Origin: Planctomycetota bacterium
GTDB taxonomy: Bacteria > Planctomycetota > UBA8108 > UBA1146
Direction of reading: 5' to 3'
NCBI GenBank assembly: GCA_036338595.1
Contig: JAYZBV010000037.1
Span: 71,550 to 135,549 of the forward strand
Length of the DNA: 64,000 bases
Shown: positions 1 through 64,000 of the stretch, in pieces
How the letters are laid out: each line of letters starts with the position of its first letter
How positions within the stretch are numbered: position 1 is the stretch's first letter
The notes under the pieces: model-generated
What the model was told of the DNA's origin: nothing
The model's input: only the letters and a program-made list of their open reading frames with translations
The model's database searches: none
Translations under genes and position numbers: made by a program

Positions 1-208
1 CTGATCGTGATTCAACGTTTCCCGGCCTCTCTGGCCATCGTGGTTGTTATCGAAGAGCACACTTCAGAATTCCGCCCTGGATGCCGATTCAAAGGGTGGA
101 CCCTGTTACGAGATCGATCCGAGGTCATGGCCCCCCCCGGAGAAAGGATCATCGCCCTTGCAGTACACCCCCGTCAACTGCTCCCATGCATCGGGATGGC
201 GACTTCTT

Positions 209-1816
209 ATGCCCAGGATCGCCACCACCTGGGCATTGCTGCTGCTCATCTGCTCCACCTCACTGCCTGCCGATGAGGTGCAGTTGAAGAATGGCCACAT
301 GTTGCGGGGAAGGGTCGTTTCCGACGATGGCAAGCAGGTGCTACTGCAGGTTCCTGAGGGAAAGATGTGGATCCGCCGATCCCAGATCGAATCGATCCTG
401 CGGCTATCCTCCGGAAATTCGCTGATCGAGGAGTGCCACCGTCGCCTGGAGCGAGGCTCCCCCGGATCCGCACTTCCCTTCCTGCGTCGTGAGTTTCACA
501 CCTCACCCCACCGCGATGAAGTGCTTGGCATCTATCGCAACAGCCTGCTCGCAGAGGTGACCCTGCTACTCGATCGGGGAAAAGTGGACCCAGCGCTCTC
601 GCTCTGGAAGGAGTACTGTTCGCTTCCTGGGAGCAAACCTGAATCACTCCCGCTTCGATCCCGTATTTTTTCAGGCGAACAGTTGCTGGCCACTCTTGAA
701 GGACAGATTCACCGCTCGCTCGAGGCGAACAGACCCGATGATGCGCTGGATGGTATCGGACAGTTGCTCGATCGATTCCCGTCCGAGGCCTGGAAATGGT
801 CAGAAATCCGGATCGATGTGATGGTCGAGTCCGCTCGCAGATTGCATGACTCTGGCGATCTATCCGCAGCGGCTCCGATGCTGGTGGAAGCGACCATCTT
901 GCGTCCTCAATTGATCTCGAGGGTACGTAGCGCCATGGCACACTGTGCATCCAACGGTTTCGGCCTCTCCCTCGAAGAAGCTCTGGAACTCGATCCCGAT
1001 GAGCCCGCCCTGCACCTCGCCGCTGCTCAGGACGCTCGCCTCCGTGGATTCATTTTCCTTCAATCGAAGCACCTCACTCGCGTGCGAGAACTGGTCGGAA
1101 ACGAGATCGTGCCGAGCAGGATCGAACAAGAATTGCGGCAGCGGGCGAGCCAGGAACTCGCCGGGATGCCTGCGCAGAATCCGTCCGTTCAGCAGTTGCT
1201 CGAGAGAACCAAACAGCAGCTCTGGAAGCGATGGAGACTGCCACACTCTCCACCCACCACAACTCCCGTTCGCATCCATGAAGATGTCGAATCGATGCGT
1301 GAAACGCTGGGCCTCGACTGCGGACCAGCGATCCTGATCAGCCAGATGCAATATGGCCGAATCCTCTCCGAAACGCTTCATCTGGCGCCAGAAACACCTT
1401 TCCTGGATCAGGACGCGCTGCCACGTGAACTGATGCGCAGATATCTTCCCCTGATCCTGGGCCAACCTCGTGACCTCCCTCCCTGGCTGGAGGAAGGACT
1501 CTGTTCCATCTCCAGGGGAAGCCTGGCTCTGGCCCGAGACCGGATGTTGCTCTCCCGGGCCAGTGCACTCGAAACACTTCCAGATCTCTCACAGTTGACC
1601 TCGATGCCGGGCAGCATCGATGACGAGGTCTTCCGAGCAGCATGCGGGTCGTTGGTGGCCTGGATCATTGAAGATGTGCCCCTGGTGCTGCTTCCTGACC
1701 TTCTCGACCTGCTGGCGACAACCGAACTGGAGCATTGCTTGAGCAAGGTCACCGGGGCCGATACCTTGCTCGAACTGCAACAGGCCTGGATCCGGAGGCT
1801 AGACTCCGGTTCCTGA
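209..1816 (+). CDS. Secreted protein: N-terminal D-x-V-x-LKNG beta domain, helical/TPR-like middle, C-terminal peptidase-MA-like domain (degenerate)
   Basis: ORF 44..1816. ATG 209 gives a signal peptide (MPRIATTWALLLLICSTSLPA) followed by DEVQLKNGHMLRGRVV. The C-terminal LPRELMRR...LPPWLEEGL resembles the HExxH...PxWxxEG gluzincin pattern. Confidence 0.55.
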   Translation: MPRIATTWALLLLICSTSLPADEVQLKNGHMLRGRVVSDDGKQVLLQVPEGKMWIRRSQIESILRLSSGNSLIEECHRRLERGSPGSALPFLRREFHTSPHRDEVLGIYRNSLLAEVTLLLDRGKVDPALSLWKEYCSLPGSKPESLPLRSRIFSGEQLLATLEGQIHRSLEANRPDDALDGIGQLLDRFPSEAWKWSEIRIDVMVESARRLHDSGDLSAAAPMLVEATILRPQLISRVRSAMAHCASNGFGLSLEEALELDPDEPALHLAAAQDARLRGFIFLQSKHLTRVRELVGNEIVPSRIEQELRQRASQELAGMPAQNPSVQQLLERTKQQLWKRWRLPHSPPTTTPVRIHEDVESMRETLGLDCGPAILISQMQYGRILSETLHLAPETPFLDQDALPRELMRRYLPLILGQPRDLPPWLEEGLCSISRGSLALARDRMLLSRASALETLPDLSQLTSMPGSIDDEVFRAACGSLVAWIIEDVPLVLLPDLLDLLATTELEHCLSKVTGADTLLELQQAWIRRLDSGS

Positions 1817-1843
1817 TGGGCAGCAATTCGATGGGGAGTCGGG

Positions 1844-2638
1844 ATGTTCGAGCACTTCAGGCAGGGCTTTGGGCGGCTCCGCAACCGGGTGGCAGGTTCC
1901 GTTGCCACCTCCGGTGCGGCTGCCACGAGGCCTGCGCAGGAGGGTCCTCACCGCAGAAAAGATGAGCTGCTACAGAACGCTGCCATCGGATCCGTGCTGT
2001 TGCACCTGATGGCCCTGCTACTGATTCCATCTCCTGGAGCATCTTCACAGAGTACTCCTCAACCGCGGATCACTCTTCACACATCGGTTTCCGAATTGCC
2101 TGATCCAGCCCCCCCGGCCGAGTCCATCGAAGGCGCCAAACACGTGCCAGAAGAGCCCGAGAATCTGACCGACCCCGAGCAATATCAGAGGACCGAGCTC
2201 CCCACCCCCGCTGCTGAAGAAGTTGCGGAAATGGCGATCCCATCCCCTGGAGCCGCCGATCCCGAGGCCACCGCTGACCTCGACGGTAGCCGCGTCACAT
2301 CCTTGCTGCAGGAGACCAGAGATGCGCTCGCCAGGGATCAGACCAGAGAGCGCTGGTTGATGCTCGAAGTGCGAGAAAAAATCAGGGCAAATCTAGCTCA
2401 ACTGCAACAGAAGGAAACAAGGATCACCGTGGGACCGGGCGAGGCCAGTTGCCTGCTCGGATTTTTCATCGATGCCGATGGATGGATCTTTGACATCAGT
2501 TTGCGTCCTGCACCTGGAATCCAGATCGATGCCATCGCGATTCGTGATGCCATCGCCATCTTGAACCCGCTCACCCCTCCTCCAGCGGTGATCACTCCCC
2601 CCATCCGACTCCACCTGCGGGTGGACTTTCTGGAGTGA
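1844..2638 (+). CDS. TonB/TolA-like energy-transducer family membrane protein
   Basis: TM helix with SxxxH (IGSVLLHLMALLL), Pro/Glu-rich linker, and C-terminal FFIDADGWI...AIAILNPLTPPP resembling TonB_C/TolA_C. Confidence 0.55.
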   Translation: MFEHFRQGFGRLRNRVAGSVATSGAAATRPAQEGPHRRKDELLQNAAIGSVLLHLMALLLIPSPGASSQSTPQPRITLHTSVSELPDPAPPAESIEGAKHVPEEPENLTDPEQYQRTELPTPAAEEVAEMAIPSPGAADPEATADLDGSRVTSLLQETRDALARDQTRERWLMLEVREKIRANLAQLQQKETRITVGPGEASCLLGFFIDADGWIFDISLRPAPGIQIDAIAIRDAIAILNPLTPPPAVITPPIRLHLRVDFLE

Positions 2639-4017
2639 AGATGGCGAGTTCACTTCCTGCCACCGTGTCCGGATTCATGACCCGGGTCGTTCCTGCGCAT
2701 TTGAAGCGCTACGTAGTCGCCCTCTCGGGAGGAGCGGACTCCGTCGCCCTGCTCTCTCTATGCAGGCGCTGGTCGCAGGCTCAGGAGAACCGACCGGAGT
2801 GTGAGGCACTTCATGTTCACCATGGACTGCGTGGGGAGGAGGCGGACCGCGATGCCAGGCACTGCGCCCGGATCTGCTCTCAACTACAGGTTGCGCTTCA
2901 TGTCGTATCGGAACCGATCGAGTTGGCGGCCAGTTGTCCCGGAGTGTCGATCGAAACCGCCGGAAGAGACGCTCGAAGAAGGCGCTTCGCTGAGGTGTGT
3001 CGGTCCAGATCCACTTCGCTGCTACTGACCGGTCACCACGGAGACGATCAAGCGGAGACGGTGCTTGGCAACCTGCTTCGGGGTTGTGGGCTGCGAGGGC
3101 TTCGCGCAATGGAAGGCGTTTCACACATCGATTCGAGCCAGCTCACCATCGCGAGGCCGCTCCTCACCAGTTTCAGATCTGAAATCGAGGAGTACCTGCT
3201 GGAAGTGGGGCTCGAGGGGATCGAGGACCTCAGCAATCGCTCCAGAGATCACCGCCGGAACAGGATTCGCATCGACCTGCTCCCGATGTTGAAGGGAGAG
3301 TCCCCGGAGGTCGTCTCTCACCTGCTCGCACTCTCGGACGAGGCCAAATCGCGCTGGAATGTCGTGCGAGGAAGAATTGACTCCGCTCTGCAGTGTGCAC
3401 ACCTCTCCGGTTCGAGGATTTCACTTCCTCCCGAATGCTGGCAATTCGTGGCGGGACCCGAGATCGGAGACCTGCTGCGCCAGGCTGTACATCTCGCTAC
3501 AGGCGAGGAAGGCGGCCTGAACCGTGAACACCTCACCTCGCTGGAGAGGCTCGCGACCGGGACATCGCGCTCCGCCTCGCTCGATCTTCCAGGTCAAAGG
3601 AGAGCCATTCGATGCGGAGGCTGGCTTCACATCGGACCCATCCCCGAGGTTCAGCCTGCCGCTGAGCCGATCCGGATTCAGATGGAGCCGGGATCGCACA
3701 GAGTGCTGCAGGGCATCGAATGGACATCACTCGTCGACCACCCACTGACGATCCGCACTCTATATCCGGGAGAAAGGTGCCCAGGACGACAGGCTACCAT
3801 CGAAGAGGAGTTGCGAATTCGTGGAGTGCCACCGGGGCCCCGAAAGGAGTGGCCACTGGTGGTCGATCAGGCAGATTCAGTGTGCTGGTTTGCAGGAGAG
3901 GCCGACGAGGGCCCTGACCGAGCACGTGCGCCGGTGGCACTGCAGGTCGCAGTGCCGGATCCGCAACAGGAACTGTCGTACCACCTACTGCGGATACTGG
4001 CACGATCCGGGCGTTGA
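2635..4017 (+). CDS. tilS: tRNA(Ile)-lysidine synthase
   Basis: PP-loop VALSGGADS, HVHHGLRG, GHHGDDQAETVL, RNRIR. Start is GTG 2635 or ATG 2641. Confidence 0.93.
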   Translation: MKMASSLPATVSGFMTRVVPAHLKRYVVALSGGADSVALLSLCRRWSQAQENRPECEALHVHHGLRGEEADRDARHCARICSQLQVALHVVSEPIELAASCPGVSIETAGRDARRRRFAEVCRSRSTSLLLTGHHGDDQAETVLGNLLRGCGLRGLRAMEGVSHIDSSQLTIARPLLTSFRSEIEEYLLEVGLEGIEDLSNRSRDHRRNRIRIDLLPMLKGESPEVVSHLLALSDEAKSRWNVVRGRIDSALQCAHLSGSRISLPPECWQFVAGPEIGDLLRQAVHLATGEEGGLNREHLTSLERLATGTSRSASLDLPGQRRAIRCGGWLHIGPIPEVQPAAEPIRIQMEPGSHRVLQGIEWTSLVDHPLTIRTLYPGERCPGRQATIEEELRIRGVPPGPRKEWPLVVDQADSVCWFAGEADEGPDRARAPVALQVAVPDPQQELSYHLLRILARSGR

Positions 4018-4085
4018 ATGACGCAGTCGATCGGCAGGTTCAGTCCAGATTCACGATGGCGGGCAACCGACTGCGGCAGATCGGA

Positions 4086-5309
4086 TCATCGCTGCTTCGA
4101 GATGCATTGGACCAGGCCCGTGCCATCGACAACGGCTATCACCGTCTCTGACAGCATCAACACACCAACGGTGCCGGAACAGTCAAGGGTCCATCTTGGC
4201 GAACCATCCTCAGCATCCAGTGAGTTTAATTTCCCACTGGTATCGGTCGTCCAGATTTCATCGCTGGTCGCAGATACGATTCTGGAAAATCCATCCTGGC
4301 GCCACTTCTCGCTGCCGTCGGCGATATCGAGGCATGCGAGAACCTGCTCGGGCGCATCGCTGATTCGGTCATCTCGCAGTGTCACGAAGATCGAATTTCC
4401 TGCGAGTACTGGACTGCTGAGAACAGGCAGACCGAGTGAGGCTTGCCAGTTGAGATACGACTCTTCGCCCACATCCGAGAGGCAGTACAACTTGGTGTCA
4501 CGGGAACCGACGTAAACTCGATCCGCGGATACGGTAGGCGATGTTTCGATGGAAGAGAGTGTCTTGAAGGTCCAACTATCGCCCTTGGAATATCCTGCGC
4601 CCTGTTTGACGCAGTAAACCGCTCCGTCCTCACTGCTGACATAACTGCGCCCGGCAACGTTGGTCGGAGTCGCAGTGATCCCTCCGGCTGTGAGATAGGT
4701 CCACTTGACGAACCGGTCCTTCTTGGAGACTCCGTAGATGCGCATATCGTAGCCACCGACAACAAGGTACTCGATGCCAGGTGCCACTGAAGTAGAGATG
4801 GGGAAGTTGCAGCGGATTCGATAGCTCCTGGCTCCATATAAATCATCGATGCAGTGAATCATTCCCCGCTCAACAATGAACAACTCATCCGGATTCTCAT
4901 TGCGAATCTCTTCCGGGTAAACATACACGGAGGGAGCGAAGTCTAGCGGCACCTGCAAGGGGTAGGTCCACTGCGGTAATCCAGATTCACCGCTCACCTT
5001 GATGAGCACGTGGTCGTTCGATTTGCTGGAGGAGACGAGGTAAAGGTTGCCATTGGCCTCGAAGGCCTGCTGAATCCTGCCCGGGTGATGGTAGGACCAA
5101 TCGATGTTCAGGCCCATCGGTGCGACCTGATGGTCGCTGAATCCCTCACCTCCACGCGAGGAGGTGACATTGACGGGATTGCTGGCAACGGCTTCAGAAT
5201 CTGGAGTCGTATCAGTTCTGTAGAATGATCCTGAACCACAGCCGATGAGAAGTGCCATCGATGTCAGGATGATGCTGGCCTGCAAGGCCAGGGATGCTCT
5301 CGAGTTCAT
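4086..5309 (-). CDS. PQQ-like beta-propeller lipoprotein (BamB-like fold)
   Basis: Lipobox LLIGC; repeated blades such as VYVGSRDTKLYCL, YVSSEDGAVYCV, LDIADGSEKW, LDAEDGSPRW. Confidence 0.8.
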   Translation of the reverse strand: MNSRASLALQASIILTSMALLIGCGSGSFYRTDTTPDSEAVASNPVNVTSSRGGEGFSDHQVAPMGLNIDWSYHHPGRIQQAFEANGNLYLVSSSKSNDHVLIKVSGESGLPQWTYPLQVPLDFAPSVYVYPEEIRNENPDELFIVERGMIHCIDDLYGARSYRIRCNFPISTSVAPGIEYLVVGGYDMRIYGVSKKDRFVKWTYLTAGGITATPTNVAGRSYVSSEDGAVYCVKQGAGYSKGDSWTFKTLSSIETSPTVSADRVYVGSRDTKLYCLSDVGEESYLNWQASLGLPVLSSPVLAGNSIFVTLRDDRISDAPEQVLACLDIADGSEKWRQDGFSRIVSATSDEIWTTDTSGKLNSLDAEDGSPRWTLDCSGTVGVLMLSETVIAVVDGTGLVQCISKQR

Positions 5310-5371
5310 TCGCTCGGTACTCCCGTTCCAGAACCTCGAAATCTCACCGGAGTGATCTTCAAGGCTCCTGT

Positions 5372-5653
5372 CTATTGTTCATCCTCGAGGTATTCCCCGA
5401 GGTCGATATCATGCTGTCTCTCGTAATCGATCAACTTCTGTATCCTGAGGATATCCGCTTCGATCGTCTCCGAGAGTTCAAACAGGTGAGGCTTTTTCTT
5501 GAGACGTGCCTCAAGATCAACCGTCATTTCTTTCCACGATCCCTCGTATAGTTCTTCTCGCAGCACGAGCAGCGTTCGCTCCTGCCGAGACAGCCGCTGC
5601 AGAAATTCGCGATGGTCCGCGGTCACTGCGGCTCTCCCCCTGTCGTAACCCAT
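5372..5653 (-). CDS. Small helical hypothetical protein
   Basis: 93-aa ORF with normal composition, co-oriented between two genes with short gaps. Confidence 0.7.
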   Translation of the reverse strand: MGYDRGRAAVTADHREFLQRLSRQERTLLVLREELYEGSWKEMTVDLEARLKKKPHLFELSETIEADILRIQKLIDYERQHDIDLGEYLEDEQ

Positions 5654-5666
5654 CGGTGCCAGATCC

Positions 5667-6392
5667 TCAGGATCCGGAGAATTCGTGGGTCACATCGACC
5701 CATTTCTTCTTTTCAAACTGGAAGGAGTCCATCGAGGTGAAGAACTCGTCTCCTGGACGATGGAACTCCAGCCGCATCACCCGCTCGGTCAGCCTGACAC
5801 CGTTGTTCGGTAATTCCTCGACCTGAATATCGTCGATCAGCCCATGGACATCGATGATGATTCGATCCGCTTCCGGATCGATGGCATTGAAGATAGCAAC
5901 ACATTCACGTTTATCGCCTGCGGCAAAATCGATTCCCAGTTCTCCAGCACCATTTTTCTTGAGCATGTCAACCCGTGAGAAGAGTCGCTTACGCTCACGA
6001 CGCTCGACTGCTTTTTCTACCCAAGGAAGGGCAATGTCAGTGTAGCGATGGTTCTTGTCGGAACTGGCCATCATGCCGAGATGGAAGGTCGAGTCGATAC
6101 CGCTCTTGTTCTCGATGGTGTAGGGCAGATACCAGTAGGTCCGTCCGCTCGCTGGAACTCCATCCGGGCGAAGATCGTTTCCCTTGCCGCCAAAGATGGT
6201 GATCTGACGAGGCCGCTCGAACTTCAATTCGAGTCGGGCAATCCCCGGATCGTCCTGAGCATCGAGTGAAAATACACCACCCGAGAACCCGGCCAGAATC
6301 ATCACCATCAACAGTGCCAGTCCGGGTCTTGCCCAGCTACCTGGAATTGAAATCACTCGTGAATGTGTCTTCAGCACAGTGGCGTCGATCAT
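5667..6392 (-). CDS. Exported hypothetical protein (beta-rich)
   Basis: Hydrophobic N-terminal segment (LALLMVMILAGF) and YWYLPYTIEN motif; start uncertain. Confidence 0.7.
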   Translation of the reverse strand: MIDATVLKTHSRVISIPGSWARPGLALLMVMILAGFSGGVFSLDAQDDPGIARLELKFERPRQITIFGGKGNDLRPDGVPASGRTYWYLPYTIENKSGIDSTFHLGMMASSDKNHRYTDIALPWVEKAVERRERKRLFSRVDMLKKNGAGELGIDFAAGDKRECVAIFNAIDPEADRIIIDVHGLIDDIQVEELPNNGVRLTERVMRLEFHRPGDEFFTSMDSFQFEKKKWVDVTHEFSGS

Positions 6393-6761
6393 GCTAATGC
6401 CTCCCCGAGAGAGCCAATGATGCCAGGTCCATTTCTGGACCCATCGGCTCCCGATTGCTTTCCTGGCTCGACCGAAATCGAGTTCTTTCCGAGGTATTTC
6501 CGACCAGCAATTCTGGACCCCAGCAACGGGATCCGATCGATGGCGTGGAAGGAAGGATCATAGCAACCGAACATCCTGGGTGTCAACGGACCCGAAGGCT
6601 GGCAAATCGATTCCGTTGCCCTTATCATGTCTTTCCGGGGCACCCCAGAGCCCTGGAGGATCTCGACGGATCCGGTGGCCATCCTGCCCAGGGAGTCTTC
6701 CGGCGAGTACCTCCAGAATCCCAGCAGGATCCCATGCCCCACCCGGAAGGAGATATCAGAT

Positions 6762-7379
6762 ATGAGATACCAGGCTTCTCACGAGAAGACCTCTGACATT
6801 CGCGAAAGATCGGACGGGTTCACCCTGGTGGAACTGCTCGTCGTGATCGCGATCATCGGCACATTGGCTGCAATGTTCTCGGGGAACATCCTCAGTGCGC
6901 TCAGAAAAGGCGACGAGGTCAGTTGCACCAATAACCTGAGGAACATGGGACAAGCAGCGATTGCTTACGCACTGGATAGGAACTTCTTCCCGGTAGCAAA
7001 AGGCAAGAATCCTCCTGCCTACGAGTCGCTCAATGTTCTCCTTTCTTCATCCGAGGGATCAGACCTCAGTCCCGATGTCTTCGTCTGCCCGGCGTCCACC
7101 GAGGAAAGAGCAGAGAAAGATGACAGGAATAAGTTTGTCCTCGATGAAATGACAAACTCATACGCCTGGCTCGGAAAAAAGACCAAGGCGTCCACCAGCG
7201 CATCGACTGCTCTCGGGGCCGATGATTCCATCGGCGACAAGGAGAATGGCATCGATGAGAACCACGAAGCCTTCCTCATGGTCGTATACGCAGGTGGTGA
7301 TGTGCAGAAGGTGCCCGTGGAGGAAATGCGCGAAGGCAAGGTACTTCCTGGATCGCTGGTCGATCAGGGTGGCGAGTAA
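6762..7379 (+). CDS. Prepilin-type N-terminal cleavage/methylation domain protein (type IV pilin/pseudopilin-like)
   Basis: G|FTLVELLVVIAIIGTLAAM class III signal; SCTNNLRNMGQA and FVCPAS motifs; AAGGAG RBS upstream of ATG 6762. Confidence 0.9.
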   Translation: MRYQASHEKTSDIRERSDGFTLVELLVVIAIIGTLAAMFSGNILSALRKGDEVSCTNNLRNMGQAAIAYALDRNFFPVAKGKNPPAYESLNVLLSSSEGSDLSPDVFVCPASTEERAEKDDRNKFVLDEMTNSYAWLGKKTKASTSASTALGADDSIGDKENGIDENHEAFLMVVYAGGDVQKVPVEEMREGKVLPGSLVDQGGE

Positions 7380-7411
7380 CCACGGTTTCGAGGTAACTTC
7401 GCATCAACGAG

Positions 7412-7455
7412 CAACAGGTGTCAGGGATTCATCCCTGACACCTGTTGTTTTTTTT
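7412..7455 (+). terminator. Rho-independent terminator (possibly bidirectional)
   Basis: Perfect inverted repeat caacaggtgtcagggat / atccctgacacctgttg followed by a T8 run, between convergent genes. Confidence 0.9.
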
Positions 7456-7497
7456 GCCATCGCGTAGCTGACAGGCCATCTGCGTTTCACTTCTTCA

Positions 7498-7695
7498 TCA
7501 GTCAGTCTCTGCTGGCAGCCCATCCGGAAAGTCATCGGATTCCAGCGGTCGCTGGCCAATCTTGTACTGATTTCTTAGCCAACCGCCAAGATCCCGATCC
7601 CGGCAACTGTCACTACAAAAGGGAAAGCAGCGAGATCCCTTCTCCACTGGAGAGTTTGGATCCTTGCATACGAGGCAAAGCAATTTGCGTTTCAA
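7498..7695 (-). CDS. yacG: DNA gyrase inhibitor YacG (DUF329)
   Basis: CLVC...FPFCSDSCRDRDLGGWL...YKI; TTG start overlaps the upstream stop. Confidence 0.88.
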   Translation of the reverse strand: MKRKLLCLVCKDPNSPVEKGSRCFPFCSDSCRDRDLGGWLRNQYKIGQRPLESDDFPDGLPAETD

Positions 7696-7997
7696 GATGA
7701 TGATCCATCTTTGCTCTTCGGCTTCGACGAACTGTCGCCGTCGGTCTTTTCCTTCTTGGGAGACTCCTTCGATGCCGCTCCCGACTCTTCCTTTTGCCGT
7801 TTCTTGTAATCAGAACTGCGGTAGTCAGTCTCGTAAAATCCACTGCCTTTGAAAAGGATGCCGCCTCCGGCTCCGATGAGGCGCTTGAGCTTTTTTTCTC
7901 CGCACTCGGAACAGGTGCGCTTCAACTTCTCATCTACTTTTTGAAACAGTTCAAAACGGTGATCGCAATGCTCGCACAGATAATCGTAGGTTGGCAT
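7692..7997 (-). CDS. FmdB-family zinc-ribbon protein
   Basis: MPTYDYLCEHCDHRFE...CSECG...FKGSGFYETDY. Confidence 0.92.
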   Translation of the reverse strand: MPTYDYLCEHCDHRFELFQKVDEKLKRTCSECGEKKLKRLIGAGGGILFKGSGFYETDYRSSDYKKRQKEESGAASKESPKKEKTDGDSSSKPKSKDGSSS

Positions 7998-7998
7998 C

Positions 7999-8559
7999 TC
8001 ACGCCTCCTCGGAAGCGGGTTCTTTGCGAGCCACGATGACTCGGGCTGCTCGAATCAGATGATCTCCGCAGCGATATCCCTTCTCGATCTCCTCGACAAT
8101 CTCGCCATTACGAGCATCCGGTTGATCGACCTGTAGCATCGCCTCATGGATCTCAGGATCGAAATCTTCCCCGACCGTTGCGACCGACTCGATGCCCAGT
8201 TCCAGCAATATCTTGTCGATCTTTCCCGAGATCAGTTTCAAACCATCGCGAACTCCATCGACACCCTCTGGCTCGGAGGAGTCCACTTTCAGAGCCGCCC
8301 ACAGGCCGTCCAGCACCGGGAGGAATGTCCTGAATACATCCGAGATGGCTCGCTTTCTCGACACGGCTCGCTCTTCAAGAGTCCTGCGTCGAAAGTTCTC
8401 GAGATCCGCCCTGGATCTTTGCAGTTGCTGGACGAGGAACTCCTGGTCCTCACCACCCGATTCGTCAGCAGTCTCCTCATCTGCAGAGTCCGAGGAGACG
8501 TCTGGCCGTTTCTCTTCCTCATCTTGAGGGATCGACTGATCTTGATCTTCGCAGTTCAT
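7999..8559 (-). CDS. grpE: Nucleotide exchange factor GrpE
   Basis: RADLENFRRR, FDPEIHEAM, KGYRCGDHLIRAARVIV. Confidence 0.95.
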   Translation of the reverse strand: MNCEDQDQSIPQDEEEKRPDVSSDSADEETADESGGEDQEFLVQQLQRSRADLENFRRRTLEERAVSRKRAISDVFRTFLPVLDGLWAALKVDSSEPEGVDGVRDGLKLISGKIDKILLELGIESVATVGEDFDPEIHEAMLQVDQPDARNGEIVEEIEKGYRCGDHLIRAARVIVARKEPASEEA

Positions 8560-8571
8560 CGAGACCTCTTC

Positions 8572-9696
8572 CTAACCAAAGTATTCCTTGAATCTCTCGA
8601 GAAACCCTCGCCTGCGGGTTCCCACTTCCGTTTCCTCGATCTCGGCGAGACGCAGTAGCAACTCTTCCTCCTCCGGGCCGAGTTTACTCGGGACCTCGAT
8701 GGTAGTCTCGACCAGTTGGTCACCCTTGCGACTGGACCCAACCGAGCGGAATCCCATCTTCCTCATCCTGAGAATATCGCCACTGTGCGTACCAGGAGGG
8801 ATGGTGAGCACCGCCTTGCCGTCGAGGGTCGGCACCTCGACCTCGCAACCGAGGGCAGCCTGGGAGTACGAGATCGGAAGTTCAAAGCAGACATGGTCAC
8901 TCACGCGCCGAAAGAAGGCGTGTCGGTGATAGCCGATGACAACCTGCAGATCCCCTGCTTGAGCTCCTTGAGGACCTTCATTGCCGCGACCGGCAACTCT
9001 CAGGATCATTCCATCCTCGACACCGGCCGGAACTTCTACCTCGATCGATTCTGCCTTCTCTACCAGCCCTGATCGATGACAATCAGTACAGGGATCCTCG
9101 ATGATTTCTCCTCTGCCAGAACAAGCGGGACAGGGAGTTCTTACGCTGAAGAAGCCCTGCGAGCGAAGTACCTGGCCAGCTCCCGAGCAGGTACCACAGC
9201 GAATCGGTTGGCTGCCACGGCTCGCACCGGATCCCGAACAAGATTTGCAACTGACCATCCTTCTCAATTCGATGGTCCTGCGAATCCCGGTGGCGGCTTC
9301 CTCGAGGGTCAGCTGGAGATGAGCTCGAAGGCTCTCTCCCCTTCGGATCCGGCTTCGACCGCCACCGAAGAGATCGCCAAAGATGCCACCGCCTCCACCA
9401 CCACTGAAGATGTCGCCAAAGACACGGAAGATGTCCTCGACATCGGAGAAGCCAGCGCCCTGTCCGATTCCAGACAGGCCGTCGTGACCATGCGCATCGT
9501 AGATACGCCGCTTCTCGGCATCTCTGAGTACGTCGTAGGCTTCAGCAGCCTCCTTGAACTTGCGTTCAGCATCGGAATCTCCGGGGTTCTTGTCTGGATG
9601 ATGCTTGAGGGCCAGCTTGCGGTAGGCCTTCTTGATCACATCATCCGAGGCATCCCGGGTTACCCCCAGGACATCGTAGTAATCCCTCGCTGACAT
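8572..9696 (-). CDS. dnaJ: Chaperone DnaJ
   Basis: J-domain with HPD, G/F-rich region, four CxxCxGxG-type repeats, C-terminal domain. Confidence 0.97.
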
Positions 9697-9707
9697 CCGT
9701 TTCTCCC

Positions 9708-11312
9708 CTAGACGAGGGCGCCTTCTACGGCATCCTCATCTTTTTCCAGTTCGGTGATGGCAGTATCTGAGGTCAAAAACAGGCCCGCAACACTTGCAGC
9801 ATTCTGCAGCGCGACTCTCAGCACCTTTGCGGGATCCACGACACCGGCTTTGACCAGGTCGACCACCTTGCCCTTGACGCCGTCGAAGCCCATCTCCAGA
9901 TCCTCGTATTCCATCACCTCTGCAACCACTGCAGGTCCGTCATGTCCACAGTTCCGGGCCAACTGAGCCGTCGGTTCCAGCAATGCATCGGCAACCACCT
10001 GTACTCCGAAACGAGCATCTCCTGTGGCGCGTGTCGCCGCCACCTTCTCGACGATTTGCAAGAAGGCAGTCCCTGCACCAGGCACGATCCCCTCGGCCAT
10101 CGCCGCTCGGGTTGCACTGAGTGCATCTTCTGCTCGTGCTTTTCGCTCCTTGATCTCCAGTTCAGTGGTTCCGCCGACGCGAATCACGGCAATCTTGCCC
10201 ATGATCCTGGCGAGTCTCTCCTCGAGCTTCTCCTTGTCATAGTTCGACTGGGTCTGCTCCATCTGTGCCTTGATCTGCTGGCAGCGGCTCTCGATCGCCT
10301 CTTTGTTTCCAGTACCCCTGAAGAACAAGGTGCTGTCCTTTGAAACCTCGATCTTGCGAACCGTTCCGAGCTGGTCCTTGCCAACCTGGTCCCATGTCAC
10401 TCCGGTGTCCTTGGCGATCATCTGTCCGCCAGTGACGATGGCGAGATCTTCAAGCAATGCCTTTCGTCTGTCTCCAAATCCTGGCGCCTTGATGGCCACG
10501 ACTTCCATCACACCTCTCAACTTGTTGAGGAGTAATCCGGCGAGAGCTTCTCCCTCCACGTCCTCAGCGATGATCACCAGTGGGCGACGTGAAGAGACGA
10601 CCTGTTCAAGAACAGGAACCAGATCCTGGATGGTGGAAATCTTGTGGTCGGTAAAGAGGATCCATGGCTTTTCCAGTACACAGACAGCGGCAACCCTGTC
10701 GGTGATGAAGTAGGGCGAGATCCACCCCTTATCGATCTCGAGACCCTCGACCAGATCCAGAGCTGTCTCGACACCATCGTTTTCCTCGACGGTGACCACT
10801 CCGTTCTCGCCGACCTTGTGAATCGCTTCACCGAACATCTTTCCCAGTTCCACATCATTGGCAGCGATGGTACCGACCTGGACCACTTCCTTTTGCTTCT
10901 GAACGGGGCTAGAAATCTCCTCTAGTTCGCGAACGGCAGTTGCGACCGCCTTGTCGATTCCATTACGCAACTCCACCGGGTTGACTCCGGTCATGGCGAA
11001 TCTTGCGCCTCGCTCGATCATCGCTTCTGCCAGGATGATCGACGAAGTGGTGCCATCGCCGACCTCCTTGTTGGTCTTGCTTGCGACCTCGTTGACGAGC
11101 CGAGCACCCATATTCTCGAAGGGCTGAGAAACCTCGATCTCCCGAGAAACGGTCTGGCCGTCCTTCGTCAGTTCGGACTTTCCCATACTCTTCTCGAACA
11201 GAACATTTCTTCCGCCTGGACCGTAGGTCACCTTCACAGCCCTGGAGAGAGTGCGAACTCCCTCCCGGAGATGGCGTCTGGCATCATCGTCGAAGAGAAT
11301 CTGTTTGGTCAT
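9708..11312 (-). CDS. groL: Chaperonin GroEL (divergent paralog, no GGM tail)
   Basis: [41 protein letters not shown]. Confidence 0.95.
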
Positions 11313-11342
11313 CTTCCTTCTCCTTTGTAATTCCCTGGGGGC

Positions 11343-12974
11343 CTAGAAAGCGCCTGCGCCTTCATGGTCATGGTGGTGATCCTCATCAGCCGCTTCCGAT
11401 GGGATCTCCGTGATCACAGCATCCGAGGTAAGAATCATGGTGGCGCTACTGACAGCATTCTGGAGAGCTCTCCTGATCACATCACAGGAGTCGATGATGC
11501 CCGTCTCCATGAGATCGCGCATCTCCAGGCGAGCGAAGTCGTAGCCTGTCGTCGTATCCTCCGAAGCTCGGATCTCGCGAAGCAAGATGGACGGCTCGAC
11601 ACCCGAGTTCCTGGCCAGCTGTCGAAATGGTTCTTCGAGAGCATCGGCCAGGATCTGTGCAGCAACCCTTTCGAGAGGGTCGCGCACCTTCATCCGGGCC
11701 ACTTCATCGGCGCAGTGGATCAACGCCACTCCACCACCGGGCAGTATTCCTGCTTCGAGAGCCGAGCGTGTCGCAGCTAGAGAGTTCTCGAAGCGTTTCT
11801 TGCGCTCCTTCACCTCTCCCTCTGTCGATCCTCCCACCCGGATCACGGCGATCCCACCGATCAATCGAGCGAGTCGCTCCTGTAACTTCTCTCGATCGTA
11901 ATCGCTGCTGGCCGCCTCGATCTCGAGCCGGATCACACGGCAGCGCTCTTCCATATCACTCTTTTTCCCACCGCCATTGACGATGGTTGTCATCTGAGAG
12001 TTGATCTCGATCTTCTTGGCGGTGCCCAGATCAGAGATCTGGATCGATCCAGGATCAATCCCGAGGTCAGAGAAGATCGCCCTGCCACCGGTCGCGATGG
12101 CTATATCCTGAAGCATCGCCTTGCGCCGGTCTCCGTAACCCGGGGCCTTCACTGCTGCAACCTGCAACACACCGCGTTGGCTATTGACAACCAGCGTGGT
12201 GAGCGCTTCTCCGTCGATATCCTCTGCGATGATCAGTAGTGGCTTTCGCTTCTCTACAACTTTTTCAAGCACGGGAACGAGCTGAGCCAGGTTGGAGACC
12301 TTCTCTTCCAGGATCAGGATGAACGGATTCTCCAGTTGGATCTCTGCTGAGTCGGGATTGGCAACGAACTGCTGGGAAATGTATCCCCGATCGAAGTAAA
12401 GACCTTCTTCAACATCCAGCGTTGTCTCGATCCCTTTTCCCTCCTCGATGGTACAAACACCATCGTTGCCGACCTTGTCGAGCGCAGAGGCGATGGTCTT
12501 GCCGATGCGGTCATCGTTATTGGCTGCAATGGAGGCCACGCTGAGGATCGAATCCTGATACTCGATCGGCTCGGAGAGAGCTTCGAGTTTCTTGCATATG
12601 CGATCGGTACAGGAGAGCAGCGCACGCTGCAGCAACACCGGATTCTCACCCGCCATCACCTGCCTCATGCCTCGGCGAAATACGGCCTCTGCGAGCACCG
12701 TTGCGGTCGTACTTCCGTCCCCAGCATCCCGGGCGGTCAGTGTGCCCGCTTCACGAATCAGACGGGCACCGATGTTCTCGACCCTGTCCTCGAGTTCGAC
12801 TTCCTCCGCGACCGTGGCTCCATCCTTGGAGACACGGGGTCCACCCCAGGAGCGATCGATCACTGCACTTCGTCCCCGTGGACCCAGAGTCGTGCGAACC
12901 GCGCGGGCCAGTTTGTGGGCACCCGAGAGTAACTTCTCCCTGGCTTCATCTTCAAAAGTCAGTTCTTTCACCAT
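11343..12974 (-). CDS. groL: Chaperonin GroEL (divergent paralog, His-rich tail)
   Basis: TLGPRGR, GDGSTTAT, KAPGYGDRRK, YDREKLQERLA; GGAGG RBS before ATG 12974; C-terminus EDHHHDHEGAGAF. Confidence 0.95.
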   Translation of the reverse strand: MVKELTFEDEAREKLLSGAHKLARAVRTTLGPRGRSAVIDRSWGGPRVSKDGATVAEEVELEDRVENIGARLIREAGTLTARDAGDGSTTATVLAEAVFRRGMRQVMAGENPVLLQRALLSCTDRICKKLEALSEPIEYQDSILSVASIAANNDDRIGKTIASALDKVGNDGVCTIEEGKGIETTLDVEEGLYFDRGYISQQFVANPDSAEIQLENPFILILEEKVSNLAQLVPVLEKVVEKRKPLLIIAEDIDGEALTTLVVNSQRGVLQVAAVKAPGYGDRRKAMLQDIAIATGGRAIFSDLGIDPGSIQISDLGTAKKIEINSQMTTIVNGGGKKSDMEERCRVIRLEIEAASSDYDREKLQERLARLIGGIAVIRVGGSTEGEVKERKKRFENSLAATRSALEAGILPGGGVALIHCADEVARMKVRDPLERVAAQILADALEEPFRQLARNSGVEPSILLREIRASEDTTTGYDFARLEMRDLMETGIIDSCDVIRRALQNAVSSATMILTSDAVITEIPSEAADEDHHHDHEGAGAF

Positions 12975-13071
12975 GTTGGCTCCTCCTCGCAATCATCCGA
13001 ACTGGTCACCCGAGGCTGCGAGATGAGGCCACCCCCACGGGGTCGCCACTCGCCTATCGTTCCAGTTCACG

Positions 13072-13087
13072 AGCAAAAGCGTGGCCA
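13072..13087 (-). promoter_or_regulatory. Candidate sigma54 (-24/-12) promoter of the groEL-groEL-dnaJ-grpE operon
   Basis: Minus strand TGGCCACGCTTTTGCT has GG-N10-GC spacing with TGGC and TTGCT, about 100 bp upstream of the groEL start. Confidence 0.55.
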
Positions 13088-13153
13088 TCCGATTCGCCAA
13101 CTGCCTTCACAAGTACATACAGAACAGGGACTTGTAGAAAAAGCGATGGAACG

Positions 13154-13236
13154 TGGCAGAAGTACACCTGCCACATCGACAGACCCGGGGATGGAGGGGG
13201 CACTGCTGCTGCCAGGATGGCAGATTCCGACCTGCC
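13154..13236. promoter_or_regulatory. Two copies of TGGCAGA-N5-ACCTGCC (candidate activator/repressor sites)
   Basis: Copies at 13154-13172 and 13218-13236, 64 bp apart; each contains the GGCAG-N8-CTGCC palindrome. Confidence 0.55.
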
Positions 13237-13239
13237 GTT

Positions 13240-15246
13240 TCAGCGTGCCCAGATGCCGCCGCCGCGAGTGTCGCTGACCAGTTTGACGCGAACATCTCGG
13301 ATCTCGAGCCGGGTGCCATCGGCGATGTAAAACACGAACCCACCGGTAGAGGGAAGCCGCGTCGTCTCGGGGTCGAGGGAAATCTCATCGGAAGAGTCGC
13401 CGTACCGGAGTACGACCTGATCGCCATGCACCTCGAGGTCCACTCCGACCCAGCGATTCCTGGGAAAATCGTCCCCGAGTTCCAGCAATGGAGAGGTTTG
13501 ATCTCCGACACCACCGCCACGGGAATTGGTCCTTGGAGAGATGCGCAGGTCACCGTCGCGAATGTTGACCTCGAAATGACAGACATAGTCTTCCCAGTGG
13601 TTCGAGAAGAGGCCGATGAACATGTCACTGCCGGATCGGTTGTCGCCGAGCAGTACTGCACTTCCTTCTCGCTCAAGGATTCGCCAGTTTCCCGCCTGGC
13701 CGCTTCCGACCAGCTGTCTGTCGCTCGTCACCACCCAGTTGTAGAGGTTTGTAGGTGCGAGCTTATGACTCCATGCGACCGATTCTCTCAGATCTCGCCA
13801 CCGTTGCTCTCGCTCGGCCTTCTTTCGCTCTTCCTCCAGACGCTTCGCCTCGGCGATCAGCGCCTCCGCCACACCCTCCTGCTCGATCAGCATCGCCAGT
13901 CCCTCGCGCTGAACCTGTTTCACCAGGTCTTCCTTGAGTTTCCAGACATCGGGGGCTTCATCCTCGACTCTCTCGTCGAGTGCTTCGATCGTGGCGATGG
14001 CGATGTCGTCGTATCCCTTTCGGGCATACTTTCCTGCCTTGGAGGAAAGTTCGTCTAGGCGCTGCTTGTAACGATGTTGCTGCTGAGCGTCGATTCGGAG
14101 GTTGTCCAGTTCGTTCTCGAAGGACGCTTCCAGCACCACTTCTGCGCCGTCAAAGACCTTGGGAAGACCTTCCAGCAGTTGCACCGCTGCTGCGAAATCT
14201 CCACGCTTGAAGGCAGCCTGCACATCTCCCTTGAGAGTGTGCCACGCTTGGTCCACCTCCGCTCTCCAGGTAGAGAGGAGCGTCGCGCGCAGAGCCGCAG
14301 CTTCCTTTCCAGCAGTGGTATCCGCGTATTCTCTGGCGATCGACCCGAAACGCAGTGCGGCAGAGAGCCGGTCATCCGGCTCCTTTCGATTGGACTGCTC
14401 GATCCGGTTCAACGTCTCGCGAGCCTGATCCTCGCGCACCTGACGGGGATCGACGACCGGTTCCTGGGCGACCTTCGTCTCCTCTTCCTTCACTTCAGGT
14501 GTGGAGTCGGGAATCATCATCACCCCCACGATCACGACCACGACCAGCACAGCGACGCCGATGAGGATGAGGGGCAACGGACTCTTTGAAGGCGGAAGAT
14601 GATCTTCTGACGAAGCGGCATCGGTGCCCACAGCAGCGAGCCTTGCCGCTTTCCTGCGCGGTGGTCTCCCACGTCCCGCTCGAACTGGCGCGCCGGCTCG
14701 CTTGGCCCCCGGGGGCGTTGCAGATGTGGGTCTGGGGCGTGGCGACTGCGCAGCGGCGGCTTTCGCGGCCGCCTGCTTCGCGGCCGCCTGCTTCGCTGCC
14801 GCCTGCTTCGCGGGAGTATTCTGTGTGGCCGCCTGCTGTGCGGCCGCCTGCTGTGCCGCGGCTTTCTGCGCGGCCGCCTGCTTCGCGGCCGCCTGCTGTG
14901 CGACGGCTTTCTGTGCGGCCGCCTGCTTCGCAGCCGCCTGCTGTGCGGCGGCTTTCTGCGCAGCCGCCTGCTTCGCAGCCGCTTGCTGTGCCGCGGCTTG
15001 CTGTGCCGCGGCTTGCTGTGCGGCCGCCTGCTGTGCCGCGGCTTGCTGCTGTGGCACGGCCGGCGTATCCGAACTCACGCTCGGGGGAGACTCTGACTCG
15101 GCACCGGGGCTGAGATCCACTCGTCGGGTCGGGACCCGCTTTCCACCGGAGGCACCGGCAGCCCCCTTCGTTCGAGGAGTGGGAACACGCCGCCTCTTCC
15201 TGGGTCTTCGCTCGCTGGAGTCCTTCGTTTCCTCGTCAGATGTCAT
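13240..15246 (-). CDS. Bitopic membrane protein: disordered/Ala-Gln-repeat N-terminus, TM helix, periplasmic helical domain, C-terminal DUF1080/ConA-like beta-sandwich
   Basis: 668-aa ORF. TM LPLILIGVAVLVVVVIVGVMMI. C-terminal NW...GNWRI...WEDY...RWVGVDLEVHGDQV...GGF...EIRDVRVKL pattern. ATGA overlap with the upstream gene. Confidence 0.75.
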   Translation of the reverse strand: MTSDEETKDSSERRPRKRRRVPTPRTKGAAGASGGKRVPTRRVDLSPGAESESPPSVSSDTPAVPQQQAAAQQAAAQQAAAQQAAAQQAAAKQAAAQKAAAQQAAAKQAAAQKAVAQQAAAKQAAAQKAAAQQAAAQQAATQNTPAKQAAAKQAAAKQAAAKAAAAQSPRPRPTSATPPGAKRAGAPVRAGRGRPPRRKAARLAAVGTDAASSEDHLPPSKSPLPLILIGVAVLVVVVIVGVMMIPDSTPEVKEEETKVAQEPVVDPRQVREDQARETLNRIEQSNRKEPDDRLSAALRFGSIAREYADTTAGKEAAALRATLLSTWRAEVDQAWHTLKGDVQAAFKRGDFAAAVQLLEGLPKVFDGAEVVLEASFENELDNLRIDAQQQHRYKQRLDELSSKAGKYARKGYDDIAIATIEALDERVEDEAPDVWKLKEDLVKQVQREGLAMLIEQEGVAEALIAEAKRLEEERKKAEREQRWRDLRESVAWSHKLAPTNLYNWVVTSDRQLVGSGQAGNWRILEREGSAVLLGDNRSGSDMFIGLFSNHWEDYVCHFEVNIRDGDLRISPRTNSRGGGVGDQTSPLLELGDDFPRNRWVGVDLEVHGDQVVLRYGDSSDEISLDPETTRLPSTGGFVFYIADGTRLEIRDVRVKLVSDTRGGGIWAR
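14749..15048 (-). repeat. Coding tandem repeat: about 20 x 15 bp (QQAAA/KQAAA/QKAAA) with a nested 45-bp unit x3
   Basis: Directly visible gcggccgcctgctgt / gccgcctgcttcgc units. Confidence 0.95.
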
Positions 15247-15512
15247 GACCCCTCGCTCCCGATGACCGTCTCATCGCCCGCCGAGGCATCATCGTCGGAG
15301 ACCGGGTAGAGGATCTCGATCAGTTGCTGCAGTTGCTCTGGAGTCAGGTGACCCAGTTCGACCAGGACCTGGCCCAGCAGCGGCACTTGCTTGCCCTCGT
15401 TGCGCAGTCGCTCCTGGATCGTCAAGGCCTCGTAGATCTGGGTCTCATTCACGACTCCCTGTTCGATGGCCACTTCTCCGAAGAGGCGCCGATATCTGTC
15501 TGCATCTGACAA
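15243..15512 (-). CDS. Stand-alone MshEN-like (putative c-di-GMP-binding) protein
   Basis: TTG 15512 with AGGAAGGAGA RBS; two half-motifs RLFGEVAIEQGVVNETQIYEALTIQ and LLGQVLVELGHLTPEQLQQLI. Confidence 0.75.
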   Translation of the reverse strand: MSDADRYRRLFGEVAIEQGVVNETQIYEALTIQERLRNEGKQVPLLGQVLVELGHLTPEQLQQLIEILYPVSDDDASAGDETVIGSEGS

Positions 15513-15699
15513 CTGACGACTCTCCTTCCTGGCCCTGGGTCGCAGCGGGCAAACCACAGTCACTGGTGATCCACAACTGCAAGCCTGGCATCGCCATCGA
15601 ACAGGCAAGGTGCTCGCCACGCCACGAGAATGCGGAGGCACTCGATGGCAACCTCGTTGGCGAGGATATCAGGCTAGTTTGACGGACGCCACCGCCCCA

Positions 15700-16578
15700 T
15701 CACTGGTGACCATCGACCACCAATGGTTCCTCACCGCTGTATAGACTGATTCCCGGGATGTCGCTCGACCCTGTCAACTCATGGCGCAATTCCAGAACCT
15801 GTCTGAGGCAGTTCAGTTTCTGCTCCGAGGTGGTCACTGCAGCGGCATCGGAGGAGGGAGATCGGCCCCAGTGAAGAGGAATTCCGGCAGTGGTATGGAG
15901 ATGCCAGCGGCGTGCTCCACCTTCCTCGACGGTACTGGATATCTCGTGAAGGAAGCCGGGAACTCGATCGAACACCTTATCCGTCCACAGCACCGACAAC
16001 AGCGAGAACAGTTCCTCGAACTGTTTCCCCACGAGGATGAAACCCGATGTAGCCGCGGCGAGTTGCTGCTGCTGGGCACCAACCCCGACGGGGATGTATT
16101 CCGGTATGCCCCACTTCGGATCGAGGAAGTCTCCAGGTTGGCGATCGATGATCCTTCCTGACCCGTCTGCGAGTAGCCAGCCATCCAGGCAACGAACCCC
16201 GACAGAAGGGCGCCGGAAGCGCCCTGAGAATCCAATTCCGTCCGCTGTGCGCTCAACGCTTTGAATCGAAGAGATCCAGGGATTCGTCGACAGTTCTCGC
16301 TTCACATCCTCTTGCCAGTGAACCGATTGCAGAGAAACCCGCGAGGGGATGTCTCTGAGGGAACCGAGATGGCCGCTGAACTGCTCGGGAAACCAGTCTG
16401 GCAGTGTTGAAGGTTCGACGGACCAGACACCGCCCGCTCGTGTCAAACGAAGATCCACCTCATTCTTGGCGATGACGAGAAATGTGCCAAAGATGATCAG
16501 CAGCAGGAGCGCCACCATCCAGTTACGGCCGGCCCCTTTTTCTGATCCGTTGACTTCTGTGGCCGCTTCGCTGATCAC
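15700..16578 (-). CDS. FtsQ/DivIB-like protein (divergent)
   Basis: Position after murB; single N-terminal TM; POTRA-like ELSTNPWISSIQSVER followed by FRRP...WLLADGSGRII. Confidence 0.6.
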   Translation of the reverse strand: MISEAATEVNGSEKGAGRNWMVALLLLIIFGTFLVIAKNEVDLRLTRAGGVWSVEPSTLPDWFPEQFSGHLGSLRDIPSRVSLQSVHWQEDVKRELSTNPWISSIQSVERTADGIGFSGRFRRPSVGVRCLDGWLLADGSGRIIDRQPGDFLDPKWGIPEYIPVGVGAQQQQLAAATSGFILVGKQFEELFSLLSVLWTDKVFDRVPGFLHEISSTVEEGGARRWHLHTTAGIPLHWGRSPSSDAAAVTTSEQKLNCLRQVLELRHELTGSSDIPGISLYSGEEPLVVDGHQ

Positions 16579-17468
16579 TCACGCCCTCCCCCCCGATGGC
16601 CTGGCATGATCACCTCACGCTCCAGATTCACGGAACTCAACTTCTGCACCTGGCTCTGCACACGTTTGATCAACTGTTCGATGTCCTGAGATGTCGCCCC
16701 ACCTTCATTGACAATGAAGTTGGCATGCACGGTGGAAACGCGCGCTCCTCCCAGAACCATTCCCTTGAGGCCGCACTTCTCGATCAGAGCCCCGGCACTC
16801 TCTCCAGGAGGGTTGCGAAAGATGCAGCCGCAAGATCTCAGGGCGAAGGGTTGAGTATTCAGCTTTCTCTGTTTGATCTCGGCAGTTCTTCTCTTCAACT
16901 CCTGAGGATCGGATCCTTCGTTGAGCCGCAATCGAACCGCGGCGACAACCCGATCTTCAATCCCCGAGTAACGGTAACGCCAATCCAGGTCACGACTGTC
17001 GACCCATTCGCGTCCCTGGCCCGGCTCCATCAGCAGAATCTCAGAAACGCGGTCGCCGATGTCCTCACCACCGGCGCCGGCGTTTCCCCACACAGCGCCC
17101 CCGATCGTCCCTGGTATCCCCGGGAATGATTCGAGTCCTTGCCAGCCATGCTCGTTGGCCCGGTCGACCAGTTTTTCGAGTTGGAAGCCCGCCTCGACCT
17201 CGATCACTCCCGGCTCGACAACCTCCTTGGCCTTCAACCCGGTGGTACAGATGACCAGGCCATCGAATCCGTCATCGGCAAAGAGTACATTCGAGCCGTG
17301 TCCCATGAGAAACAGGGGAAATCCCGCCGTGTTACCCCAGTCGACCTGCTGCTGCAGTTCTTCCAGCGATCCAGGGCGACCAAAGTACCTCGCTTCACCA
17401 CCGGTCCGATACCAGCAACGCTGGCGCAGCAGCACCGATTCCTGGATGTTCAGTGGCGGGGTACTCAT
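16575..17468 (-). CDS. murB: UDP-N-acetylmuramate dehydrogenase
   Basis: GHGSNVL, GIPGTIGGAVWGNAGA, SCGCIFRNP, HANFIVN, LEREV. Confidence 0.95.
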   Translation of the reverse strand: MSTPPLNIQESVLLRQRCWYRTGGEARYFGRPGSLEELQQQVDWGNTAGFPLFLMGHGSNVLFADDGFDGLVICTTGLKAKEVVEPGVIEVEAGFQLEKLVDRANEHGWQGLESFPGIPGTIGGAVWGNAGAGGEDIGDRVSEILLMEPGQGREWVDSRDLDWRYRYSGIEDRVVAAVRLRLNEGSDPQELKRRTAEIKQRKLNTQPFALRSCGCIFRNPPGESAGALIEKCGLKGMVLGGARVSTVHANFIVNEGGATSQDIEQLIKRVQSQVQKLSSVNLEREVIMPGHRGGGRE

Positions 17469-18859
17469 CCTGGTTGTCCCTGCTGCACAGACGCAACCTC
17501 TTCACGTATCCGAGTACCTATCTTGTCGATGTCGCCCGCACCGAGCGAAAACACCACGTCTCCCGCCTTGACGATTTCTTGCAGGTCATACACCGCATCC
17601 TCGGAGCCGATGATACGCGCGGCAATGCCGCGCGATCTCAACCTGGCTGCAAATTGTGAGAGCAAGTCGGTGGGGAATTCCAGGGAATTTTCCCTCACAT
17701 GATAGATCGGCAACAACAGCACCTCGTCGGAACAATTGAAGGCGTCGGTGAACTCGGTCAGGAAGTGTTGCAGACGAGTTGCCTGGTGGGGCTGAAACAT
17801 TGCCCAGATCTTGCGATCGGGAAACAGGCCCCTGGCGGTCTCGAGAGTCGTACTGACCTCGGTAGGATGGTGTGCATAGTCTTCAAACCATTCGACTTCA
17901 GGCAACACGTCCCGACGTTCGAAGCGTCGTTTGACTCCCCTGTAACTCTCGATTCCGGCGCGAATCTTATCCAGATTCACACCGAGTTCCGCAGCCAACG
18001 CAACGGCTGCAGTCGCGTTGAGAATCGTGTGGCGTCCCGGAATCGACAATCGGACCTCTAGTTTTGCAACCCCGTCATGACTGATCTGGATGAGGGGATG
18101 CAGCCCGTCCTCGATCACCGTCGATCTCCACCCGGGCCCCTGATCGAGACCGAACAGGATCGGTTCGACATCTGCAATACCGCTGAGGCGGTCTGCATGA
18201 AGTTCTGGAATCACGACAGGGGCACCGGTGCGGAATCCCTCGAGGAAGGAACGAAAGGTCTGCTGAACCGCGTCCAGGTCGCAATAGATCTCGGGGTGAT
18301 CGACCTCGATGTTGGTGATGATCCCGGCGCTCGGACTCAGGTTCAGAAAACTACGCTGGTACTCGCACGCCTCGACGATGAAATCCTCACCGTTACCATT
18401 TCGCCAGTTGCGGCCACCGATCGCTTCCAGTTCCCCTCCGATGATGACGGATGGATCTCTCCCCGCCGCAATCATGATGCTCGTCAACATTCCAGTCGTA
18501 GATGTCTTGCCATGGGTTCCCGCAACTGCGATGGCGTGGCCTGTTGCCGCCAACCGTCCCAGAACCTCGCTGTAGAGAAGCACCTCGATTCCGAGTCTGC
18601 GCGCCTCGGCGACCTCTGGATTGCTGACTGGAACCGCTGCCGATCGGATCAGCAACCCTGCATCCATTGGCACATTTCGAACATCGTGGCCCTGAATGAA
18701 GCGGATGCCCGCCCCGCGGAACATCTCCTGAAGCCGACCGTCCTGATCGCTCCCCGAGACCTCGTGTTTACGTTCTCTCAGCAGCATCGCCAGGCCGCTG
18801 GTCGCAGTTCCACAGATGCCCACGATGTGGATCTTTTCGGGAATGGCTCGGTCACTCAT
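17465..18859 (-). CDS. murC: UDP-N-acetylmuramate--L-alanine ligase
   Basis: VAGTHGKTSTT, EACEY, GVKRRFE, DYAHHPTE, FQPH. Confidence 0.94.
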   Translation of the reverse strand: MSDRAIPEKIHIVGICGTATSGLAMLLRERKHEVSGSDQDGRLQEMFRGAGIRFIQGHDVRNVPMDAGLLIRSAAVPVSNPEVAEARRLGIEVLLYSEVLGRLAATGHAIAVAGTHGKTSTTGMLTSIMIAAGRDPSVIIGGELEAIGGRNWRNGNGEDFIVEACEYQRSFLNLSPSAGIITNIEVDHPEIYCDLDAVQQTFRSFLEGFRTGAPVVIPELHADRLSGIADVEPILFGLDQGPGWRSTVIEDGLHPLIQISHDGVAKLEVRLSIPGRHTILNATAAVALAAELGVNLDKIRAGIESYRGVKRRFERRDVLPEVEWFEDYAHHPTEVSTTLETARGLFPDRKIWAMFQPHQATRLQHFLTEFTDAFNCSDEVLLLPIYHVRENSLEFPTDLLSQFAARLRSRGIAARIIGSEDAVYDLQEIVKAGDVVFSLGAGDIDKIGTRIREEVASVQQGQPG

Positions 18860-19560
18860 CGACGGTCATTCCTATTTCGATCTGGAACCCGATCGGGAAC
18901 TCGCAGCAGGATGCCAATCTTGAGCACCTCTGGCACAGCGATTTGATCACGGTTCGCTTCCAGGATCGGCTTCCAGTCCTCGACACCGTAGTATTGTCGG
19001 GCGATGGAGGCGAGTGTATCTCCAGGCTCCACCTCGTGGATCAACGCCGTGTTGACGAGTTCCTCCCGACCGGGTGGAGGAGCAGTTTCCGTGTTGCCAG
19101 GGAGCCGGATGATTTGCCCCACCTTGAGACGATCCGGGTCGATATCTCGATTGAGTGCGATGATCTCTCCCGATCGACCTCCGTGACCCAGCACCTCAGC
19201 AGCGATTTTCCAGATGCTGTCTCCTGGACGAACGGTCCACTGTTTTGGAGTCTGCTGTGTTGGAGTCTGCTGGGGAACGTTGGAACGCTGCGGGTCGCCA
19301 CCGAGTGGCGATGGAGCGACCGGAGATGGCTGCAGCTTCGCTGATGGATCCTGGAGCGCTGGCGCCAGTGGAATCTCTTCGAGGAGTTGACGCGATCGTT
19401 CATCGACCGAATACCAGGAAAGAGATACCGGGCTCGTCATCACATCATCTGCGCTTCCCGGCAATGGGATGCCGTCTGGGCTGATACCGTTACTCACTGC
19501 GAAGATCCCTGCGATGAGAACCAGGATACAGAAACTCCACCGAAGAGCGTTCATCTTCAT
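18856..19560 (-). CDS. Membrane-anchored protein with two LysM domains
   Basis: N-terminal TM; WTVRPGDSIWKIA...LKVGQIIRLP and HEVEPGDTLASIA...LKIGILLRVP. Confidence 0.9.
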   Translation of the reverse strand: MKMNALRWSFCILVLIAGIFAVSNGISPDGIPLPGSADDVMTSPVSLSWYSVDERSRQLLEEIPLAPALQDPSAKLQPSPVAPSPLGGDPQRSNVPQQTPTQQTPKQWTVRPGDSIWKIAAEVLGHGGRSGEIIALNRDIDPDRLKVGQIIRLPGNTETAPPPGREELVNTALIHEVEPGDTLASIARQYYGVEDWKPILEANRDQIAVPEVLKIGILLRVPDRVPDRNRNDRR

Positions 19561-20660
19561 CCAGTCACCTCCAGTCGAGGTTGGTGGAGGAGATCCGGAT
19601 CGTCACTGCCTGAGATCCCGATCCGCTCACCCAGATGGGTCGCCACCATCTCTGCAATCCGCTGCGCCGCGCCTGGACGACCCAGTTGCCGGGAGCAGAT
19701 CGACATCTGTTCGAGCCTGGACCGGTCCTGAATCAATGATTCAATCAAGTCAGCGATCTGTTGCGGAGACTCCTGGTCGACAACCATCGCACCGCCGTGG
19801 TGTGCAACATGGCTGGCATTTCTCAGCTGATGTTGATCACCATGATGGAGAAATGGCCAGTATAGGGCTGCTCGCCCGACGCAACAGACCTCGGCAACGG
19901 TCGATCCTCCCGCTCTCGACACTATCAGACTGGCATCGATCAGTGCCTGGGCAGGATTGTCGAGGTAGGAACGGACCGTCGCATCGACACCCGCACATCG
20001 CCATCTGTCCTCGATTCCCTGCGCTTTGCCGGCACCGCAGATGTGATGGACCCGAAATGCACCCGGCTGCCTCAGATGGGTCGCTGCCTCGAGGATGGAC
20101 TCGTTGACCGCCTCTGAGCCCTGGCTTCCTCCCATGATCAGCAACTCCGGAAGGCCGCTGCTCATCGGCTGACTCGGAACAAAACGATCGCGTACCGGAC
20201 AACCGAGTAGGGCAGTTCGTGATCGCAGGCCACGAGGTGCATTTTCAATCGGCCAGCTGAGGAAAATCTTGCGAGCGAATCGAGTCAGTAACTTATTTGC
20301 CAGACCCATCACCTTGTTCTGTTCCAGAATGAAGAGCGGTTTCCCCGAGAGAGATGCTGCGATGCCCACAGCAACTCCAGGACGAGCACCCAGAGCGATC
20401 ACCGCATCGATGCGCTGTTCACGAAGCCAACCGAGTGCAGGTATGACACGGAGCAGAGCCTGATGGATGGTGCCGACTCCCTGCCACGGGGGTGCCAGGG
20501 TTTCCAGATCACAACCCTCGAGGATCTTGCGCTCCAGAGCCGTGCCGTGGTCGAGGAAAAGGACCTCGGCGATGCCACGATCGGCGAGGGCTCTCGCCAG
20601 TGACCATCCCGGATAGATATGTCCTCCGGAGTTTCCCCCTGCGAGCAAGATCCGTTTCAT
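19557..20660 (-). CDS. murG: Undecaprenyl-PP-MurNAc-pentapeptide GlcNAc transferase
   Basis: GGNSGGHIYP, EQN, GCPVR, GGSQG, SRAGGSTVAE, HQLRNA. Confidence 0.92.
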   Translation of the reverse strand: MKRILLAGGNSGGHIYPGWSLARALADRGIAEVLFLDHGTALERKILEGCDLETLAPPWQGVGTIHQALLRVIPALGWLREQRIDAVIALGARPGVAVGIAASLSGKPLFILEQNKVMGLANKLLTRFARKIFLSWPIENAPRGLRSRTALLGCPVRDRFVPSQPMSSGLPELLIMGGSQGSEAVNESILEAATHLRQPGAFRVHHICGAGKAQGIEDRWRCAGVDATVRSYLDNPAQALIDASLIVSRAGGSTVAEVCCVGRAALYWPFLHHGDQHQLRNASHVAHHGGAMVVDQESPQQIADLIESLIQDRSRLEQMSICSRQLGRPGAAQRIAEMVATHLGERIGISGSDDPDLLHQPRLEVTG

Positions 20661-21778
20661 GTGACGCTCACCACCTGTCGAACTCGAGATCGAGAGATCG
20701 CCATCACGACACCCGTCATGCCCATGAACACCGCCAGACCGGTCGATCCATGAGAAAAGAAGGGCAGTGGGATCCCCTTGGTCGGAAAGAGTGCCACATT
20801 CACCAGCAGATTGATCGCTGCTTGCCCCGTGATGGCGATGGTGACGACGCGTACCAGGCAGGCAAGATCAGCATCCTCCACCGCTCGGGAGAGCCTCCAG
20901 CCAAAGATCAGAACCAGCAGATACAGTGTTGCGAGGCACAGCACTCCGATGAATCCGGTTTCCTCCGCATACACCGAAAAGATGAAATCGCTGTATTCCG
21001 AAGGCACGAACAATGTCTTGCTCGATCCCATTCCAATTCCTTTGCCCCACAGCCCTCCACTTCCGATCCCCTGAAGTCCTGCCCACACTTGTGGAACACT
21101 TTCCGGAGAGTGCACCGCCATGAAGCGCTGCTGCATCTCTCCCCAGCGATCTATGACCGCATTCATATTGACCAGTGCTACTGGCAGCATCAACAAGCAA
21201 CAGTACCAGCACAATTTCAACCACCGCAGCAGCGGAATCGCACCCAGAACCAGAATGAATAGTGCACTTCCAAAGTCTGGCTGCACGAAAATCATGGCGA
21301 AGGGGATGCCTACCAGTGCAGCCGCAATCAGTGACCCACTTCGAACCGTGATGGGGCGCCCAAAAATCCCTCGGTAACGCATCATCCCCGTCAGGGCAAT
21401 GGTCGAGATGGGAATGCAGAATTTTGCAAGTTCGGATGGCTGAAACCGCACTCCGAGGTCCAGCCAACGGTGGGCATCGTTGAGTTCTCTTCCCAGCGGG
21501 CTCCACAGGGTGGCCACCAGCAGCAACACGACTCCACCCCAGAGCGGCAGCCAGTAAGTATCCATCCATCTACGCGGAGAAATGAGGTATCCAGCAGCAA
21601 ACAACAGAACACCGAGCCCATACCCCTTCAACTGCTTGAGCCACATCGATGTTGAATTCAGGTCAGTGACACTGGATCGGTAGGACGAGGCGCTGTAGTG
21701 AAAGAACATCCCGATCGCGAGCAACAAGATGACCGCTCCGATGAATCTCGCTCCCTCGACTGCGGGATCGAGGGGCAC
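20657..21778 (-). CDS. ftsW: SEDS family peptidoglycan polymerase FtsW
   Basis: Multi-TM; FQPSELAK, QPDFGS, SDFIFSVYAEETG, PTKGIPLPFFSHG. Confidence 0.9.
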   Translation of the reverse strand: MPLDPAVEGARFIGAVILLLAIGMFFHYSASSYRSSVTDLNSTSMWLKQLKGYGLGVLLFAAGYLISPRRWMDTYWLPLWGGVVLLLVATLWSPLGRELNDAHRWLDLGVRFQPSELAKFCIPISTIALTGMMRYRGIFGRPITVRSGSLIAAALVGIPFAMIFVQPDFGSALFILVLGAIPLLRWLKLCWYCCLLMLPVALVNMNAVIDRWGEMQQRFMAVHSPESVPQVWAGLQGIGSGGLWGKGIGMGSSKTLFVPSEYSDFIFSVYAEETGFIGVLCLATLYLLVLIFGWRLSRAVEDADLACLVRVVTIAITGQAAINLLVNVALFPTKGIPLPFFSHGSTGLAVFMGMTGVVMAISRSRVRQVVSVT

Positions 21779-21813
21779 TGGTGATTCGGATCCAGGAGTG
21801 GCGGTCAGTTGGT

Positions 21814-23181
21814 TCAGGACTCACCCCTCTCTTCGATCCACCGGGTCCTGAGATCGAGGGCGAACTGGTCCAGCGCCTCCGCCCGGGAAGCCTTGAAGAG
21901 TACGGTGTCCCCCTCCTGAAGCTGGCCGACGATTTCCTGGACACCCTGGCCGTTCTTCTCGATGTGAATCACCTCGCCATCACCTGCACTGGCGCCTTCG
22001 GCGAGCCATTCAGCCCCTCTTCCACAGACAAAAACGAGATCGATACAGGATGAGGCCAGATGCCGGCCCGCATCGATGTGGAACTGCACCTCGTTTTCTC
22101 CCAGTTCCTCCATCGTCCCGACTACGGCTAGTCTCCGGCAAGAATCTGAACGACTCAGCCAATCGATCTCCGACTTGAGGGCTTGCGGACTGGAATTGTA
22201 GCAGTCGAGGACAAATTGAACCCCACACACGCGGTGAATTTCATGCCTGAGCGGTGGTAAAGAAATCATCGGAATCGCTTCACTCAACTGCCCGGGATCC
22301 TCGACAAAGTCGAGCACGATCGCCAGCGCAGATTCGAAGCAACGGAGCACCCAATCCGGCCCTGGATCGTATGGCAACGAAAACTCACGAGCTCGCAGGC
22401 GGTCGAGCACCAACACGGAGCCCGGTCCATTTCTTCTCACCTCAAGGTCCCCCGCTGCTCCGGTCCATCGATAACGGGATGCCGATTCTCCGGTGCTGCT
22501 TCGCCACTCGACAGGAGCCCATCGTGCATCTCCTTCGATGTGGTTCAGCATCGAGAACTTCTCTCTCCGGACACCTTCGAGATCGAGCAGACCGCTCAGG
22601 TGTGTCTCGGAGATCGCCGTGATGACGCCGTGCGAAGGTCTTGCCATCTCTGCTCGGGCAGCGATCTCCCCGGGTGAACTGGTCCCCAGTTCGAGCACGA
22701 GCACCTCGGTGTCTGGCGCCGCCTCGAGGATGGTGATGGGAACACCGAGATCATTATTGAAGGAAGCTCTCGGTGCGTGGGACTTGCAGGTGCTACCGAG
22801 AATCGCCTCGATCATGGCACAGGTGGTGGTCTTGCCGACGCTACCGGTCACTGCCACTGCAGCAGTTTGATCTTCCTCCTGCTCTCGAATGGCCCCCGCC
22901 AGCGTCGAGAGCGCCTCTCTGGCACTGGGAGCTTCTATCGAAGCACCCTCATGACGGTCGGAGTAGCCGGGGTCACAGAGAACCGCTGCGGCTCCCAGTT
23001 GCAGTGCAGCATCTGCGTGCTCGATGCCGTGGCAGTGCTCTCCCTGAAGGGCCACGAAGAGGGCACCCGGTGACGCCTCTCTGCTATCGATGACTGCAGT
23101 TCGGATCTCGCTCGATGCATCGCCTCTGACCAGTCCCGCTCTGGCCAGCCTCGCCACCTCCCCCAGAGCGCGGATCCTCAT
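21814..23181 (-). CDS. murF: UDP-MurNAc-tripeptide--D-Ala-D-Ala ligase
   Basis: IDSRE, VTGSVGKTTT, SFNNDLGVP, DCYNSSP, FKASR. Confidence 0.92.
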   Translation of the reverse strand: MRIRALGEVARLARAGLVRGDASSEIRTAVIDSREASPGALFVALQGEHCHGIEHADAALQLGAAAVLCDPGYSDRHEGASIEAPSAREALSTLAGAIREQEEDQTAAVAVTGSVGKTTTCAMIEAILGSTCKSHAPRASFNNDLGVPITILEAAPDTEVLVLELGTSSPGEIAARAEMARPSHGVITAISETHLSGLLDLEGVRREKFSMLNHIEGDARWAPVEWRSSTGESASRYRWTGAAGDLEVRRNGPGSVLVLDRLRAREFSLPYDPGPDWVLRCFESALAIVLDFVEDPGQLSEAIPMISLPPLRHEIHRVCGVQFVLDCYNSSPQALKSEIDWLSRSDSCRRLAVVGTMEELGENEVQFHIDAGRHLASSCIDLVFVCGRGAEWLAEGASAGDGEVIHIEKNGQGVQEIVGQLQEGDTVLFKASRAEALDQFALDLRTRWIEERGES

Positions 23182-24668
23182 CCGATGATCCTCCCTTGCT
23201 GACGCGCAGCGATGATCTCTCTCGCCACCGTCCTGTCATCGAAGGGCTCCTCTATACCTGATGATTGCTGCGTCTGCTCATGCCCCTTGCCGGCGATGAG
23301 AAGCACATCGTCTTCTTCCAGCATCTCGATGGCGCACTGGATGGCTCTGCGGCGATCCACCTCGATGATGTGATCGGTCCCGACAACGATCCCTTCTCGA
23401 ATCTGCTCGATGATGTGCAGGGGATCTTCCGATCGCGGATTGTCGCTGGTGACGATCAGTCGGTCCGCCTTCGAGGCGCTCGCTCCCATCTCGGATCTCT
23501 TTCCCCGATCCCGCTCGCCTCCACAGCCAAAGAGCACCATCAATCGTCCGCGCACCAGAGGTCTCATCGAAGCGATCACCGCATCGATGGCGTCTGGAGT
23601 GTGGGCAAAATCAACAAAGACCTGCCCCTGCTCGACCTCGATCTCTTCGAGCCTACCTGCAACCCCCTCGGCCTTCTCGATCCCCGCTGCGATGGCCGTC
23701 CGATCGATACCGATCGCACCGGCGAGTGCGATGGCAACCAGCGCATTGGACAGGTTGTGGCGACCCGGTTGCCGGAGACAGACCTCTCCCTCGAATCCAG
23801 GGGTTCGAATACGGGCCCTCTGCCCGGTGATTGTCGATTCGATCGACTCCGCCTGCGCTTCGCCAAATCCGACAACCTCGAAACGAAGCGACACCGATCC
23901 GACAGAATCAGCCGCAGTGGACACAGGGCGAACAAAGGGTGCATCTGCGTCACAGAACTTCTGCAGCGACTCCTTGGTCGCATGGTATCGATCGATGGTC
24001 TCGTGATAATCAAGGTGGTCCCGTCCGAGAGAGGTGATGGCACCTGCTGCCAGGGAGAGCCCACCGATGCGATTCTGGTCGATACCGTGCGAGGAAATTT
24101 CCAGAACAAAATCGGATCCCCCCCCCTCGAGATGCCTGGCGAGGGCAGAGGCGATCCGAGCCGGCTCCTGCGTCGTCATCCGGCTCGGCTCCCGCGTCGC
24201 TCCGATTTTATTCTCAACCGTCGTCATCCAGCCAACCGTGTGACCTGCCTTCTCGAGGATGTTCGACAGGTACCGGACCGTCGTACTCTTGCCATTGGTA
24301 CCGGTGATGCCGAAGATCCGCAGCCTGGAGCCCGGCGATCCTGCGCCTGCCTGCTCCAACTGCGCCAGCGCCTGGCGAGCATCGGCTACCTGCCACCACA
24401 CGATATCGTCGGGGAGATCAACGAGGGGTTCACTCTCGGTCACGATGGCGCAGACCCCACCATCGATGACCGCATCGATGAACTGACTTGCATCGTGCTG
24501 AGTGCCTCGGATGGCGACGAACAGATCTGCTGGCATCTGCCGATGGTCACGACAGAGCAACTGGATCGGTGATGCTCCCACGGTGCCTCGACAGGGAGTG
24601 CCGAGGATTTTTTCCAGAGCCGCACGATCCAGAGGAATACGCAGCGGCTTCAGTCGTCGTGATGCCAA
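23178..24668 (-). CDS. murE: UDP-MurNAc-dipeptide--meso-DAP ligase
   Basis: GITGTNGKST, DHLDYH, DFAHTPDA, DNPR (meso-DAP specificity motif), AGKGHE. Confidence 0.94.
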   Translation of the reverse strand: MASRRLKPLRIPLDRAALEKILGTPCRGTVGASPIQLLCRDHRQMPADLFVAIRGTQHDASQFIDAVIDGGVCAIVTESEPLVDLPDDIVWWQVADARQALAQLEQAGAGSPGSRLRIFGITGTNGKSTTVRYLSNILEKAGHTVGWMTTVENKIGATREPSRMTTQEPARIASALARHLEGGGSDFVLEISSHGIDQNRIGGLSLAAGAITSLGRDHLDYHETIDRYHATKESLQKFCDADAPFVRPVSTAADSVGSVSLRFEVVGFGEAQAESIESTITGQRARIRTPGFEGEVCLRQPGRHNLSNALVAIALAGAIGIDRTAIAAGIEKAEGVAGRLEEIEVEQGQVFVDFAHTPDAIDAVIASMRPLVRGRLMVLFGCGGERDRGKRSEMGASASKADRLIVTSDNPRSEDPLHIIEQIREGIVVGTDHIIEVDRRRAIQCAIEMLEEDDVLLIAGKGHEQTQQSSGIEEPFDDRTVAREIIAARQQGRIIG

Positions 24669-26725
24669 GCTTCCGGCTCCCCCCCCTGCTCCCGATCATC
24701 CGGAGAGGCCAGACTATCGGCCCTTCGCCCCGGATCAATCCGGCTCGGCTGAAGTTGGCCTGCCTCGATCCAGCGACGACGATTCGCGGACGAAGCGGCT
24801 GCGGTGTGGCTCCCCGAAAGCCAGGAGACGGGGATTCGCTGTTCCAGTGCCTGCTGGACCTGATTCCCCGGTGCCCTCAGCACCCCCTCGAGCAGTTCTC
24901 GAACCGCCGGTGCTGCGGTCCTCGATGCGTAGTAGCCCTGCATCGATGGATCGGGTTCCTCGACGACCACCATGGCGATCCTCTCCGGGGCATTCCAGGG
25001 TGCAAAACCGATGAAACTGGAGGTGTACTTGCCGTCGATGTAGGCGCCATTGACGTTCATCTTGGCGGTTCCCGTCTTGCCCGCCATCTCGACGGTGCCG
25101 CCCACCGTCTTGCCGGTGCCGATTCGCATCACCTCGCGCATGGCGAAGCGCGCCTGTGCGGCGATCGATTCCGGAATGACGCGGTTCCCCGGCACCCGCT
25201 GGTCGATCAGCGATGCCTCTCGCCTCAGGTGGGGAGTGACCGCTCTTCCTCCATTGGCGATGATGCTATAGGCGCGAATCATCTGGATCGGCGTGACCTG
25301 GATCGCATACCCGAAGCTGGCGGAGCTCAATGTGTGCCACTTCCACTGCTTGAGGGGGATCACTCTCCCTCGCTCCTCTCCCGGAAGATCCACCCCTGTT
25401 CTGCGCCCTAGACCGAAGGATGTGAGGCAACGATGGACGGTTTGCTTCCCCAGTTTTCTACCGATATCGACGATTCCGATGTTGCTCGATTCGACCACCG
25501 TACCGAGCACCGTGCGGTCGCGCAGAAGGTGACTGTCTTCGTATCTTCGCCTGTGATTATCAAACGTTTGACTCCTGCTGCGAACATCGACGGGGTCCTC
25601 GAAAGTGAGTCCATTCTGTAACGCCGCAGTGAGAATCAGGGGTTTCACGATCGAGCCTGGCTCCATCGTCAGGTGCAGTCCCTGTAGCATTCTCGGCAAC
25701 GCGACCTCGGGTTCGTCACGATTCCAGAGTTTCTGCAGATCACCCCTCATCAGTCCTGGATAGGTCCCCATCGCCACGATCTCGCCATTTCTGGGATCCA
25801 TCACTATGCCGCTGACACTCCGGGCGCCGGTCTTGATCAGCGTGTCTTCCAGAATCGATTCGAGCAGAGCCTGTTCCTGGATCCCCAGGCTCAACTGGAT
25901 GTCCTGGCCATGAAAACCCGGTACATCTTCGGTCGCTGCTTGTAATTCACGACCCACAGCATCGGTTTGCTGAGTGAGGAGGCCTCGCCGTTCCTTGAGC
26001 CGATCGTTGTAGTACAGTTCCACGCCGTGCAATCCGATCGCTCGGTCTCCCCGCAACTCTCCGATCACCAGCGTGCCGCGGCTACCAAATGGATACTGCC
26101 TTTTTACGAGCGGCTCGAGCACCGGCACCACCGCGCGTCCCAGATCACGATGGAGTCTTGACTTCGCCTTCAACAAGTTCACTTCATCGAACCCGCCGTT
26201 GACATGCCCTACCGGGATGAACTGGACGAGAGAGGATGTCCGATCCGATACGGGCACCTTCAGCAGTGCTGCATTTCTCCGGCACGCCTGTTGAATGCGA
26301 TCTTCGATCACCTGCCTCGGGTGATCGAGGACCAACCCTGGCAGAGCAAGGACTCCATCGATCGCTCGCCTGAGTGGTGCGGTGCCTGAATCGTCGTCAG
26401 AAACTCTGGCGGCAGCGTGAGGATCGATGGCGACGCGGAAGGTCACGAGATCCTCTGCCAGAATCAATCCGTTTCGATCGATGATCCGTCCACGCTTTGC
26501 CGTGGACCAGCTGGTCCTGCTCTGGGCTTGCTTCTGGAGCTGGCTCCACTGTTGCTGCTGGGCCAGTTGAAGCGAGGCGCAGCGTACCACCACGACGACG
26601 AAACTCGCCGCGACGAGCCAGAACACGACAGAAATACAGCGTTCACTCCATCTCGATCGATCGCTCGGGTCGGAGCCCCTGCGGGGATCGACAGCGTCTA
26701 CTCCCAGGATCGATCTCCAGTTCAA
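24650..26725 (-). CDS. ftsI: Class B penicillin-binding protein (FtsI/PBP3-like)
   Basis: TM then RGRIIDRNG; SxxK (PGSIVK), SxN (SSN), KTG (GKTGT). Confidence 0.9.
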   Translation of the reverse strand: MNWRSILGVDAVDPRRGSDPSDRSRWSERCISVVFWLVAASFVVVVVRCASLQLAQQQQWSQLQKQAQSRTSWSTAKRGRIIDRNGLILAEDLVTFRVAIDPHAAARVSDDDSGTAPLRRAIDGVLALPGLVLDHPRQVIEDRIQQACRRNAALLKVPVSDRTSSLVQFIPVGHVNGGFDEVNLLKAKSRLHRDLGRAVVPVLEPLVKRQYPFGSRGTLVIGELRGDRAIGLHGVELYYNDRLKERRGLLTQQTDAVGRELQAATEDVPGFHGQDIQLSLGIQEQALLESILEDTLIKTGARSVSGIVMDPRNGEIVAMGTYPGLMRGDLQKLWNRDEPEVALPRMLQGLHLTMEPGSIVKPLILTAALQNGLTFEDPVDVRSRSQTFDNHRRRYEDSHLLRDRTVLGTVVESSNIGIVDIGRKLGKQTVHRCLTSFGLGRRTGVDLPGEERGRVIPLKQWKWHTLSSASFGYAIQVTPIQMIRAYSIIANGGRAVTPHLRREASLIDQRVPGNRVIPESIAAQARFAMREVMRIGTGKTVGGTVEMAGKTGTAKMNVNGAYIDGKYTSSFIGFAPWNAPERIAMVVVEEPDPSMQGYYASRTAAPAVRELLEGVLRAPGNQVQQALEQRIPVSWLSGSHTAAASSANRRRWIEAGQLQPSRIDPGRRADSLASPDDREQGGEPEAWHHDD

Positions 26726-27060
26726 TTCCCCTGCCCTTCACCCTCAGCACCCAGGTGCTCACGTACCGTGATCGGTGTGAGAACTGCAACCGGTCCCCCG
26801 GAGCTCCCGCCACCGAGATGCGCCATCGGTTCGCGCCCCTCGTCATCGATCTGCATCAGATCGTCTCCCCAGGCGAGTTCGAATCTCAGGGCATCGTTGA
26901 ATGACCTCTTCGTCGACAGATCGATTCGCAGCCGATCGAGCAACTGTTGCTGCGACTCGACATTTCGCTTGAGGCGGATCTTCTGCGCTCCGTCTCTGGC
27001 CAGATCAAATCCGAGCATCAGGATGCAGGCAGCGACCATGACCAGTTTCAGGATGTTCAT
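26722..27060 (-). CDS. FtsL-like small bitopic coiled-coil protein
   Basis: Position between rsmH and ftsI with 4-nt overlaps; hydrophobic N-terminus followed by a leucine heptad segment. Confidence 0.55.
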   Translation of the reverse strand: MNILKLVMVAACILMLGFDLARDGAQKIRLKRNVESQQQLLDRLRIDLSTKRSFNDALRFELAWGDDLMQIDDEGREPMAHLGGGSSGGPVAVLTPITVREHLGAEGEGQGN

Positions 27061-27947
27061 GCTGGCTCCTCCAATCTGCGGATGATTCGTAATCGTGCTG
27101 ATCTGGACCGAGGGTTGTGGCGAATTTCGTCTTCCGTGGCGCGGATGGGACGTGGCGTGAGCAGCAGGTGGTCGCCCTCTGAGGAGAGGGTGCGGAAGGA
27201 TTCCTTCACCTTGCGATCCTCGAGGGAATGGAAACTGATGATGGCGAGCCGACCGCCGGGAGACAGGAGGCTCCCGATCCGATCGAGAAGGTGCTGGAGC
27301 GCCTCCAACTCGCCATTGACGGCGATTCTGATGGCCTGAAAGGTGCGAGTCGCAACATCGACCTTGCTATTTCCGGTGACCGGTACGGCGCTCCGTATCA
27401 CCGATGCCAAACGCCCCGTCGTCTCGATCGGTTCCTCGGCTCGAGCTCGGATGATCGCGGCAGCGATCTTCCTGGCATGACGATCCTCTCCCAGTTCCTG
27501 GATCAAAGTCACCAGCGACTCCTCCTTGATCGTTTCGATCAGTTGTGCGGCAGTCTCTCCTCGTGTCGGATCCATCCTCATGTCGAGTGGTCCGTCGAAT
27601 CGAAAGGAGAAGCCTCTTTCTCCCTCGTCGAGTTGCGGCGAGGAAACTCCCAGGTCCGCCAGCACCAGATCCCATGTGCCGCTACCGATGCTGTGGCGCA
27701 ACGCTGGGAGGTCTCCGAAGTTGCCATGAACCAGTTCGGTTCGATCGGCGGGCAGACTGGAACTGCAGATCGCATGGGCGGCGGGGTCTCTATCGACTCC
27801 GACCAATCTCCCACCCGGAGCAGTCGCCTCGAGAATCCTCAGCGCATGGCCTCCCAGGCCGACGGTCAGATCCAGCAAGTGCTCTCCCGGCACCGGGGCC
27901 AGACCTTCCAACACCGCTTCGAGGAGGACCGGATCGTGTCCTGTCAT
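27057..27947 (-). CDS. rsmH: 16S rRNA m4C1402 methyltransferase
   Basis: HDPVLL, DLTVGLGGH, DLGVSSPQLD, DGPLDMRMD, ISFHSLEDRKVK, NPRSRSARLR; GGAGG RBS. Confidence 0.96.
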   Translation of the reverse strand: MTGHDPVLLEAVLEGLAPVPGEHLLDLTVGLGGHALRILEATAPGGRLVGVDRDPAAHAICSSSLPADRTELVHGNFGDLPALRHSIGSGTWDLVLADLGVSSPQLDEGERGFSFRFDGPLDMRMDPTRGETAAQLIETIKEESLVTLIQELGEDRHARKIAAAIIRARAEEPIETTGRLASVIRSAVPVTGNSKVDVATRTFQAIRIAVNGELEALQHLLDRIGSLLSPGGRLAIISFHSLEDRKVKESFRTLSSEGDHLLLTPRPIRATEDEIRHNPRSRSARLRIIRRLEEPA

Positions 27948-27964
27948 CCGCGCCTCCAGTGAGC

Positions 27965-28228
27965 TCAGGCTCCCTCGGAGAGGGGCGCAATGGCCTGTCC
28001 AAAGGCGCGGGCTCTCGCCACCTGGTGCAGTTCCCTGGAGAGTCGGATCCCCTTTGCACCGCGTTTCCTGGCCCGCTCCATCATCTGCCACAGGCGATCC
28101 ACATCCTCGAGGATCGAATCTGGTGCCAGATCCAATGGCCGCCCGGTAGCGAGATACTCACTGACTCGCTGACGAACCGACTTCTGCGCCTTGCTTGGCT
28201 CGACGTTCTGCTCGATCAATGAAATCAT
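27965..28228 (-). CDS. Small hypothetical protein, possibly degenerate STAS-like domain
   Basis: 87-aa ORF from ATG 28228 with a G-rich RBS, filling the mraZ-rsmH gap. Confidence 0.55.
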   Translation of the reverse strand: MISLIEQNVEPSKAQKSVRQRVSEYLATGRPLDLAPDSILEDVDRLWQMMERARKRGAKGIRLSRELHQVARARAFGQAIAPLSEGA

Positions 28229-28296
28229 TTTTTCCCCCTGATTTTCCCTTCGACCCTTCCCTTTCCCCGGGGAAGAATCTGTTTTCCTGAAGCCCT

Positions 28297-28803
28297 CTAC
28301 CTCTCTCCGGTGAGTTCTCCACCGAAGTACTTCTGCATCCGGCCCGCATAACTCCCGTGCCGCTCGAGGAACGCATCGATCCTGCGTTGATAGGCATCCC
28401 GGTCGTCGTTTCTCTCCTTCCAGACCTCGGCACCCCAGATTTCGATGCGGTCGAAGCAACCGACAAAAACCAGTTCTCGGTCAAGTTGAGCCCAGTTCCG
28501 TAGCCGCTCGGGAAGCAGCACCCGACCCTGGCGATCGGGGGCCAGATCCTCGGCCTGTCCAAAGTAATCTCGCTGTAATTCGTGGAGTTCGGGGGAGCCG
28601 CGCTCGAAGCGCCGCATCTCGTTGAAGATTCGCTCCCACTCGGCAGCGGTGTAGATCCACAGGCACGGAGCCGTGCCTGCCGTGGCGACGAAGCCCTCCC
28701 CGTCAGCGCGAGGATCGATCTTCGACCTCAGGCGAGAAGGGATGATGACTCTTCCCTTGTCGTCGAGCGTCAGTTCGAACTGTCCCTTGAAGTGAGCTGC
28801 CAT
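28297..28803 (-). CDS. mraZ: Division/cell wall cluster repressor MraZ
   Basis: FKGQFELTLDDKGRVIIP, DRQGRVLLP, VGCFDRIEIW. Confidence 0.95.
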   Translation of the reverse strand: MAAHFKGQFELTLDDKGRVIIPSRLRSKIDPRADGEGFVATAGTAPCLWIYTAAEWERIFNEMRRFERGSPELHELQRDYFGQAEDLAPDRQGRVLLPERLRNWAQLDRELVFVGCFDRIEIWGAEVWKERNDDRDAYQRRIDAFLERHGSYAGRMQKYFGGELTGER

Positions 28804-28866
28804 CGGTTCTCCGTGTTCTGGCCTCGGACAGGCTGGTGTGGGCGCTGACTCGACCCTGGCCGCTGA

Positions 28867-28903
28867 CCCCACCGGGCCTCCCTTGGCCTCCACTTCGCCC
28901 CAC
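28867..28903 (-). promoter_or_regulatory. MraZ-binding direct repeats
   Basis: Minus strand GTGGGG-cgaa-GTGGAG-gccaa-GGGAG-gcccg-GTGGGG, about 10-bp period, overlapping the predicted transcription start. Confidence 0.7.
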
Positions 28904-28930
28904 CATATGGGTACAAATCACCATCGACAA
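28902..28930 (-). promoter_or_regulatory. Candidate sigma70 promoter of the dcw cluster
   Basis: TTGTCG-N17-TATGGT directly abutting the MraZ repeats. Confidence 0.55.
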
Positions 28931-29177
28931 CCGGGCAATCATATAGATCCTTATCAGATAATGGGTTGTGACTTCGACTTCCACAATCCATCGCCACCCA
29001 CTGGCCCTGCCTCCCCTACATCTGGTGCTTTGACGGCCACAAAAAAAATGCAGGCCGCAGATCGGGGTGGGTCCTGGCCGGATGCACTGAACTGGTGCGA
29101 ATACACGTCTTTTGGCGAGTCTGGTGCTATTCAGCGCCCCAGATGCTGGCTTCTGCCAGGACTTGCGTGAGCGAAGA

Positions 29178-29204
29178 GTGGGAGAATGTGGGGAAGAAAT
29201 GGAA
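29178..29204 (+). promoter_or_regulatory. Second, inverted MraZ-type repeat array
   Basis: GTGGGAgaatGTGGGGaagaaATGGAA on the plus strand. Confidence 0.45.
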
Positions 29205-29261
29205 CGATGCCGATGGGCCATCGATGTGGGCGCGTCGATCGGAGGCTCGAGACTGCCCCGA

Positions 29262-30020
29262 TCAGCCGAGCAGCTGCTCCATCTCGGCGACGGCCTGTTC
29301 GAGTGAGGAGGGGTCGATGGTGGATACGGGCACCTGGTGCAGTGTCCCCGATCGCTCAGCGACGGTCAGGACACCGTCGCCGTGACTGATCCATCGCAGC
29401 GCCCTCTTTCGCACCAGAAACAGCGCCAGCAGGTATGCGATACGGGTCCGATCTGCCGAGCCAGAGACCTCCAGCGAGGGGCCAGATGCTGAATTCTTGC
29501 CCGAACCGGGCGATTCATCCGGATCCGCCGATGGCTGCTCTGTGCCCGAGGCGGTCACATCCGGCTCCACCAGGGACAGAAACGTGGCATGCAGCGAGGC
29601 GATGTTGACGATCCGGACGGGAGGTCCCTGCTCAGCAGGAACCGTGGTCTTCCAGCGGGCAAAGAAGGGATCCTGCTCGAGGCGCTCGATGCAAGCCTCA
29701 CAGTGGTCCTGACGCGAGAAGAAAGCAGCCACCCCGTCTCCCTCCTGATCGGGATCGGCCTCGGTGAGAACGGTCCAGAAGGGAGTTCCGCGGTCGATCT
29801 GCTGCTGGCAACGATGGCAACTTCGGCGACTGGCATCGATGCTCCAGCGGCCTCCCCCCGCCACCATCTGCTCCTCGTTTCGCAAACGAGCGAAGGCCTC
29901 CCCGGCAGCGGGTGCAGAACCCGATGGTGCCTCTGAGCCCGCTTCAGCGGCAGGCTCCGGCGGATCCTCCGGGGCCGATGGAGGATCGGAGCCGGCAGAA
30001 GTGGATTCAGACTGATTCAA
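29262..30020 (-). CDS. Hypothetical protein with two CxxC motifs (putative Zn-binding)
   Basis: CHRC...HCEAC; C-terminal YLLALFLVRKRALR. Confidence 0.7.
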   Translation of the reverse strand: MNQSESTSAGSDPPSAPEDPPEPAAEAGSEAPSGSAPAAGEAFARLRNEEQMVAGGGRWSIDASRRSCHRCQQQIDRGTPFWTVLTEADPDQEGDGVAAFFSRQDHCEACIERLEQDPFFARWKTTVPAEQGPPVRIVNIASLHATFLSLVEPDVTASGTEQPSADPDESPGSGKNSASGPSLEVSGSADRTRIAYLLALFLVRKRALRWISHGDGVLTVAERSGTLHQVPVSTIDPSSLEQAVAEMEQLLG

Positions 30021-30173
30021 GGGTGCCCCTCTCCAGTGTCAGGATCACACCCTGCGGCCCCGGCATCAAGTCGCCCTGGCATCCAGTCTCCGTGGCCCTT
30101 GCCCGCCCCCGCTCTGGCATCTACAACCTGAACTGCATGACCACGAAATAGAATCCGAGCAGCCGGAGGAGTC

Positions 30174-33100
30174 TTGGCACAATTAGCGGATCGATACTGC
30201 CATCTTCATGTCCACAGCCACTACAGCCTACTGGATGGTGTGATGACCATTCCATCGATGGTCCGGAGCGCCAAGGATCAGGGGATGAAGGCGCTCGCGT
30301 TGACCGATCATGGCAACATGTACGGTGCGGTAGAGTTCCATGACTGCTGCCACGATGCGGGAATCAAGCCGATCATCGGAATCGAAGCGTACATCACCGA
30401 TGGGAGTCGTCATGACCGCAAGCGAGAGCACGGCAAGCAACACGCATTCCATCTCATCTTGCTGGCAGAGAACGAGGTTGGATACCACAACCTACTTCAA
30501 CTGACCACCGGCGCCTTCACCGAGGGCTTCTACTACAAGCCACGCATCGACCATCAATTGCTGAGTCAGCACTCGGATGGACTCATCGCCACGTCAGCGT
30601 GCCTCTCGGGAGAGATCAATCGAGCACTACTTCATGGGGATAGCGAGAAGGCCGAGCAATGCGCACGTCGGTACATCGACATCTTTGCACCCGGACGCTT
30701 CTTCATGGAGGTGCAGGATCACGGACTTGCCGAACAGAAGCGTATACTGGAAAGAGCGCCCGAACTCGCCAGCAGACTGGGTGTTCCGGTGATCGCAACC
30801 AATGATGTGCACTATCTCCGCAAAGAAGATGCTCACGCACAGGAAGTGCATCTCTGCATCAACACGGGCAAGAAGATGGAAGATACCGATCGAATGACCT
30901 TCGATTCGGATTCCTTCTACTTCAAAAGCGGCGATGAGATGGCTCGCCTCTTTGGGGACTACCCCGAGTACATCTCCAACACGATGGATATCGCATCGAT
31001 GATCGATTTCAAGATGGAGACGGGCAAGACCTTTCTGCCGGTCTTCGTGGAAGGCGATACGGACAACTCATCGAAGCCACAGACTCCGGAAGATCTTCAA
31101 GACAGCAACCAGGAACGGTTCCGCGAGCTGGTCGAGGAAGGATTCCATCGCCTCTATCCAGACCCATCCGATGAGGCCAGGGAACGCCTCGAGTACGAGA
31201 TCTCGGTGATCGTCGAGATGGGTTTTGTCTCCTATTTCCTGATCACCTGGGACTTCTGCAGGTACGCCAGAAGTGAGGGAATACCGGTCGGCCCGGGTCG
31301 GGGATCGGCGGTGGGTTCGATCGTCTCCTACTGCCTCGGTATCACCAACCTGTGCCCTCTCAAGTACGATCTGATCTTCGAGAGATTTCTCAACTCGGAC
31401 CGGATCTCGATGCCCGATATCGACATCGACTTCTGCATCGATGGCCGTGAAAAGGTGATCCGTTACGTGCAAGAAAAGTACGGCTCAGATCGGGTGTGCC
31501 AGATCGTCACATTCGGAACGATGGCGGCGAAGGCGGTGATCCGTGATGTCGGGCGAGTGCTGAGCATCCCACTCAAAGACGTCGACACCATCGCCAAGTT
31601 GATACCGGATACGGTAGGGATCAAGCTCGAGGAAGCGATCCTGCAGGAGCCCAAGCTCGCAGCCGCAGCAAAGGACCCTCGTTTCGAGGAGCTATTCGAT
31701 GTCGGTCAACGCCTCGAGGGCCTCAACCGTCATTGCTCGACTCACGCCGCAGGTGTGGTGATCGCAGACAGGCCACTGACCGAGTTGATCCCGCTGGCCA
31801 AGAATGGTGAGGACATCGTCACCCAGTACCCGATGGAGATCCTCGAGCAGCTGGGCATGTTGAAGATGGACTTTCTCGGGCTTCGCAATCTCACCATCCT
31901 CGACAGGGCCATCGGCCTCATCGAGGAGCACGAGGGCATCAAGGTCGATCTCGACAACCTCCCCCTCGATGATGCGGCCACATTCAAACTGCTCTGCCTG
32001 GGCGAGACGCACGGGATCTTCCAGCTCGAGAGTAAAGGCATGCGAAAGCTGCTGAGAAATCTCGCCCCGGACTCTTTCGAGGATGTGATCGCTGTGCTGG
32101 CACTGTTCAGACCGGGACCTCTCGGGTCCGGGATGCACACACTTTACTGCGATCGAAAGCATGGCAAGGAGAAGGTCGAATACCTTCATGCTGCTCTCCA
32201 GCCGATCCTCGAGGCGACCAATGGCGTGATCCTGTACCAGGAGCAGGTGATGAAGATCGCCCACGACCTTGCCGGATTCTCGATGAACGATGCAGACAAC
32301 CTGCGAAAGGCGATGGGCAAGAAGAAGATCAAATTGATGGAAAAGTTCAGGGATCAGTTCGTCTCCGGTGCCGAGCAGCAGAGCAAGATGCCGGCAAAGA
32401 TTTCAAAGTCCATCTTCGAGCAGATCGAGCAGTTCGCAAAGTATGGATTCAACAAGTCTCACTCGACCGCCTACGCATTGATCTCTTATCAGACCGCATA
32501 TCTCAAGGCGAATCACCCGGGTGCATTTCTTGCAGCACTGATGTCCTGCCACATCACCGCAGTGGACAAGATGATCACCTATCTTGAGGAGTGCAAGGTG
32601 ATGGGACTGGAGGTTCTCCCTCCTCATGTCAATCTGTCGTGCAACAACTTCTCGCTTCAAGATGACAAGATCGTTTACGGGCTTGTTGCTCTCAAGGGAG
32701 TCGGAGAAAGGGCGATCGAGGCGATCATCGATCAACGCGAAAAATCGGGTCCCTTCAAGACACTGTTCGACCTGACCTCGCGGGTCGAGCCCGAACTGGT
32801 CAACAAGATGGTGCTGGAACAGTTGATCAATGCCGGTGCCATGGATGGCCTGGGACCTGATCGACCGTCACTTTTTGCCGCGGTCAAGGACGCCATCGAT
32901 GAAGGAAAACGGGTTCATGCGGAGCGCAGAGCCGGTCAACTGAGCCTGTTCGCCTCGGATGCGGCACCCACGGTTCAGGAGCAGTGGCCCGTGGTTCCGC
33001 AGTGGAGCGATGGCGAGACTCTATCGAGAGAAAAGGCCTCCCTTGGATTCTATCTGAGCGGACACCCACTCGAACGGATCGAAAGCGAGATCGAGCCGCT

Positions 33101-33695
33101 TCGCAGTCATCTGATCTCCTCTCTCACCAGCGGCCAGGACCAGAAACCGGTCACCCTGGTGACGATGGTCTCGAAGATCAAGAAACGGCAGACCCGGCGC
33201 GGCGAGCCGATGGCGATCTTGACCATCGAGGATCGAAGCGGCTCCATCGAGGCGGTCCTCTTTCCCAAGGTCTTCAAGGAGGCGAACGAGATGCTGGAGG
33301 AGGATCGGATCCTCGTCGTCCAGGGAACCGCCGAGATCACCGAGAATCAAGAAGGGGGCAGCGGCGGCAGCGGAGGCGGCGGCAATCAGATCGTGGTCAA
33401 AAGGCTCCTGTCACTCGATACCGCCGCAGAACGGGTCACGCGCCAGATCGGCATCAACTTTCCCCCCGATGCGACCGAAGCAGTTCTGTTTCAGACCAAG
33501 GAGATCCTGCAACGCCATCCAGGCAAGTTGCCGGTGACCCTGCTCTTTGACCAGCATGGCCCGAACTCGTGGCGGATCGACTGTGGTGAGCGGTTACGAA
33601 CCAGCGCCTCGCAGCAGATGATCACCGAGATTCGCTCATTGCTGGGTGAGAACTCGGTTCGTCTCGACATCGCCAGCCCGGTGGAGTCGGCATGA
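30174..33695 (+). CDS. dnaE: DNA polymerase III alpha subunit
   Basis: PHP domain HLHVHSHYSLLDG, GRGSAVGS, MPDIDIDF, KMDFLGL, FNKSH, OB fold; TTG start with GGAGG RBS. Confidence 0.98.
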   Translation: MAQLADRYCHLHVHSHYSLLDGVMTIPSMVRSAKDQGMKALALTDHGNMYGAVEFHDCCHDAGIKPIIGIEAYITDGSRHDRKREHGKQHAFHLILLAENEVGYHNLLQLTTGAFTEGFYYKPRIDHQLLSQHSDGLIATSACLSGEINRALLHGDSEKAEQCARRYIDIFAPGRFFMEVQDHGLAEQKRILERAPELASRLGVPVIATNDVHYLRKEDAHAQEVHLCINTGKKMEDTDRMTFDSDSFYFKSGDEMARLFGDYPEYISNTMDIASMIDFKMETGKTFLPVFVEGDTDNSSKPQTPEDLQDSNQERFRELVEEGFHRLYPDPSDEARERLEYEISVIVEMGFVSYFLITWDFCRYARSEGIPVGPGRGSAVGSIVSYCLGITNLCPLKYDLIFERFLNSDRISMPDIDIDFCIDGREKVIRYVQEKYGSDRVCQIVTFGTMAAKAVIRDVGRVLSIPLKDVDTIAKLIPDTVGIKLEEAILQEPKLAAAAKDPRFEELFDVGQRLEGLNRHCSTHAAGVVIADRPLTELIPLAKNGEDIVTQYPMEILEQLGMLKMDFLGLRNLTILDRAIGLIEEHEGIKVDLDNLPLDDAATFKLLCLGETHGIFQLESKGMRKLLRNLAPDSFEDVIAVLALFRPGPLGSGMHTLYCDRKHGKEKVEYLHAALQPILEATNGVILYQEQVMKIAHDLAGFSMNDADNLRKAMGKKKIKLMEKFRDQFVSGAEQQSKMPAKISKSIFEQIEQFAKYGFNKSHSTAYALISYQTAYLKANHPGAFLAALMSCHITAVDKMITYLEECKVMGLEVLPPHVNLSCNNFSLQDDKIVYGLVALKGVGERAIEAIIDQREKSGPFKTLFDLTSRVEPELVNKMVLEQLINAGAMDGLGPDRPSLFAAVKDAIDEGKRVHAERRAGQLSLFASDAAPTVQEQWPVVPQWSDGETLSREKASLGFYLSGHPLERIESEIEPLRSHLISSLTSGQDQKPVTLVTMVSKIKKRQTRRGEPMAILTIEDRSGSIEAVLFPKVFKEANEMLEEDRILVVQGTAEITENQEGGSGGSGGGGNQIVVKRLLSLDTAAERVTRQIGINFPPDATEAVLFQTKEILQRHPGKLPVTLLFDQHGPNSWRIDCGERLRTSASQQMITEIRSLLGENSVRLDIASPVESA

Positions 33696-34417
33696 AAAAG
33701 AGTCTTCTGGCTCTGGATCTACCGCTGTTTCAGGAGAATGTGACTCGCTTTCGCGACACACTGGGCGAGCTGGCCAGACCGGGTGAACCGGGAGCGACGA
33801 TTCTCCCCGTGACCAAGTATCTCGACCGCGATGATTCCAGAACTCTTCTTGAGCAAGGATTCTGGCCGCTTGGTGAAAATCGCTCCGATCAGTTGATGCA
33901 GAAAACAGATCCGGGACAGGATCCGGACTGCTGGCATTTCATCGGCAGACTTCAGCGCAACAAGATCAGTACCGTGGTACCACGCATCGGTCTGCTTCAC
34001 TCGCTCGATTCTGAACGACTCGCAGCATCCCTCGACGCCTGGGTTGAAGATCACCTGGTTTCTCCGCTCGGCGTGCTGGTCCAGGTCAACATTGCAGGCG
34101 AAACACGGAAGGCGGGTATCGATCCCGTGCTGGCGCCCGAGTTGATCATCGACTGGGTGAGCCGATTTCGGTCGTTACGGTTTGAAGGATTGATGACGAT
34201 GCCACCCGACCTGAGTGCCGAGCAATGCAGGCCCGTATTCCGCCAGTTGCGGCTAATTCGAGACTCCATCCGAGACCAGCTCTCCCCGGACGCTGCCAGT
34301 GCCTTTTCCCATCTCTCGATGGGTATGTCAGGAGACTGGCAAGTCGCGGCCGAGGAGGGCGCCACCTGGATACGGATCGGGCGTGCGCTCTTCCTTCCTC
34401 CCGGGCTGGAGGACTGA
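33692..34417 (+). CDS. yggS: PLP homeostasis protein YggS family
   Basis: PVTKY, GENR, WHFIGRLQRNK, GLMTM, LSMGMSGD, RIGRALF. Confidence 0.93.
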   Translation: MKKSLLALDLPLFQENVTRFRDTLGELARPGEPGATILPVTKYLDRDDSRTLLEQGFWPLGENRSDQLMQKTDPGQDPDCWHFIGRLQRNKISTVVPRIGLLHSLDSERLAASLDAWVEDHLVSPLGVLVQVNIAGETRKAGIDPVLAPELIIDWVSRFRSLRFEGLMTMPPDLSAEQCRPVFRQLRLIRDSIRDQLSPDAASAFSHLSMGMSGDWQVAAEEGATWIRIGRALFLPPGLED

Positions 34418-36936
34418 TGCCCCGCATCGTCGCCGAGAAGGGGCCGGACCGCGGCAGCACCTGGTCGATACGAGAGCAGGGCGTTCTCCTGATAGGGAGA
34501 GACTCCAGTGCCCAGATCGCGCTGCGGGATGAAGAGATCAGCAGGCGCCACTGCCAGCTCGAATACCGTGATCGTCAGTGGCTACTGCGGGATCTCGAGA
34601 GCACCAATGGTGTTCTCCTCAACGGCGAGGAGATCACCGAACCGACTGCGCTCAAGCACAACGATCACATCGAGGTTGGCATCACGCGACTCACCTTTCT
34701 CAATGACGACGACCCCTTGCTGGGCTCCGAGATAGGCGGCTGCAGGATAGAACAGAGAATCGGGCGCGGAGGAATGGGAACGGTTTATCGTGCGCGCCAA
34801 AAGTCTCTCGACCGACCCATTGCGCTCAAGATCCTGTCGGAGAAGTACACCAGCGATCCGCAGTTCATCGAGATGTTCATCCGAGAAGCAAGGGCGGCGG
34901 GGCGACTCAGCCATCCTCACATCGTGCAGGTATACGATGTCGGAAAAGAAGGTGAGCAGCACTACTTCACCATGGAACTGGTCGCAGGTGGCAGCGTCGA
35001 AAAGGTGATCGATGAGGGGGGTGCCATCAGCGTCGATCAGGCGCTGCGCATCGCCAGGGATGCCGCCACAGGACTGGAGTATGCCGAGAAGCAGGGGATG
35101 GTTCACCGCGATATCAAACCCGGAAATTTGATGATCGCAACCAACGGGGCGGTCAAGATCGGAGACCTGGGCATCGCTCGACAGACCGACGAATCGGGAG
35201 TTGCGTCGCAACAGGATGGTGTCAGCGGATCCCCCCACTACATCGCTCCTGAACAGGCTCGAGGAGAAGCCATCGATCAGCGAGCAGACATCTACTCGCT
35301 GGGGGCGACGCTCTTTCACTGCCTCGCCGGGCGAACCCCGTACAGGGGAGCCGGTGCCAGGGAAGTGATTCTCAAGCACATCCAGGCCAAGACGGCACCC
35401 GACCTTCTCGAGATGGCTCCCGAGGTCCCTGCAGAGATCTGCGATCTGGTCGCCCGGATGATGTCACCTGATCCGTCGGGACGCCCCGCCAGTGCAAGAG
35501 TTCTCGGCGAAGAACTCGATCAACTGTTGATCCGCCACGGATCGAGAAGCCAGCAACAACTCCGACCATCCCGACTGAAATCATCGATGACCTGGATCGT
35601 TCTCTTGATCATCATGCTGGGCACCATCGGTGGACTGCTCCAGTTGCAGAAGATTCGGATGAACGAAGACCTGGCGGCTCAGAACCTGGCCACAAGGCGA
35701 CTTGAACTGTCACATCGCCTCGACCTGGCAGATTCAGCAGTGAGCAGAGGAGAACCGGTCTCGGCACAGGAAATCCTCGATTCGCTCGCAGATGTTCCTG
35801 AAGACCTACTCAATCGAATCAGAGATCTGGAGCAAGCGATCGAACTGGAACACCGGAGGATCGACACCGTCTCCCGCGAGGAACAGGCCAGAAGCAGGCT
35901 TGCGGAGATCCTCACCACGGGCGAGGACAAATTGCCTCCCGAGCAACGATTGCAGCAACTGAACACACTGGCCAGGAATCACCCGGACACCCGCGCCGGC
36001 GAACGAGCTGCGGAGCTTGCCGGCAGCCTGAAGGAGACACTGGAACTGAAAGAAAAGCTCGAGGGGGACGCTCTCATCGCATGGAAGCAGACCCTCGCCA
36101 GGGCTCAGGGATGGAGAAGCTCCGGGAATCCGGCTCGAGCGCGAGAGGAAGCACTGACTCTTCCGGAGCAGTTCGCCAGCACGGAGGCCTGGAATCTGCG
36201 AGGACACTTCCTTGATCAACTCGATTCGGAAGCGACTGGATTGTGGGCTCGAGCTCGCGCCGAAGTACGGAGGCTGCTGACGGAGGACCGGATCGCCCAG
36301 GCAGAAGATGTCATCGACGGTGTGGTGTCTCGTGCCCTGCTACCCTGCACTCGCGACCTCGAACCACTTCTTCGTGCCGAGGTGAAGAAGGCGCGCGCAA
36401 CCTCGGCAGAGACCCGTACTCCTGAGGTCGGTCCCGTCGTCCAGGAGGGCTGGAGTGCCTTCAATCGGACCTTCTCCGGGCGCGAGGCCTGTGTCGTGCT
36501 GCGTGATGCCGCACTCCGGGATGGACTGCCTGAAAGTGCGATGGTCCTGATCGATCGTCATCTGGCGTTCCTGGGCAATTTTGACCAGTTGCTGCTGAAT
36601 ATCCCTGCCGTCGAACTCCCCTACAAGCGGGATCGGGTCATCGAGGGAAGCGGCTCCGGGGACATCACTGCGCCTCATGTGAAAATCGAGAAGGATCGAG
36701 TGAGCTATCGGGAATCACCGCAGCAGGTCGGGCGTTATCTCCTGTGGAAGGAAATCGCCCCCGGATCCAGACTCGATCTACTGCTCGAGGCAGGTCCTCC
36801 TCGGGAAATCCTCGAGCATGTCACGGTACTGCTCGAATGGGCAGGCCGGGAGTCCGACGCGAGGGCGCTCTGGAGCCGCATCGATCCGAAGACCACCGAT
36901 TCGATTCGCCAGCTGGTCGAGGAGACGCAGGATTAG
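34417..36936 (+). CDS. FHA-domain Hanks-type Ser/Thr protein kinase with TM helix and large periplasmic helical domain
   Basis: FHA (IGRD...ISRRH...STNG); kinase motifs GRGGMG, ALK, HRDIKPGN, DLG, APE, DIYSLG; TM WIVLLIIMLGTIGGLL; ATG overlaps the yggS stop. Confidence 0.93.
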   Translation: MPRIVAEKGPDRGSTWSIREQGVLLIGRDSSAQIALRDEEISRRHCQLEYRDRQWLLRDLESTNGVLLNGEEITEPTALKHNDHIEVGITRLTFLNDDDPLLGSEIGGCRIEQRIGRGGMGTVYRARQKSLDRPIALKILSEKYTSDPQFIEMFIREARAAGRLSHPHIVQVYDVGKEGEQHYFTMELVAGGSVEKVIDEGGAISVDQALRIARDAATGLEYAEKQGMVHRDIKPGNLMIATNGAVKIGDLGIARQTDESGVASQQDGVSGSPHYIAPEQARGEAIDQRADIYSLGATLFHCLAGRTPYRGAGAREVILKHIQAKTAPDLLEMAPEVPAEICDLVARMMSPDPSGRPASARVLGEELDQLLIRHGSRSQQQLRPSRLKSSMTWIVLLIIMLGTIGGLLQLQKIRMNEDLAAQNLATRRLELSHRLDLADSAVSRGEPVSAQEILDSLADVPEDLLNRIRDLEQAIELEHRRIDTVSREEQARSRLAEILTTGEDKLPPEQRLQQLNTLARNHPDTRAGERAAELAGSLKETLELKEKLEGDALIAWKQTLARAQGWRSSGNPARAREEALTLPEQFASTEAWNLRGHFLDQLDSEATGLWARARAEVRRLLTEDRIAQAEDVIDGVVSRALLPCTRDLEPLLRAEVKKARATSAETRTPEVGPVVQEGWSAFNRTFSGREACVVLRDAALRDGLPESAMVLIDRHLAFLGNFDQLLLNIPAVELPYKRDRVIEGSGSGDITAPHVKIEKDRVSYRESPQQVGRYLLWKEIAPGSRLDLLLEAGPPREILEHVTVLLEWAGRESDARALWSRIDPKTTDSIRQLVEETQD

Positions 36937-36948
36937 GCTGGAAGGATA

Positions 36949-37263
36949 GTGGTGTCATCCTATACTCCGGTCGCGCTGGTTCAGACCGAGCAGGGAGTGG
37001 AACTGCCGGTCTGGGCGATTGCAGGATCTTCTCGGACAGAGATCGGCGGCGTCCGTGAAGGATCGCTGATCGTTCGTATCCGTTCGGCACCCGAGAAGGG
37101 GAAGGCAAACAGGGCCATCATCGACCTACTGGCAGCTGTACTACTGCTGCGAAGGAAAGATGTGGTGCTGATGCGCGGCGAGCACCACAGGAACAAGAGG
37201 ATGCTCCTGAGTGGAGCCCGGATGCAACAGATCGAACAGATCCTGCGCACATCGATGGAGTGA
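36949..37263 (+). CDS. DUF167/YggU family protein
   Basis: SAPEKGKANRAIIDLLA...GEHHRNK. Confidence 0.85.
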   Translation: MVSSYTPVALVQTEQGVELPVWAIAGSSRTEIGGVREGSLIVRIRSAPEKGKANRAIIDLLAAVLLLRRKDVVLMRGEHHRNKRMLLSGARMQQIEQILRTSME

Positions 37264-37289
37264 CAAGATCGATCCGACAAGGAGAAGGA

Positions 37290-38129
37290 ATGAATCGCAT
37301 CATCGAGGAAGGCGCAGCCCTGAAGCAACGCATTGAAAACGCCGCAGGGGCGATTTCGAGCTGGCATCACGGCGCTCCTCCTGAAACCGCACTGATCCTG
37401 GGAACAGGACTCGGAGCCGTGGTGAATGAGATCTCTGACGCTGTGACCCTCCCCTACGGGGAGATCCCCGGCTTTCCGGTTTCCACCGCTCCGGGACATG
37501 AGGGGCAGTTGCACATCGGGCTACTCGGAGCGACTCGCGTGATCGCATTCGAGGGACGATTCCACCTCTACGAGGGCTGGACGATGGATGATATCGGGCT
37601 ACCGATGAGAGTCGCTTGCCGACTGGGAATCTCATCCGCCATCATCACCAATGCCTGCGGCGGCATGAATCAGGAGTTGCAGAAGGGCGACCTGCTGATC
37701 CTCGATGATCACATCAACCTGCTCGGAGCAAACCCCCTGACCGGTGCCAATGTGGATGAATGGGGACCTCGATTTCCGGATATGTCCGTGCCGTACTGCC
37801 TCGAATCCGCAACCAGGCTGAAACAAATCGCCGACGAGCAGCAGATCCGGGCCAGCAGGGGAGTGTATGTCGCGGTGCCCGGGCCAAATCTCGAAACCAG
37901 GGCTGAATACCGGATGCTGCGCGCTCTGGGGGCTGATGTTGTCGGGATGTCCACCATTCCCGAGGTGATCATCTGCTCCCACGAGGGGATTAGAGCCTCG
38001 GCTATTTCGGTCGTCACGGACCTTTGCGACCCGGAAGACTTGAAGAAAGTGTCCGTCGAGGAGATCCTTGCAGTAGCAGCAGATGCAGAACCGAGACTGA
38101 CCCGGATAATTGTGGAATTTTTGAAATGA
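37290..38129 (+). CDS. punA: Purine-nucleoside phosphorylase (trimeric type)
   Basis: ILGTGLG, GRFHLYEG, GPNLETRAE, VGMST. Confidence 0.92.
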   Translation: MNRIIEEGAALKQRIENAAGAISSWHHGAPPETALILGTGLGAVVNEISDAVTLPYGEIPGFPVSTAPGHEGQLHIGLLGATRVIAFEGRFHLYEGWTMDDIGLPMRVACRLGISSAIITNACGGMNQELQKGDLLILDDHINLLGANPLTGANVDEWGPRFPDMSVPYCLESATRLKQIADEQQIRASRGVYVAVPGPNLETRAEYRMLRALGADVVGMSTIPEVIICSHEGIRASAISVVTDLCDPEDLKKVSVEEILAVAADAEPRLTRIIVEFLK

Positions 38130-38169
38130 TGGAACCTGGCTCAGTGAGCCCGGGAAGGAACCAAACCGG

Positions 38170-38790
38170 ATGACTGAATATGACAACTCGATCGATGCAT
38201 TCATGAACGAGGACAAGCAAGCAGATGACGAGCAGCCGAAAAAGGCCAAGACTCCCTTCATGCGTGAGTTGATGGAAAAGCAGAGAACGCTCTTCATCTC
38301 TGAAGAGGTCTCTCCAAAATTGACGAGCAAAATTGTCCCTGCCCTGATGTGGCTCGACTCGAAATCGGACGACCCGATTCGACTCTTCATCAACACGCCC
38401 GGAGGAAGCGCAGATGATGGCTTTGCGATTCACGACGCCATCCGCTTCGTGCGCAGCCCGGTTCTGTGTATCACGAACGGGTTGAACGCATCTGCAGGCA
38501 CCGTGATCTTGCTGTCGACTCCCAAGGAGCGTCGCTTCTCCTTGCCCAACAGTCGCATCATGATCCACCAGCCTTCCAGCGGAGTACGCGGAAAGGCCTC
38601 CGAGATCGAGGTCACTGCCGAGGAGATCATGAAATTACGCCGTCGCTGTAATCAACTGATCGCCGACGAGACTGGAAAGCCTCTGGAGCAGGTCGAGAAG
38701 GATACCAATGGGGACTGCTGGATGTCTCCGGTGGAAGCGCTCGAGTACGGCCTGATCGGCAAGATCCTGACCAGCCTCAACGATCTGTAG
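38170..38790 (+). CDS. clpP: ATP-dependent Clp protease proteolytic subunit
   Basis: INTPGG, ASAG (catalytic Ser), IMIHQP (His), GDCWM (Asp), EALEYGL. Confidence 0.93.
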   Translation: MTEYDNSIDAFMNEDKQADDEQPKKAKTPFMRELMEKQRTLFISEEVSPKLTSKIVPALMWLDSKSDDPIRLFINTPGGSADDGFAIHDAIRFVRSPVLCITNGLNASAGTVILLSTPKERRFSLPNSRIMIHQPSSGVRGKASEIEVTAEEIMKLRRRCNQLIADETGKPLEQVEKDTNGDCWMSPVEALEYGLIGKILTSLNDL

Positions 38791-38829
38791 CGATCCGTTG
38801 CAGCGGGTCAGTGACGATCTGAGAGTTCG

Positions 38830-39426
38830 ATGAACGCCGCCAGAGCGGGGATCGGTTTTCTCCTGTCTGGTGGCGGGCGAAGTCTCGAGAATCTGCACGA
38901 TGTGATCGAGCAGCGATCGATCCCTGCCAGCATCGAACTGGTGATCTCGAGCCGCTCCAGCGCTGGCGGGATCGAGCGAGCGCAGCGCCTGGGGATTCCT
39001 CACCAGATCCATCCTTGCCGCAAACCTGGCGCCTCGATTCGGATCTTCGAGGCGCTGGATGCTGCCGGCTGCCAGTATGCTTTACTCGGAGGCTGGCTTC
39101 GCAAGCTGGAGATCCCTCGGGAATGGTTGGGCAGGGTCCTCAACATCCACCCTTCCTTGCTTCCCCTCCATGGTGGCGCGGGTTGTTACGGAGATCATGT
39201 CCATCGCAAGGTGCTGGAGTCAGAGCAGCAAACCAGTGGCTGTACCGTCCACTTCGTCGATGACGAATTCGACCACGGGCCCAAGATTCTGCAACTTCAG
39301 GTACCTGTATTGGTGGGTGATACGGTGGAGGAACTGGCGAACAGAGTCTTCGATGCGGAGAAGATCGCCTACCCTCGGGCTCTGGAAATGTTACTCGGCG
39401 GAGAGGTGAACTTCGAGCGCTGCTAA
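38830..39426 (+). CDS. purN: Phosphoribosylglycinamide formyltransferase
   Basis: LLSGGGRSL, NIHPSLLP, GCTVHFVDDEFDHGP. Confidence 0.93.
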   Translation: MNAARAGIGFLLSGGGRSLENLHDVIEQRSIPASIELVISSRSSAGGIERAQRLGIPHQIHPCRKPGASIRIFEALDAAGCQYALLGGWLRKLEIPREWLGRVLNIHPSLLPLHGGAGCYGDHVHRKVLESEQQTSGCTVHFVDDEFDHGPKILQLQVPVLVGDTVEELANRVFDAEKIAYPRALEMLLGGEVNFERC

Positions 39427-40646
39427 CCGATCCGGATGCGGCGGAATTTTCGTTTGCCCACCTGGAGCACCATCCCCTCTCGCACCTCCACCTGGCTTTC
39501 GTGATCTTCCATGCGCTGCTCGTCTATTCTCACCCCACCGCCCTCGATGTTGCGGCGTGCCTCGTTGTTCTTCTGTGCGAGGCCCGCATCGACGATCAAT
39601 TTGACGAGCCAGATCTTACCGTCGTCAAGATCGGTGGCAGCGACCGTGTATTCCTCGATCACTTCTGGCATCTCTCGCTGGCTGAAGACTCGTAGAAAAT
39701 GGGCTTCAGCGGCCAGAGCCTGCTCCTCGTCGTGGTAGAGCCTCACCAGCGTGCGGGCGAGGTTCCCCTTGGCCTCCCTGGGGGAGCCTGAGAGATTCTC
39801 CTCGATTTCGCCGAGCGATAGATCGCTGGCAAGCGTGAAGTACTCCTCCATCTGAGCATCGGGGAGTGACATCGTCTTGCCATACATCTCTTCAGGTGGA
39901 TCGCTGATACCGATGGAATTGCCATGAGTCTTTGACATCTTCATCGAGCCATCGGTTCCCACCAGTAACGGTGTCGTCATACACACCTGAGGATCCAACC
40001 CCTCCTGGCGCATCAGATCTCTGCCCAGCAACAGGTTGAAGGTTTGATCGGTGCCGCCAACTTCGATATCTGCTTTCACCTGCACAGAATCCCACGCCTG
40101 CATCAGCGGGTAGATGAACTCGTGGAGGCTGATCGGCTTTCCTCCAGAATATCGCTTCTGGAAATCATCTCGCTCAAGTTGTCGTGCCACTGTGGTGCGT
40201 CCGCATAGAGCAATCACATCCAGAAAGGACATCTCCCTGAACCAGTCTCCATTCCAACGCAGTTCCGTACGTTCCTGGTCCAGTATCCGCCACGCCTGTT
40301 CCAGGTAGTCCTGGGCGTTCTCTCGACATTCATCGTGGGTGAGCGTGGGACGTGTCTTGTCCTTGCCGGACGGATCTCCAACACAGGCTGTGTAATCTCC
40401 GATGATCAATACAGCGATGTGGCCGGCGTCCTGAAATTGTCTCAACTTTCTCAGCGGTACCGCATGACCGAGGTGTAACTGAGGGTTGGTCGGATCGACT
40501 CCCAGTTTGACTCGCAAGGGGTCGCCAGTCTTGAGTGAACTCTGCCACTTTCTGTGCAACTCCTCGGTCGTATCGATGCTGATCACGCCTCGCGTGACCT
40601 CTTCGAGTGAGGAATCGGACGAAATCTGGTTTTCATCGGACATCAT
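39423..40646 (-). CDS. tyrS: Tyrosyl-tRNA synthetase with C-terminal S4 domain
   Basis: KLGVDPT, HLGH, YPLMQAWD, GGTDQTFN, KMSKT, QVGKRKF. Confidence 0.97.
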   Translation of the reverse strand: MMSDENQISSDSSLEEVTRGVISIDTTEELHRKWQSSLKTGDPLRVKLGVDPTNPQLHLGHAVPLRKLRQFQDAGHIAVLIIGDYTACVGDPSGKDKTRPTLTHDECRENAQDYLEQAWRILDQERTELRWNGDWFREMSFLDVIALCGRTTVARQLERDDFQKRYSGGKPISLHEFIYPLMQAWDSVQVKADIEVGGTDQTFNLLLGRDLMRQEGLDPQVCMTTPLLVGTDGSMKMSKTHGNSIGISDPPEEMYGKTMSLPDAQMEEYFTLASDLSLGEIEENLSGSPREAKGNLARTLVRLYHDEEQALAAEAHFLRVFSQREMPEVIEEYTVAATDLDDGKIWLVKLIVDAGLAQKNNEARRNIEGGGVRIDEQRMEDHESQVEVREGMVLQVGKRKFRRIRIG

Positions 40647-40659
40647 GTTCTCCCCGCAC

Positions 40660-41754
40660 TCAGTCCTTGCCTGCGTCTGCTTCACGCCTGACCTGACGAG
40701 TAACTCCCCAGATCTTCCATGCTCTCGCAGATCGTTCACGGATCAACCCCGTCACCCGCTCCAGCGTCATGACGATCTGGGCATCCAGAATAGCATTGTG
40801 GGAACCCAGGAAGCCCAGCAACTCATCGACCATGGGATGCGAAGGAGTGGCCAAAACGCCCCTTTTCAGCCGATCTGCAAGCCACAGGTAGCGGCAGATG
40901 GCAAATCTGGTGAGATCCCCCTCGAGGAGTGCTCTCTTCATCTCGGTGGCAGGATCGCGTACGGCCTGATCGTATCCCTTCGGCACCTCCAGGCCAGTTT
41001 CTTCGATCCACGGAACGCCACGAGTGAAATCGCCATCGGCAGTCACGATACGAACAGGCATGGTGACCCCGGTCACTGCCCACTGCTGCAGAACCGGCAT
41101 CCGGGACGGTACCGCCAGAGGCAAGGTGACCGGAATCGCGCGGCTAGCGCCCGCTTCGACACTGAATCCGCTCTCGATCCGTAACACCCTGACATCCGAT
41201 GTCGATCGCTCGGTTCCATCTTCGAACACTTCCTTGACCGCCCAGAAAAGTTGCCCGATCACTGGATCCCGACCCAGCGCACCAAACACGATCTTTTGCT
41301 GTGATAGGTTTTCCAGCACGACTGATCCTTGAAGCAATGCGAGGGGGAATGGTAATGGTTCATCCTCCTGATCCTGTTCGAAGCGAACCACAAGAGCGCT
41401 TCGACTGAGGAATCTTCCATGGGCTCGGCGCCGCAACTTGGAGACCTCGAAACGCGACCCGAAGGTGTCGGGAGCCAGCACCAGGATCGCCTCACAGATG
41501 CGCCACGACTTTTCGTAGTTTCCTTCTGCGAAGGCCGTGGCTGCTTCCTGGAAGCGTACCTTCAGAAATTGGTTGACGACTTCGTCGCTGGGGGGCGTCT
41601 GTCTCGATTCCGTTACCGGAGAAGCAGCGGCCACTGCGGCCGATGGACCCGTGGCGCGCGGAACCAGATCCCCGTCACCAGCAGTGGCATACACTGCAAT
41701 GATGACGAGGATCCAGATCCGCAAGGCTCCCGCAGTGAGCTTCGAGGCAGTCAT
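40660..41754 (-). CDS. Exported hypothetical protein
   Basis: ATG 41754 gives a signal/TM segment (ALRIWILVIIAVYATA). The upstream part of the called ORF is an alternate frame of the rpsA repeats. Confidence 0.65.
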   Translation of the reverse strand: MTASKLTAGALRIWILVIIAVYATAGDGDLVPRATGPSAAVAAASPVTESRQTPPSDEVVNQFLKVRFQEAATAFAEGNYEKSWRICEAILVLAPDTFGSRFEVSKLRRRAHGRFLSRSALVVRFEQDQEDEPLPFPLALLQGSVVLENLSQQKIVFGALGRDPVIGQLFWAVKEVFEDGTERSTSDVRVLRIESGFSVEAGASRAIPVTLPLAVPSRMPVLQQWAVTGVTMPVRIVTADGDFTRGVPWIEETGLEVPKGYDQAVRDPATEMKRALLEGDLTRFAICRYLWLADRLKRGVLATPSHPMVDELLGFLGSHNAILDAQIVMTLERVTGLIRERSARAWKIWGVTRQVRREADAGKD

Positions 41755-41782
41755 TCGAAATCCGATGTCTTCTCCCGAGAAT

Positions 41783-44083
<2,301 letters not shown>

Positions 44084-44123
44084 GAAAAGGCCTCTTGTTT
44101 CTGGTTACGGACTGCGCGCAGCC

Positions 44124-44200
44124 CGGGCATGACCATCATGCCCGTCACCGGCTTGTCGACGCTCGTCCTGGTCTGCCTGTCGTCGGGGTGACCATCACCC
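44124..44200 (-). promoter_or_regulatory. Twin hairpins in the rpsA leader
   Basis: cgggcatga-cca-tcatgcccg (44124-44144) and gggtga-cca-tcaccc (44186-44200) share the same core. Confidence 0.5.
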
Positions 44201-44225
44201 GCTCATCTTCTGCTGTTTCCGTCCA

Positions 44226-44861
44226 TCACACTTCTGCGATGACCGAGTTGCCCGGTTCCTCGGGAACGAGGCTCTCCATCGCATCTCTGAGGCGTGCCAA
44301 CGCCTCCTTCTCGTCCTGCCCGTCGATGAAATCGATGGCATCTCCAAAACGAATCTCGACTCGAACCGGCCTGGGAAACCAATGTCCCCTTCCGAGGGCT
44401 CGGTCAGATCCGATGACCATCGCCGGCACCACCGGCACACGGGCCATACGAGCCAGTTTCAACACTCCACCCTTGAGCCTTCCCAGTCGACCATCGCGAC
44501 TGCGAGTTCCCTCCGGGAAGACCAGCACTCCACCACCCTTCGCCAGGTGATCGAGTACCGAACGGAATCCGGAGATTCCAACACCCTCCCTCTCGAGCGG
44601 AAGAGCATTCAACCCCCTCAGCGCCATCGCGATGGGAGCGGGTCGAAATAGCGTACTTCTGGCCATGAAGGCCAGCGGTCTCCGCAACGAGATCCCTGCC
44701 AGGACAGGATCCAGGAAGCTGCAATGGTTCACCGCCAGCAGGAAGGCCCCATCCGATGGGATCTTCTCAACACCGTGACTCCTGTGCCGGAACAAGATCC
44801 GACAACAAAGCCAAGCCACGGCGCGATTCAGGAAGTAGAACCAGTTGGCCCCCGGTTCCAA
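44226..44861 (-). CDS. plsC: 1-acyl-sn-glycerol-3-phosphate acyltransferase
   Basis: NHCSFLD (HxxxxD), FPEGTRS. Confidence 0.9.
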   Translation of the reverse strand: MEPGANWFYFLNRAVAWLCCRILFRHRSHGVEKIPSDGAFLLAVNHCSFLDPVLAGISLRRPLAFMARSTLFRPAPIAMALRGLNALPLEREGVGISGFRSVLDHLAKGGGVLVFPEGTRSRDGRLGRLKGGVLKLARMARVPVVPAMVIGSDRALGRGHWFPRPVRVEIRFGDAIDFIDGQDEKEALARLRDAMESLVPEEPGNSVIAEV

Positions 44862-45526
44862 GCCGCCGGGATCCTCTCCATGATCGCCGATAGCACCTGC
44901 CCGATGTCGAGCATGGTCGTATCGATCGTCATTGCATCGGATGCTGCCACCAATGGCGAAACATCCCGTTTTTCATCCAGGGCGTCACGAAGCGCTACCT
45001 GCTCCTGGACTTCTTCCAGCGGCAGATCCTCTGCGAGACGATCGCGCAGTTCCGCCTGTCTCCTTCTGGCCCGCTCCTCTATGGATGCGGTCAAGAAGAT
45101 CTTCACCGGGGCATCCGGGAACACCACGGTACCCATATCCCTACCCTCAGCCACCACCGGAAGATCCGCTGGCAGCCCGCGTTGCATCGGCAACACGGCT
45201 CTTCTCACGGCCGCATCGTTGGAGATGTGGTGGATTTCACCGGTCACCCGGGTCGAGTCCAGTACATCCCCTGGATCGAACCCGCCCACCTCGACCCGAA
45301 ACAATCCGGCGTCGGCGACGATCTCCAGTCGATGTTCATCGATCAGTGCCAGTACCGCTTCCCCGTCGGGAAGTGCCACGCCTTGCTCGAGAGCGAGCCA
45401 GGTCAATGTCCGGTACACCCGCCCACTGGAGAACATACGTCCTCCGATGCGGGCAGAGAGCCGCCGTGCGACACTGCTCTTACCGCATCCGGCGGGACCA
45501 TCCAGGGTCGCGATCTGAAGATCCAA
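44828..45526 (-). CDS. cmk: Cytidylate kinase
   Basis: DGPAGCGKS, EGRDMGTVVFP, RDALD; canonical cmk-plsC-rpsA order. Confidence 0.94.
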   Translation of the reverse strand: MDLQIATLDGPAGCGKSSVARRLSARIGGRMFSSGRVYRTLTWLALEQGVALPDGEAVLALIDEHRLEIVADAGLFRVEVGGFDPGDVLDSTRVTGEIHHISNDAAVRRAVLPMQRGLPADLPVVAEGRDMGTVVFPDAPVKIFLTASIEERARRRQAELRDRLAEDLPLEEVQEQVALRDALDEKRDVSPLVAASDAMTIDTTMLDIGQVLSAIMERIPAAWNRGPTGSTS

Positions 45527-45607
45527 GCGATCCTCCCGGGTCTAACCTGCGGCAACGATTTCCCCGAACCCCCTATCGGGCCTCGGTGATGATCGTGCGA
45601 GTCCAAT

Positions 45608-45636
45608 AAACTACGGATCCAGGGGGAGTTGCGCAA
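45608..45636 (-). promoter_or_regulatory. Candidate sigma70 promoter for cmk-plsC-rpsA
   Basis: TTGCGC-N17-TAGTTT about 80 bp upstream of cmk. Confidence 0.4.
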
Positions 45637-45768
45637 GTTCATCGGGCCATTCCGGCCATTCCATCGGAGCCAGAACGTGCCCATCGAACCATTTCTGGCT
45701 CATCCGAGTCTCTGGAGGACTGACACGGCATGCTGGCCAGGTCAGGGCGGTCGAAAGCCGGCCGCTGG

Positions 45769-46599
45769 TTAGCCGACCAATCGTTCCAGATGTGCGGGCC
45801 CATCGCCCCCATAACCACGAAGATCGAGGAATCTATCGGTGAATCCCAGCGTCCTCGCCAGCGCATCGAGTCGATTCCTCCAGCGGTCGTCACGACAATT
45901 TTCAAGTTGTTCTCGATCGATCTCGACCACGACCCTGTGCTCGTTGCAGCGAGCCCTGTAGATGGAAAATCCCTCACCGGAGAGCAGCGCCTCCAGCGCC
46001 TCGATCTTGCCCAGAAGGTCACCGCTCACCTCGGTTCCCACAGGAACTCTACTGGCGAGGCAGGGGCGAGCGGGACGGTTCCAGCTGGGGAGCCCCCTGC
46101 GATGAGCGATTTCTCGAACATGATTCTTATCGATGCCAAAGAGCCTCAAGGGACTCTTCACACCACGCTCACCCGAGGCGGTCATGCCTGGCCGATCGGT
46201 CGAGTCGTCGGAAGCCTGTGCCCCATCGACGATGGTATGGCCCGCAAGTTCTTCAACGGAAAGAATCACATCGTAAAGTTCAGACTTGCAGTGATAACAA
46301 CGATCACCAGAGTTGGCGCGGTAATCCGGGCTAGACAATTCATCTGTTTCAACTTCAAGATGTCGAATGCCGGTGATGCTGGCTGATTGCCGTGCGGCAT
46401 CGAGTTCCTGCGTTGATAAACTCGGAGAGATCCCGGTGACTGCCACAGCATCGGACCCCAGGTGTTCAACAGCCAGGGATGCCATCACCGCAGAATCGAC
46501 CCCACCCGAGAGAGCGACAACTACCGGCCGATTCTCGATGAGCCATGCAGATAGCCGCAGCATCGCTTGACCATCGGGGAGTGTGTTCCCCGAAGACAT
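45769..46599 (-). CDS. larE: LarE family ATP-dependent sulfur transferase (TIGR00268-like)
   Basis: ALSGGVDS, RCYHCK, DRPGM, PCLASRVP, DLRGY; start uncertain (46599 or 46563). Confidence 0.88.
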   Translation of the reverse strand: MSSGNTLPDGQAMLRLSAWLIENRPVVVALSGGVDSAVMASLAVEHLGSDAVAVTGISPSLSTQELDAARQSASITGIRHLEVETDELSSPDYRANSGDRCYHCKSELYDVILSVEELAGHTIVDGAQASDDSTDRPGMTASGERGVKSPLRLFGIDKNHVREIAHRRGLPSWNRPARPCLASRVPVGTEVSGDLLGKIEALEALLSGEGFSIYRARCNEHRVVVEIDREQLENCRDDRWRNRLDALARTLGFTDRFLDLRGYGGDGPAHLERLVG

Positions 46600-46648
46600 C
46601 GCATCGGAGGAGGCTCTGTTTTGAGCCTCCTCCGACCGATCACCGCGA

Positions 46649-48061
46649 CTAGATGTCGTAGTACAGTGCGAACTCATAAGGGTGCGGACGCAGTCTCAAC
46701 TGATCCACTTCCCTTTCACGTTTGTATTCGACCCATGCACGGATGGTGTCGGCTGTGAAAACATCACCTGCAAGCAAGAACTCGTGATCCTTTTCCAGTT
46801 CGACGAGAGCTTCCTCGAGAGTCGCTGGAGTACTCCTCACATCGGCCAGTTGTTCCGCAGGAAGATCATAGAGGTCCTTGTCGAAGGGAAGCCCAGGATC
46901 GGTCTTGCTGTTGATCCCATCGAGCGCCGCCATCACCAGTGCCGAGAAGGCCAGGTATGGATTGCACGAAGGATCGGGGCAACGGAACTCGAATCGGCGG
47001 GCAGCATCGCTGGTCGCTCCGACCGGGATTCGCACCGCTGCAGAACGATTTCTCGATGAGTATGCAAGCCGTGTCGGCGCCTCGAAGCCTGGCACCAGGC
47101 GTTTGTATGAGTTGGTGGTCGGGTTGGTCAGTGCTACGAGTGCAGGCGCGTGCTGAAGGATCCCTCCGATGGCGTGGAGCGCGGTCTCGCTCATCCCTGC
47201 GTATCCGTCACCGGCAAACTGGTTGACGCCGTCTTTCCAGATGGAGAGGTGCATGTGCATGCCGCTGCCATTGTCATTCCAGACCGGCTTGGGCATGAAT
47301 GTGACCGTCTTGCCATGCTGGTGAGCCGTGTTCTTGACGATGTACTTGTAACTCATCAAACCGTCTGCTGCGGCCAGCAAGGTGTTGTACTTGATGTCAA
47401 TCTCGGCTTGACCGGCAGTGGCCACCTCGTGGTGCTGGCACTCGATTTCGAGACCGCAGTTGATGAGATTCTTCATCATCTCATTACGAAGATCATTGAA
47501 CTTATCGGTCGGAGGGACGGGGAAATAACCCTCCTTGTAACGCGGTTTGTATCCGAGATTCGGGCCTTCATCGGATCCTGTGTTCCAGCGTCCCTCGACA
47601 CTATCGAGGAAATAGAAACCCGAGTGCTCATTCTGGTCGAAGCGGATGTCATCAAAGATGAAGAACTCCGCCTCGGGACCGATGAATGCTTGATCCCCGA
47701 TACCGGTAGTTCGAAGGTAAGCCTCGGCTTTCTTTGCAATGTTTCTTGGATCCCTCGAATAAGATTCGTGGGTCACGGGATCCTTGATGTCGCAGATCAG
47801 CACCAGGGTTTTCATCTTTGGAAATGGGTCGATCCATGCGGTAGAAGGATCGGGAACGACGAGCATGTCGCTCTCCTGGATCCCTTTCCAGCCACGCATG
47901 CTGGAACCATCGAATCCGAGGCCATCCCTGAAGGTGCCCTCATCCAGGCCGCTGGCTGGAATCGTGAAATGCTGCCACAACCCAGGAAAATCCATGAAGC
48001 GGAAGTCGATGGCCTCCACCCCCTTGTTCTTGACAAGTTCTAGGACCTCATTGACGGTCAC
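46649..48061 (-). CDS. glnA: Glutamine synthetase type I
   Basis: [33 protein letters not shown], adenylylation-site DLYDL; GTG start with GGAG RBS. Confidence 0.98.
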
Positions 48062-48182
48062 TTCCACTCCCTTCACCGGAACATCTCAGCACCGGCACTA
48101 CTTATCTTCAAAAAATAACTCGGATCCATTCTCCTGCTCAACCAGGAACTTCCGACCTTCTCCCACCGACACTTCGCAAGTT

Positions 48183-48485
48183 TCAAATCGCTTCGGGCCC
48201 CTGTTCCCCCGTTCTGGTTCTCACCGCATCCAACAAATGTCCGACATGGGTCGCGACATCGATCCCCTCCGATTTCATCGTTTCGAGCACCTGCATCGCA
48301 GGTCGCAAGAACTCCTCGTTCAAGGCAACTTCAACTCTCAATGCGTGATCCACGGAGGCGGTAGCAGAATCGGGGCTCATCAGTTCCACTTCCGCCACAG
48401 TGAAGCGCACGATTCCCACCTTCGAGAATCTCTCGGTCAAGAGGTCCAGCGCATCCGGCGGGATGATCGAAACAACCCAGTACAC
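48183..48485 (-). CDS. PII-family protein, non-canonical (T-loop and B-loop degenerate)
   Basis: Directly upstream of glnA; SIIPP..LD...VGI..TV.EV N-terminus and RTRTGEQGPEAI C-terminus match GlnB/GlnK; strong RBS. Confidence 0.8.
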   Translation of the reverse strand: MYWVVSIIPPDALDLLTERFSKVGIVRFTVAEVELMSPDSATASVDHALRVEVALNEEFLRPAMQVLETMKSEGIDVATHVGHLLDAVRTRTGEQGPEAI

Positions 48486-48500
48486 GAGGCGCTCCTCCCT

Positions 48501-49481
48501 CTACTCTTCTTCTGGCTGTCTCAAGAGAAGATGCTCGATCCCCTCTTCCACCGGAAGTTGCTCATGAACAATTCGATATACTGTCTCCGCAATCGGCATC
48601 TCGACCTGGCTCTCACGGCGAAGTTGATCGACCACCTTCGACGTGGGAACCCCTTCCGCCACCTGCACCATCGAATCGAGAACAGCACTGACCTTGTCGC
48701 CTGCGCCAATCTTGCATCCAACTGCTCGATTACGAGAATGCCCACTGCAGCAAGTGACAATCAAATCACCGAGGCCAGAAAGGCCTGCGAAGGTCTCGCG
48801 TTGCCCACCTCGGGCAGTACCCAGCCGCGAAATCTCAGCGGTGCCTCGTGTCACCAGCGCTGCAACGGTGTTGTCACCGAATCCCTGGCCGATTGCAATG
48901 CCACACCCCAAAGCAACGACATTCTTCAGGGCTCCGGCCCACTCGACACCGACCCGATCGTCACTTCGGTAAATCCTGAACCTGGGAGTTTTCAATAGCT
49001 GCTGGATGAGTCTTCCTCGATCTGGATCGGAGTCAGCAAGAACCACTGCGGTGGGAAGGTCGATGACGACCTCCTCTGCATGTGACGGCCCAGAAAGTAC
49101 GGCCGGCGCTACTGTTACGCCACATGAGATGAGCACCTCCGAGGGCAGCATGTGGGTCTCCAGTTCGAGTCCCTTGGAGGTAGACACCCACACGGCATCC
49201 CGGGGAAGATCCGCACCAGGCCCCTCCATGTAAGTCCGGATGTTCTGCGTCGGCACGGCATTGATGACCACATCCGCCTCCGGGGCAGGTCCGCTGCCAG
49301 CCAGCGAAACCTTGAATCCGCTGCCCAGGCAGCCGGCAGGCAACATATCGTGTTCTCCCCGAACCAACTGATCCGCGCGTTCCTGACGCCGGCAGTGGAT
49401 GGTCACATCTGCGCCGGCCTTGCGTGCGACATGGGCCAGGGCTGTGCCCCAACTTCCGGATCCTGCCACCAGAACTTTCAT
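48501..49481 (-). CDS. gpsA: NAD(P)H-dependent glycerol-3-phosphate dehydrogenase
   Basis: GSGSWGTALA, SGPSHAEE, ALKNVVA, GLGDLIVTC, SRNR. Confidence 0.96.
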   Translation of the reverse strand: MKVLVAGSGSWGTALAHVARKAGADVTIHCRRQERADQLVRGEHDMLPAGCLGSGFKVSLAGSGPAPEADVVINAVPTQNIRTYMEGPGADLPRDAVWVSTSKGLELETHMLPSEVLISCGVTVAPAVLSGPSHAEEVVIDLPTAVVLADSDPDRGRLIQQLLKTPRFRIYRSDDRVGVEWAGALKNVVALGCGIAIGQGFGDNTVAALVTRGTAEISRLGTARGGQRETFAGLSGLGDLIVTCCSGHSRNRAVGCKIGAGDKVSAVLDSMVQVAEGVPTSKVVDQLRRESQVEMPIAETVYRIVHEQLPVEEGIEHLLLRQPEEE

Positions 49482-50224
49482 CTAGAATCTTCTTCCCGGC
49501 GCGAGTCGTAGTACTCCTTGATATTAGATCGATGACGAATCAACACCAGTAGTGAGAGTGTCAGTAGTACCGCTCCCAGCATCGAAGGGAATTTCAACCC
49601 AGCGTCAGCCGTTCTCAGGACGGAAATGATCGGCTCCCAGCCCAGCAACAGGCAAAGTGCCAGGAGTGAACCAGTCGTCGCCGCCATCACTGACGCCATC
49701 CCGACGCTCTTGATGGCCTTGAAGGTCACGAACCAACTCGACAACATCACCAGTGCAATCACCGGCTCAAGAGCCAGCAACACGCCCCCCGTCGTCGCCA
49801 CACCCTTGCCACCCCTGCCTTTCAGAAACGGCGAGAAGCAGTGTCCCAGCACTGAAGCAGCACCGATCAGTAGCAGAGATCCAGGAGAAAACGATGAGAA
49901 CCACAGGATCGGAATTGCCCCCTTCATGACGTCGAGAGTCAATCCCAGGAATCCATACGGTTTGCCCACTTCTCGACTCAGATTGGTCGCCCCCGGATTG
50001 CCACTGCCCACCTTCAACAGATCGAGTCCGCGCGCCCTTCCTATCAGCCACGCGAAGGGGATGGAGCCACACACGAAAGAAGCCAGCAGTGGCCACAGCA
50101 ACTGCCCTGCCGCAGCACTGGTTGGGGCCAGGGAATCGATGATCCCCAGAAGAGGTAGCTGGACCGAGGAGGGGATCTCCCAAGTTTGAAAGCAGATGTT
50201 TACCAACGGACCCGGTCCCGTCAT
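49478..50224 (-). CDS. plsY: Glycerol-3-phosphate acyltransferase PlsY
   Basis: GSIPF, GSGNPGATN, DVMKG, GHCFS, GGKGVAT, RHRSNI; start uncertain. Confidence 0.92.
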   Translation of the reverse strand: MTGPGPLVNICFQTWEIPSSVQLPLLGIIDSLAPTSAAAGQLLWPLLASFVCGSIPFAWLIGRARGLDLLKVGSGNPGATNLSREVGKPYGFLGLTLDVMKGAIPILWFSSFSPGSLLLIGAASVLGHCFSPFLKGRGGKGVATTGGVLLALEPVIALVMLSSWFVTFKAIKSVGMASVMAATTGSLLALCLLLGWEPIISVLRTADAGLKFPSMLGAVLLTLSLLVLIRHRSNIKEYYDSRREEDSR

Positions 50225-50391
50225 CGAAGATTCCCCAGTAGGCGAGGCTCGCTGCTGCAGCGAGGGTTTCCCGGTCAAGCCGCAGTACACAACTGGATCG
50301 GTAGCGAAGCAACCCCAGCGCATCCGACTGCCCGGTATTCTGGCAGCGCTGGAGCCTGGCTCGGAGGTCGCTTAGGCTGGCTCACTGGTAT

Positions 50392-51489
50392 TTGGCTCGG
50401 GAGCGAGCCGCTGCTGGAGGTCACTTGGGCAGATACGATCGTCAACAACGTGTTCCACGGTGGGCAGCATTTGATCGCGACTGGCAACGGTTGCGGGTGC
50501 TGCTGGTCGGCTGTGGAGGTGTCGGGACCATTCTGGCCCAGTCACTGGTTCGCAGCGGTGTCGGTTGCCTCACGGTCGTCGATGGAGATCGCATTCGAGA
50601 ATCAGATCTTCATCGCCAGTTGTTGTATTTCGATGAAGATGTGGCTCAGGGCAGGTCAAAAGCAGAGGCGGCGCGCCACGCCCTGTGCAAGATCGGGGGG
50701 CGTACAGTCGTCGATGCACTGCCACAGATGCTGACCCCAAGAAATGCTGAAGCCCTTTTTTACAGCCATGATGTGGTGCTGGATGCCACTGATAATATCC
50801 AGACTCGATCACTCATCGATCTCACTGCGATGAGGACCGGCGTCGGATGGATACACTCCGGGGCGATCGCTGACCGCTGGGTCGCTGCATCTTTCTTGCC
50901 ACCAGGAACTCCCTGCTATCACTGCTGGGTCGCTGAAGAACCGGCACCCGGCTCGATCGGGACCTGTGAAACGGATGGTGTGCTGCAGGTATCCTGCCTC
51001 GCCGCAGCTTCCGTGGTGATTCGATTGTTGACAGAGCAACTTCTATCGACACCGGAAGGTACTCCTCGACAATTGACGCGAACCATCATTCGAGGAAGCG
51101 TTGATCAAGGTGAAACTTACGTCGAACTTGTCGCTGACCCGGGTTGCGCCCGCTGTGGCGATGTGTCGAGTGGAGATGGATCGAGCCGATCCTCTAGCCT
51201 TGGTCTGGATCAACAAGTTTACCTGAGAAAACTGTGCGGAATCGGAAGTGTCGAAACCTGGCTCAACATTGATTTCGATGAGATTGAAACTCGTCTGGGC
51301 CAGATACAGGACTCCGGACAACTGCGTCGTGGAGCCACCGCCATCCGGCGTGAAGATCGAGGGGGAGCACTGATCTGCTACCGGGATGGCCGCGCACTGG
51401 TCACCGGAGATCACGCAAATGACCTCGACGGGGCGAAAGGGTTGCTCGAAAGATGGCTCGGCGCAGATGCGCTCTGTCGGCTTTCCTGA
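50392..51489 (+). CDS. ThiF/MoeB family adenylyltransferase with C-terminal extension
   Basis: RYDRQ, GCGGVG, LHRQ, DATDN, CYHC, TCETDG, CARC, LCG. Confidence 0.88.
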   Translation: MARERAAAGGHLGRYDRQQRVPRWAAFDRDWQRLRVLLVGCGGVGTILAQSLVRSGVGCLTVVDGDRIRESDLHRQLLYFDEDVAQGRSKAEAARHALCKIGGRTVVDALPQMLTPRNAEALFYSHDVVLDATDNIQTRSLIDLTAMRTGVGWIHSGAIADRWVAASFLPPGTPCYHCWVAEEPAPGSIGTCETDGVLQVSCLAAASVVIRLLTEQLLSTPEGTPRQLTRTIIRGSVDQGETYVELVADPGCARCGDVSSGDGSSRSSSLGLDQQVYLRKLCGIGSVETWLNIDFDEIETRLGQIQDSGQLRRGATAIRREDRGGALICYRDGRALVTGDHANDLDGAKGLLERWLGADALCRLS

Positions 51490-51520
51490 GGCGGATCCCG
51501 GGATGATCGAAGCAGCGAGG

Positions 51521-52543
51521 TCAGGAGGTCAGGCGCAACTTTCTGCGTTCATCACCGATCCTGTGGAACAGGCTCTCACGAGCCTCCTCCTTCAGGACCT
51601 GGGTCTGGAACACGGTGGCTCGCGCCTTTTCCAGTTGATCGTGCAGACGCACCGAGCGGTCGAGTCGCTCCTCGACCAACTGCAACAGATCCTGGAACTT
51701 CGTCTGGTGAAAGACATCGTCAAACAGGAGTCTGTAGAAGGGGCGAAGGATCGGCTTGAAGTCATCCGCAATGATTGGATAGTCCTCAAGGCAGATCAAT
51801 TCGCTCAGAGCCATCTTCAGATTACGCTCTGAGCCCTCAAGCATCTCGCGGATTCTTCCGATGGTGGAGTGCTTGAGAAGGTCTACCAGATAACCCTTGT
51901 CGATCCACTCCTGAACCGAGTAGTGGCTTCTTGCATGGAGCACGTAGTTGCGGGCTGATGTGAGGTAGTCCTTTGCGCGGCTGACATTGAACAGCGCATC
52001 GTCAAGATTAGTGAGATCTTCCGTCAGCACATTCCAGGAATGTTCTGTCTCCTCGAACTCATCGGAGATGGCGAGCACTGGCTCATCCCCGGAAAGATCA
52101 AAACTGCTGAGCGCATGTCTGCGCTCCATCTGCAATCCATCGATCTTGTCGTGGAATACACGGAAGGTAGCGAGTCGATCGGAGACATCCTTGATCTCTC
52201 CATCGAGCTCCTCAAGTTCCTCAATGATCTCTGGGCGCATGCCGATGGCGAGGAACGATGCTCGAAGCGGCTCCAGATCGAGCTTCTTGTCTTCATTGAT
52301 GATGCGAGTCGAAATCTCACCAAATGTCATGCCGCACAGGCGATCTCCTGCGCCGAAGTCTTGCTCCGGAAATAGATCGAGAACCGACATCAATCGATCA
52401 CGATGTGAACGCAGAAAATGTACGCGTGTCGCGAGGCGCTGTTCCTTTTCGAGCTTGATCTGGCAATACCCCAGTTCCTTCTCGATCTTCTCCAGGCGGC
52501 GAATTAGGGACAGATCCTTGCGCATCGACATTCCTTCCCGCAT
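51521..52543 (-). CDS. Coiled-coil-rich hypothetical protein
   Basis: 340-aa E/L/R/K-rich helical ORF; start may be 52531 or 52525. Confidence 0.7.
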   Translation of the reverse strand: MREGMSMRKDLSLIRRLEKIEKELGYCQIKLEKEQRLATRVHFLRSHRDRLMSVLDLFPEQDFGAGDRLCGMTFGEISTRIINEDKKLDLEPLRASFLAIGMRPEIIEELEELDGEIKDVSDRLATFRVFHDKIDGLQMERRHALSSFDLSGDEPVLAISDEFEETEHSWNVLTEDLTNLDDALFNVSRAKDYLTSARNYVLHARSHYSVQEWIDKGYLVDLLKHSTIGRIREMLEGSERNLKMALSELICLEDYPIIADDFKPILRPFYRLLFDDVFHQTKFQDLLQLVEERLDRSVRLHDQLEKARATVFQTQVLKEEARESLFHRIGDERRKLRLTS

Positions 52544-52819
52544 TCTTCTCCGGTGAGACCCGGCGAAGAATTGACTCCTCAGTCATCCCAGGACACGGCC
52601 ATGCTGGCGATACTCAGATCGGGCATGTGGGCGTGACGAATGCGGGAGGCCCCCCCTCTCCACATCTGCCGGGCTCGACTCAAGTCCCAAGGATATACAG
52701 GTTTGGGACTTGCGAATCTAACCCTGTCCTACCAAGATCAGATAGTACCACAAACCGCATCCAAATTGCACGGGTCCAGTTTGCCAATCTCTCCGGTCAG
52801 TCATGAAAGGGAAGCCACG

Positions 52820-53617
52820 ATGACATCTTGCCTGGTGATCTTCATGACCATCCTTCATTCGACTGCACCGCCAGCACCGGGAGTCCCTTCCGTCATCGAT
52901 GGGATACTTGACACCTTTCCCTACCCTGTCGAGCAGCCTCTGGAGTGGCAATGGGTCCAGAAAGGGCTCACCGTTGGCTCGACAAAGCTCCAGATCAAGC
53001 GGTCAGATCCGCTCTCCAAGCGGTGGACTCTCGACGCTCGGCTACTCTGGAGCCAGCCAGGAAGAACGATGGAAATCAGCAACAGGTCAGATTTCCAGTT
53101 GCCCTCGAACATGCCGTTACGTACTCGCCGGGAGAGTCGCATCGGTGCCTCCGGTGCAGGGGAAAAACGCGGTGTGGTTGCCAGTGAGGTCGATCTCGAG
53201 GAAGAACGCGTCCGCATCGTGGTACAGGATCCGGCCAGAGGCAGCCAGGTGGATCGAACGATGGACTTCCCTACGGGGACGGTACTGCTTGAAAACCAGG
53301 CATTTGAACACTGGCTTCTGATCGGGCTTCTGCTCGATCGTACAGAGCAACGCCATTTCAAGGCCTTGATCCCGAGCGAATTCAGGATTCTCGGCCTCGA
53401 GTTGAAAAAGGATCGGGCCGAAAAGATCGGCTCGATCGAGACGATCCGCTGGAGCATTCTGTCGAGAGACTTCACCGCAAAGATCTGGACAGGGCCCGGC
53501 GGATCGATCGAACAATACCGCCAGGGAGATCTGGAAATCCGCAGGATTCGCAAACCATCCGAGACTCCACCGGTGCCTCCAGAACCCACTCCCGATCCCG
53601 GTGGCAAGGACCGTTGA
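52820..53617 (+). CDS. Exported beta-rich hypothetical protein (DUF3108-like)
   Basis: ATG 52820 with AAAGGGA upstream; hydrophobic N-terminus; alternating beta-strand pattern. Confidence 0.55.
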   Translation: MTSCLVIFMTILHSTAPPAPGVPSVIDGILDTFPYPVEQPLEWQWVQKGLTVGSTKLQIKRSDPLSKRWTLDARLLWSQPGRTMEISNRSDFQLPSNMPLRTRRESRIGASGAGEKRGVVASEVDLEEERVRIVVQDPARGSQVDRTMDFPTGTVLLENQAFEHWLLIGLLLDRTEQRHFKALIPSEFRILGLELKKDRAEKIGSIETIRWSILSRDFTAKIWTGPGGSIEQYRQGDLEIRRIRKPSETPPVPPEPTPDPGGKDR

Positions 53618-53632
53618 CTCCTGGCCCCATCT

Positions 53633-54964
53633 TCACGGCCAGATCGAAGCCCGGATCGATTCGATGTAATTGCGCAATTTCGGAAGAGTCTGCTTTCGCT
53701 CGGTTGCCGGTCCCCAGTCAAAGTTCGCGACGAAGTCGTTGAGGTGTCGCGGCTTTCCGAGGGCCTCGTAGAGAATGGTACTCTCAAGGCGACTGTACTT
53801 TCTCAGACTCCCGAACAGCAGGGCGACATTTCGTGCCGCGCCGGGATGTTTGTGGGGCCAGGGCACCTGACCTTCTGCGGCCCACTTCTTCCAGCGACGG
53901 GGAAGGTCCTCGTCGATCAGGGCTCGCCACCTCTTGAAATCAAAACTCGCTCCACGACCGAGCTTGTCGAGTACAGGTGCTAGCGGATGTTCGTACACCT
54001 GATCGGTTCGCTGCGGATCCCGCAACAAACTCGCTCGCTTACCCCTGGCATGTGCGCCTGCGACCAGCAAGAGATCCCTGGTCGCTTCCACTTCCGCGAG
54101 GGCCTCGAGGTACCATCTGGCAATCCCCCGCTGCTGACGCCTCGCTTCTGCCGGATCATCGACTGACATCGAACCGTGCCAGCTCCAGACCTCCCCTCGC
54201 GCTGCGGGGGGCCAGAGTTTCTCGATCTGTTTCCTCATCGATTCGCTGACCTGACTCGAATCCCATTCCAACATCAGATCGAGACGCCCTGCGAACCACG
54301 AATCTGAAACCAGCGTCCGATTCCACCACACCTTGTTTCCATCGGTCAGTTCAATACCCCCCTCCAGAACCCGATCGCGGTACATCACCTTGATCAGCAT
54401 TCGCAATCCGGGTGGCAATTCCGTCTCGCCCGAAAGAAATAGCCGAGCGGGCAGCGTCTCCGCTTCGTCACGGGCGAGCGCGACCCACTCCAGTTGCGCC
54501 GGTGCCGACGAGGAAGGCTCCTGGAAGGTGATGTCGATCACCCACTGGCCCCCCGGCAATCCCAGCGGTATCCGGTGCTCCGTATCGACGACCCAATCGA
54601 GCCCATCGCCATCGATTTCGTTGAATCCCGCTTCTGCAGTACGGATGGGACCGGACTCGGAGACCAGCGGCAGTACCGTCCCTGGCTCGCTCAATTCTCC
54701 AGCAGCGGTGAGGGCTCGGATCCTCAGTTTCAATGGCTCAGAAGGGGGCCCGGGGGGCTCCGGAATTGGAACGGGGTCCGGCTGCTCCTCCACCACCTGT
54801 GGAACCCGGGTCACGTCACCGGGTGGAGGGTCGACGACGGGCGCTGGCACCGAGTCCCCGGGGTTCAGCACCGTGGGAGCCGGCCTGGAATCGCTGAAGA
54901 GCCAGGCTGCGATGGGGATCATCAGGATGGCCAACCAGAGCCATCGATCGATGCCATGCCTCAT
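53633..54964 (-). CDS. Membrane-anchored hypothetical protein with Pro-rich linker
   Basis: N-terminal TM WLWLAILMIPIAAWLF; ATGA overlap with the DUF4340 gene. Confidence 0.7.
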   Translation of the reverse strand: MRHGIDRWLWLAILMIPIAAWLFSDSRPAPTVLNPGDSVPAPVVDPPPGDVTRVPQVVEEQPDPVPIPEPPGPPSEPLKLRIRALTAAGELSEPGTVLPLVSESGPIRTAEAGFNEIDGDGLDWVVDTEHRIPLGLPGGQWVIDITFQEPSSSAPAQLEWVALARDEAETLPARLFLSGETELPPGLRMLIKVMYRDRVLEGGIELTDGNKVWWNRTLVSDSWFAGRLDLMLEWDSSQVSESMRKQIEKLWPPAARGEVWSWHGSMSVDDPAEARRQQRGIARWYLEALAEVEATRDLLLVAGAHARGKRASLLRDPQRTDQVYEHPLAPVLDKLGRGASFDFKRWRALIDEDLPRRWKKWAAEGQVPWPHKHPGAARNVALLFGSLRKYSRLESTILYEALGKPRHLNDFVANFDWGPATERKQTLPKLRNYIESIRASIWP

Positions 54965-56733
54965 CGGCGTCCCTCCTCTCGCCTCTGCTCCTGTAACTGT
55001 TCCAGAAATTGCTCGCAGAAGTGAACCAGGTCGGGGCCGTCCGTCGGAGCCAGTGAAAACACCCAGTTTCCAATCCTGGCTCGACGAGCCCCATCGACAC
55101 CCAGATCACCGAAGTACAGGGTCACTTCAGGTTCGGTTCCTGTCACGGAAAACAACTCCGCCTTCAGCAGATAGTGATCCGGGCCAGGAGCGGCTTCGTC
55201 GTCGGGCATCCAGCGCGAGGCGATCAGTTGCGAGAGCCGACGCGCCATCAGCCGAACATCGGGTTGAGGCAATTGCAACTGCTCCTCTCCCTGGCATCGC
55301 CATGTATCCCGTGGCATCGCCAGCAGCGCCGCTCCTCCTGCGGTACCGATTCGAAATCTTCTCAACTCACCGGAGGTCATCGAAGTCACATGAGGATCTC
55401 TCAGGCTGAAGGGAGCCCTGACCAGATCATCGAGGCCATCCATCTTCACAACACCCAACGATTCGCATCGCGGATTCCATGCGAACCGATCTCCAGCGGT
55501 ACCCGTGACCTCATCTCCGAAGATGATCCGCTCCGGATCTCCCCGTGAAGTGACGAGAGCGATCTGAAGAAGTGGGCGATCGAACCCCCACTGCTGAAGC
55601 GCGGATCGGTCGACCTGGATCCAATCGGAAGCCCTCAATTGACGTAGCCTTTCGACCCACCATCCGACCAGAGTCGCATCGGCTGGAACCATCGACCGAT
55701 CGCCGCCCCAGCGCATCGCCCACCCACCGGCAGGATCCAGCTGCAGATCGACCTTCGAGTAGGCGCCCCCCGTGAGGGTCAGCGCCTCGACGCGTGGTTG
55801 CTCGATACGAACCAGGAATGGGCTGATCAGGGATGCCGCTCTCATGCTCAGTAACTCCTGTGCGACCTGGCCCGCAGCGATCAGCACCGACTCCCTGCCT
55901 GAACATCGCACCGCGACGGTTCCAGAAATGCGGGAGTCTGCGAGATCCCCGATCGCCACCGTCTTGACCTCCTGGTTGCGAAGTTCAACCGTCAAGATCG
56001 CTGCCGGAGAATCGAGTCCCAGCGGCTCAGACAGGGAACCGTCGATGTAATCGACCGCTGCCCAGCCGGCGATCCGGGTGAGCCAGTTCTCGACAGCTTC
56101 CGGATTCGCATCCGCGGGGAAGGGTGCCACCATCTTCCAGTGGGGCCCCTCGCGCACCAGTTCGATTCGATCCTGATCTGGCCGCTCCAGCATGACCCGT
56201 TGAATGCGGCCAGGTGACACACCACAGACCGCATCATCTCGGATCTCGTCGAGATGGAAGTCACGCAGAGCATCTCGAATCTGCGAGGAGATCAACACGG
56301 GACGCTGATCCACAGCCGCGTAGACCCGCGGTAAGGATGGGTGGTCGGAACCCAGTTCGAGTTGATAGCGCCGAGATGGTGTCGAGATCTTGACGATGAT
56401 GGAAGGAGAATCGAGGCCAGTGCGCGCCGGATCATCCGGGCCCTCACCGCGAATTTCCAGATCGCGAATCAGGTGCAACAGGTCCTCGATGGCAGCATAT
56501 CGCCCTCGGTCGACAACGGGTGCGGTGATGTCCCAACCGTTTGTCGCCTTCTCTATCGAGATTCGATCCTCTCCTCTCTCGATGTCGACCGTTTCCACGG
56601 CCGCGATCGCGAAGGAAAAGGGTTGAGCTGCGCTGACGACATACTGAGGTCGTGCATCTTGCACCGACCGATACGCCAGCGGCGTGATCACCAGCGCCGT
56701 CAGGGCCAGCAGCACAGTGGTTCTCCAGTTCAC
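54961..56733 (-). CDS. DUF4340 domain protein (three repeats)
   Basis: GTGA overlap start; repeated W.I..P...A / GLDSP...G pattern; follows the GldG-like gene. Confidence 0.75.
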   Translation of the reverse strand: MNWRTTVLLALTALVITPLAYRSVQDARPQYVVSAAQPFSFAIAAVETVDIERGEDRISIEKATNGWDITAPVVDRGRYAAIEDLLHLIRDLEIRGEGPDDPARTGLDSPSIIVKISTPSRRYQLELGSDHPSLPRVYAAVDQRPVLISSQIRDALRDFHLDEIRDDAVCGVSPGRIQRVMLERPDQDRIELVREGPHWKMVAPFPADANPEAVENWLTRIAGWAAVDYIDGSLSEPLGLDSPAAILTVELRNQEVKTVAIGDLADSRISGTVAVRCSGRESVLIAAGQVAQELLSMRAASLISPFLVRIEQPRVEALTLTGGAYSKVDLQLDPAGGWAMRWGGDRSMVPADATLVGWWVERLRQLRASDWIQVDRSALQQWGFDRPLLQIALVTSRGDPERIIFGDEVTGTAGDRFAWNPRCESLGVVKMDGLDDLVRAPFSLRDPHVTSMTSGELRRFRIGTAGGAALLAMPRDTWRCQGEEQLQLPQPDVRLMARRLSQLIASRWMPDDEAAPGPDHYLLKAELFSVTGTEPEVTLYFGDLGVDGARRARIGNWVFSLAPTDGPDLVHFCEQFLEQLQEQRREEGRR

Positions 56734-58187
56734 CGACCCCTCCTTCGCGCCCAGGTGACGATCAGCCCACCGACCAGGGAACAACCTGGCAGCACGAAGA
56801 TGGAGGTCCAGAAGAAGGACCTCCTCAGCCTCTGATCGAGTTCTATGCGAAAGGAGAGCGGCTCTCGCCCCGCTCCTGCGGGCAATAGATCCCGTCCAGC
56901 AGCCCAGTCACAGCATGCGATGAAGAAGCGTCGCGAATCTCCGAGCCACCCGGATGGCAACGCCGTGCTCCAGTTGCCGATCACCACCAGCCTGCCTGAC
57001 CCTACCTCTGCAGCTGCTGCGAGTACCTGCGTCGAGGGGATCTCGTGAAGATCTCGACGAGGCGTGCTCGTATCCCGTTCCAGCCACGCCGATGGTCCCG
57101 TCGAGAGCAATGCTGTTGCGGGTTGTACCACTTCCAGGACTCGACTCGGGGTCATTCGAGCCGCGAACTTGCTCTGAGCCATCTGTGCCGTGATCGGATG
57201 AAACGGATCGAGTAGTTCACCGACAACAGAGAACGATGGGCGAATCGACAGGTTCGGCACGGCGGTGACCTGGGCTGCAAGACCGGGGAGTGCCGAGATT
57301 CCCGCAGCAGCCATCGTCTCCTCCAGTCCACATTCTCCCATCGCCGGCAGCAAGACGACGACCCCGCCGCCTGCTTCCAGGAATCGCTCCACGCCTCTGC
57401 GCGCTGAGGATCCGAGAGGTTCGAAACGACCCACGCCTCCAGCAACCACGATCAGCAGATCCGCCTCTGCATCGATCATCGCAGAAGTCATCAGATCATG
57501 ACCAGCAACCCTCGACCCTCGATGCTGCAGATCCTGAACCATCCTGACCAGGGATGGGCCGCTCGTTGAGGCCAGCGGAGGTTCGCCACTGCCCTGGCTG
57601 ATCCTGATCTCCGTGGTTTCATCGCTGACCACCTGGCGCAATCCGGCCTCGACTGCTTCGCGCACACGATTGACCACGATGCGCGCCACCTGTTCCGGCT
57701 CCAATGGGGATGCTTCTCGGATGATCGCCAGATCCTCGAGCTCCAGTGCGAGCCTTCGATCTCCGCAGAAGAGATGCACCTTGTTGACAGCATCGGCCTC
57801 GAGTCCGCGGGCAGCACGGAGGATCTCCCACCTGTCGGCTTCCCTGTTCACATCCACCTGCACGGGAGGCGACACCGCATCCGGTGCCATCCGACTCAGT
57901 TCCCCCATCCAGCGCATCGCCTGGAAGAGCACTTGCCAACGAACACGGCCCGAGGCATCCGGTTGCAAGTCGATGGGCAACAACACCTCCACAACCCGTG
58001 GCAGAGCGTCGAGCAGCGCCAGATCGGAGTCGGTCACCTGCATATGCTGACCACGACTCCAGTCCGATCGAACGGTGTCATGGAAAGACCACACATTGAC
58101 GATCCACACGATCCAGATCAGCAGCGAAAGTTGCAGAACGATGTGGATTCGCGTCCTTCGTCGTCTGGACAGGATGATGTCCTTCAC
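56730..58187 (-). CDS. GldG-like ABC transporter auxiliary membrane protein
   Basis: N-terminal TM plus RSDWS, SQGSGE, HPIT, GRLVVIGN, C-terminal TM ending WARRR. Confidence 0.75.
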   Translation of the reverse strand: MKDIILSRRRRTRIHIVLQLSLLIWIVWIVNVWSFHDTVRSDWSRGQHMQVTDSDLALLDALPRVVEVLLPIDLQPDASGRVRWQVLFQAMRWMGELSRMAPDAVSPPVQVDVNREADRWEILRAARGLEADAVNKVHLFCGDRRLALELEDLAIIREASPLEPEQVARIVVNRVREAVEAGLRQVVSDETTEIRISQGSGEPPLASTSGPSLVRMVQDLQHRGSRVAGHDLMTSAMIDAEADLLIVVAGGVGRFEPLGSSARRGVERFLEAGGGVVVLLPAMGECGLEETMAAAGISALPGLAAQVTAVPNLSIRPSFSVVGELLDPFHPITAQMAQSKFAARMTPSRVLEVVQPATALLSTGPSAWLERDTSTPRRDLHEIPSTQVLAAAAEVGSGRLVVIGNWSTALPSGWLGDSRRFFIACCDWAAGRDLLPAGAGREPLSFRIELDQRLRRSFFWTSIFVLPGCSLVGGLIVTWARRRGR

Positions 58188-58915
58188 CAGCGCCTCCTCT
58201 CCAGCACCTTGGTGGAGAGGAAGAGCATCAGGAAGGTGAACGAACTCCACCAGATGATCACTCGCAGGTCGACGACACCTCGCATCAGTTCATCTCGGAC
58301 GTGATGCACTGCACTGAAGTGCTCGATCCAGCGCAATTGCAGATCTCCAGGTTGATAGAGAAAACTCAGCCAGTGGACCAGAAACAGCACGAGGTTGATC
58401 GAGATTGCCAGACCCGCCGAGGCGAGTGGATGCGAGGTCAGCGCTGAGGCGAGGATGCCCGAGGCACAGAATCCTGCACCGATCAGAGCGATTCCGAGGT
58501 GAGCCGACGACAGCACTCCCACGTCCACCTGCCCGACCGTGGAGAGAAGCGACCATAATGGCAACAGGCACACCCAGAGGAACAGGAAGAAGGCCCAGGT
58601 CGACAGCCATTTCGCCACGACGACCTGCGTATCGGAGATCCCGGTCGTGATCAACATCTCGAGAGACCCGGTACGCTTTTCCTCTGCCACGCTTCGCATC
58701 GAGATCAGCGGTGGCAGCACAAGCATCAAGAACCAGAAAACCAGGCCAGAGTATGTCGCCGCCACCAACTGCTTCAGATCTCCATCGACGGCGAGCAAAG
58801 AAAGGTGAAAGGTCACCCCCATCACCAGCAGAAATACAAATGTGATCGTCCATGCCACCGGAGACACGAACAATGACAGTAGTTCCCTTCTGGCAAGGAA
58901 GACGACTCGCATCAT
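58184..58915 (-). CDS. ABC-2 type permease (GldF-like)
   Basis: RELLSLFVSPVAW, SMRSVAEEKRTGSLEMLIT, six TMs. Confidence 0.88.
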   Translation of the reverse strand: MMRVVFLARRELLSLFVSPVAWTITFVFLLVMGVTFHLSLLAVDGDLKQLVAATYSGLVFWFLMLVLPPLISMRSVAEEKRTGSLEMLITTGISDTQVVVAKWLSTWAFFLFLWVCLLPLWSLLSTVGQVDVGVLSSAHLGIALIGAGFCASGILASALTSHPLASAGLAISINLVLFLVHWLSFLYQPGDLQLRWIEHFSAVHHVRDELMRGVVDLRVIIWWSSFTFLMLFLSTKVLERRRW

Positions 58916-59838
58916 GATGCTTCCCCCGGCCCAGTCAGTTGCAAGAACAGCGATTCCAGTGTCGCAGCATCTGTTCTCAACTGGGAGAGGACCCAGTTCT
59001 TCTGACGGGCGAGGTCCCCGATGAGGGGACTCACATCTCGATCTGCACTCACAACCCAGCCATCTCCATCGCTCTTGACTTCCAGGACCCCCTCGATGCT
59101 GGCGAGTTGTGTCTCGACATCTGGATGGCTCTCCACCAGTTCGACGCGGATCGTTCCGGCTCTATCGAGACGTCTGGTCCAGGCCTCACGATCCTCATCG
59201 AGACGGACCTGGCCGGCAGAGATCATGCACACGCGATCACAGATCTGCTCCACCTCCCCGAGCACATGGCTCGAAAGGACGATGGTGTGGTGCCCACGCA
59301 GCCTGTCGATGAGACCACGAAAGAGCGAAATCTGACGCGGATCAAGTCCTCGTGTTGGCTCGTCGAGCAGCAACACGGGAGGATCTCCCAGTAGCGCATC
59401 CGCGAGGCCGATGCGCTGTCGATAGCCCTGCGAAAGAGTGTCTATGATTCTCCTCGACGCTTCGCTGGCATCGACCTCTTCGAGCACTCGCTGCACCTCG
59501 GCGAGGAGTTTCGCTCCCGGTACTCCCTTGAGCCTCGCTCGTGCGGAGAGGAACTCGATCACCCTGAGTTCCCCCGGAAGTGGCAACATCTCCAGTAGCG
59601 CACCGACCCTACGACAGGCCCTCTGCGGCTGACGCAGCAGGTCGATGCCGTCGACAGTGATGCGGCGCGTTCCAGGATCTGGAAGCAGCCAGCTGGTCAG
59701 GACACGAAGGGTGGTGGTCTTGCCGGCGCCGTTGGGCCCGAGAAAACCAGTCACCGACCCCGCAGGCACCTGGAAACTGATCGAATCCAGCGCCTTACGA
59801 GCACCGTAACTACGAGAGAGAGAGTCGACCTCGATCAT
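58912..59838 (-). CDS. ABC transporter ATP-binding protein (GldA-like)
   Basis: GPNGAGKTT, LSQGYRQR, LLLDEPT, SSH. Confidence 0.93.
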   Translation of the reverse strand: MIEVDSLSRSYGARKALDSISFQVPAGSVTGFLGPNGAGKTTTLRVLTSWLLPDPGTRRITVDGIDLLRQPQRACRRVGALLEMLPLPGELRVIEFLSARARLKGVPGAKLLAEVQRVLEEVDASEASRRIIDTLSQGYRQRIGLADALLGDPPVLLLDEPTRGLDPRQISLFRGLIDRLRGHHTIVLSSHVLGEVEQICDRVCMISAGQVRLDEDREAWTRRLDRAGTIRVELVESHPDVETQLASIEGVLEVKSDGDGWVVSADRDVSPLIGDLARQKNWVLSQLRTDAATLESLFLQLTGPGEAS

Positions 59839-59955
59839 CGGTGGTGATGAACTCCTGCGGGGGCCAGTCCGGACAGCGCCGGAAGGGTGCAGGGTAACAG
59901 GAAATCGCTGCTCGGATGGGACTGCCTCGGCCAGATGGGGCGGAATTTTGGCGTT

Positions 59956-61473
59956 CTAGTGCTGACGACGCTCTCTGGATGAGGGAATCCCCTCCGCTTC
60001 TCTGTACTTGGTCACGGTCCGGCGCGAGATCCTGACCCCTTTCTCGGCCAGTCTCTTGACGATCTGGGCATCGCTGAGAGGCTTGCGCGGATCCTCCGTC
60101 TCGACCATTTCCTGGATGCGAGCGATCACCCCGCCCCTCGACTCCTGGCTGCCGTCATCTCTGACGGTACCGCTGGTGAAGAGACTTCGAAGTTCGCGGA
60201 TCATGCCAGGAGCCTGAAACCACTTGCCCGAGATCGCACGGCTGACGGTCGAGACATTGACCCCCACCGCATCGGCGACATCCTGCATCCGGAGCGGCTG
60301 AAGGTGACGATCTCCCTCACGGAAAAATGACTCCTGTCGCCGCGTCACTTCCTCAGCAACCCTTTGCAAGGTGGAACTGCGCTGCACCACAGCACCCATC
60401 AACCACTCGGCATTCTCGATCCGTTTCTTCAGGTACTTTCTCAGTTCAGGATCATTCCGTGACGACTTCAGCAACTCCCGATAGTGGGGAGAGATCTTCA
60501 GGCGCGGTACCGATGCGGAGTTGACCTCGACCTTCAGCTTCCCCTTCTCGTCCTCGGTGATGATGACATCCGGTACCACACGAGCGTTCAGCTGTTGACG
60601 AAATGGCCTGCCAGGGATCGGTTCGAGTGAAGCGATTACCTCCACCGCCAGTTTCACCTGTTCGAGAGAACGGCCCGTCTGGCGAGCGATGTGGGGCAGG
60701 CGATTGCGGGCCAGGTCACCCAGGTGATCCCGGACGATCTGCTCCTCGAGTTGATTCTCGCCAGCATCTCGGTGCAGCTGGATACAGAGGCAATCGATGA
60801 GATCGTTGGCCCCCACTCCGACCGGATCGAGTTGCTGCACCTGATCCAGAGCCTGTTGCATCTCTTCAGATGTCGGCGCTTGCCCCTTCAATCTGGGGTC
60901 GCATCCCTGCAGCGAGATCCCACTGACGAGGGCCGAGTGAATTTCCTCGAGCGGATGGATCAACCAGCCTCGATCATCCAGGTTGTAGATGATCTCCTCG
61001 CACAGTGCTCTCAGCCGCTGGCCGACTCGACTTCTCAAGCTCAACTGCCCGATCAGATGTTCCGGCAACGATTCGTCACGACCTGCGGTGTTCTCGATCA
61101 CCTCGAAGTGGTCCTCATCATCGCCCCTTCCTGCCTTGCGCACAGGGGAAGACTCGGACCAAAAATCTGACTGTTGCAGATCGTTCAACTGCTCGTAGCG
61201 CTCGGTCAGGTCCGTCAATTCCTGCTGACTGGAAGCATCATCCTGGGCTGTGTCTGGAGTAGCCTGATCCGAATCGAAGTCATCCGCTGCCCGAGCTGCC
61301 GCTTCCTCGCGCTGCTCATCTCGCTCGAGGGTGACATTCTCCTCCAGCTCTCCGGAGATGCGCTCCTCGAGCTGCTGCTGGTTGAGCACCAGGATCTCCA
61401 TCGACTGGATCATCTGGGGCGACAGGATCTGCTTCTGGGTTTGGTGCTGGAACAGACCAGCATTGAGTCGCAT
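59956..61473 (-). CDS. rpoN: RNA polymerase sigma-54 factor
   Basis: Gln/Leu-rich region I, LDPVGVGA, STVSRA, PLSD, RpoN box SRRTVTKYRE. Confidence 0.96.
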   Translation of the reverse strand: MRLNAGLFQHQTQKQILSPQMIQSMEILVLNQQQLEERISGELEENVTLERDEQREEAAARAADDFDSDQATPDTAQDDASSQQELTDLTERYEQLNDLQQSDFWSESSPVRKAGRGDDEDHFEVIENTAGRDESLPEHLIGQLSLRSRVGQRLRALCEEIIYNLDDRGWLIHPLEEIHSALVSGISLQGCDPRLKGQAPTSEEMQQALDQVQQLDPVGVGANDLIDCLCIQLHRDAGENQLEEQIVRDHLGDLARNRLPHIARQTGRSLEQVKLAVEVIASLEPIPGRPFRQQLNARVVPDVIITEDEKGKLKVEVNSASVPRLKISPHYRELLKSSRNDPELRKYLKKRIENAEWLMGAVVQRSSTLQRVAEEVTRRQESFFREGDRHLQPLRMQDVADAVGVNVSTVSRAISGKWFQAPGMIRELRSLFTSGTVRDDGSQESRGGVIARIQEMVETEDPRKPLSDAQIVKRLAEKGVRISRRTVTKYREAEGIPSSRERRQH

Positions 61474-61632
61474 CGGAGTCATTCTCCCGGCCACGGGATG
61501 GCCAGATCCAGCCCGGGAATCTCAGAGGGAAGACCCTCTTCCATCGTCTCTTCCCGAAACAGGCCACCTTTTTGCTAGACTACACTCAACTGGCACAAGT
61601 CCTTGCCAATATGCGACCTATAGCAATTATCG

Positions 61633-61660
61633 ATGGTACGGCATTGTTCATGCTAGTCAA
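61633..61660 (-). promoter_or_regulatory. Candidate sigma70 promoter of rpoN
   Basis: TTGACT-N16-TACCAT in the AT-richer lnt-rpoN gap. Confidence 0.55.
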
Positions 61661-61674
61661 GCACGGAAGCCGCT

Positions 61675-63468
61675 TCAGGCGCTGCGGGCACGCTTTTTTC
61701 GGCGCTGCCAGAGTTGCCAGATGGCTGCCAGAAGCCAGATGGGCGCGGTCCAGTGCGCCGCCCTCGACAGCGCTGCCTGTCCTGTCGGTGGCCGGGGAGT
61801 GTCGATGATCAGCTGCAAGATGGCTCTCTCTCCGACAGCGGAGAGCCGTGTCTCGCCCGCGTCGCTGGACTCCATCCACGGTGTCCAGTTTCCGTCCAGC
61901 CATTTCCGGTGAGATCGAACGACACGCTGACCATCGAGCCCCGGATCGATGACAGCGCTGATACCCGCATTGGCACATCGCAACCACAGCAATCCGCTCT
62001 CGATCGCCCTGGACCGCTGCAACTGCAGGTGTTGTTCCGGTTCAAACCCATCCCCGTACCATAGATCCTCGGTCAGGTTGACATGCCATCTCGCACCGAG
62101 CTCCATCGACTCTGCGACCGCACTCGACAGGATCCCCTCGTAACAGATGCTGACTCCGAGAGGCTCGTGGAATCGACCGCTCTGAAATACCGTCTGAGAT
62201 TCTCCAGGTACCAGTTGTGGCACCGGAAGGTCGATGCCGAGAGCGCCGAGCACGCCACTGAGGGGCACTCGCTCGCCGAACGGCACCAGGACCTTTTTCA
62301 GCCCCAGTTGAATCGTGTCGAGGGTCGGTGGTTGCCCCGGCTCCCGGTCGAGAGGCTCTAGAAAGGCCACTGCATTCGAGAACCCCTTCTCTCCTGCCAG
62401 TGTGAATCCGACGATCAGTGGTGATCGGAGCCATGGCTCGAACCACTCTCGTAACCATGCGTCTTGCCACACACCTGGCAGGATTCCCTCTGGAAGGATG
62501 ATCAGAGGAACCGATGGTCCGTCCACCTCTCCCGCCTTCTCGATCAGCCGACGAAGTGACTCCATTTGCTGCGCAGAGGCGGCTTCCCCGTGGCGCCTCT
62601 CGAGTTCGATCGCCGGCTGGACGATCGAGACCAGCATCGGTTCCCTGGCTGTCTCCGCCACGAGATCTGCGGTGGGCACTGGAATCCAGGGCAGAGTCAT
62701 CAGCATCAGCAACGGAAGCCAGCGCAGGCCACTTCGCCAGCACCTGGGCAAGATGGTCGTGCCCGATGCAGCCACGAATCCGGCCAGCACCAGCAGTAAC
62801 GACACCCCCTCGACTCCACATCGTTCCAGCAGAATCCAGCCAGCGGAAGGGTCCGAGGTGGCGAAGGAACTTCCCATCGACCAGGGAAACAACCTCGGCC
62901 AGATCGATTCGAGCACACCGACCCCGAGCATCGCCCACAGCCAGCGCGCTGGACCCTTCTCGGGGCCGGCCCCGATGCTCGCCCCGAGACAACCCCATCC
63001 GATCGCCGCCAGTGGGCACCAGATGAGGAAGGCGCCGATTCCCGCCAGCACCGCGAGAGTCGAATCGGGTTCGCCGAGAAGGAAGATTCCGGTGTATCGA
63101 GACACCGCCGTACCGAGCCAGCAGAAGGAGATCCCTTCCGCCGCGAGCCCAAAAACCCAACCGATCCAGAAGCCTCGCCGACCGTCGAGGCGTGCCAGGG
63201 CGGTAGCGAGGCACCAGATCGACAGCGGCATCAGGAACGAGAGTCCCCAGGGATCGAAGGAGAGTGGCACGCAGGCGCCCCCCACCGCCGCCAGCAGGAT
63301 CCTACGAGATCCTCGGTCCACGGCCTCTCCTTGCCCCTGCAAGGCTGGGCCGTCACCAGAAATTCGGTTCTTTCCCGGGGGATGGTCCTGCACCCGTTGG
63401 GCTCCTCTCGGTCCTGACCATCCGATCCTGCCCCACCTGGATTGCCGCATCCAGTCGATGATCCTCAC
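61675..63468 (-). CDS. lnt: Apolipoprotein N-acyltransferase
   Basis: Multi-TM N-terminus; nitrilase triad LPEG / KKVLVPFGE / ICYE; ANAGIS; start uncertain. Confidence 0.9.
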   Translation of the reverse strand: MRIIDWMRQSRWGRIGWSGPRGAQRVQDHPPGKNRISGDGPALQGQGEAVDRGSRRILLAAVGGACVPLSFDPWGLSFLMPLSIWCLATALARLDGRRGFWIGWVFGLAAEGISFCWLGTAVSRYTGIFLLGEPDSTLAVLAGIGAFLIWCPLAAIGWGCLGASIGAGPEKGPARWLWAMLGVGVLESIWPRLFPWSMGSSFATSDPSAGWILLERCGVEGVSLLLVLAGFVAASGTTILPRCWRSGLRWLPLLMLMTLPWIPVPTADLVAETAREPMLVSIVQPAIELERRHGEAASAQQMESLRRLIEKAGEVDGPSVPLIILPEGILPGVWQDAWLREWFEPWLRSPLIVGFTLAGEKGFSNAVAFLEPLDREPGQPPTLDTIQLGLKKVLVPFGERVPLSGVLGALGIDLPVPQLVPGESQTVFQSGRFHEPLGVSICYEGILSSAVAESMELGARWHVNLTEDLWYGDGFEPEQHLQLQRSRAIESGLLWLRCANAGISAVIDPGLDGQRVVRSHRKWLDGNWTPWMESSDAGETRLSAVGERAILQLIIDTPRPPTGQAALSRAAHWTAPIWLLAAIWQLWQRRKKRARSA

Positions 63469-63652
63469 CTCAGCGACCTTTCCGCTTCTCTTGTCAGATC
63501 GATGCCAATCCCCTACACTTCACGGTCCCTGTGGGGCATCCCCGGAGAAGGTTCCGGATTGTGCTGCACAGGTGTGGCAGGCACCGGGTCTCCCGGGCCT
63601 GAAGAAGAGATGGCCAGGAAGGTGCCAGAGGGCATCGAGAAAGTGAGCCGAT

Positions 63653-63880
63653 TTGATTCGCGTCACGCTCAGGAGCGGGGAAACCCCCGAAAAACTGCTG
63701 CAACGATTCAAGCGCACCGTTGCCAAGGAGGGTCTCCTCAAGGAGATCAAGAAGCGTAGTTTCTACGAAAAGCCCTCCGAGGCGAAGCGCCGCAAGCAGC
63801 GTGAGTTCGAGAAGTTGATGCGGAAAAAGGATCGGAAGCAGGACATGAAGGACTCGCGACGTAAATTACGCCGTCGCTAA
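63653..63880 (+). CDS. rpsU: 30S ribosomal protein S21
   Basis: LQRFKR...KEGLLKEIKKRSFYEKPS. Confidence 0.93.
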   Translation: MIRVTLRSGETPEKLLQRFKRTVAKEGLLKEIKKRSFYEKPSEAKRRKQREFEKLMRKKDRKQDMKDSRRKLRRR

Positions 63881-64000
63881 TCGCTGCGCCAGGTCGGAAG
63901 ATCGGGCCGGTCGTGCATCGGCCGACCCGCCCGGTTTGGTGGGGAGGATGATAAGTTGGCCCGCCCTGGAGTCTGGGGGGGTGGTGCTGGCGGTGGTGTG

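Follow-up and report, generated by a model that had tools for sequence, protein, structure and literature searches.

Two genes lying just downstream of the dcw cluster encode a stand-alone MshEN_N domain and a single-pass membrane protein. We tentatively favor a reading in which they form a class-specific, separately transcribed pair of c-di-GMP adaptor and envelope tether, and not a core division machine. The window analyzed is a stretch of 64,000 nucleotides. The features referred to below are:

7692..12992, minus strand: groEL-groEL-dnaJ-grpE-FmdB-like block 3' of the pair (context; FmdB-like, dnaJ and grpE labels putative)
13240..15246, minus strand: large gene, bitopic membrane protein of 668 residues; its start overlaps the small-gene stop (ATGA)
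13255..13782, minus strand: concanavalin-A-like β-sandwich (DUF1080/CBM66-type fold), about residues 489-664, from structure search
13786..14448, minus strand: α-helical stalk, predicted to be periplasmic, about residues 267-487, from the AlphaFold2 model
14512..14571, minus strand: single transmembrane (TM) helix, residues 226-245, from sequence; the hydropathy peak is kept in orthologues
14746..15048, minus strand: Ala/Gln/Lys pentapeptide low-complexity repeats (about residues 67-167) in the basic N-terminal tail, from sequence
15243..15512, minus strand: small gene, stand-alone MshEN_N domain (GSPII N-subdomain) of 89 residues, probable c-di-GMP receptor, from NF053729, profiles and model
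15309..15380, minus strand: MshEN motif II, residues 45-68, from 152 parsed sequences
15414..15485, minus strand: MshEN motif I, residues 10-33, from 152 parsed sequences
15663..15693, minus strand: promoter-like element, with GGTGGCG at 15693-15687 and TATCCT at 15668-15663; the function is predicted
15700..16578, minus strand: ftsQ-like gene, with which the dcw cluster ends (context), from position, TM helix and weak PF03799 similarity

The small ORF (15512-15243, minus strand) begins with TTG, carries GGAG 9 nt 5' of the start and is separated by 187 bp from the stop of the ftsQ-like gene (15700). An earlier sequence-only reading had given the same ORFs, gap and ATGA overlap, and these coordinates were confirmed. 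The dN/dS ratio is well under 1 for the small and large genes alike; both are real genes under purifying selection. On the 3' side lies the chaperone block, in which the FmdB-like, dnaJ and grpE labels are putative assignments from sequence features. When three RNA runs were compared with the locus, all that matched were short foreign fragments, which fell on dnaJ, on groEL and on the repeat.

A locus search with a single protein returned 8 close loci. The host lineage is an uncultured group of planctomycetes. Linkage of the pair to ftsQ, suggested earlier as a check, holds class-wide: the small gene lies at most about 1.2 kb after ftsQ in 34/35 loci, often with a SAM hydroxide adenosyltransferase gene in between. 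It is matched in 57 of 61 genomes, paralogue-only matches included, and its product is usually better conserved than FtsQ, MurB and MurC. The large gene is found directly 3' of it in all 21 same-strand loci with a long enough contig, as well as in further loci of families f2, f4 and f5. The overlap of 4 or 1 nt is present in 10 loci, which belong to only three genera with compact genomes, and elsewhere the gap is 4-362 nt; no fusion of the two ORFs was seen in the relative loci inspected. In families f6 and f7 the small gene is inverted and convergent on the dcw cluster, and a 37-sequence profile detected the large gene in none of 14 f6 and 4 f7 genomes, although this set includes two near-closed ones. 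The tree places the inversion and the loss of the large gene on the single branch leading to f6 and f7 (support 99). The order ftsQ-small-large appears to be ancestral in the class. No orthologue of the small gene was found outside the class in a 301-genome sample of the phylum, with five weaker matches in frames of 373-576 residues. The pair follows murB/ftsQ in 0/15 loci from other families.

An extended -10-like element had been named as a reason why the adjacency to ftsQ might be coincidental. The corresponding sequence, TGATATCCT at 15663-15671, is present and conserved: TATC[CT]T occurs at most 260 nt 5' of the pair in 28/31 loci of the order, compared with a mean of 1.3 (maximum 4) in shuffles and 207/5000 random genome windows. 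Upstream of genes genome-wide, the motif has no strand bias (0.334 vs 0.328 per kb), and a scan with the sigma-70 consensus found no promoter site. As far as sequence can indicate, the promoter-like element and the inversion argue against co-transcription of the pair with the dcw operon.

It is possible, although we consider it rather doubtful, that the two genes are conserved neighbors without a shared job. They would then be hitch-hikers in a stable supercluster, with the overlap reflecting genome compaction; the small protein would be a c-di-GMP adaptor or buffer of general use, for instance to type IV pilus ATPases, and the large one an independent envelope protein. Other orders indeed conserve the gene order of a block of about 38 kb around the pair, which contains chaperone genes as well as tilS-like, BamB-like and prepilin-type ones. 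The small gene can also persist by itself and in inverted orientation, and on its dcw side G042 and G050 have insertions of 4.6 kb and at least 4.8 kb. NF053729 has 11 matches in the host genome, PilB-type ATPases among them, and a second stand-alone MshEN paralogue is encoded there too; a lipoprotein-type paralogue of the large protein is present elsewhere. This explanation fits poorly with the adjacency and co-orientation of small and large in five families. One of these, f4, keeps the ftsQ-small(-large) order without groEL following it. It also leaves aside the single upstream element common to both genes and the loss of the large gene on the same branch where the small gene flips.

By sequence homology and its predicted four-helix fold, the small protein is an MshEN_N domain, as had been noticed earlier. 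It scores 38.2 bits against NCBIfam NF053729 (MshE-related c-di-GMP-binding domain; cut-off 38), and the profile of its family matches PilF (E 2.4e-8) and MshE (5HTL, E 4e-5). The model consists of four helices (pLDDT 87.7). Its top Foldseek row is 5HTL, with a probability of 1.00 and a TM of 0.56, but an E of 0.043.

Both motifs could be parsed in 152/152 small-protein sequences. Invariant residues (152/152) are Gly3, Leu21 and Gln24 in motif I, and Leu2 and Gly3 in motif II; they correspond to contacts described for MshE (PMC5013675). The hydrophobic triad positions are hydrophobic throughout in both motifs, with Phe at position 2 of motif I. Position 1 is mostly Phe or Leu in motif I across the family (Phe in 117/152) and Gln in motif II of 56/152 sequences. 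The 89-residue protein has Leu at position 1 of both motifs, which fits the extended R/K/L consensus (PMC11731258). The departure from RLG on which the sequence-only reading had dwelt is present, but it probably matters less than that reading supposed: PilF motif II natively has Leu at this position, and Leu placed in motif I improves the affinity (Kd 2 nM) (PMC11731258). Judged by PilF, the absence of arginines from the motifs is compatible with binding. Diguanylate cyclase (GGDEF) domains are found in 61/61 genomes, and the idea of a lineage without c-di-GMP was rejected. Anabaena CdgR was considered as a relative and is unrelated according to its authors.

An unlikely alternative is that the small protein is a degenerate bundle that has lost nucleotide binding and acts as a protein-interaction module. 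There is a precedent in the GSPII-A domain of PilF, which has the same fold and fails to bind c-di-GMP (PMC12002112). Gln24 is present in motif I of 152/152 sequences and in motif II of 0/152, where Leu, Ile or Val takes its place. The linker between the motifs has 11 residues in 146/152 sequences and 10 in 6/152, instead of five, and at position 10 of motif I, 23/152 sequences have Gly and 125/152 have Arg or Lys. The equivalent Gln-to-Glu change costs PilF 77-fold. PilF lacking one Gln still binds at 460 nM. The class-wide retention of both Gly3 residues, both hydrophobic triads and motif I Gln24 also speaks against degeneration. Because motif II lacks the second Gln, we grade the binding of one c-di-GMP molecule between the two helical motifs as likely only.

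Residues 1-223 of the large protein contain 36 K+R vs 12 D+E. Because the N-terminal side of the TM helix is basic, an N-in/C-out topology is probable. The tail carries basic Arg/Pro motifs and Ala/Gln repeats in the 668-residue protein and a zinc ribbon in several families; a zinc-ribbon profile made from 8 large-protein frames had no match in the host genome. Histone-H1-like matches on the Ala/Gln/Lys repeat region were read as compositional, and matches to EbpS and fumarase C were rejected as compositional or short. The AlphaFold2 model has a mean pLDDT of 88.8 and a pTM of 0.53. Its β-sandwich was recognized by Foldseek (E 1e-6) and aligns in VIA-align with 4jqt (Z 14.0, rmsd 2.9, 151 aligned) and with the DUF1080 structure 3hbk (Z 13.8, rmsd 3.4, 152 aligned). 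The layout of tail, TM helix, stalk and ConA fold proposed earlier stands. Its DUF1080 label finds no Pfam match (PF06439) for the 668-residue sequence at E 0.1, short of the curated cut-off, but is recovered in 7/37 orthologues (best E 1.1e-5). The PF06439 catalytic motifs, as we presume them to be, were not recognizable by eye in the large-protein alignment. A ConA-like fold does not by itself show glycan binding.

In the adaptor and tether reading, the pair would constitute a short, separately promoted unit bordering the dcw cluster on its downstream side, ancestral to this Planctomycetota class. The c-di-GMP-bound small protein would be a switchable adaptor, and those invariant residues that lie away from its nucleotide pocket may form a partner-binding face. 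The large protein would be an inner-membrane tether; its disordered tail in the cytoplasm, TM helix and helical stalk are shown by sequence and model. The stalk could hold a non-catalytic, lectin-like domain to an envelope glycan, such as peptidoglycan. Where both proteins are present, the adaptor might dock on the tail of the tether or on a shared partner, and this would allow c-di-GMP to tune an envelope-remodeling or attachment process. Since f6 and f7 keep the small gene without the large one, coupling of the two is not obligatory, and the adaptor, being retained in genomes where no tether was detected, presumably has at least one other target. We count the MshEN profile and fold, the invariant contacts, the PilF data on Leu at position 1, GGDEF domains in 61/61 genomes, the strong conservation of the small protein, the adjacency, the overlap in 10 loci, the element in 28/31 loci, the f4 order and the tree in favor of this reading. 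The missing motif II Gln, with the 77-fold cost in PilF and the GSPII-A precedent, the linker, Phe at position 2 and the scarcity of Gly at position 10 of motif I, the overlap limited to three genera, f6/f7, the lack of strand bias of TATC[CT]T and the negative sigma-70 scan count against it.

The ftsQ label is based on the place after murC-murB, the single TM helix and the ESM Atlas neighbors, of which 13% of members contain FtsQ_C and 10% POTRA. Position and TM helix uphold the earlier assignment, while support from sequence is weak (PF03799 in 3/48 orthologues, best E 5.6e-4). FtsZ was found in 0/61 relatives searched, f6 and f7 among them, in line with the FtsZ-less lineage assumed before. 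According to PMC12283558, FtsZ-free division of Planctomycetota is an open question.

The sequence-only reading had placed the pair in the ftsA-ftsZ position, as a candidate c-di-GMP-responsive transmembrane scaffold for FtsZ-independent division or polarity; such a scaffold would position FtsQ/FtsW/FtsI. Members of the phylum do have this slot (ftsQ-ftsA-ftsZ in G070, ftsQ-ftsA in G074 and G069), and the close, apparently ancestral linkage to ftsQ in genomes without FtsZ would suit such a role. In such a history, c-di-GMP control of division or of wall growth at the poles would have arisen in the class ancestor after loss of ftsA-ftsZ, with the stand-alone MshEN protein as the class-wide switch; this we hold to be improbable. 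It is just as hard to credit that the lectin-like protein was a peptidoglycan-gripping landmark recruiting FtsQ/FtsW/FtsI, later replaced in f6 and f7. On this view, the PilZ-like gene within the dcw cluster of G096, from another planctomycete lineage (E 0.0012, under the cut-off), would be a convergent solution. Every FtsZ-less member of the class should carry a replacement of FtsA-FtsZ; the large gene was found in 0/18 f6 and f7 genomes. The scaffold is improbable, and a functional stand-in for ftsA-ftsZ is not supported, in view of this negative result, the small gene convergent on dcw in the same families, the promoter-like element, the intervening SAM enzyme gene, the approximately 38-kb block, the confinement of small-gene orthologues to the class, the 0/15 loci of other families and the non-essentiality of ftsQ and most dcw genes in Planctopirus limnophila (PMC12283558). 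Prediction of a complex between the FtsQ-like protein (alignment of 48 rows) and the large protein (37 rows), each represented by its periplasmic part, scored 0.00 twice and is uninformative either way. The modest version, a separate envelope module, is more likely than a division role.

The small protein, of roughly 70 residues, offers a soluble object of study conserved across the class and the large one a defined membrane candidate for peptidoglycan binding. If c-di-GMP binding holds true, the MshEN consensus widens to Phe at position 2, a long linker and one Gln, and a gene with a constant place next to the wall-synthesis genes becomes linked to this second messenger. Should the division model be true, the pair would be the first candidate organizer of FtsZ-less division in the class. 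No description of the pair was found in the literature on planctomycete dcw/FtsZ, MshEN and c-di-GMP in division, among which subscription papers are barely covered.

With FtsA-FtsZ the pair has only the place after ftsQ in common. It has no actin or tubulin fold, possesses its own promoter-like element and was not found in part of the FtsZ-less class. FtsN, RodZ, TolA and myxobacterial GltJ are bitopic connectors from the cytoplasm to the wall. The large protein may be comparable to these, with its disordered or zinc-ribbon tail, TM helix, spacer and envelope-binding end; domain and structure searches gave no sequence or fold match to them, and the likeness is one of architecture. The β-sandwich shares the ConA fold of DUF1080/3-keto-disaccharide hydrolases (PF06439; 3hbk, 3imm, 3u1x) and CBM66 (4b1m) with Z of 11.8-14.0, but at 13-18% identity, below Pfam detection, and it is carried on a membrane-anchored helical stalk. 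Cyanothece cce_1044 (supplementary alignment of PMC5013675) likewise is made only of MshEN_N repeats, without an ATPase; it comprises two bundles, whereas the small protein, with its fixed place beside dcw, has just one, of about 71 residues. The small protein differs from Vibrio cholerae MshE and PilF in lacking a C-terminal subdomain and an ATPase, in the Phe at position 2 of motif I, in a linker of 10-11 residues instead of 5, in a motif II without the terminal Gln, and in class-specific invariant Tyr, Glu and Pro residues. Like MshE (5HTL) and the GSPII-B domain of Thermus thermophilus PilF (8PDK), it is a four-helix bundle with two 24-residue motifs, and it shares with them both Gly3 residues, both hydrophobic triads and the first Gln, with Leu at position 1 as in PilF.

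The division and cell-wall (dcw) cluster of the window ends in an ftsQ-like gene. This is followed by a small gene, encoding a stand-alone MshEN_N protein, and a large gene, encoding a bitopic membrane protein:

minus strand: mraZ to murE-murF-ftsW-murG-lysM-murC-murB, in this order
15700-16578, minus strand: ftsQ-like gene, 292 aa, single TM helix, directly after murB
15512-15243, minus strand: small ORF, 89 aa, 187 bp past the ftsQ-like gene
15246-13240, minus strand: large ORF, 668 aa, its start overlapping the small ORF's stop
minus strand, downstream of the large ORF: two groEL-family genes, dnaJ and grpE

The first gene we take to be mraZ from its sequence. Both ORFs after the ftsQ-like gene are real, as first proposed from sequence: the gap and the stop-start overlap are present, and selection is purifying in the small core (dN 0.10–0.14 versus dS of at least 1.7 in five relatives) and in the large gene (dN 0.039, dS 0.44 against the relative G004). 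The 292-aa protein is weakly FtsQ by sequence. PF03799 is found in 3/48 orthologues, its profile has no PDB match, and FtsQ_C or POTRA occurs in 10–13% of members of its ESM Atlas neighbours. The assignment is supported by the profile of its orthologues: in several other planctomycete families it detects the gene that succeeds murB or ddl, and in three of these genomes ftsA comes next.

Within 16575-24668, the space between murF and ftsW is too short for mraY or murD; in relatives it measures 1.1–1.7 kb. Nor would ddl fit between murB and ftsQ; murG and murC are separated by a LysM gene. The groEL-family genes stand in tandem (9708-12992) without groES between them; a groES is encoded on contig C49. 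Two conserved genes without a Pfam match (93 and 241 aa; 5372-6392) are found beside the chaperone block, in unchanged order, in four genomes outside the window's order.

Across families f1–f7 of the class (the window's lineage belongs to f1), 35 loci were retrieved by their ftsQ matches, and in 34 of them the small gene lies within about 1.2 kb of ftsQ; in the remaining one the contig terminates inside the intervening gene. It is co-directional in 30 of these loci and inverted in four (f6). The large gene comes after it in all 21 co-directional loci with sufficient contig. Sixteen further small-gene loci comprise nine that are inverted and lack the large gene (f6, f7) and seven that are co-directional. 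A SAM hydroxide adenosyltransferase gene separates ftsQ from the small gene in members of f2 to f7, and the stop-start overlap is confined to three genera of f1, other loci being spaced by 4–362 nt. A 37-sequence profile, searched over the 59 genomes returned for the class, finds the large-gene family in 40/40 f1–f5 genomes (one by a paralogue-level match only), 0/14 of f6 and 0/4 of f7, two of them near-closed. In a MurC+MurB tree (24 class members, 12 outgroups), f6 and f7 group with support 99 and join f5 with support 100, which places inversion and large-gene loss on one branch and makes the co-directional pair ancestral. The position of f4 is weak, with MurB missing from its loci; L107-L109 of this family have no murB between murC and ftsQ.

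In f4 the pair remains with ftsQ and has no groEL after the large gene (4/4 loci), which favors the dcw side as the pair's link. In genomes G042 and G050 the small gene has several kb of other genes toward the dcw cluster, with groEL still adjacent, which favors the groEL side. As a control, every ORF of the contig was mapped onto the fetched flanks of five genomes from other orders. Gene order is kept over about 38 kb in G045 (window position -9241 to 28893) and over about 32 kb in G039 and G044; the conserved stretch takes in tilS-like, BamB-like, prepilin-type and chaperone genes. The expected synteny with ftsQ is present, but gene order alone therefore cannot name ftsQ as partner. That the two genes are unrelated neighbors is a serious alternative, if somewhat unlikely. 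A sample of 301 genomes from the phylum yields no small-gene orthologue outside the class, only five weaker matches in 373-576-aa frames, and the pair follows murB in 0/15 murB loci of other families.

Between ftsQ and the small gene little sequence is conserved apart from GGTGGCG/GTAGCG/CTGGC, 17–18 nt, then TATC[CT]T. This hexamer, picked after being seen and counted in related, non-independent loci, occurs at most 260 nt upstream of the small gene in 28/31 loci of the order (shuffles: mean 1.3, maximum 4), 4/6 f4/f5 loci and 0/13 f6/f7 loci. Across the genome its frequency upstream of genes is double that in coding sequence, with no strand bias. Given the absent strand bias, the proposed extended -10 promoter amounts to a conserved promoter-like element and is not proven to be a promoter.

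The small protein reaches the cut-off of NCBIfam NF053729, and a 32-sequence profile matches PilF (E 2.4e-8), MshE (E 4e-5) and PilB. It is modeled as a bundle of four helices, with 5HTL as first Foldseek row, although no row reaches E 0.001. A search restricted to 36–139 residues scored 8000 candidates and yielded 716 relatives; of the best 120, 100 have a length of 70–79 residues. We tallied the two 24-residue motifs in these 120 and the 32 aligned sequences (152, all parsed), a set ranked by similarity to the profile, which somewhat favors invariance. Gly3 of both motifs, Leu21 and Gln24 of motif I and Leu2 of motif II are invariant (152/152). Position 1 is Phe or Leu in motif I and Leu or Gln in motif II, and position 2 of motif I is Phe. 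Gly at position 10 of motif I, present in the window's protein, occurs in just 23/152, the final Gln of motif II in none, and the linker spans 10–11 residues.

GGDEF domains are present in 61/61 genomes, with two in the window's genome. The MshEN module is not unique there: NF053729 has 11 matches, and a second stand-alone MshEN-like paralogue (G000:C76:10646-11149) is matched in most genomes of the class. This paralogue lies upstream of genes that are presumably lpxK-like and hldE-like, and about 60 kb from the small gene in several f1 genomes. A C-terminal MshEN-like module also occurs on an epimerase-type protein (G000:C65:66471-67676), which we take to be GalE-like.

Binding by MshE relies on Gly11 and two Leu triads, and changes of Arg9 or Gln32 cost at most fivefold (PMC5013675). 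In PilF GSPII-B, Leu is native at motif II position 1, Leu in motif I gives a Kd of 2 nM, and Q218E binds 77-fold more weakly (460 nM; PMC11731258). The deviation from RLG at the motif starts is confirmed, but Leu at position 1 is native in PilF motif II. Judged by its motifs, the small protein probably binds c-di-GMP. That it is a non-binding bundle, as PilF GSPII-A is despite having the fold (PMC12002112), appears improbable.

Residues 1–225 of the large protein are of low complexity and basic, suggesting an N-in topology; the TM helix is conserved. A CxxC...CxxC zinc ribbon opens the tail in 8/57 orthologous frames (f2, f3, f4, f5), a count including duplicates and truncated pieces; the f1 tail has Arg/Pro motifs and Ala/Gln repeats in its place. 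The model of residues 256–668 (pLDDT 88.8, pTM 0.53) shows about 220 helical residues, then a beta-sandwich resembling DUF1080 proteins, CBM66 and lectins (Z 14.0, rmsd 2.9, 151 aligned). The proposed DUF1080-type domain is borne out as a fold. The protein may bind glycans, although a shared fold by itself does not establish a ligand. Contig C73 encodes a paralogue of lipoprotein type with the same two regions.

PF00091 detects FtsZ in 0/61 genomes of the lineage and in 13/14 controls, in agreement with its presumed absence. Five FtsA-family matches in the window's genome (88% complete), judged by eye, are MreB, PilM-like and other actin-like proteins. Two beyond MreB and PilM (G000:C33:45334-46377 and C85:39-1457), one of them presumably MamK-like, could alternatively form a cytoskeleton for division or shape. 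The Planctomycetota genome G070 (98% complete), as binned, has murG-murC-murB-ddl-ftsQ-ftsA, then a divergent ftsZ (L160:1-513 and L162:1-2117), across ends of contigs C34 and C123 that overlap within ftsA. Its FtsA scores 232 bits with TIGR01174, above cut-off; its FtsZ scores 201 bits with TIGR00065, below the 295 cut-off, and is above that of PF00091. This is notable because Planctomycetota are described as FtsZ-less. G074 (L155:3203-4456; 98% complete) and G069 (L156:5623-6921; 94% complete) keep ftsA at the dcw end with no FtsZ detected, which suggests stepwise loss. In the dcw cluster of G096 (L157:3348-8493), ftsQ is preceded by a LysM gene, a PilZ-like gene (E 0.0012, below cut-off) and a 98-aa ORF; next come an OmpA-family gene and, in convergent orientation, a gene for a Ser/Thr kinase whose N-terminus is MshEN-like. 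The sequence-only reading placed the pair in the ftsA-ftsZ slot as a candidate c-di-GMP-responsive scaffold for FtsZ-independent division or polarity. In its favor, the ancestral slot is real and a PilZ-like gene does occur within a dcw cluster, but an FtsZ-less clade has no detectable large gene and Planctopirus limnophila can dispense with most dcw genes, ftsQ among them (PMC12283558), leaving this role quite improbable.

The best reading of the homology and folds of both proteins, their selection and order, the cyclase domains and the lack of detectable FtsZ is, tentatively, an adaptor-plus-tether module, transcribed separately, that acts on the envelope. The small protein would bind c-di-GMP and contact the large one.

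A literature search of listings and abstracts found no description of the class-wide single-bundle family, its dcw-end placement or its large-gene partner, and the pair is absent from the available text of 10.1101/817700, PMC10068817 and PMC11032199. Both parts are of known folds, and proteins made only of MshEN_N repeats, such as cce_1044, were already catalogued in 2016 in the supplement of PMC5013675.
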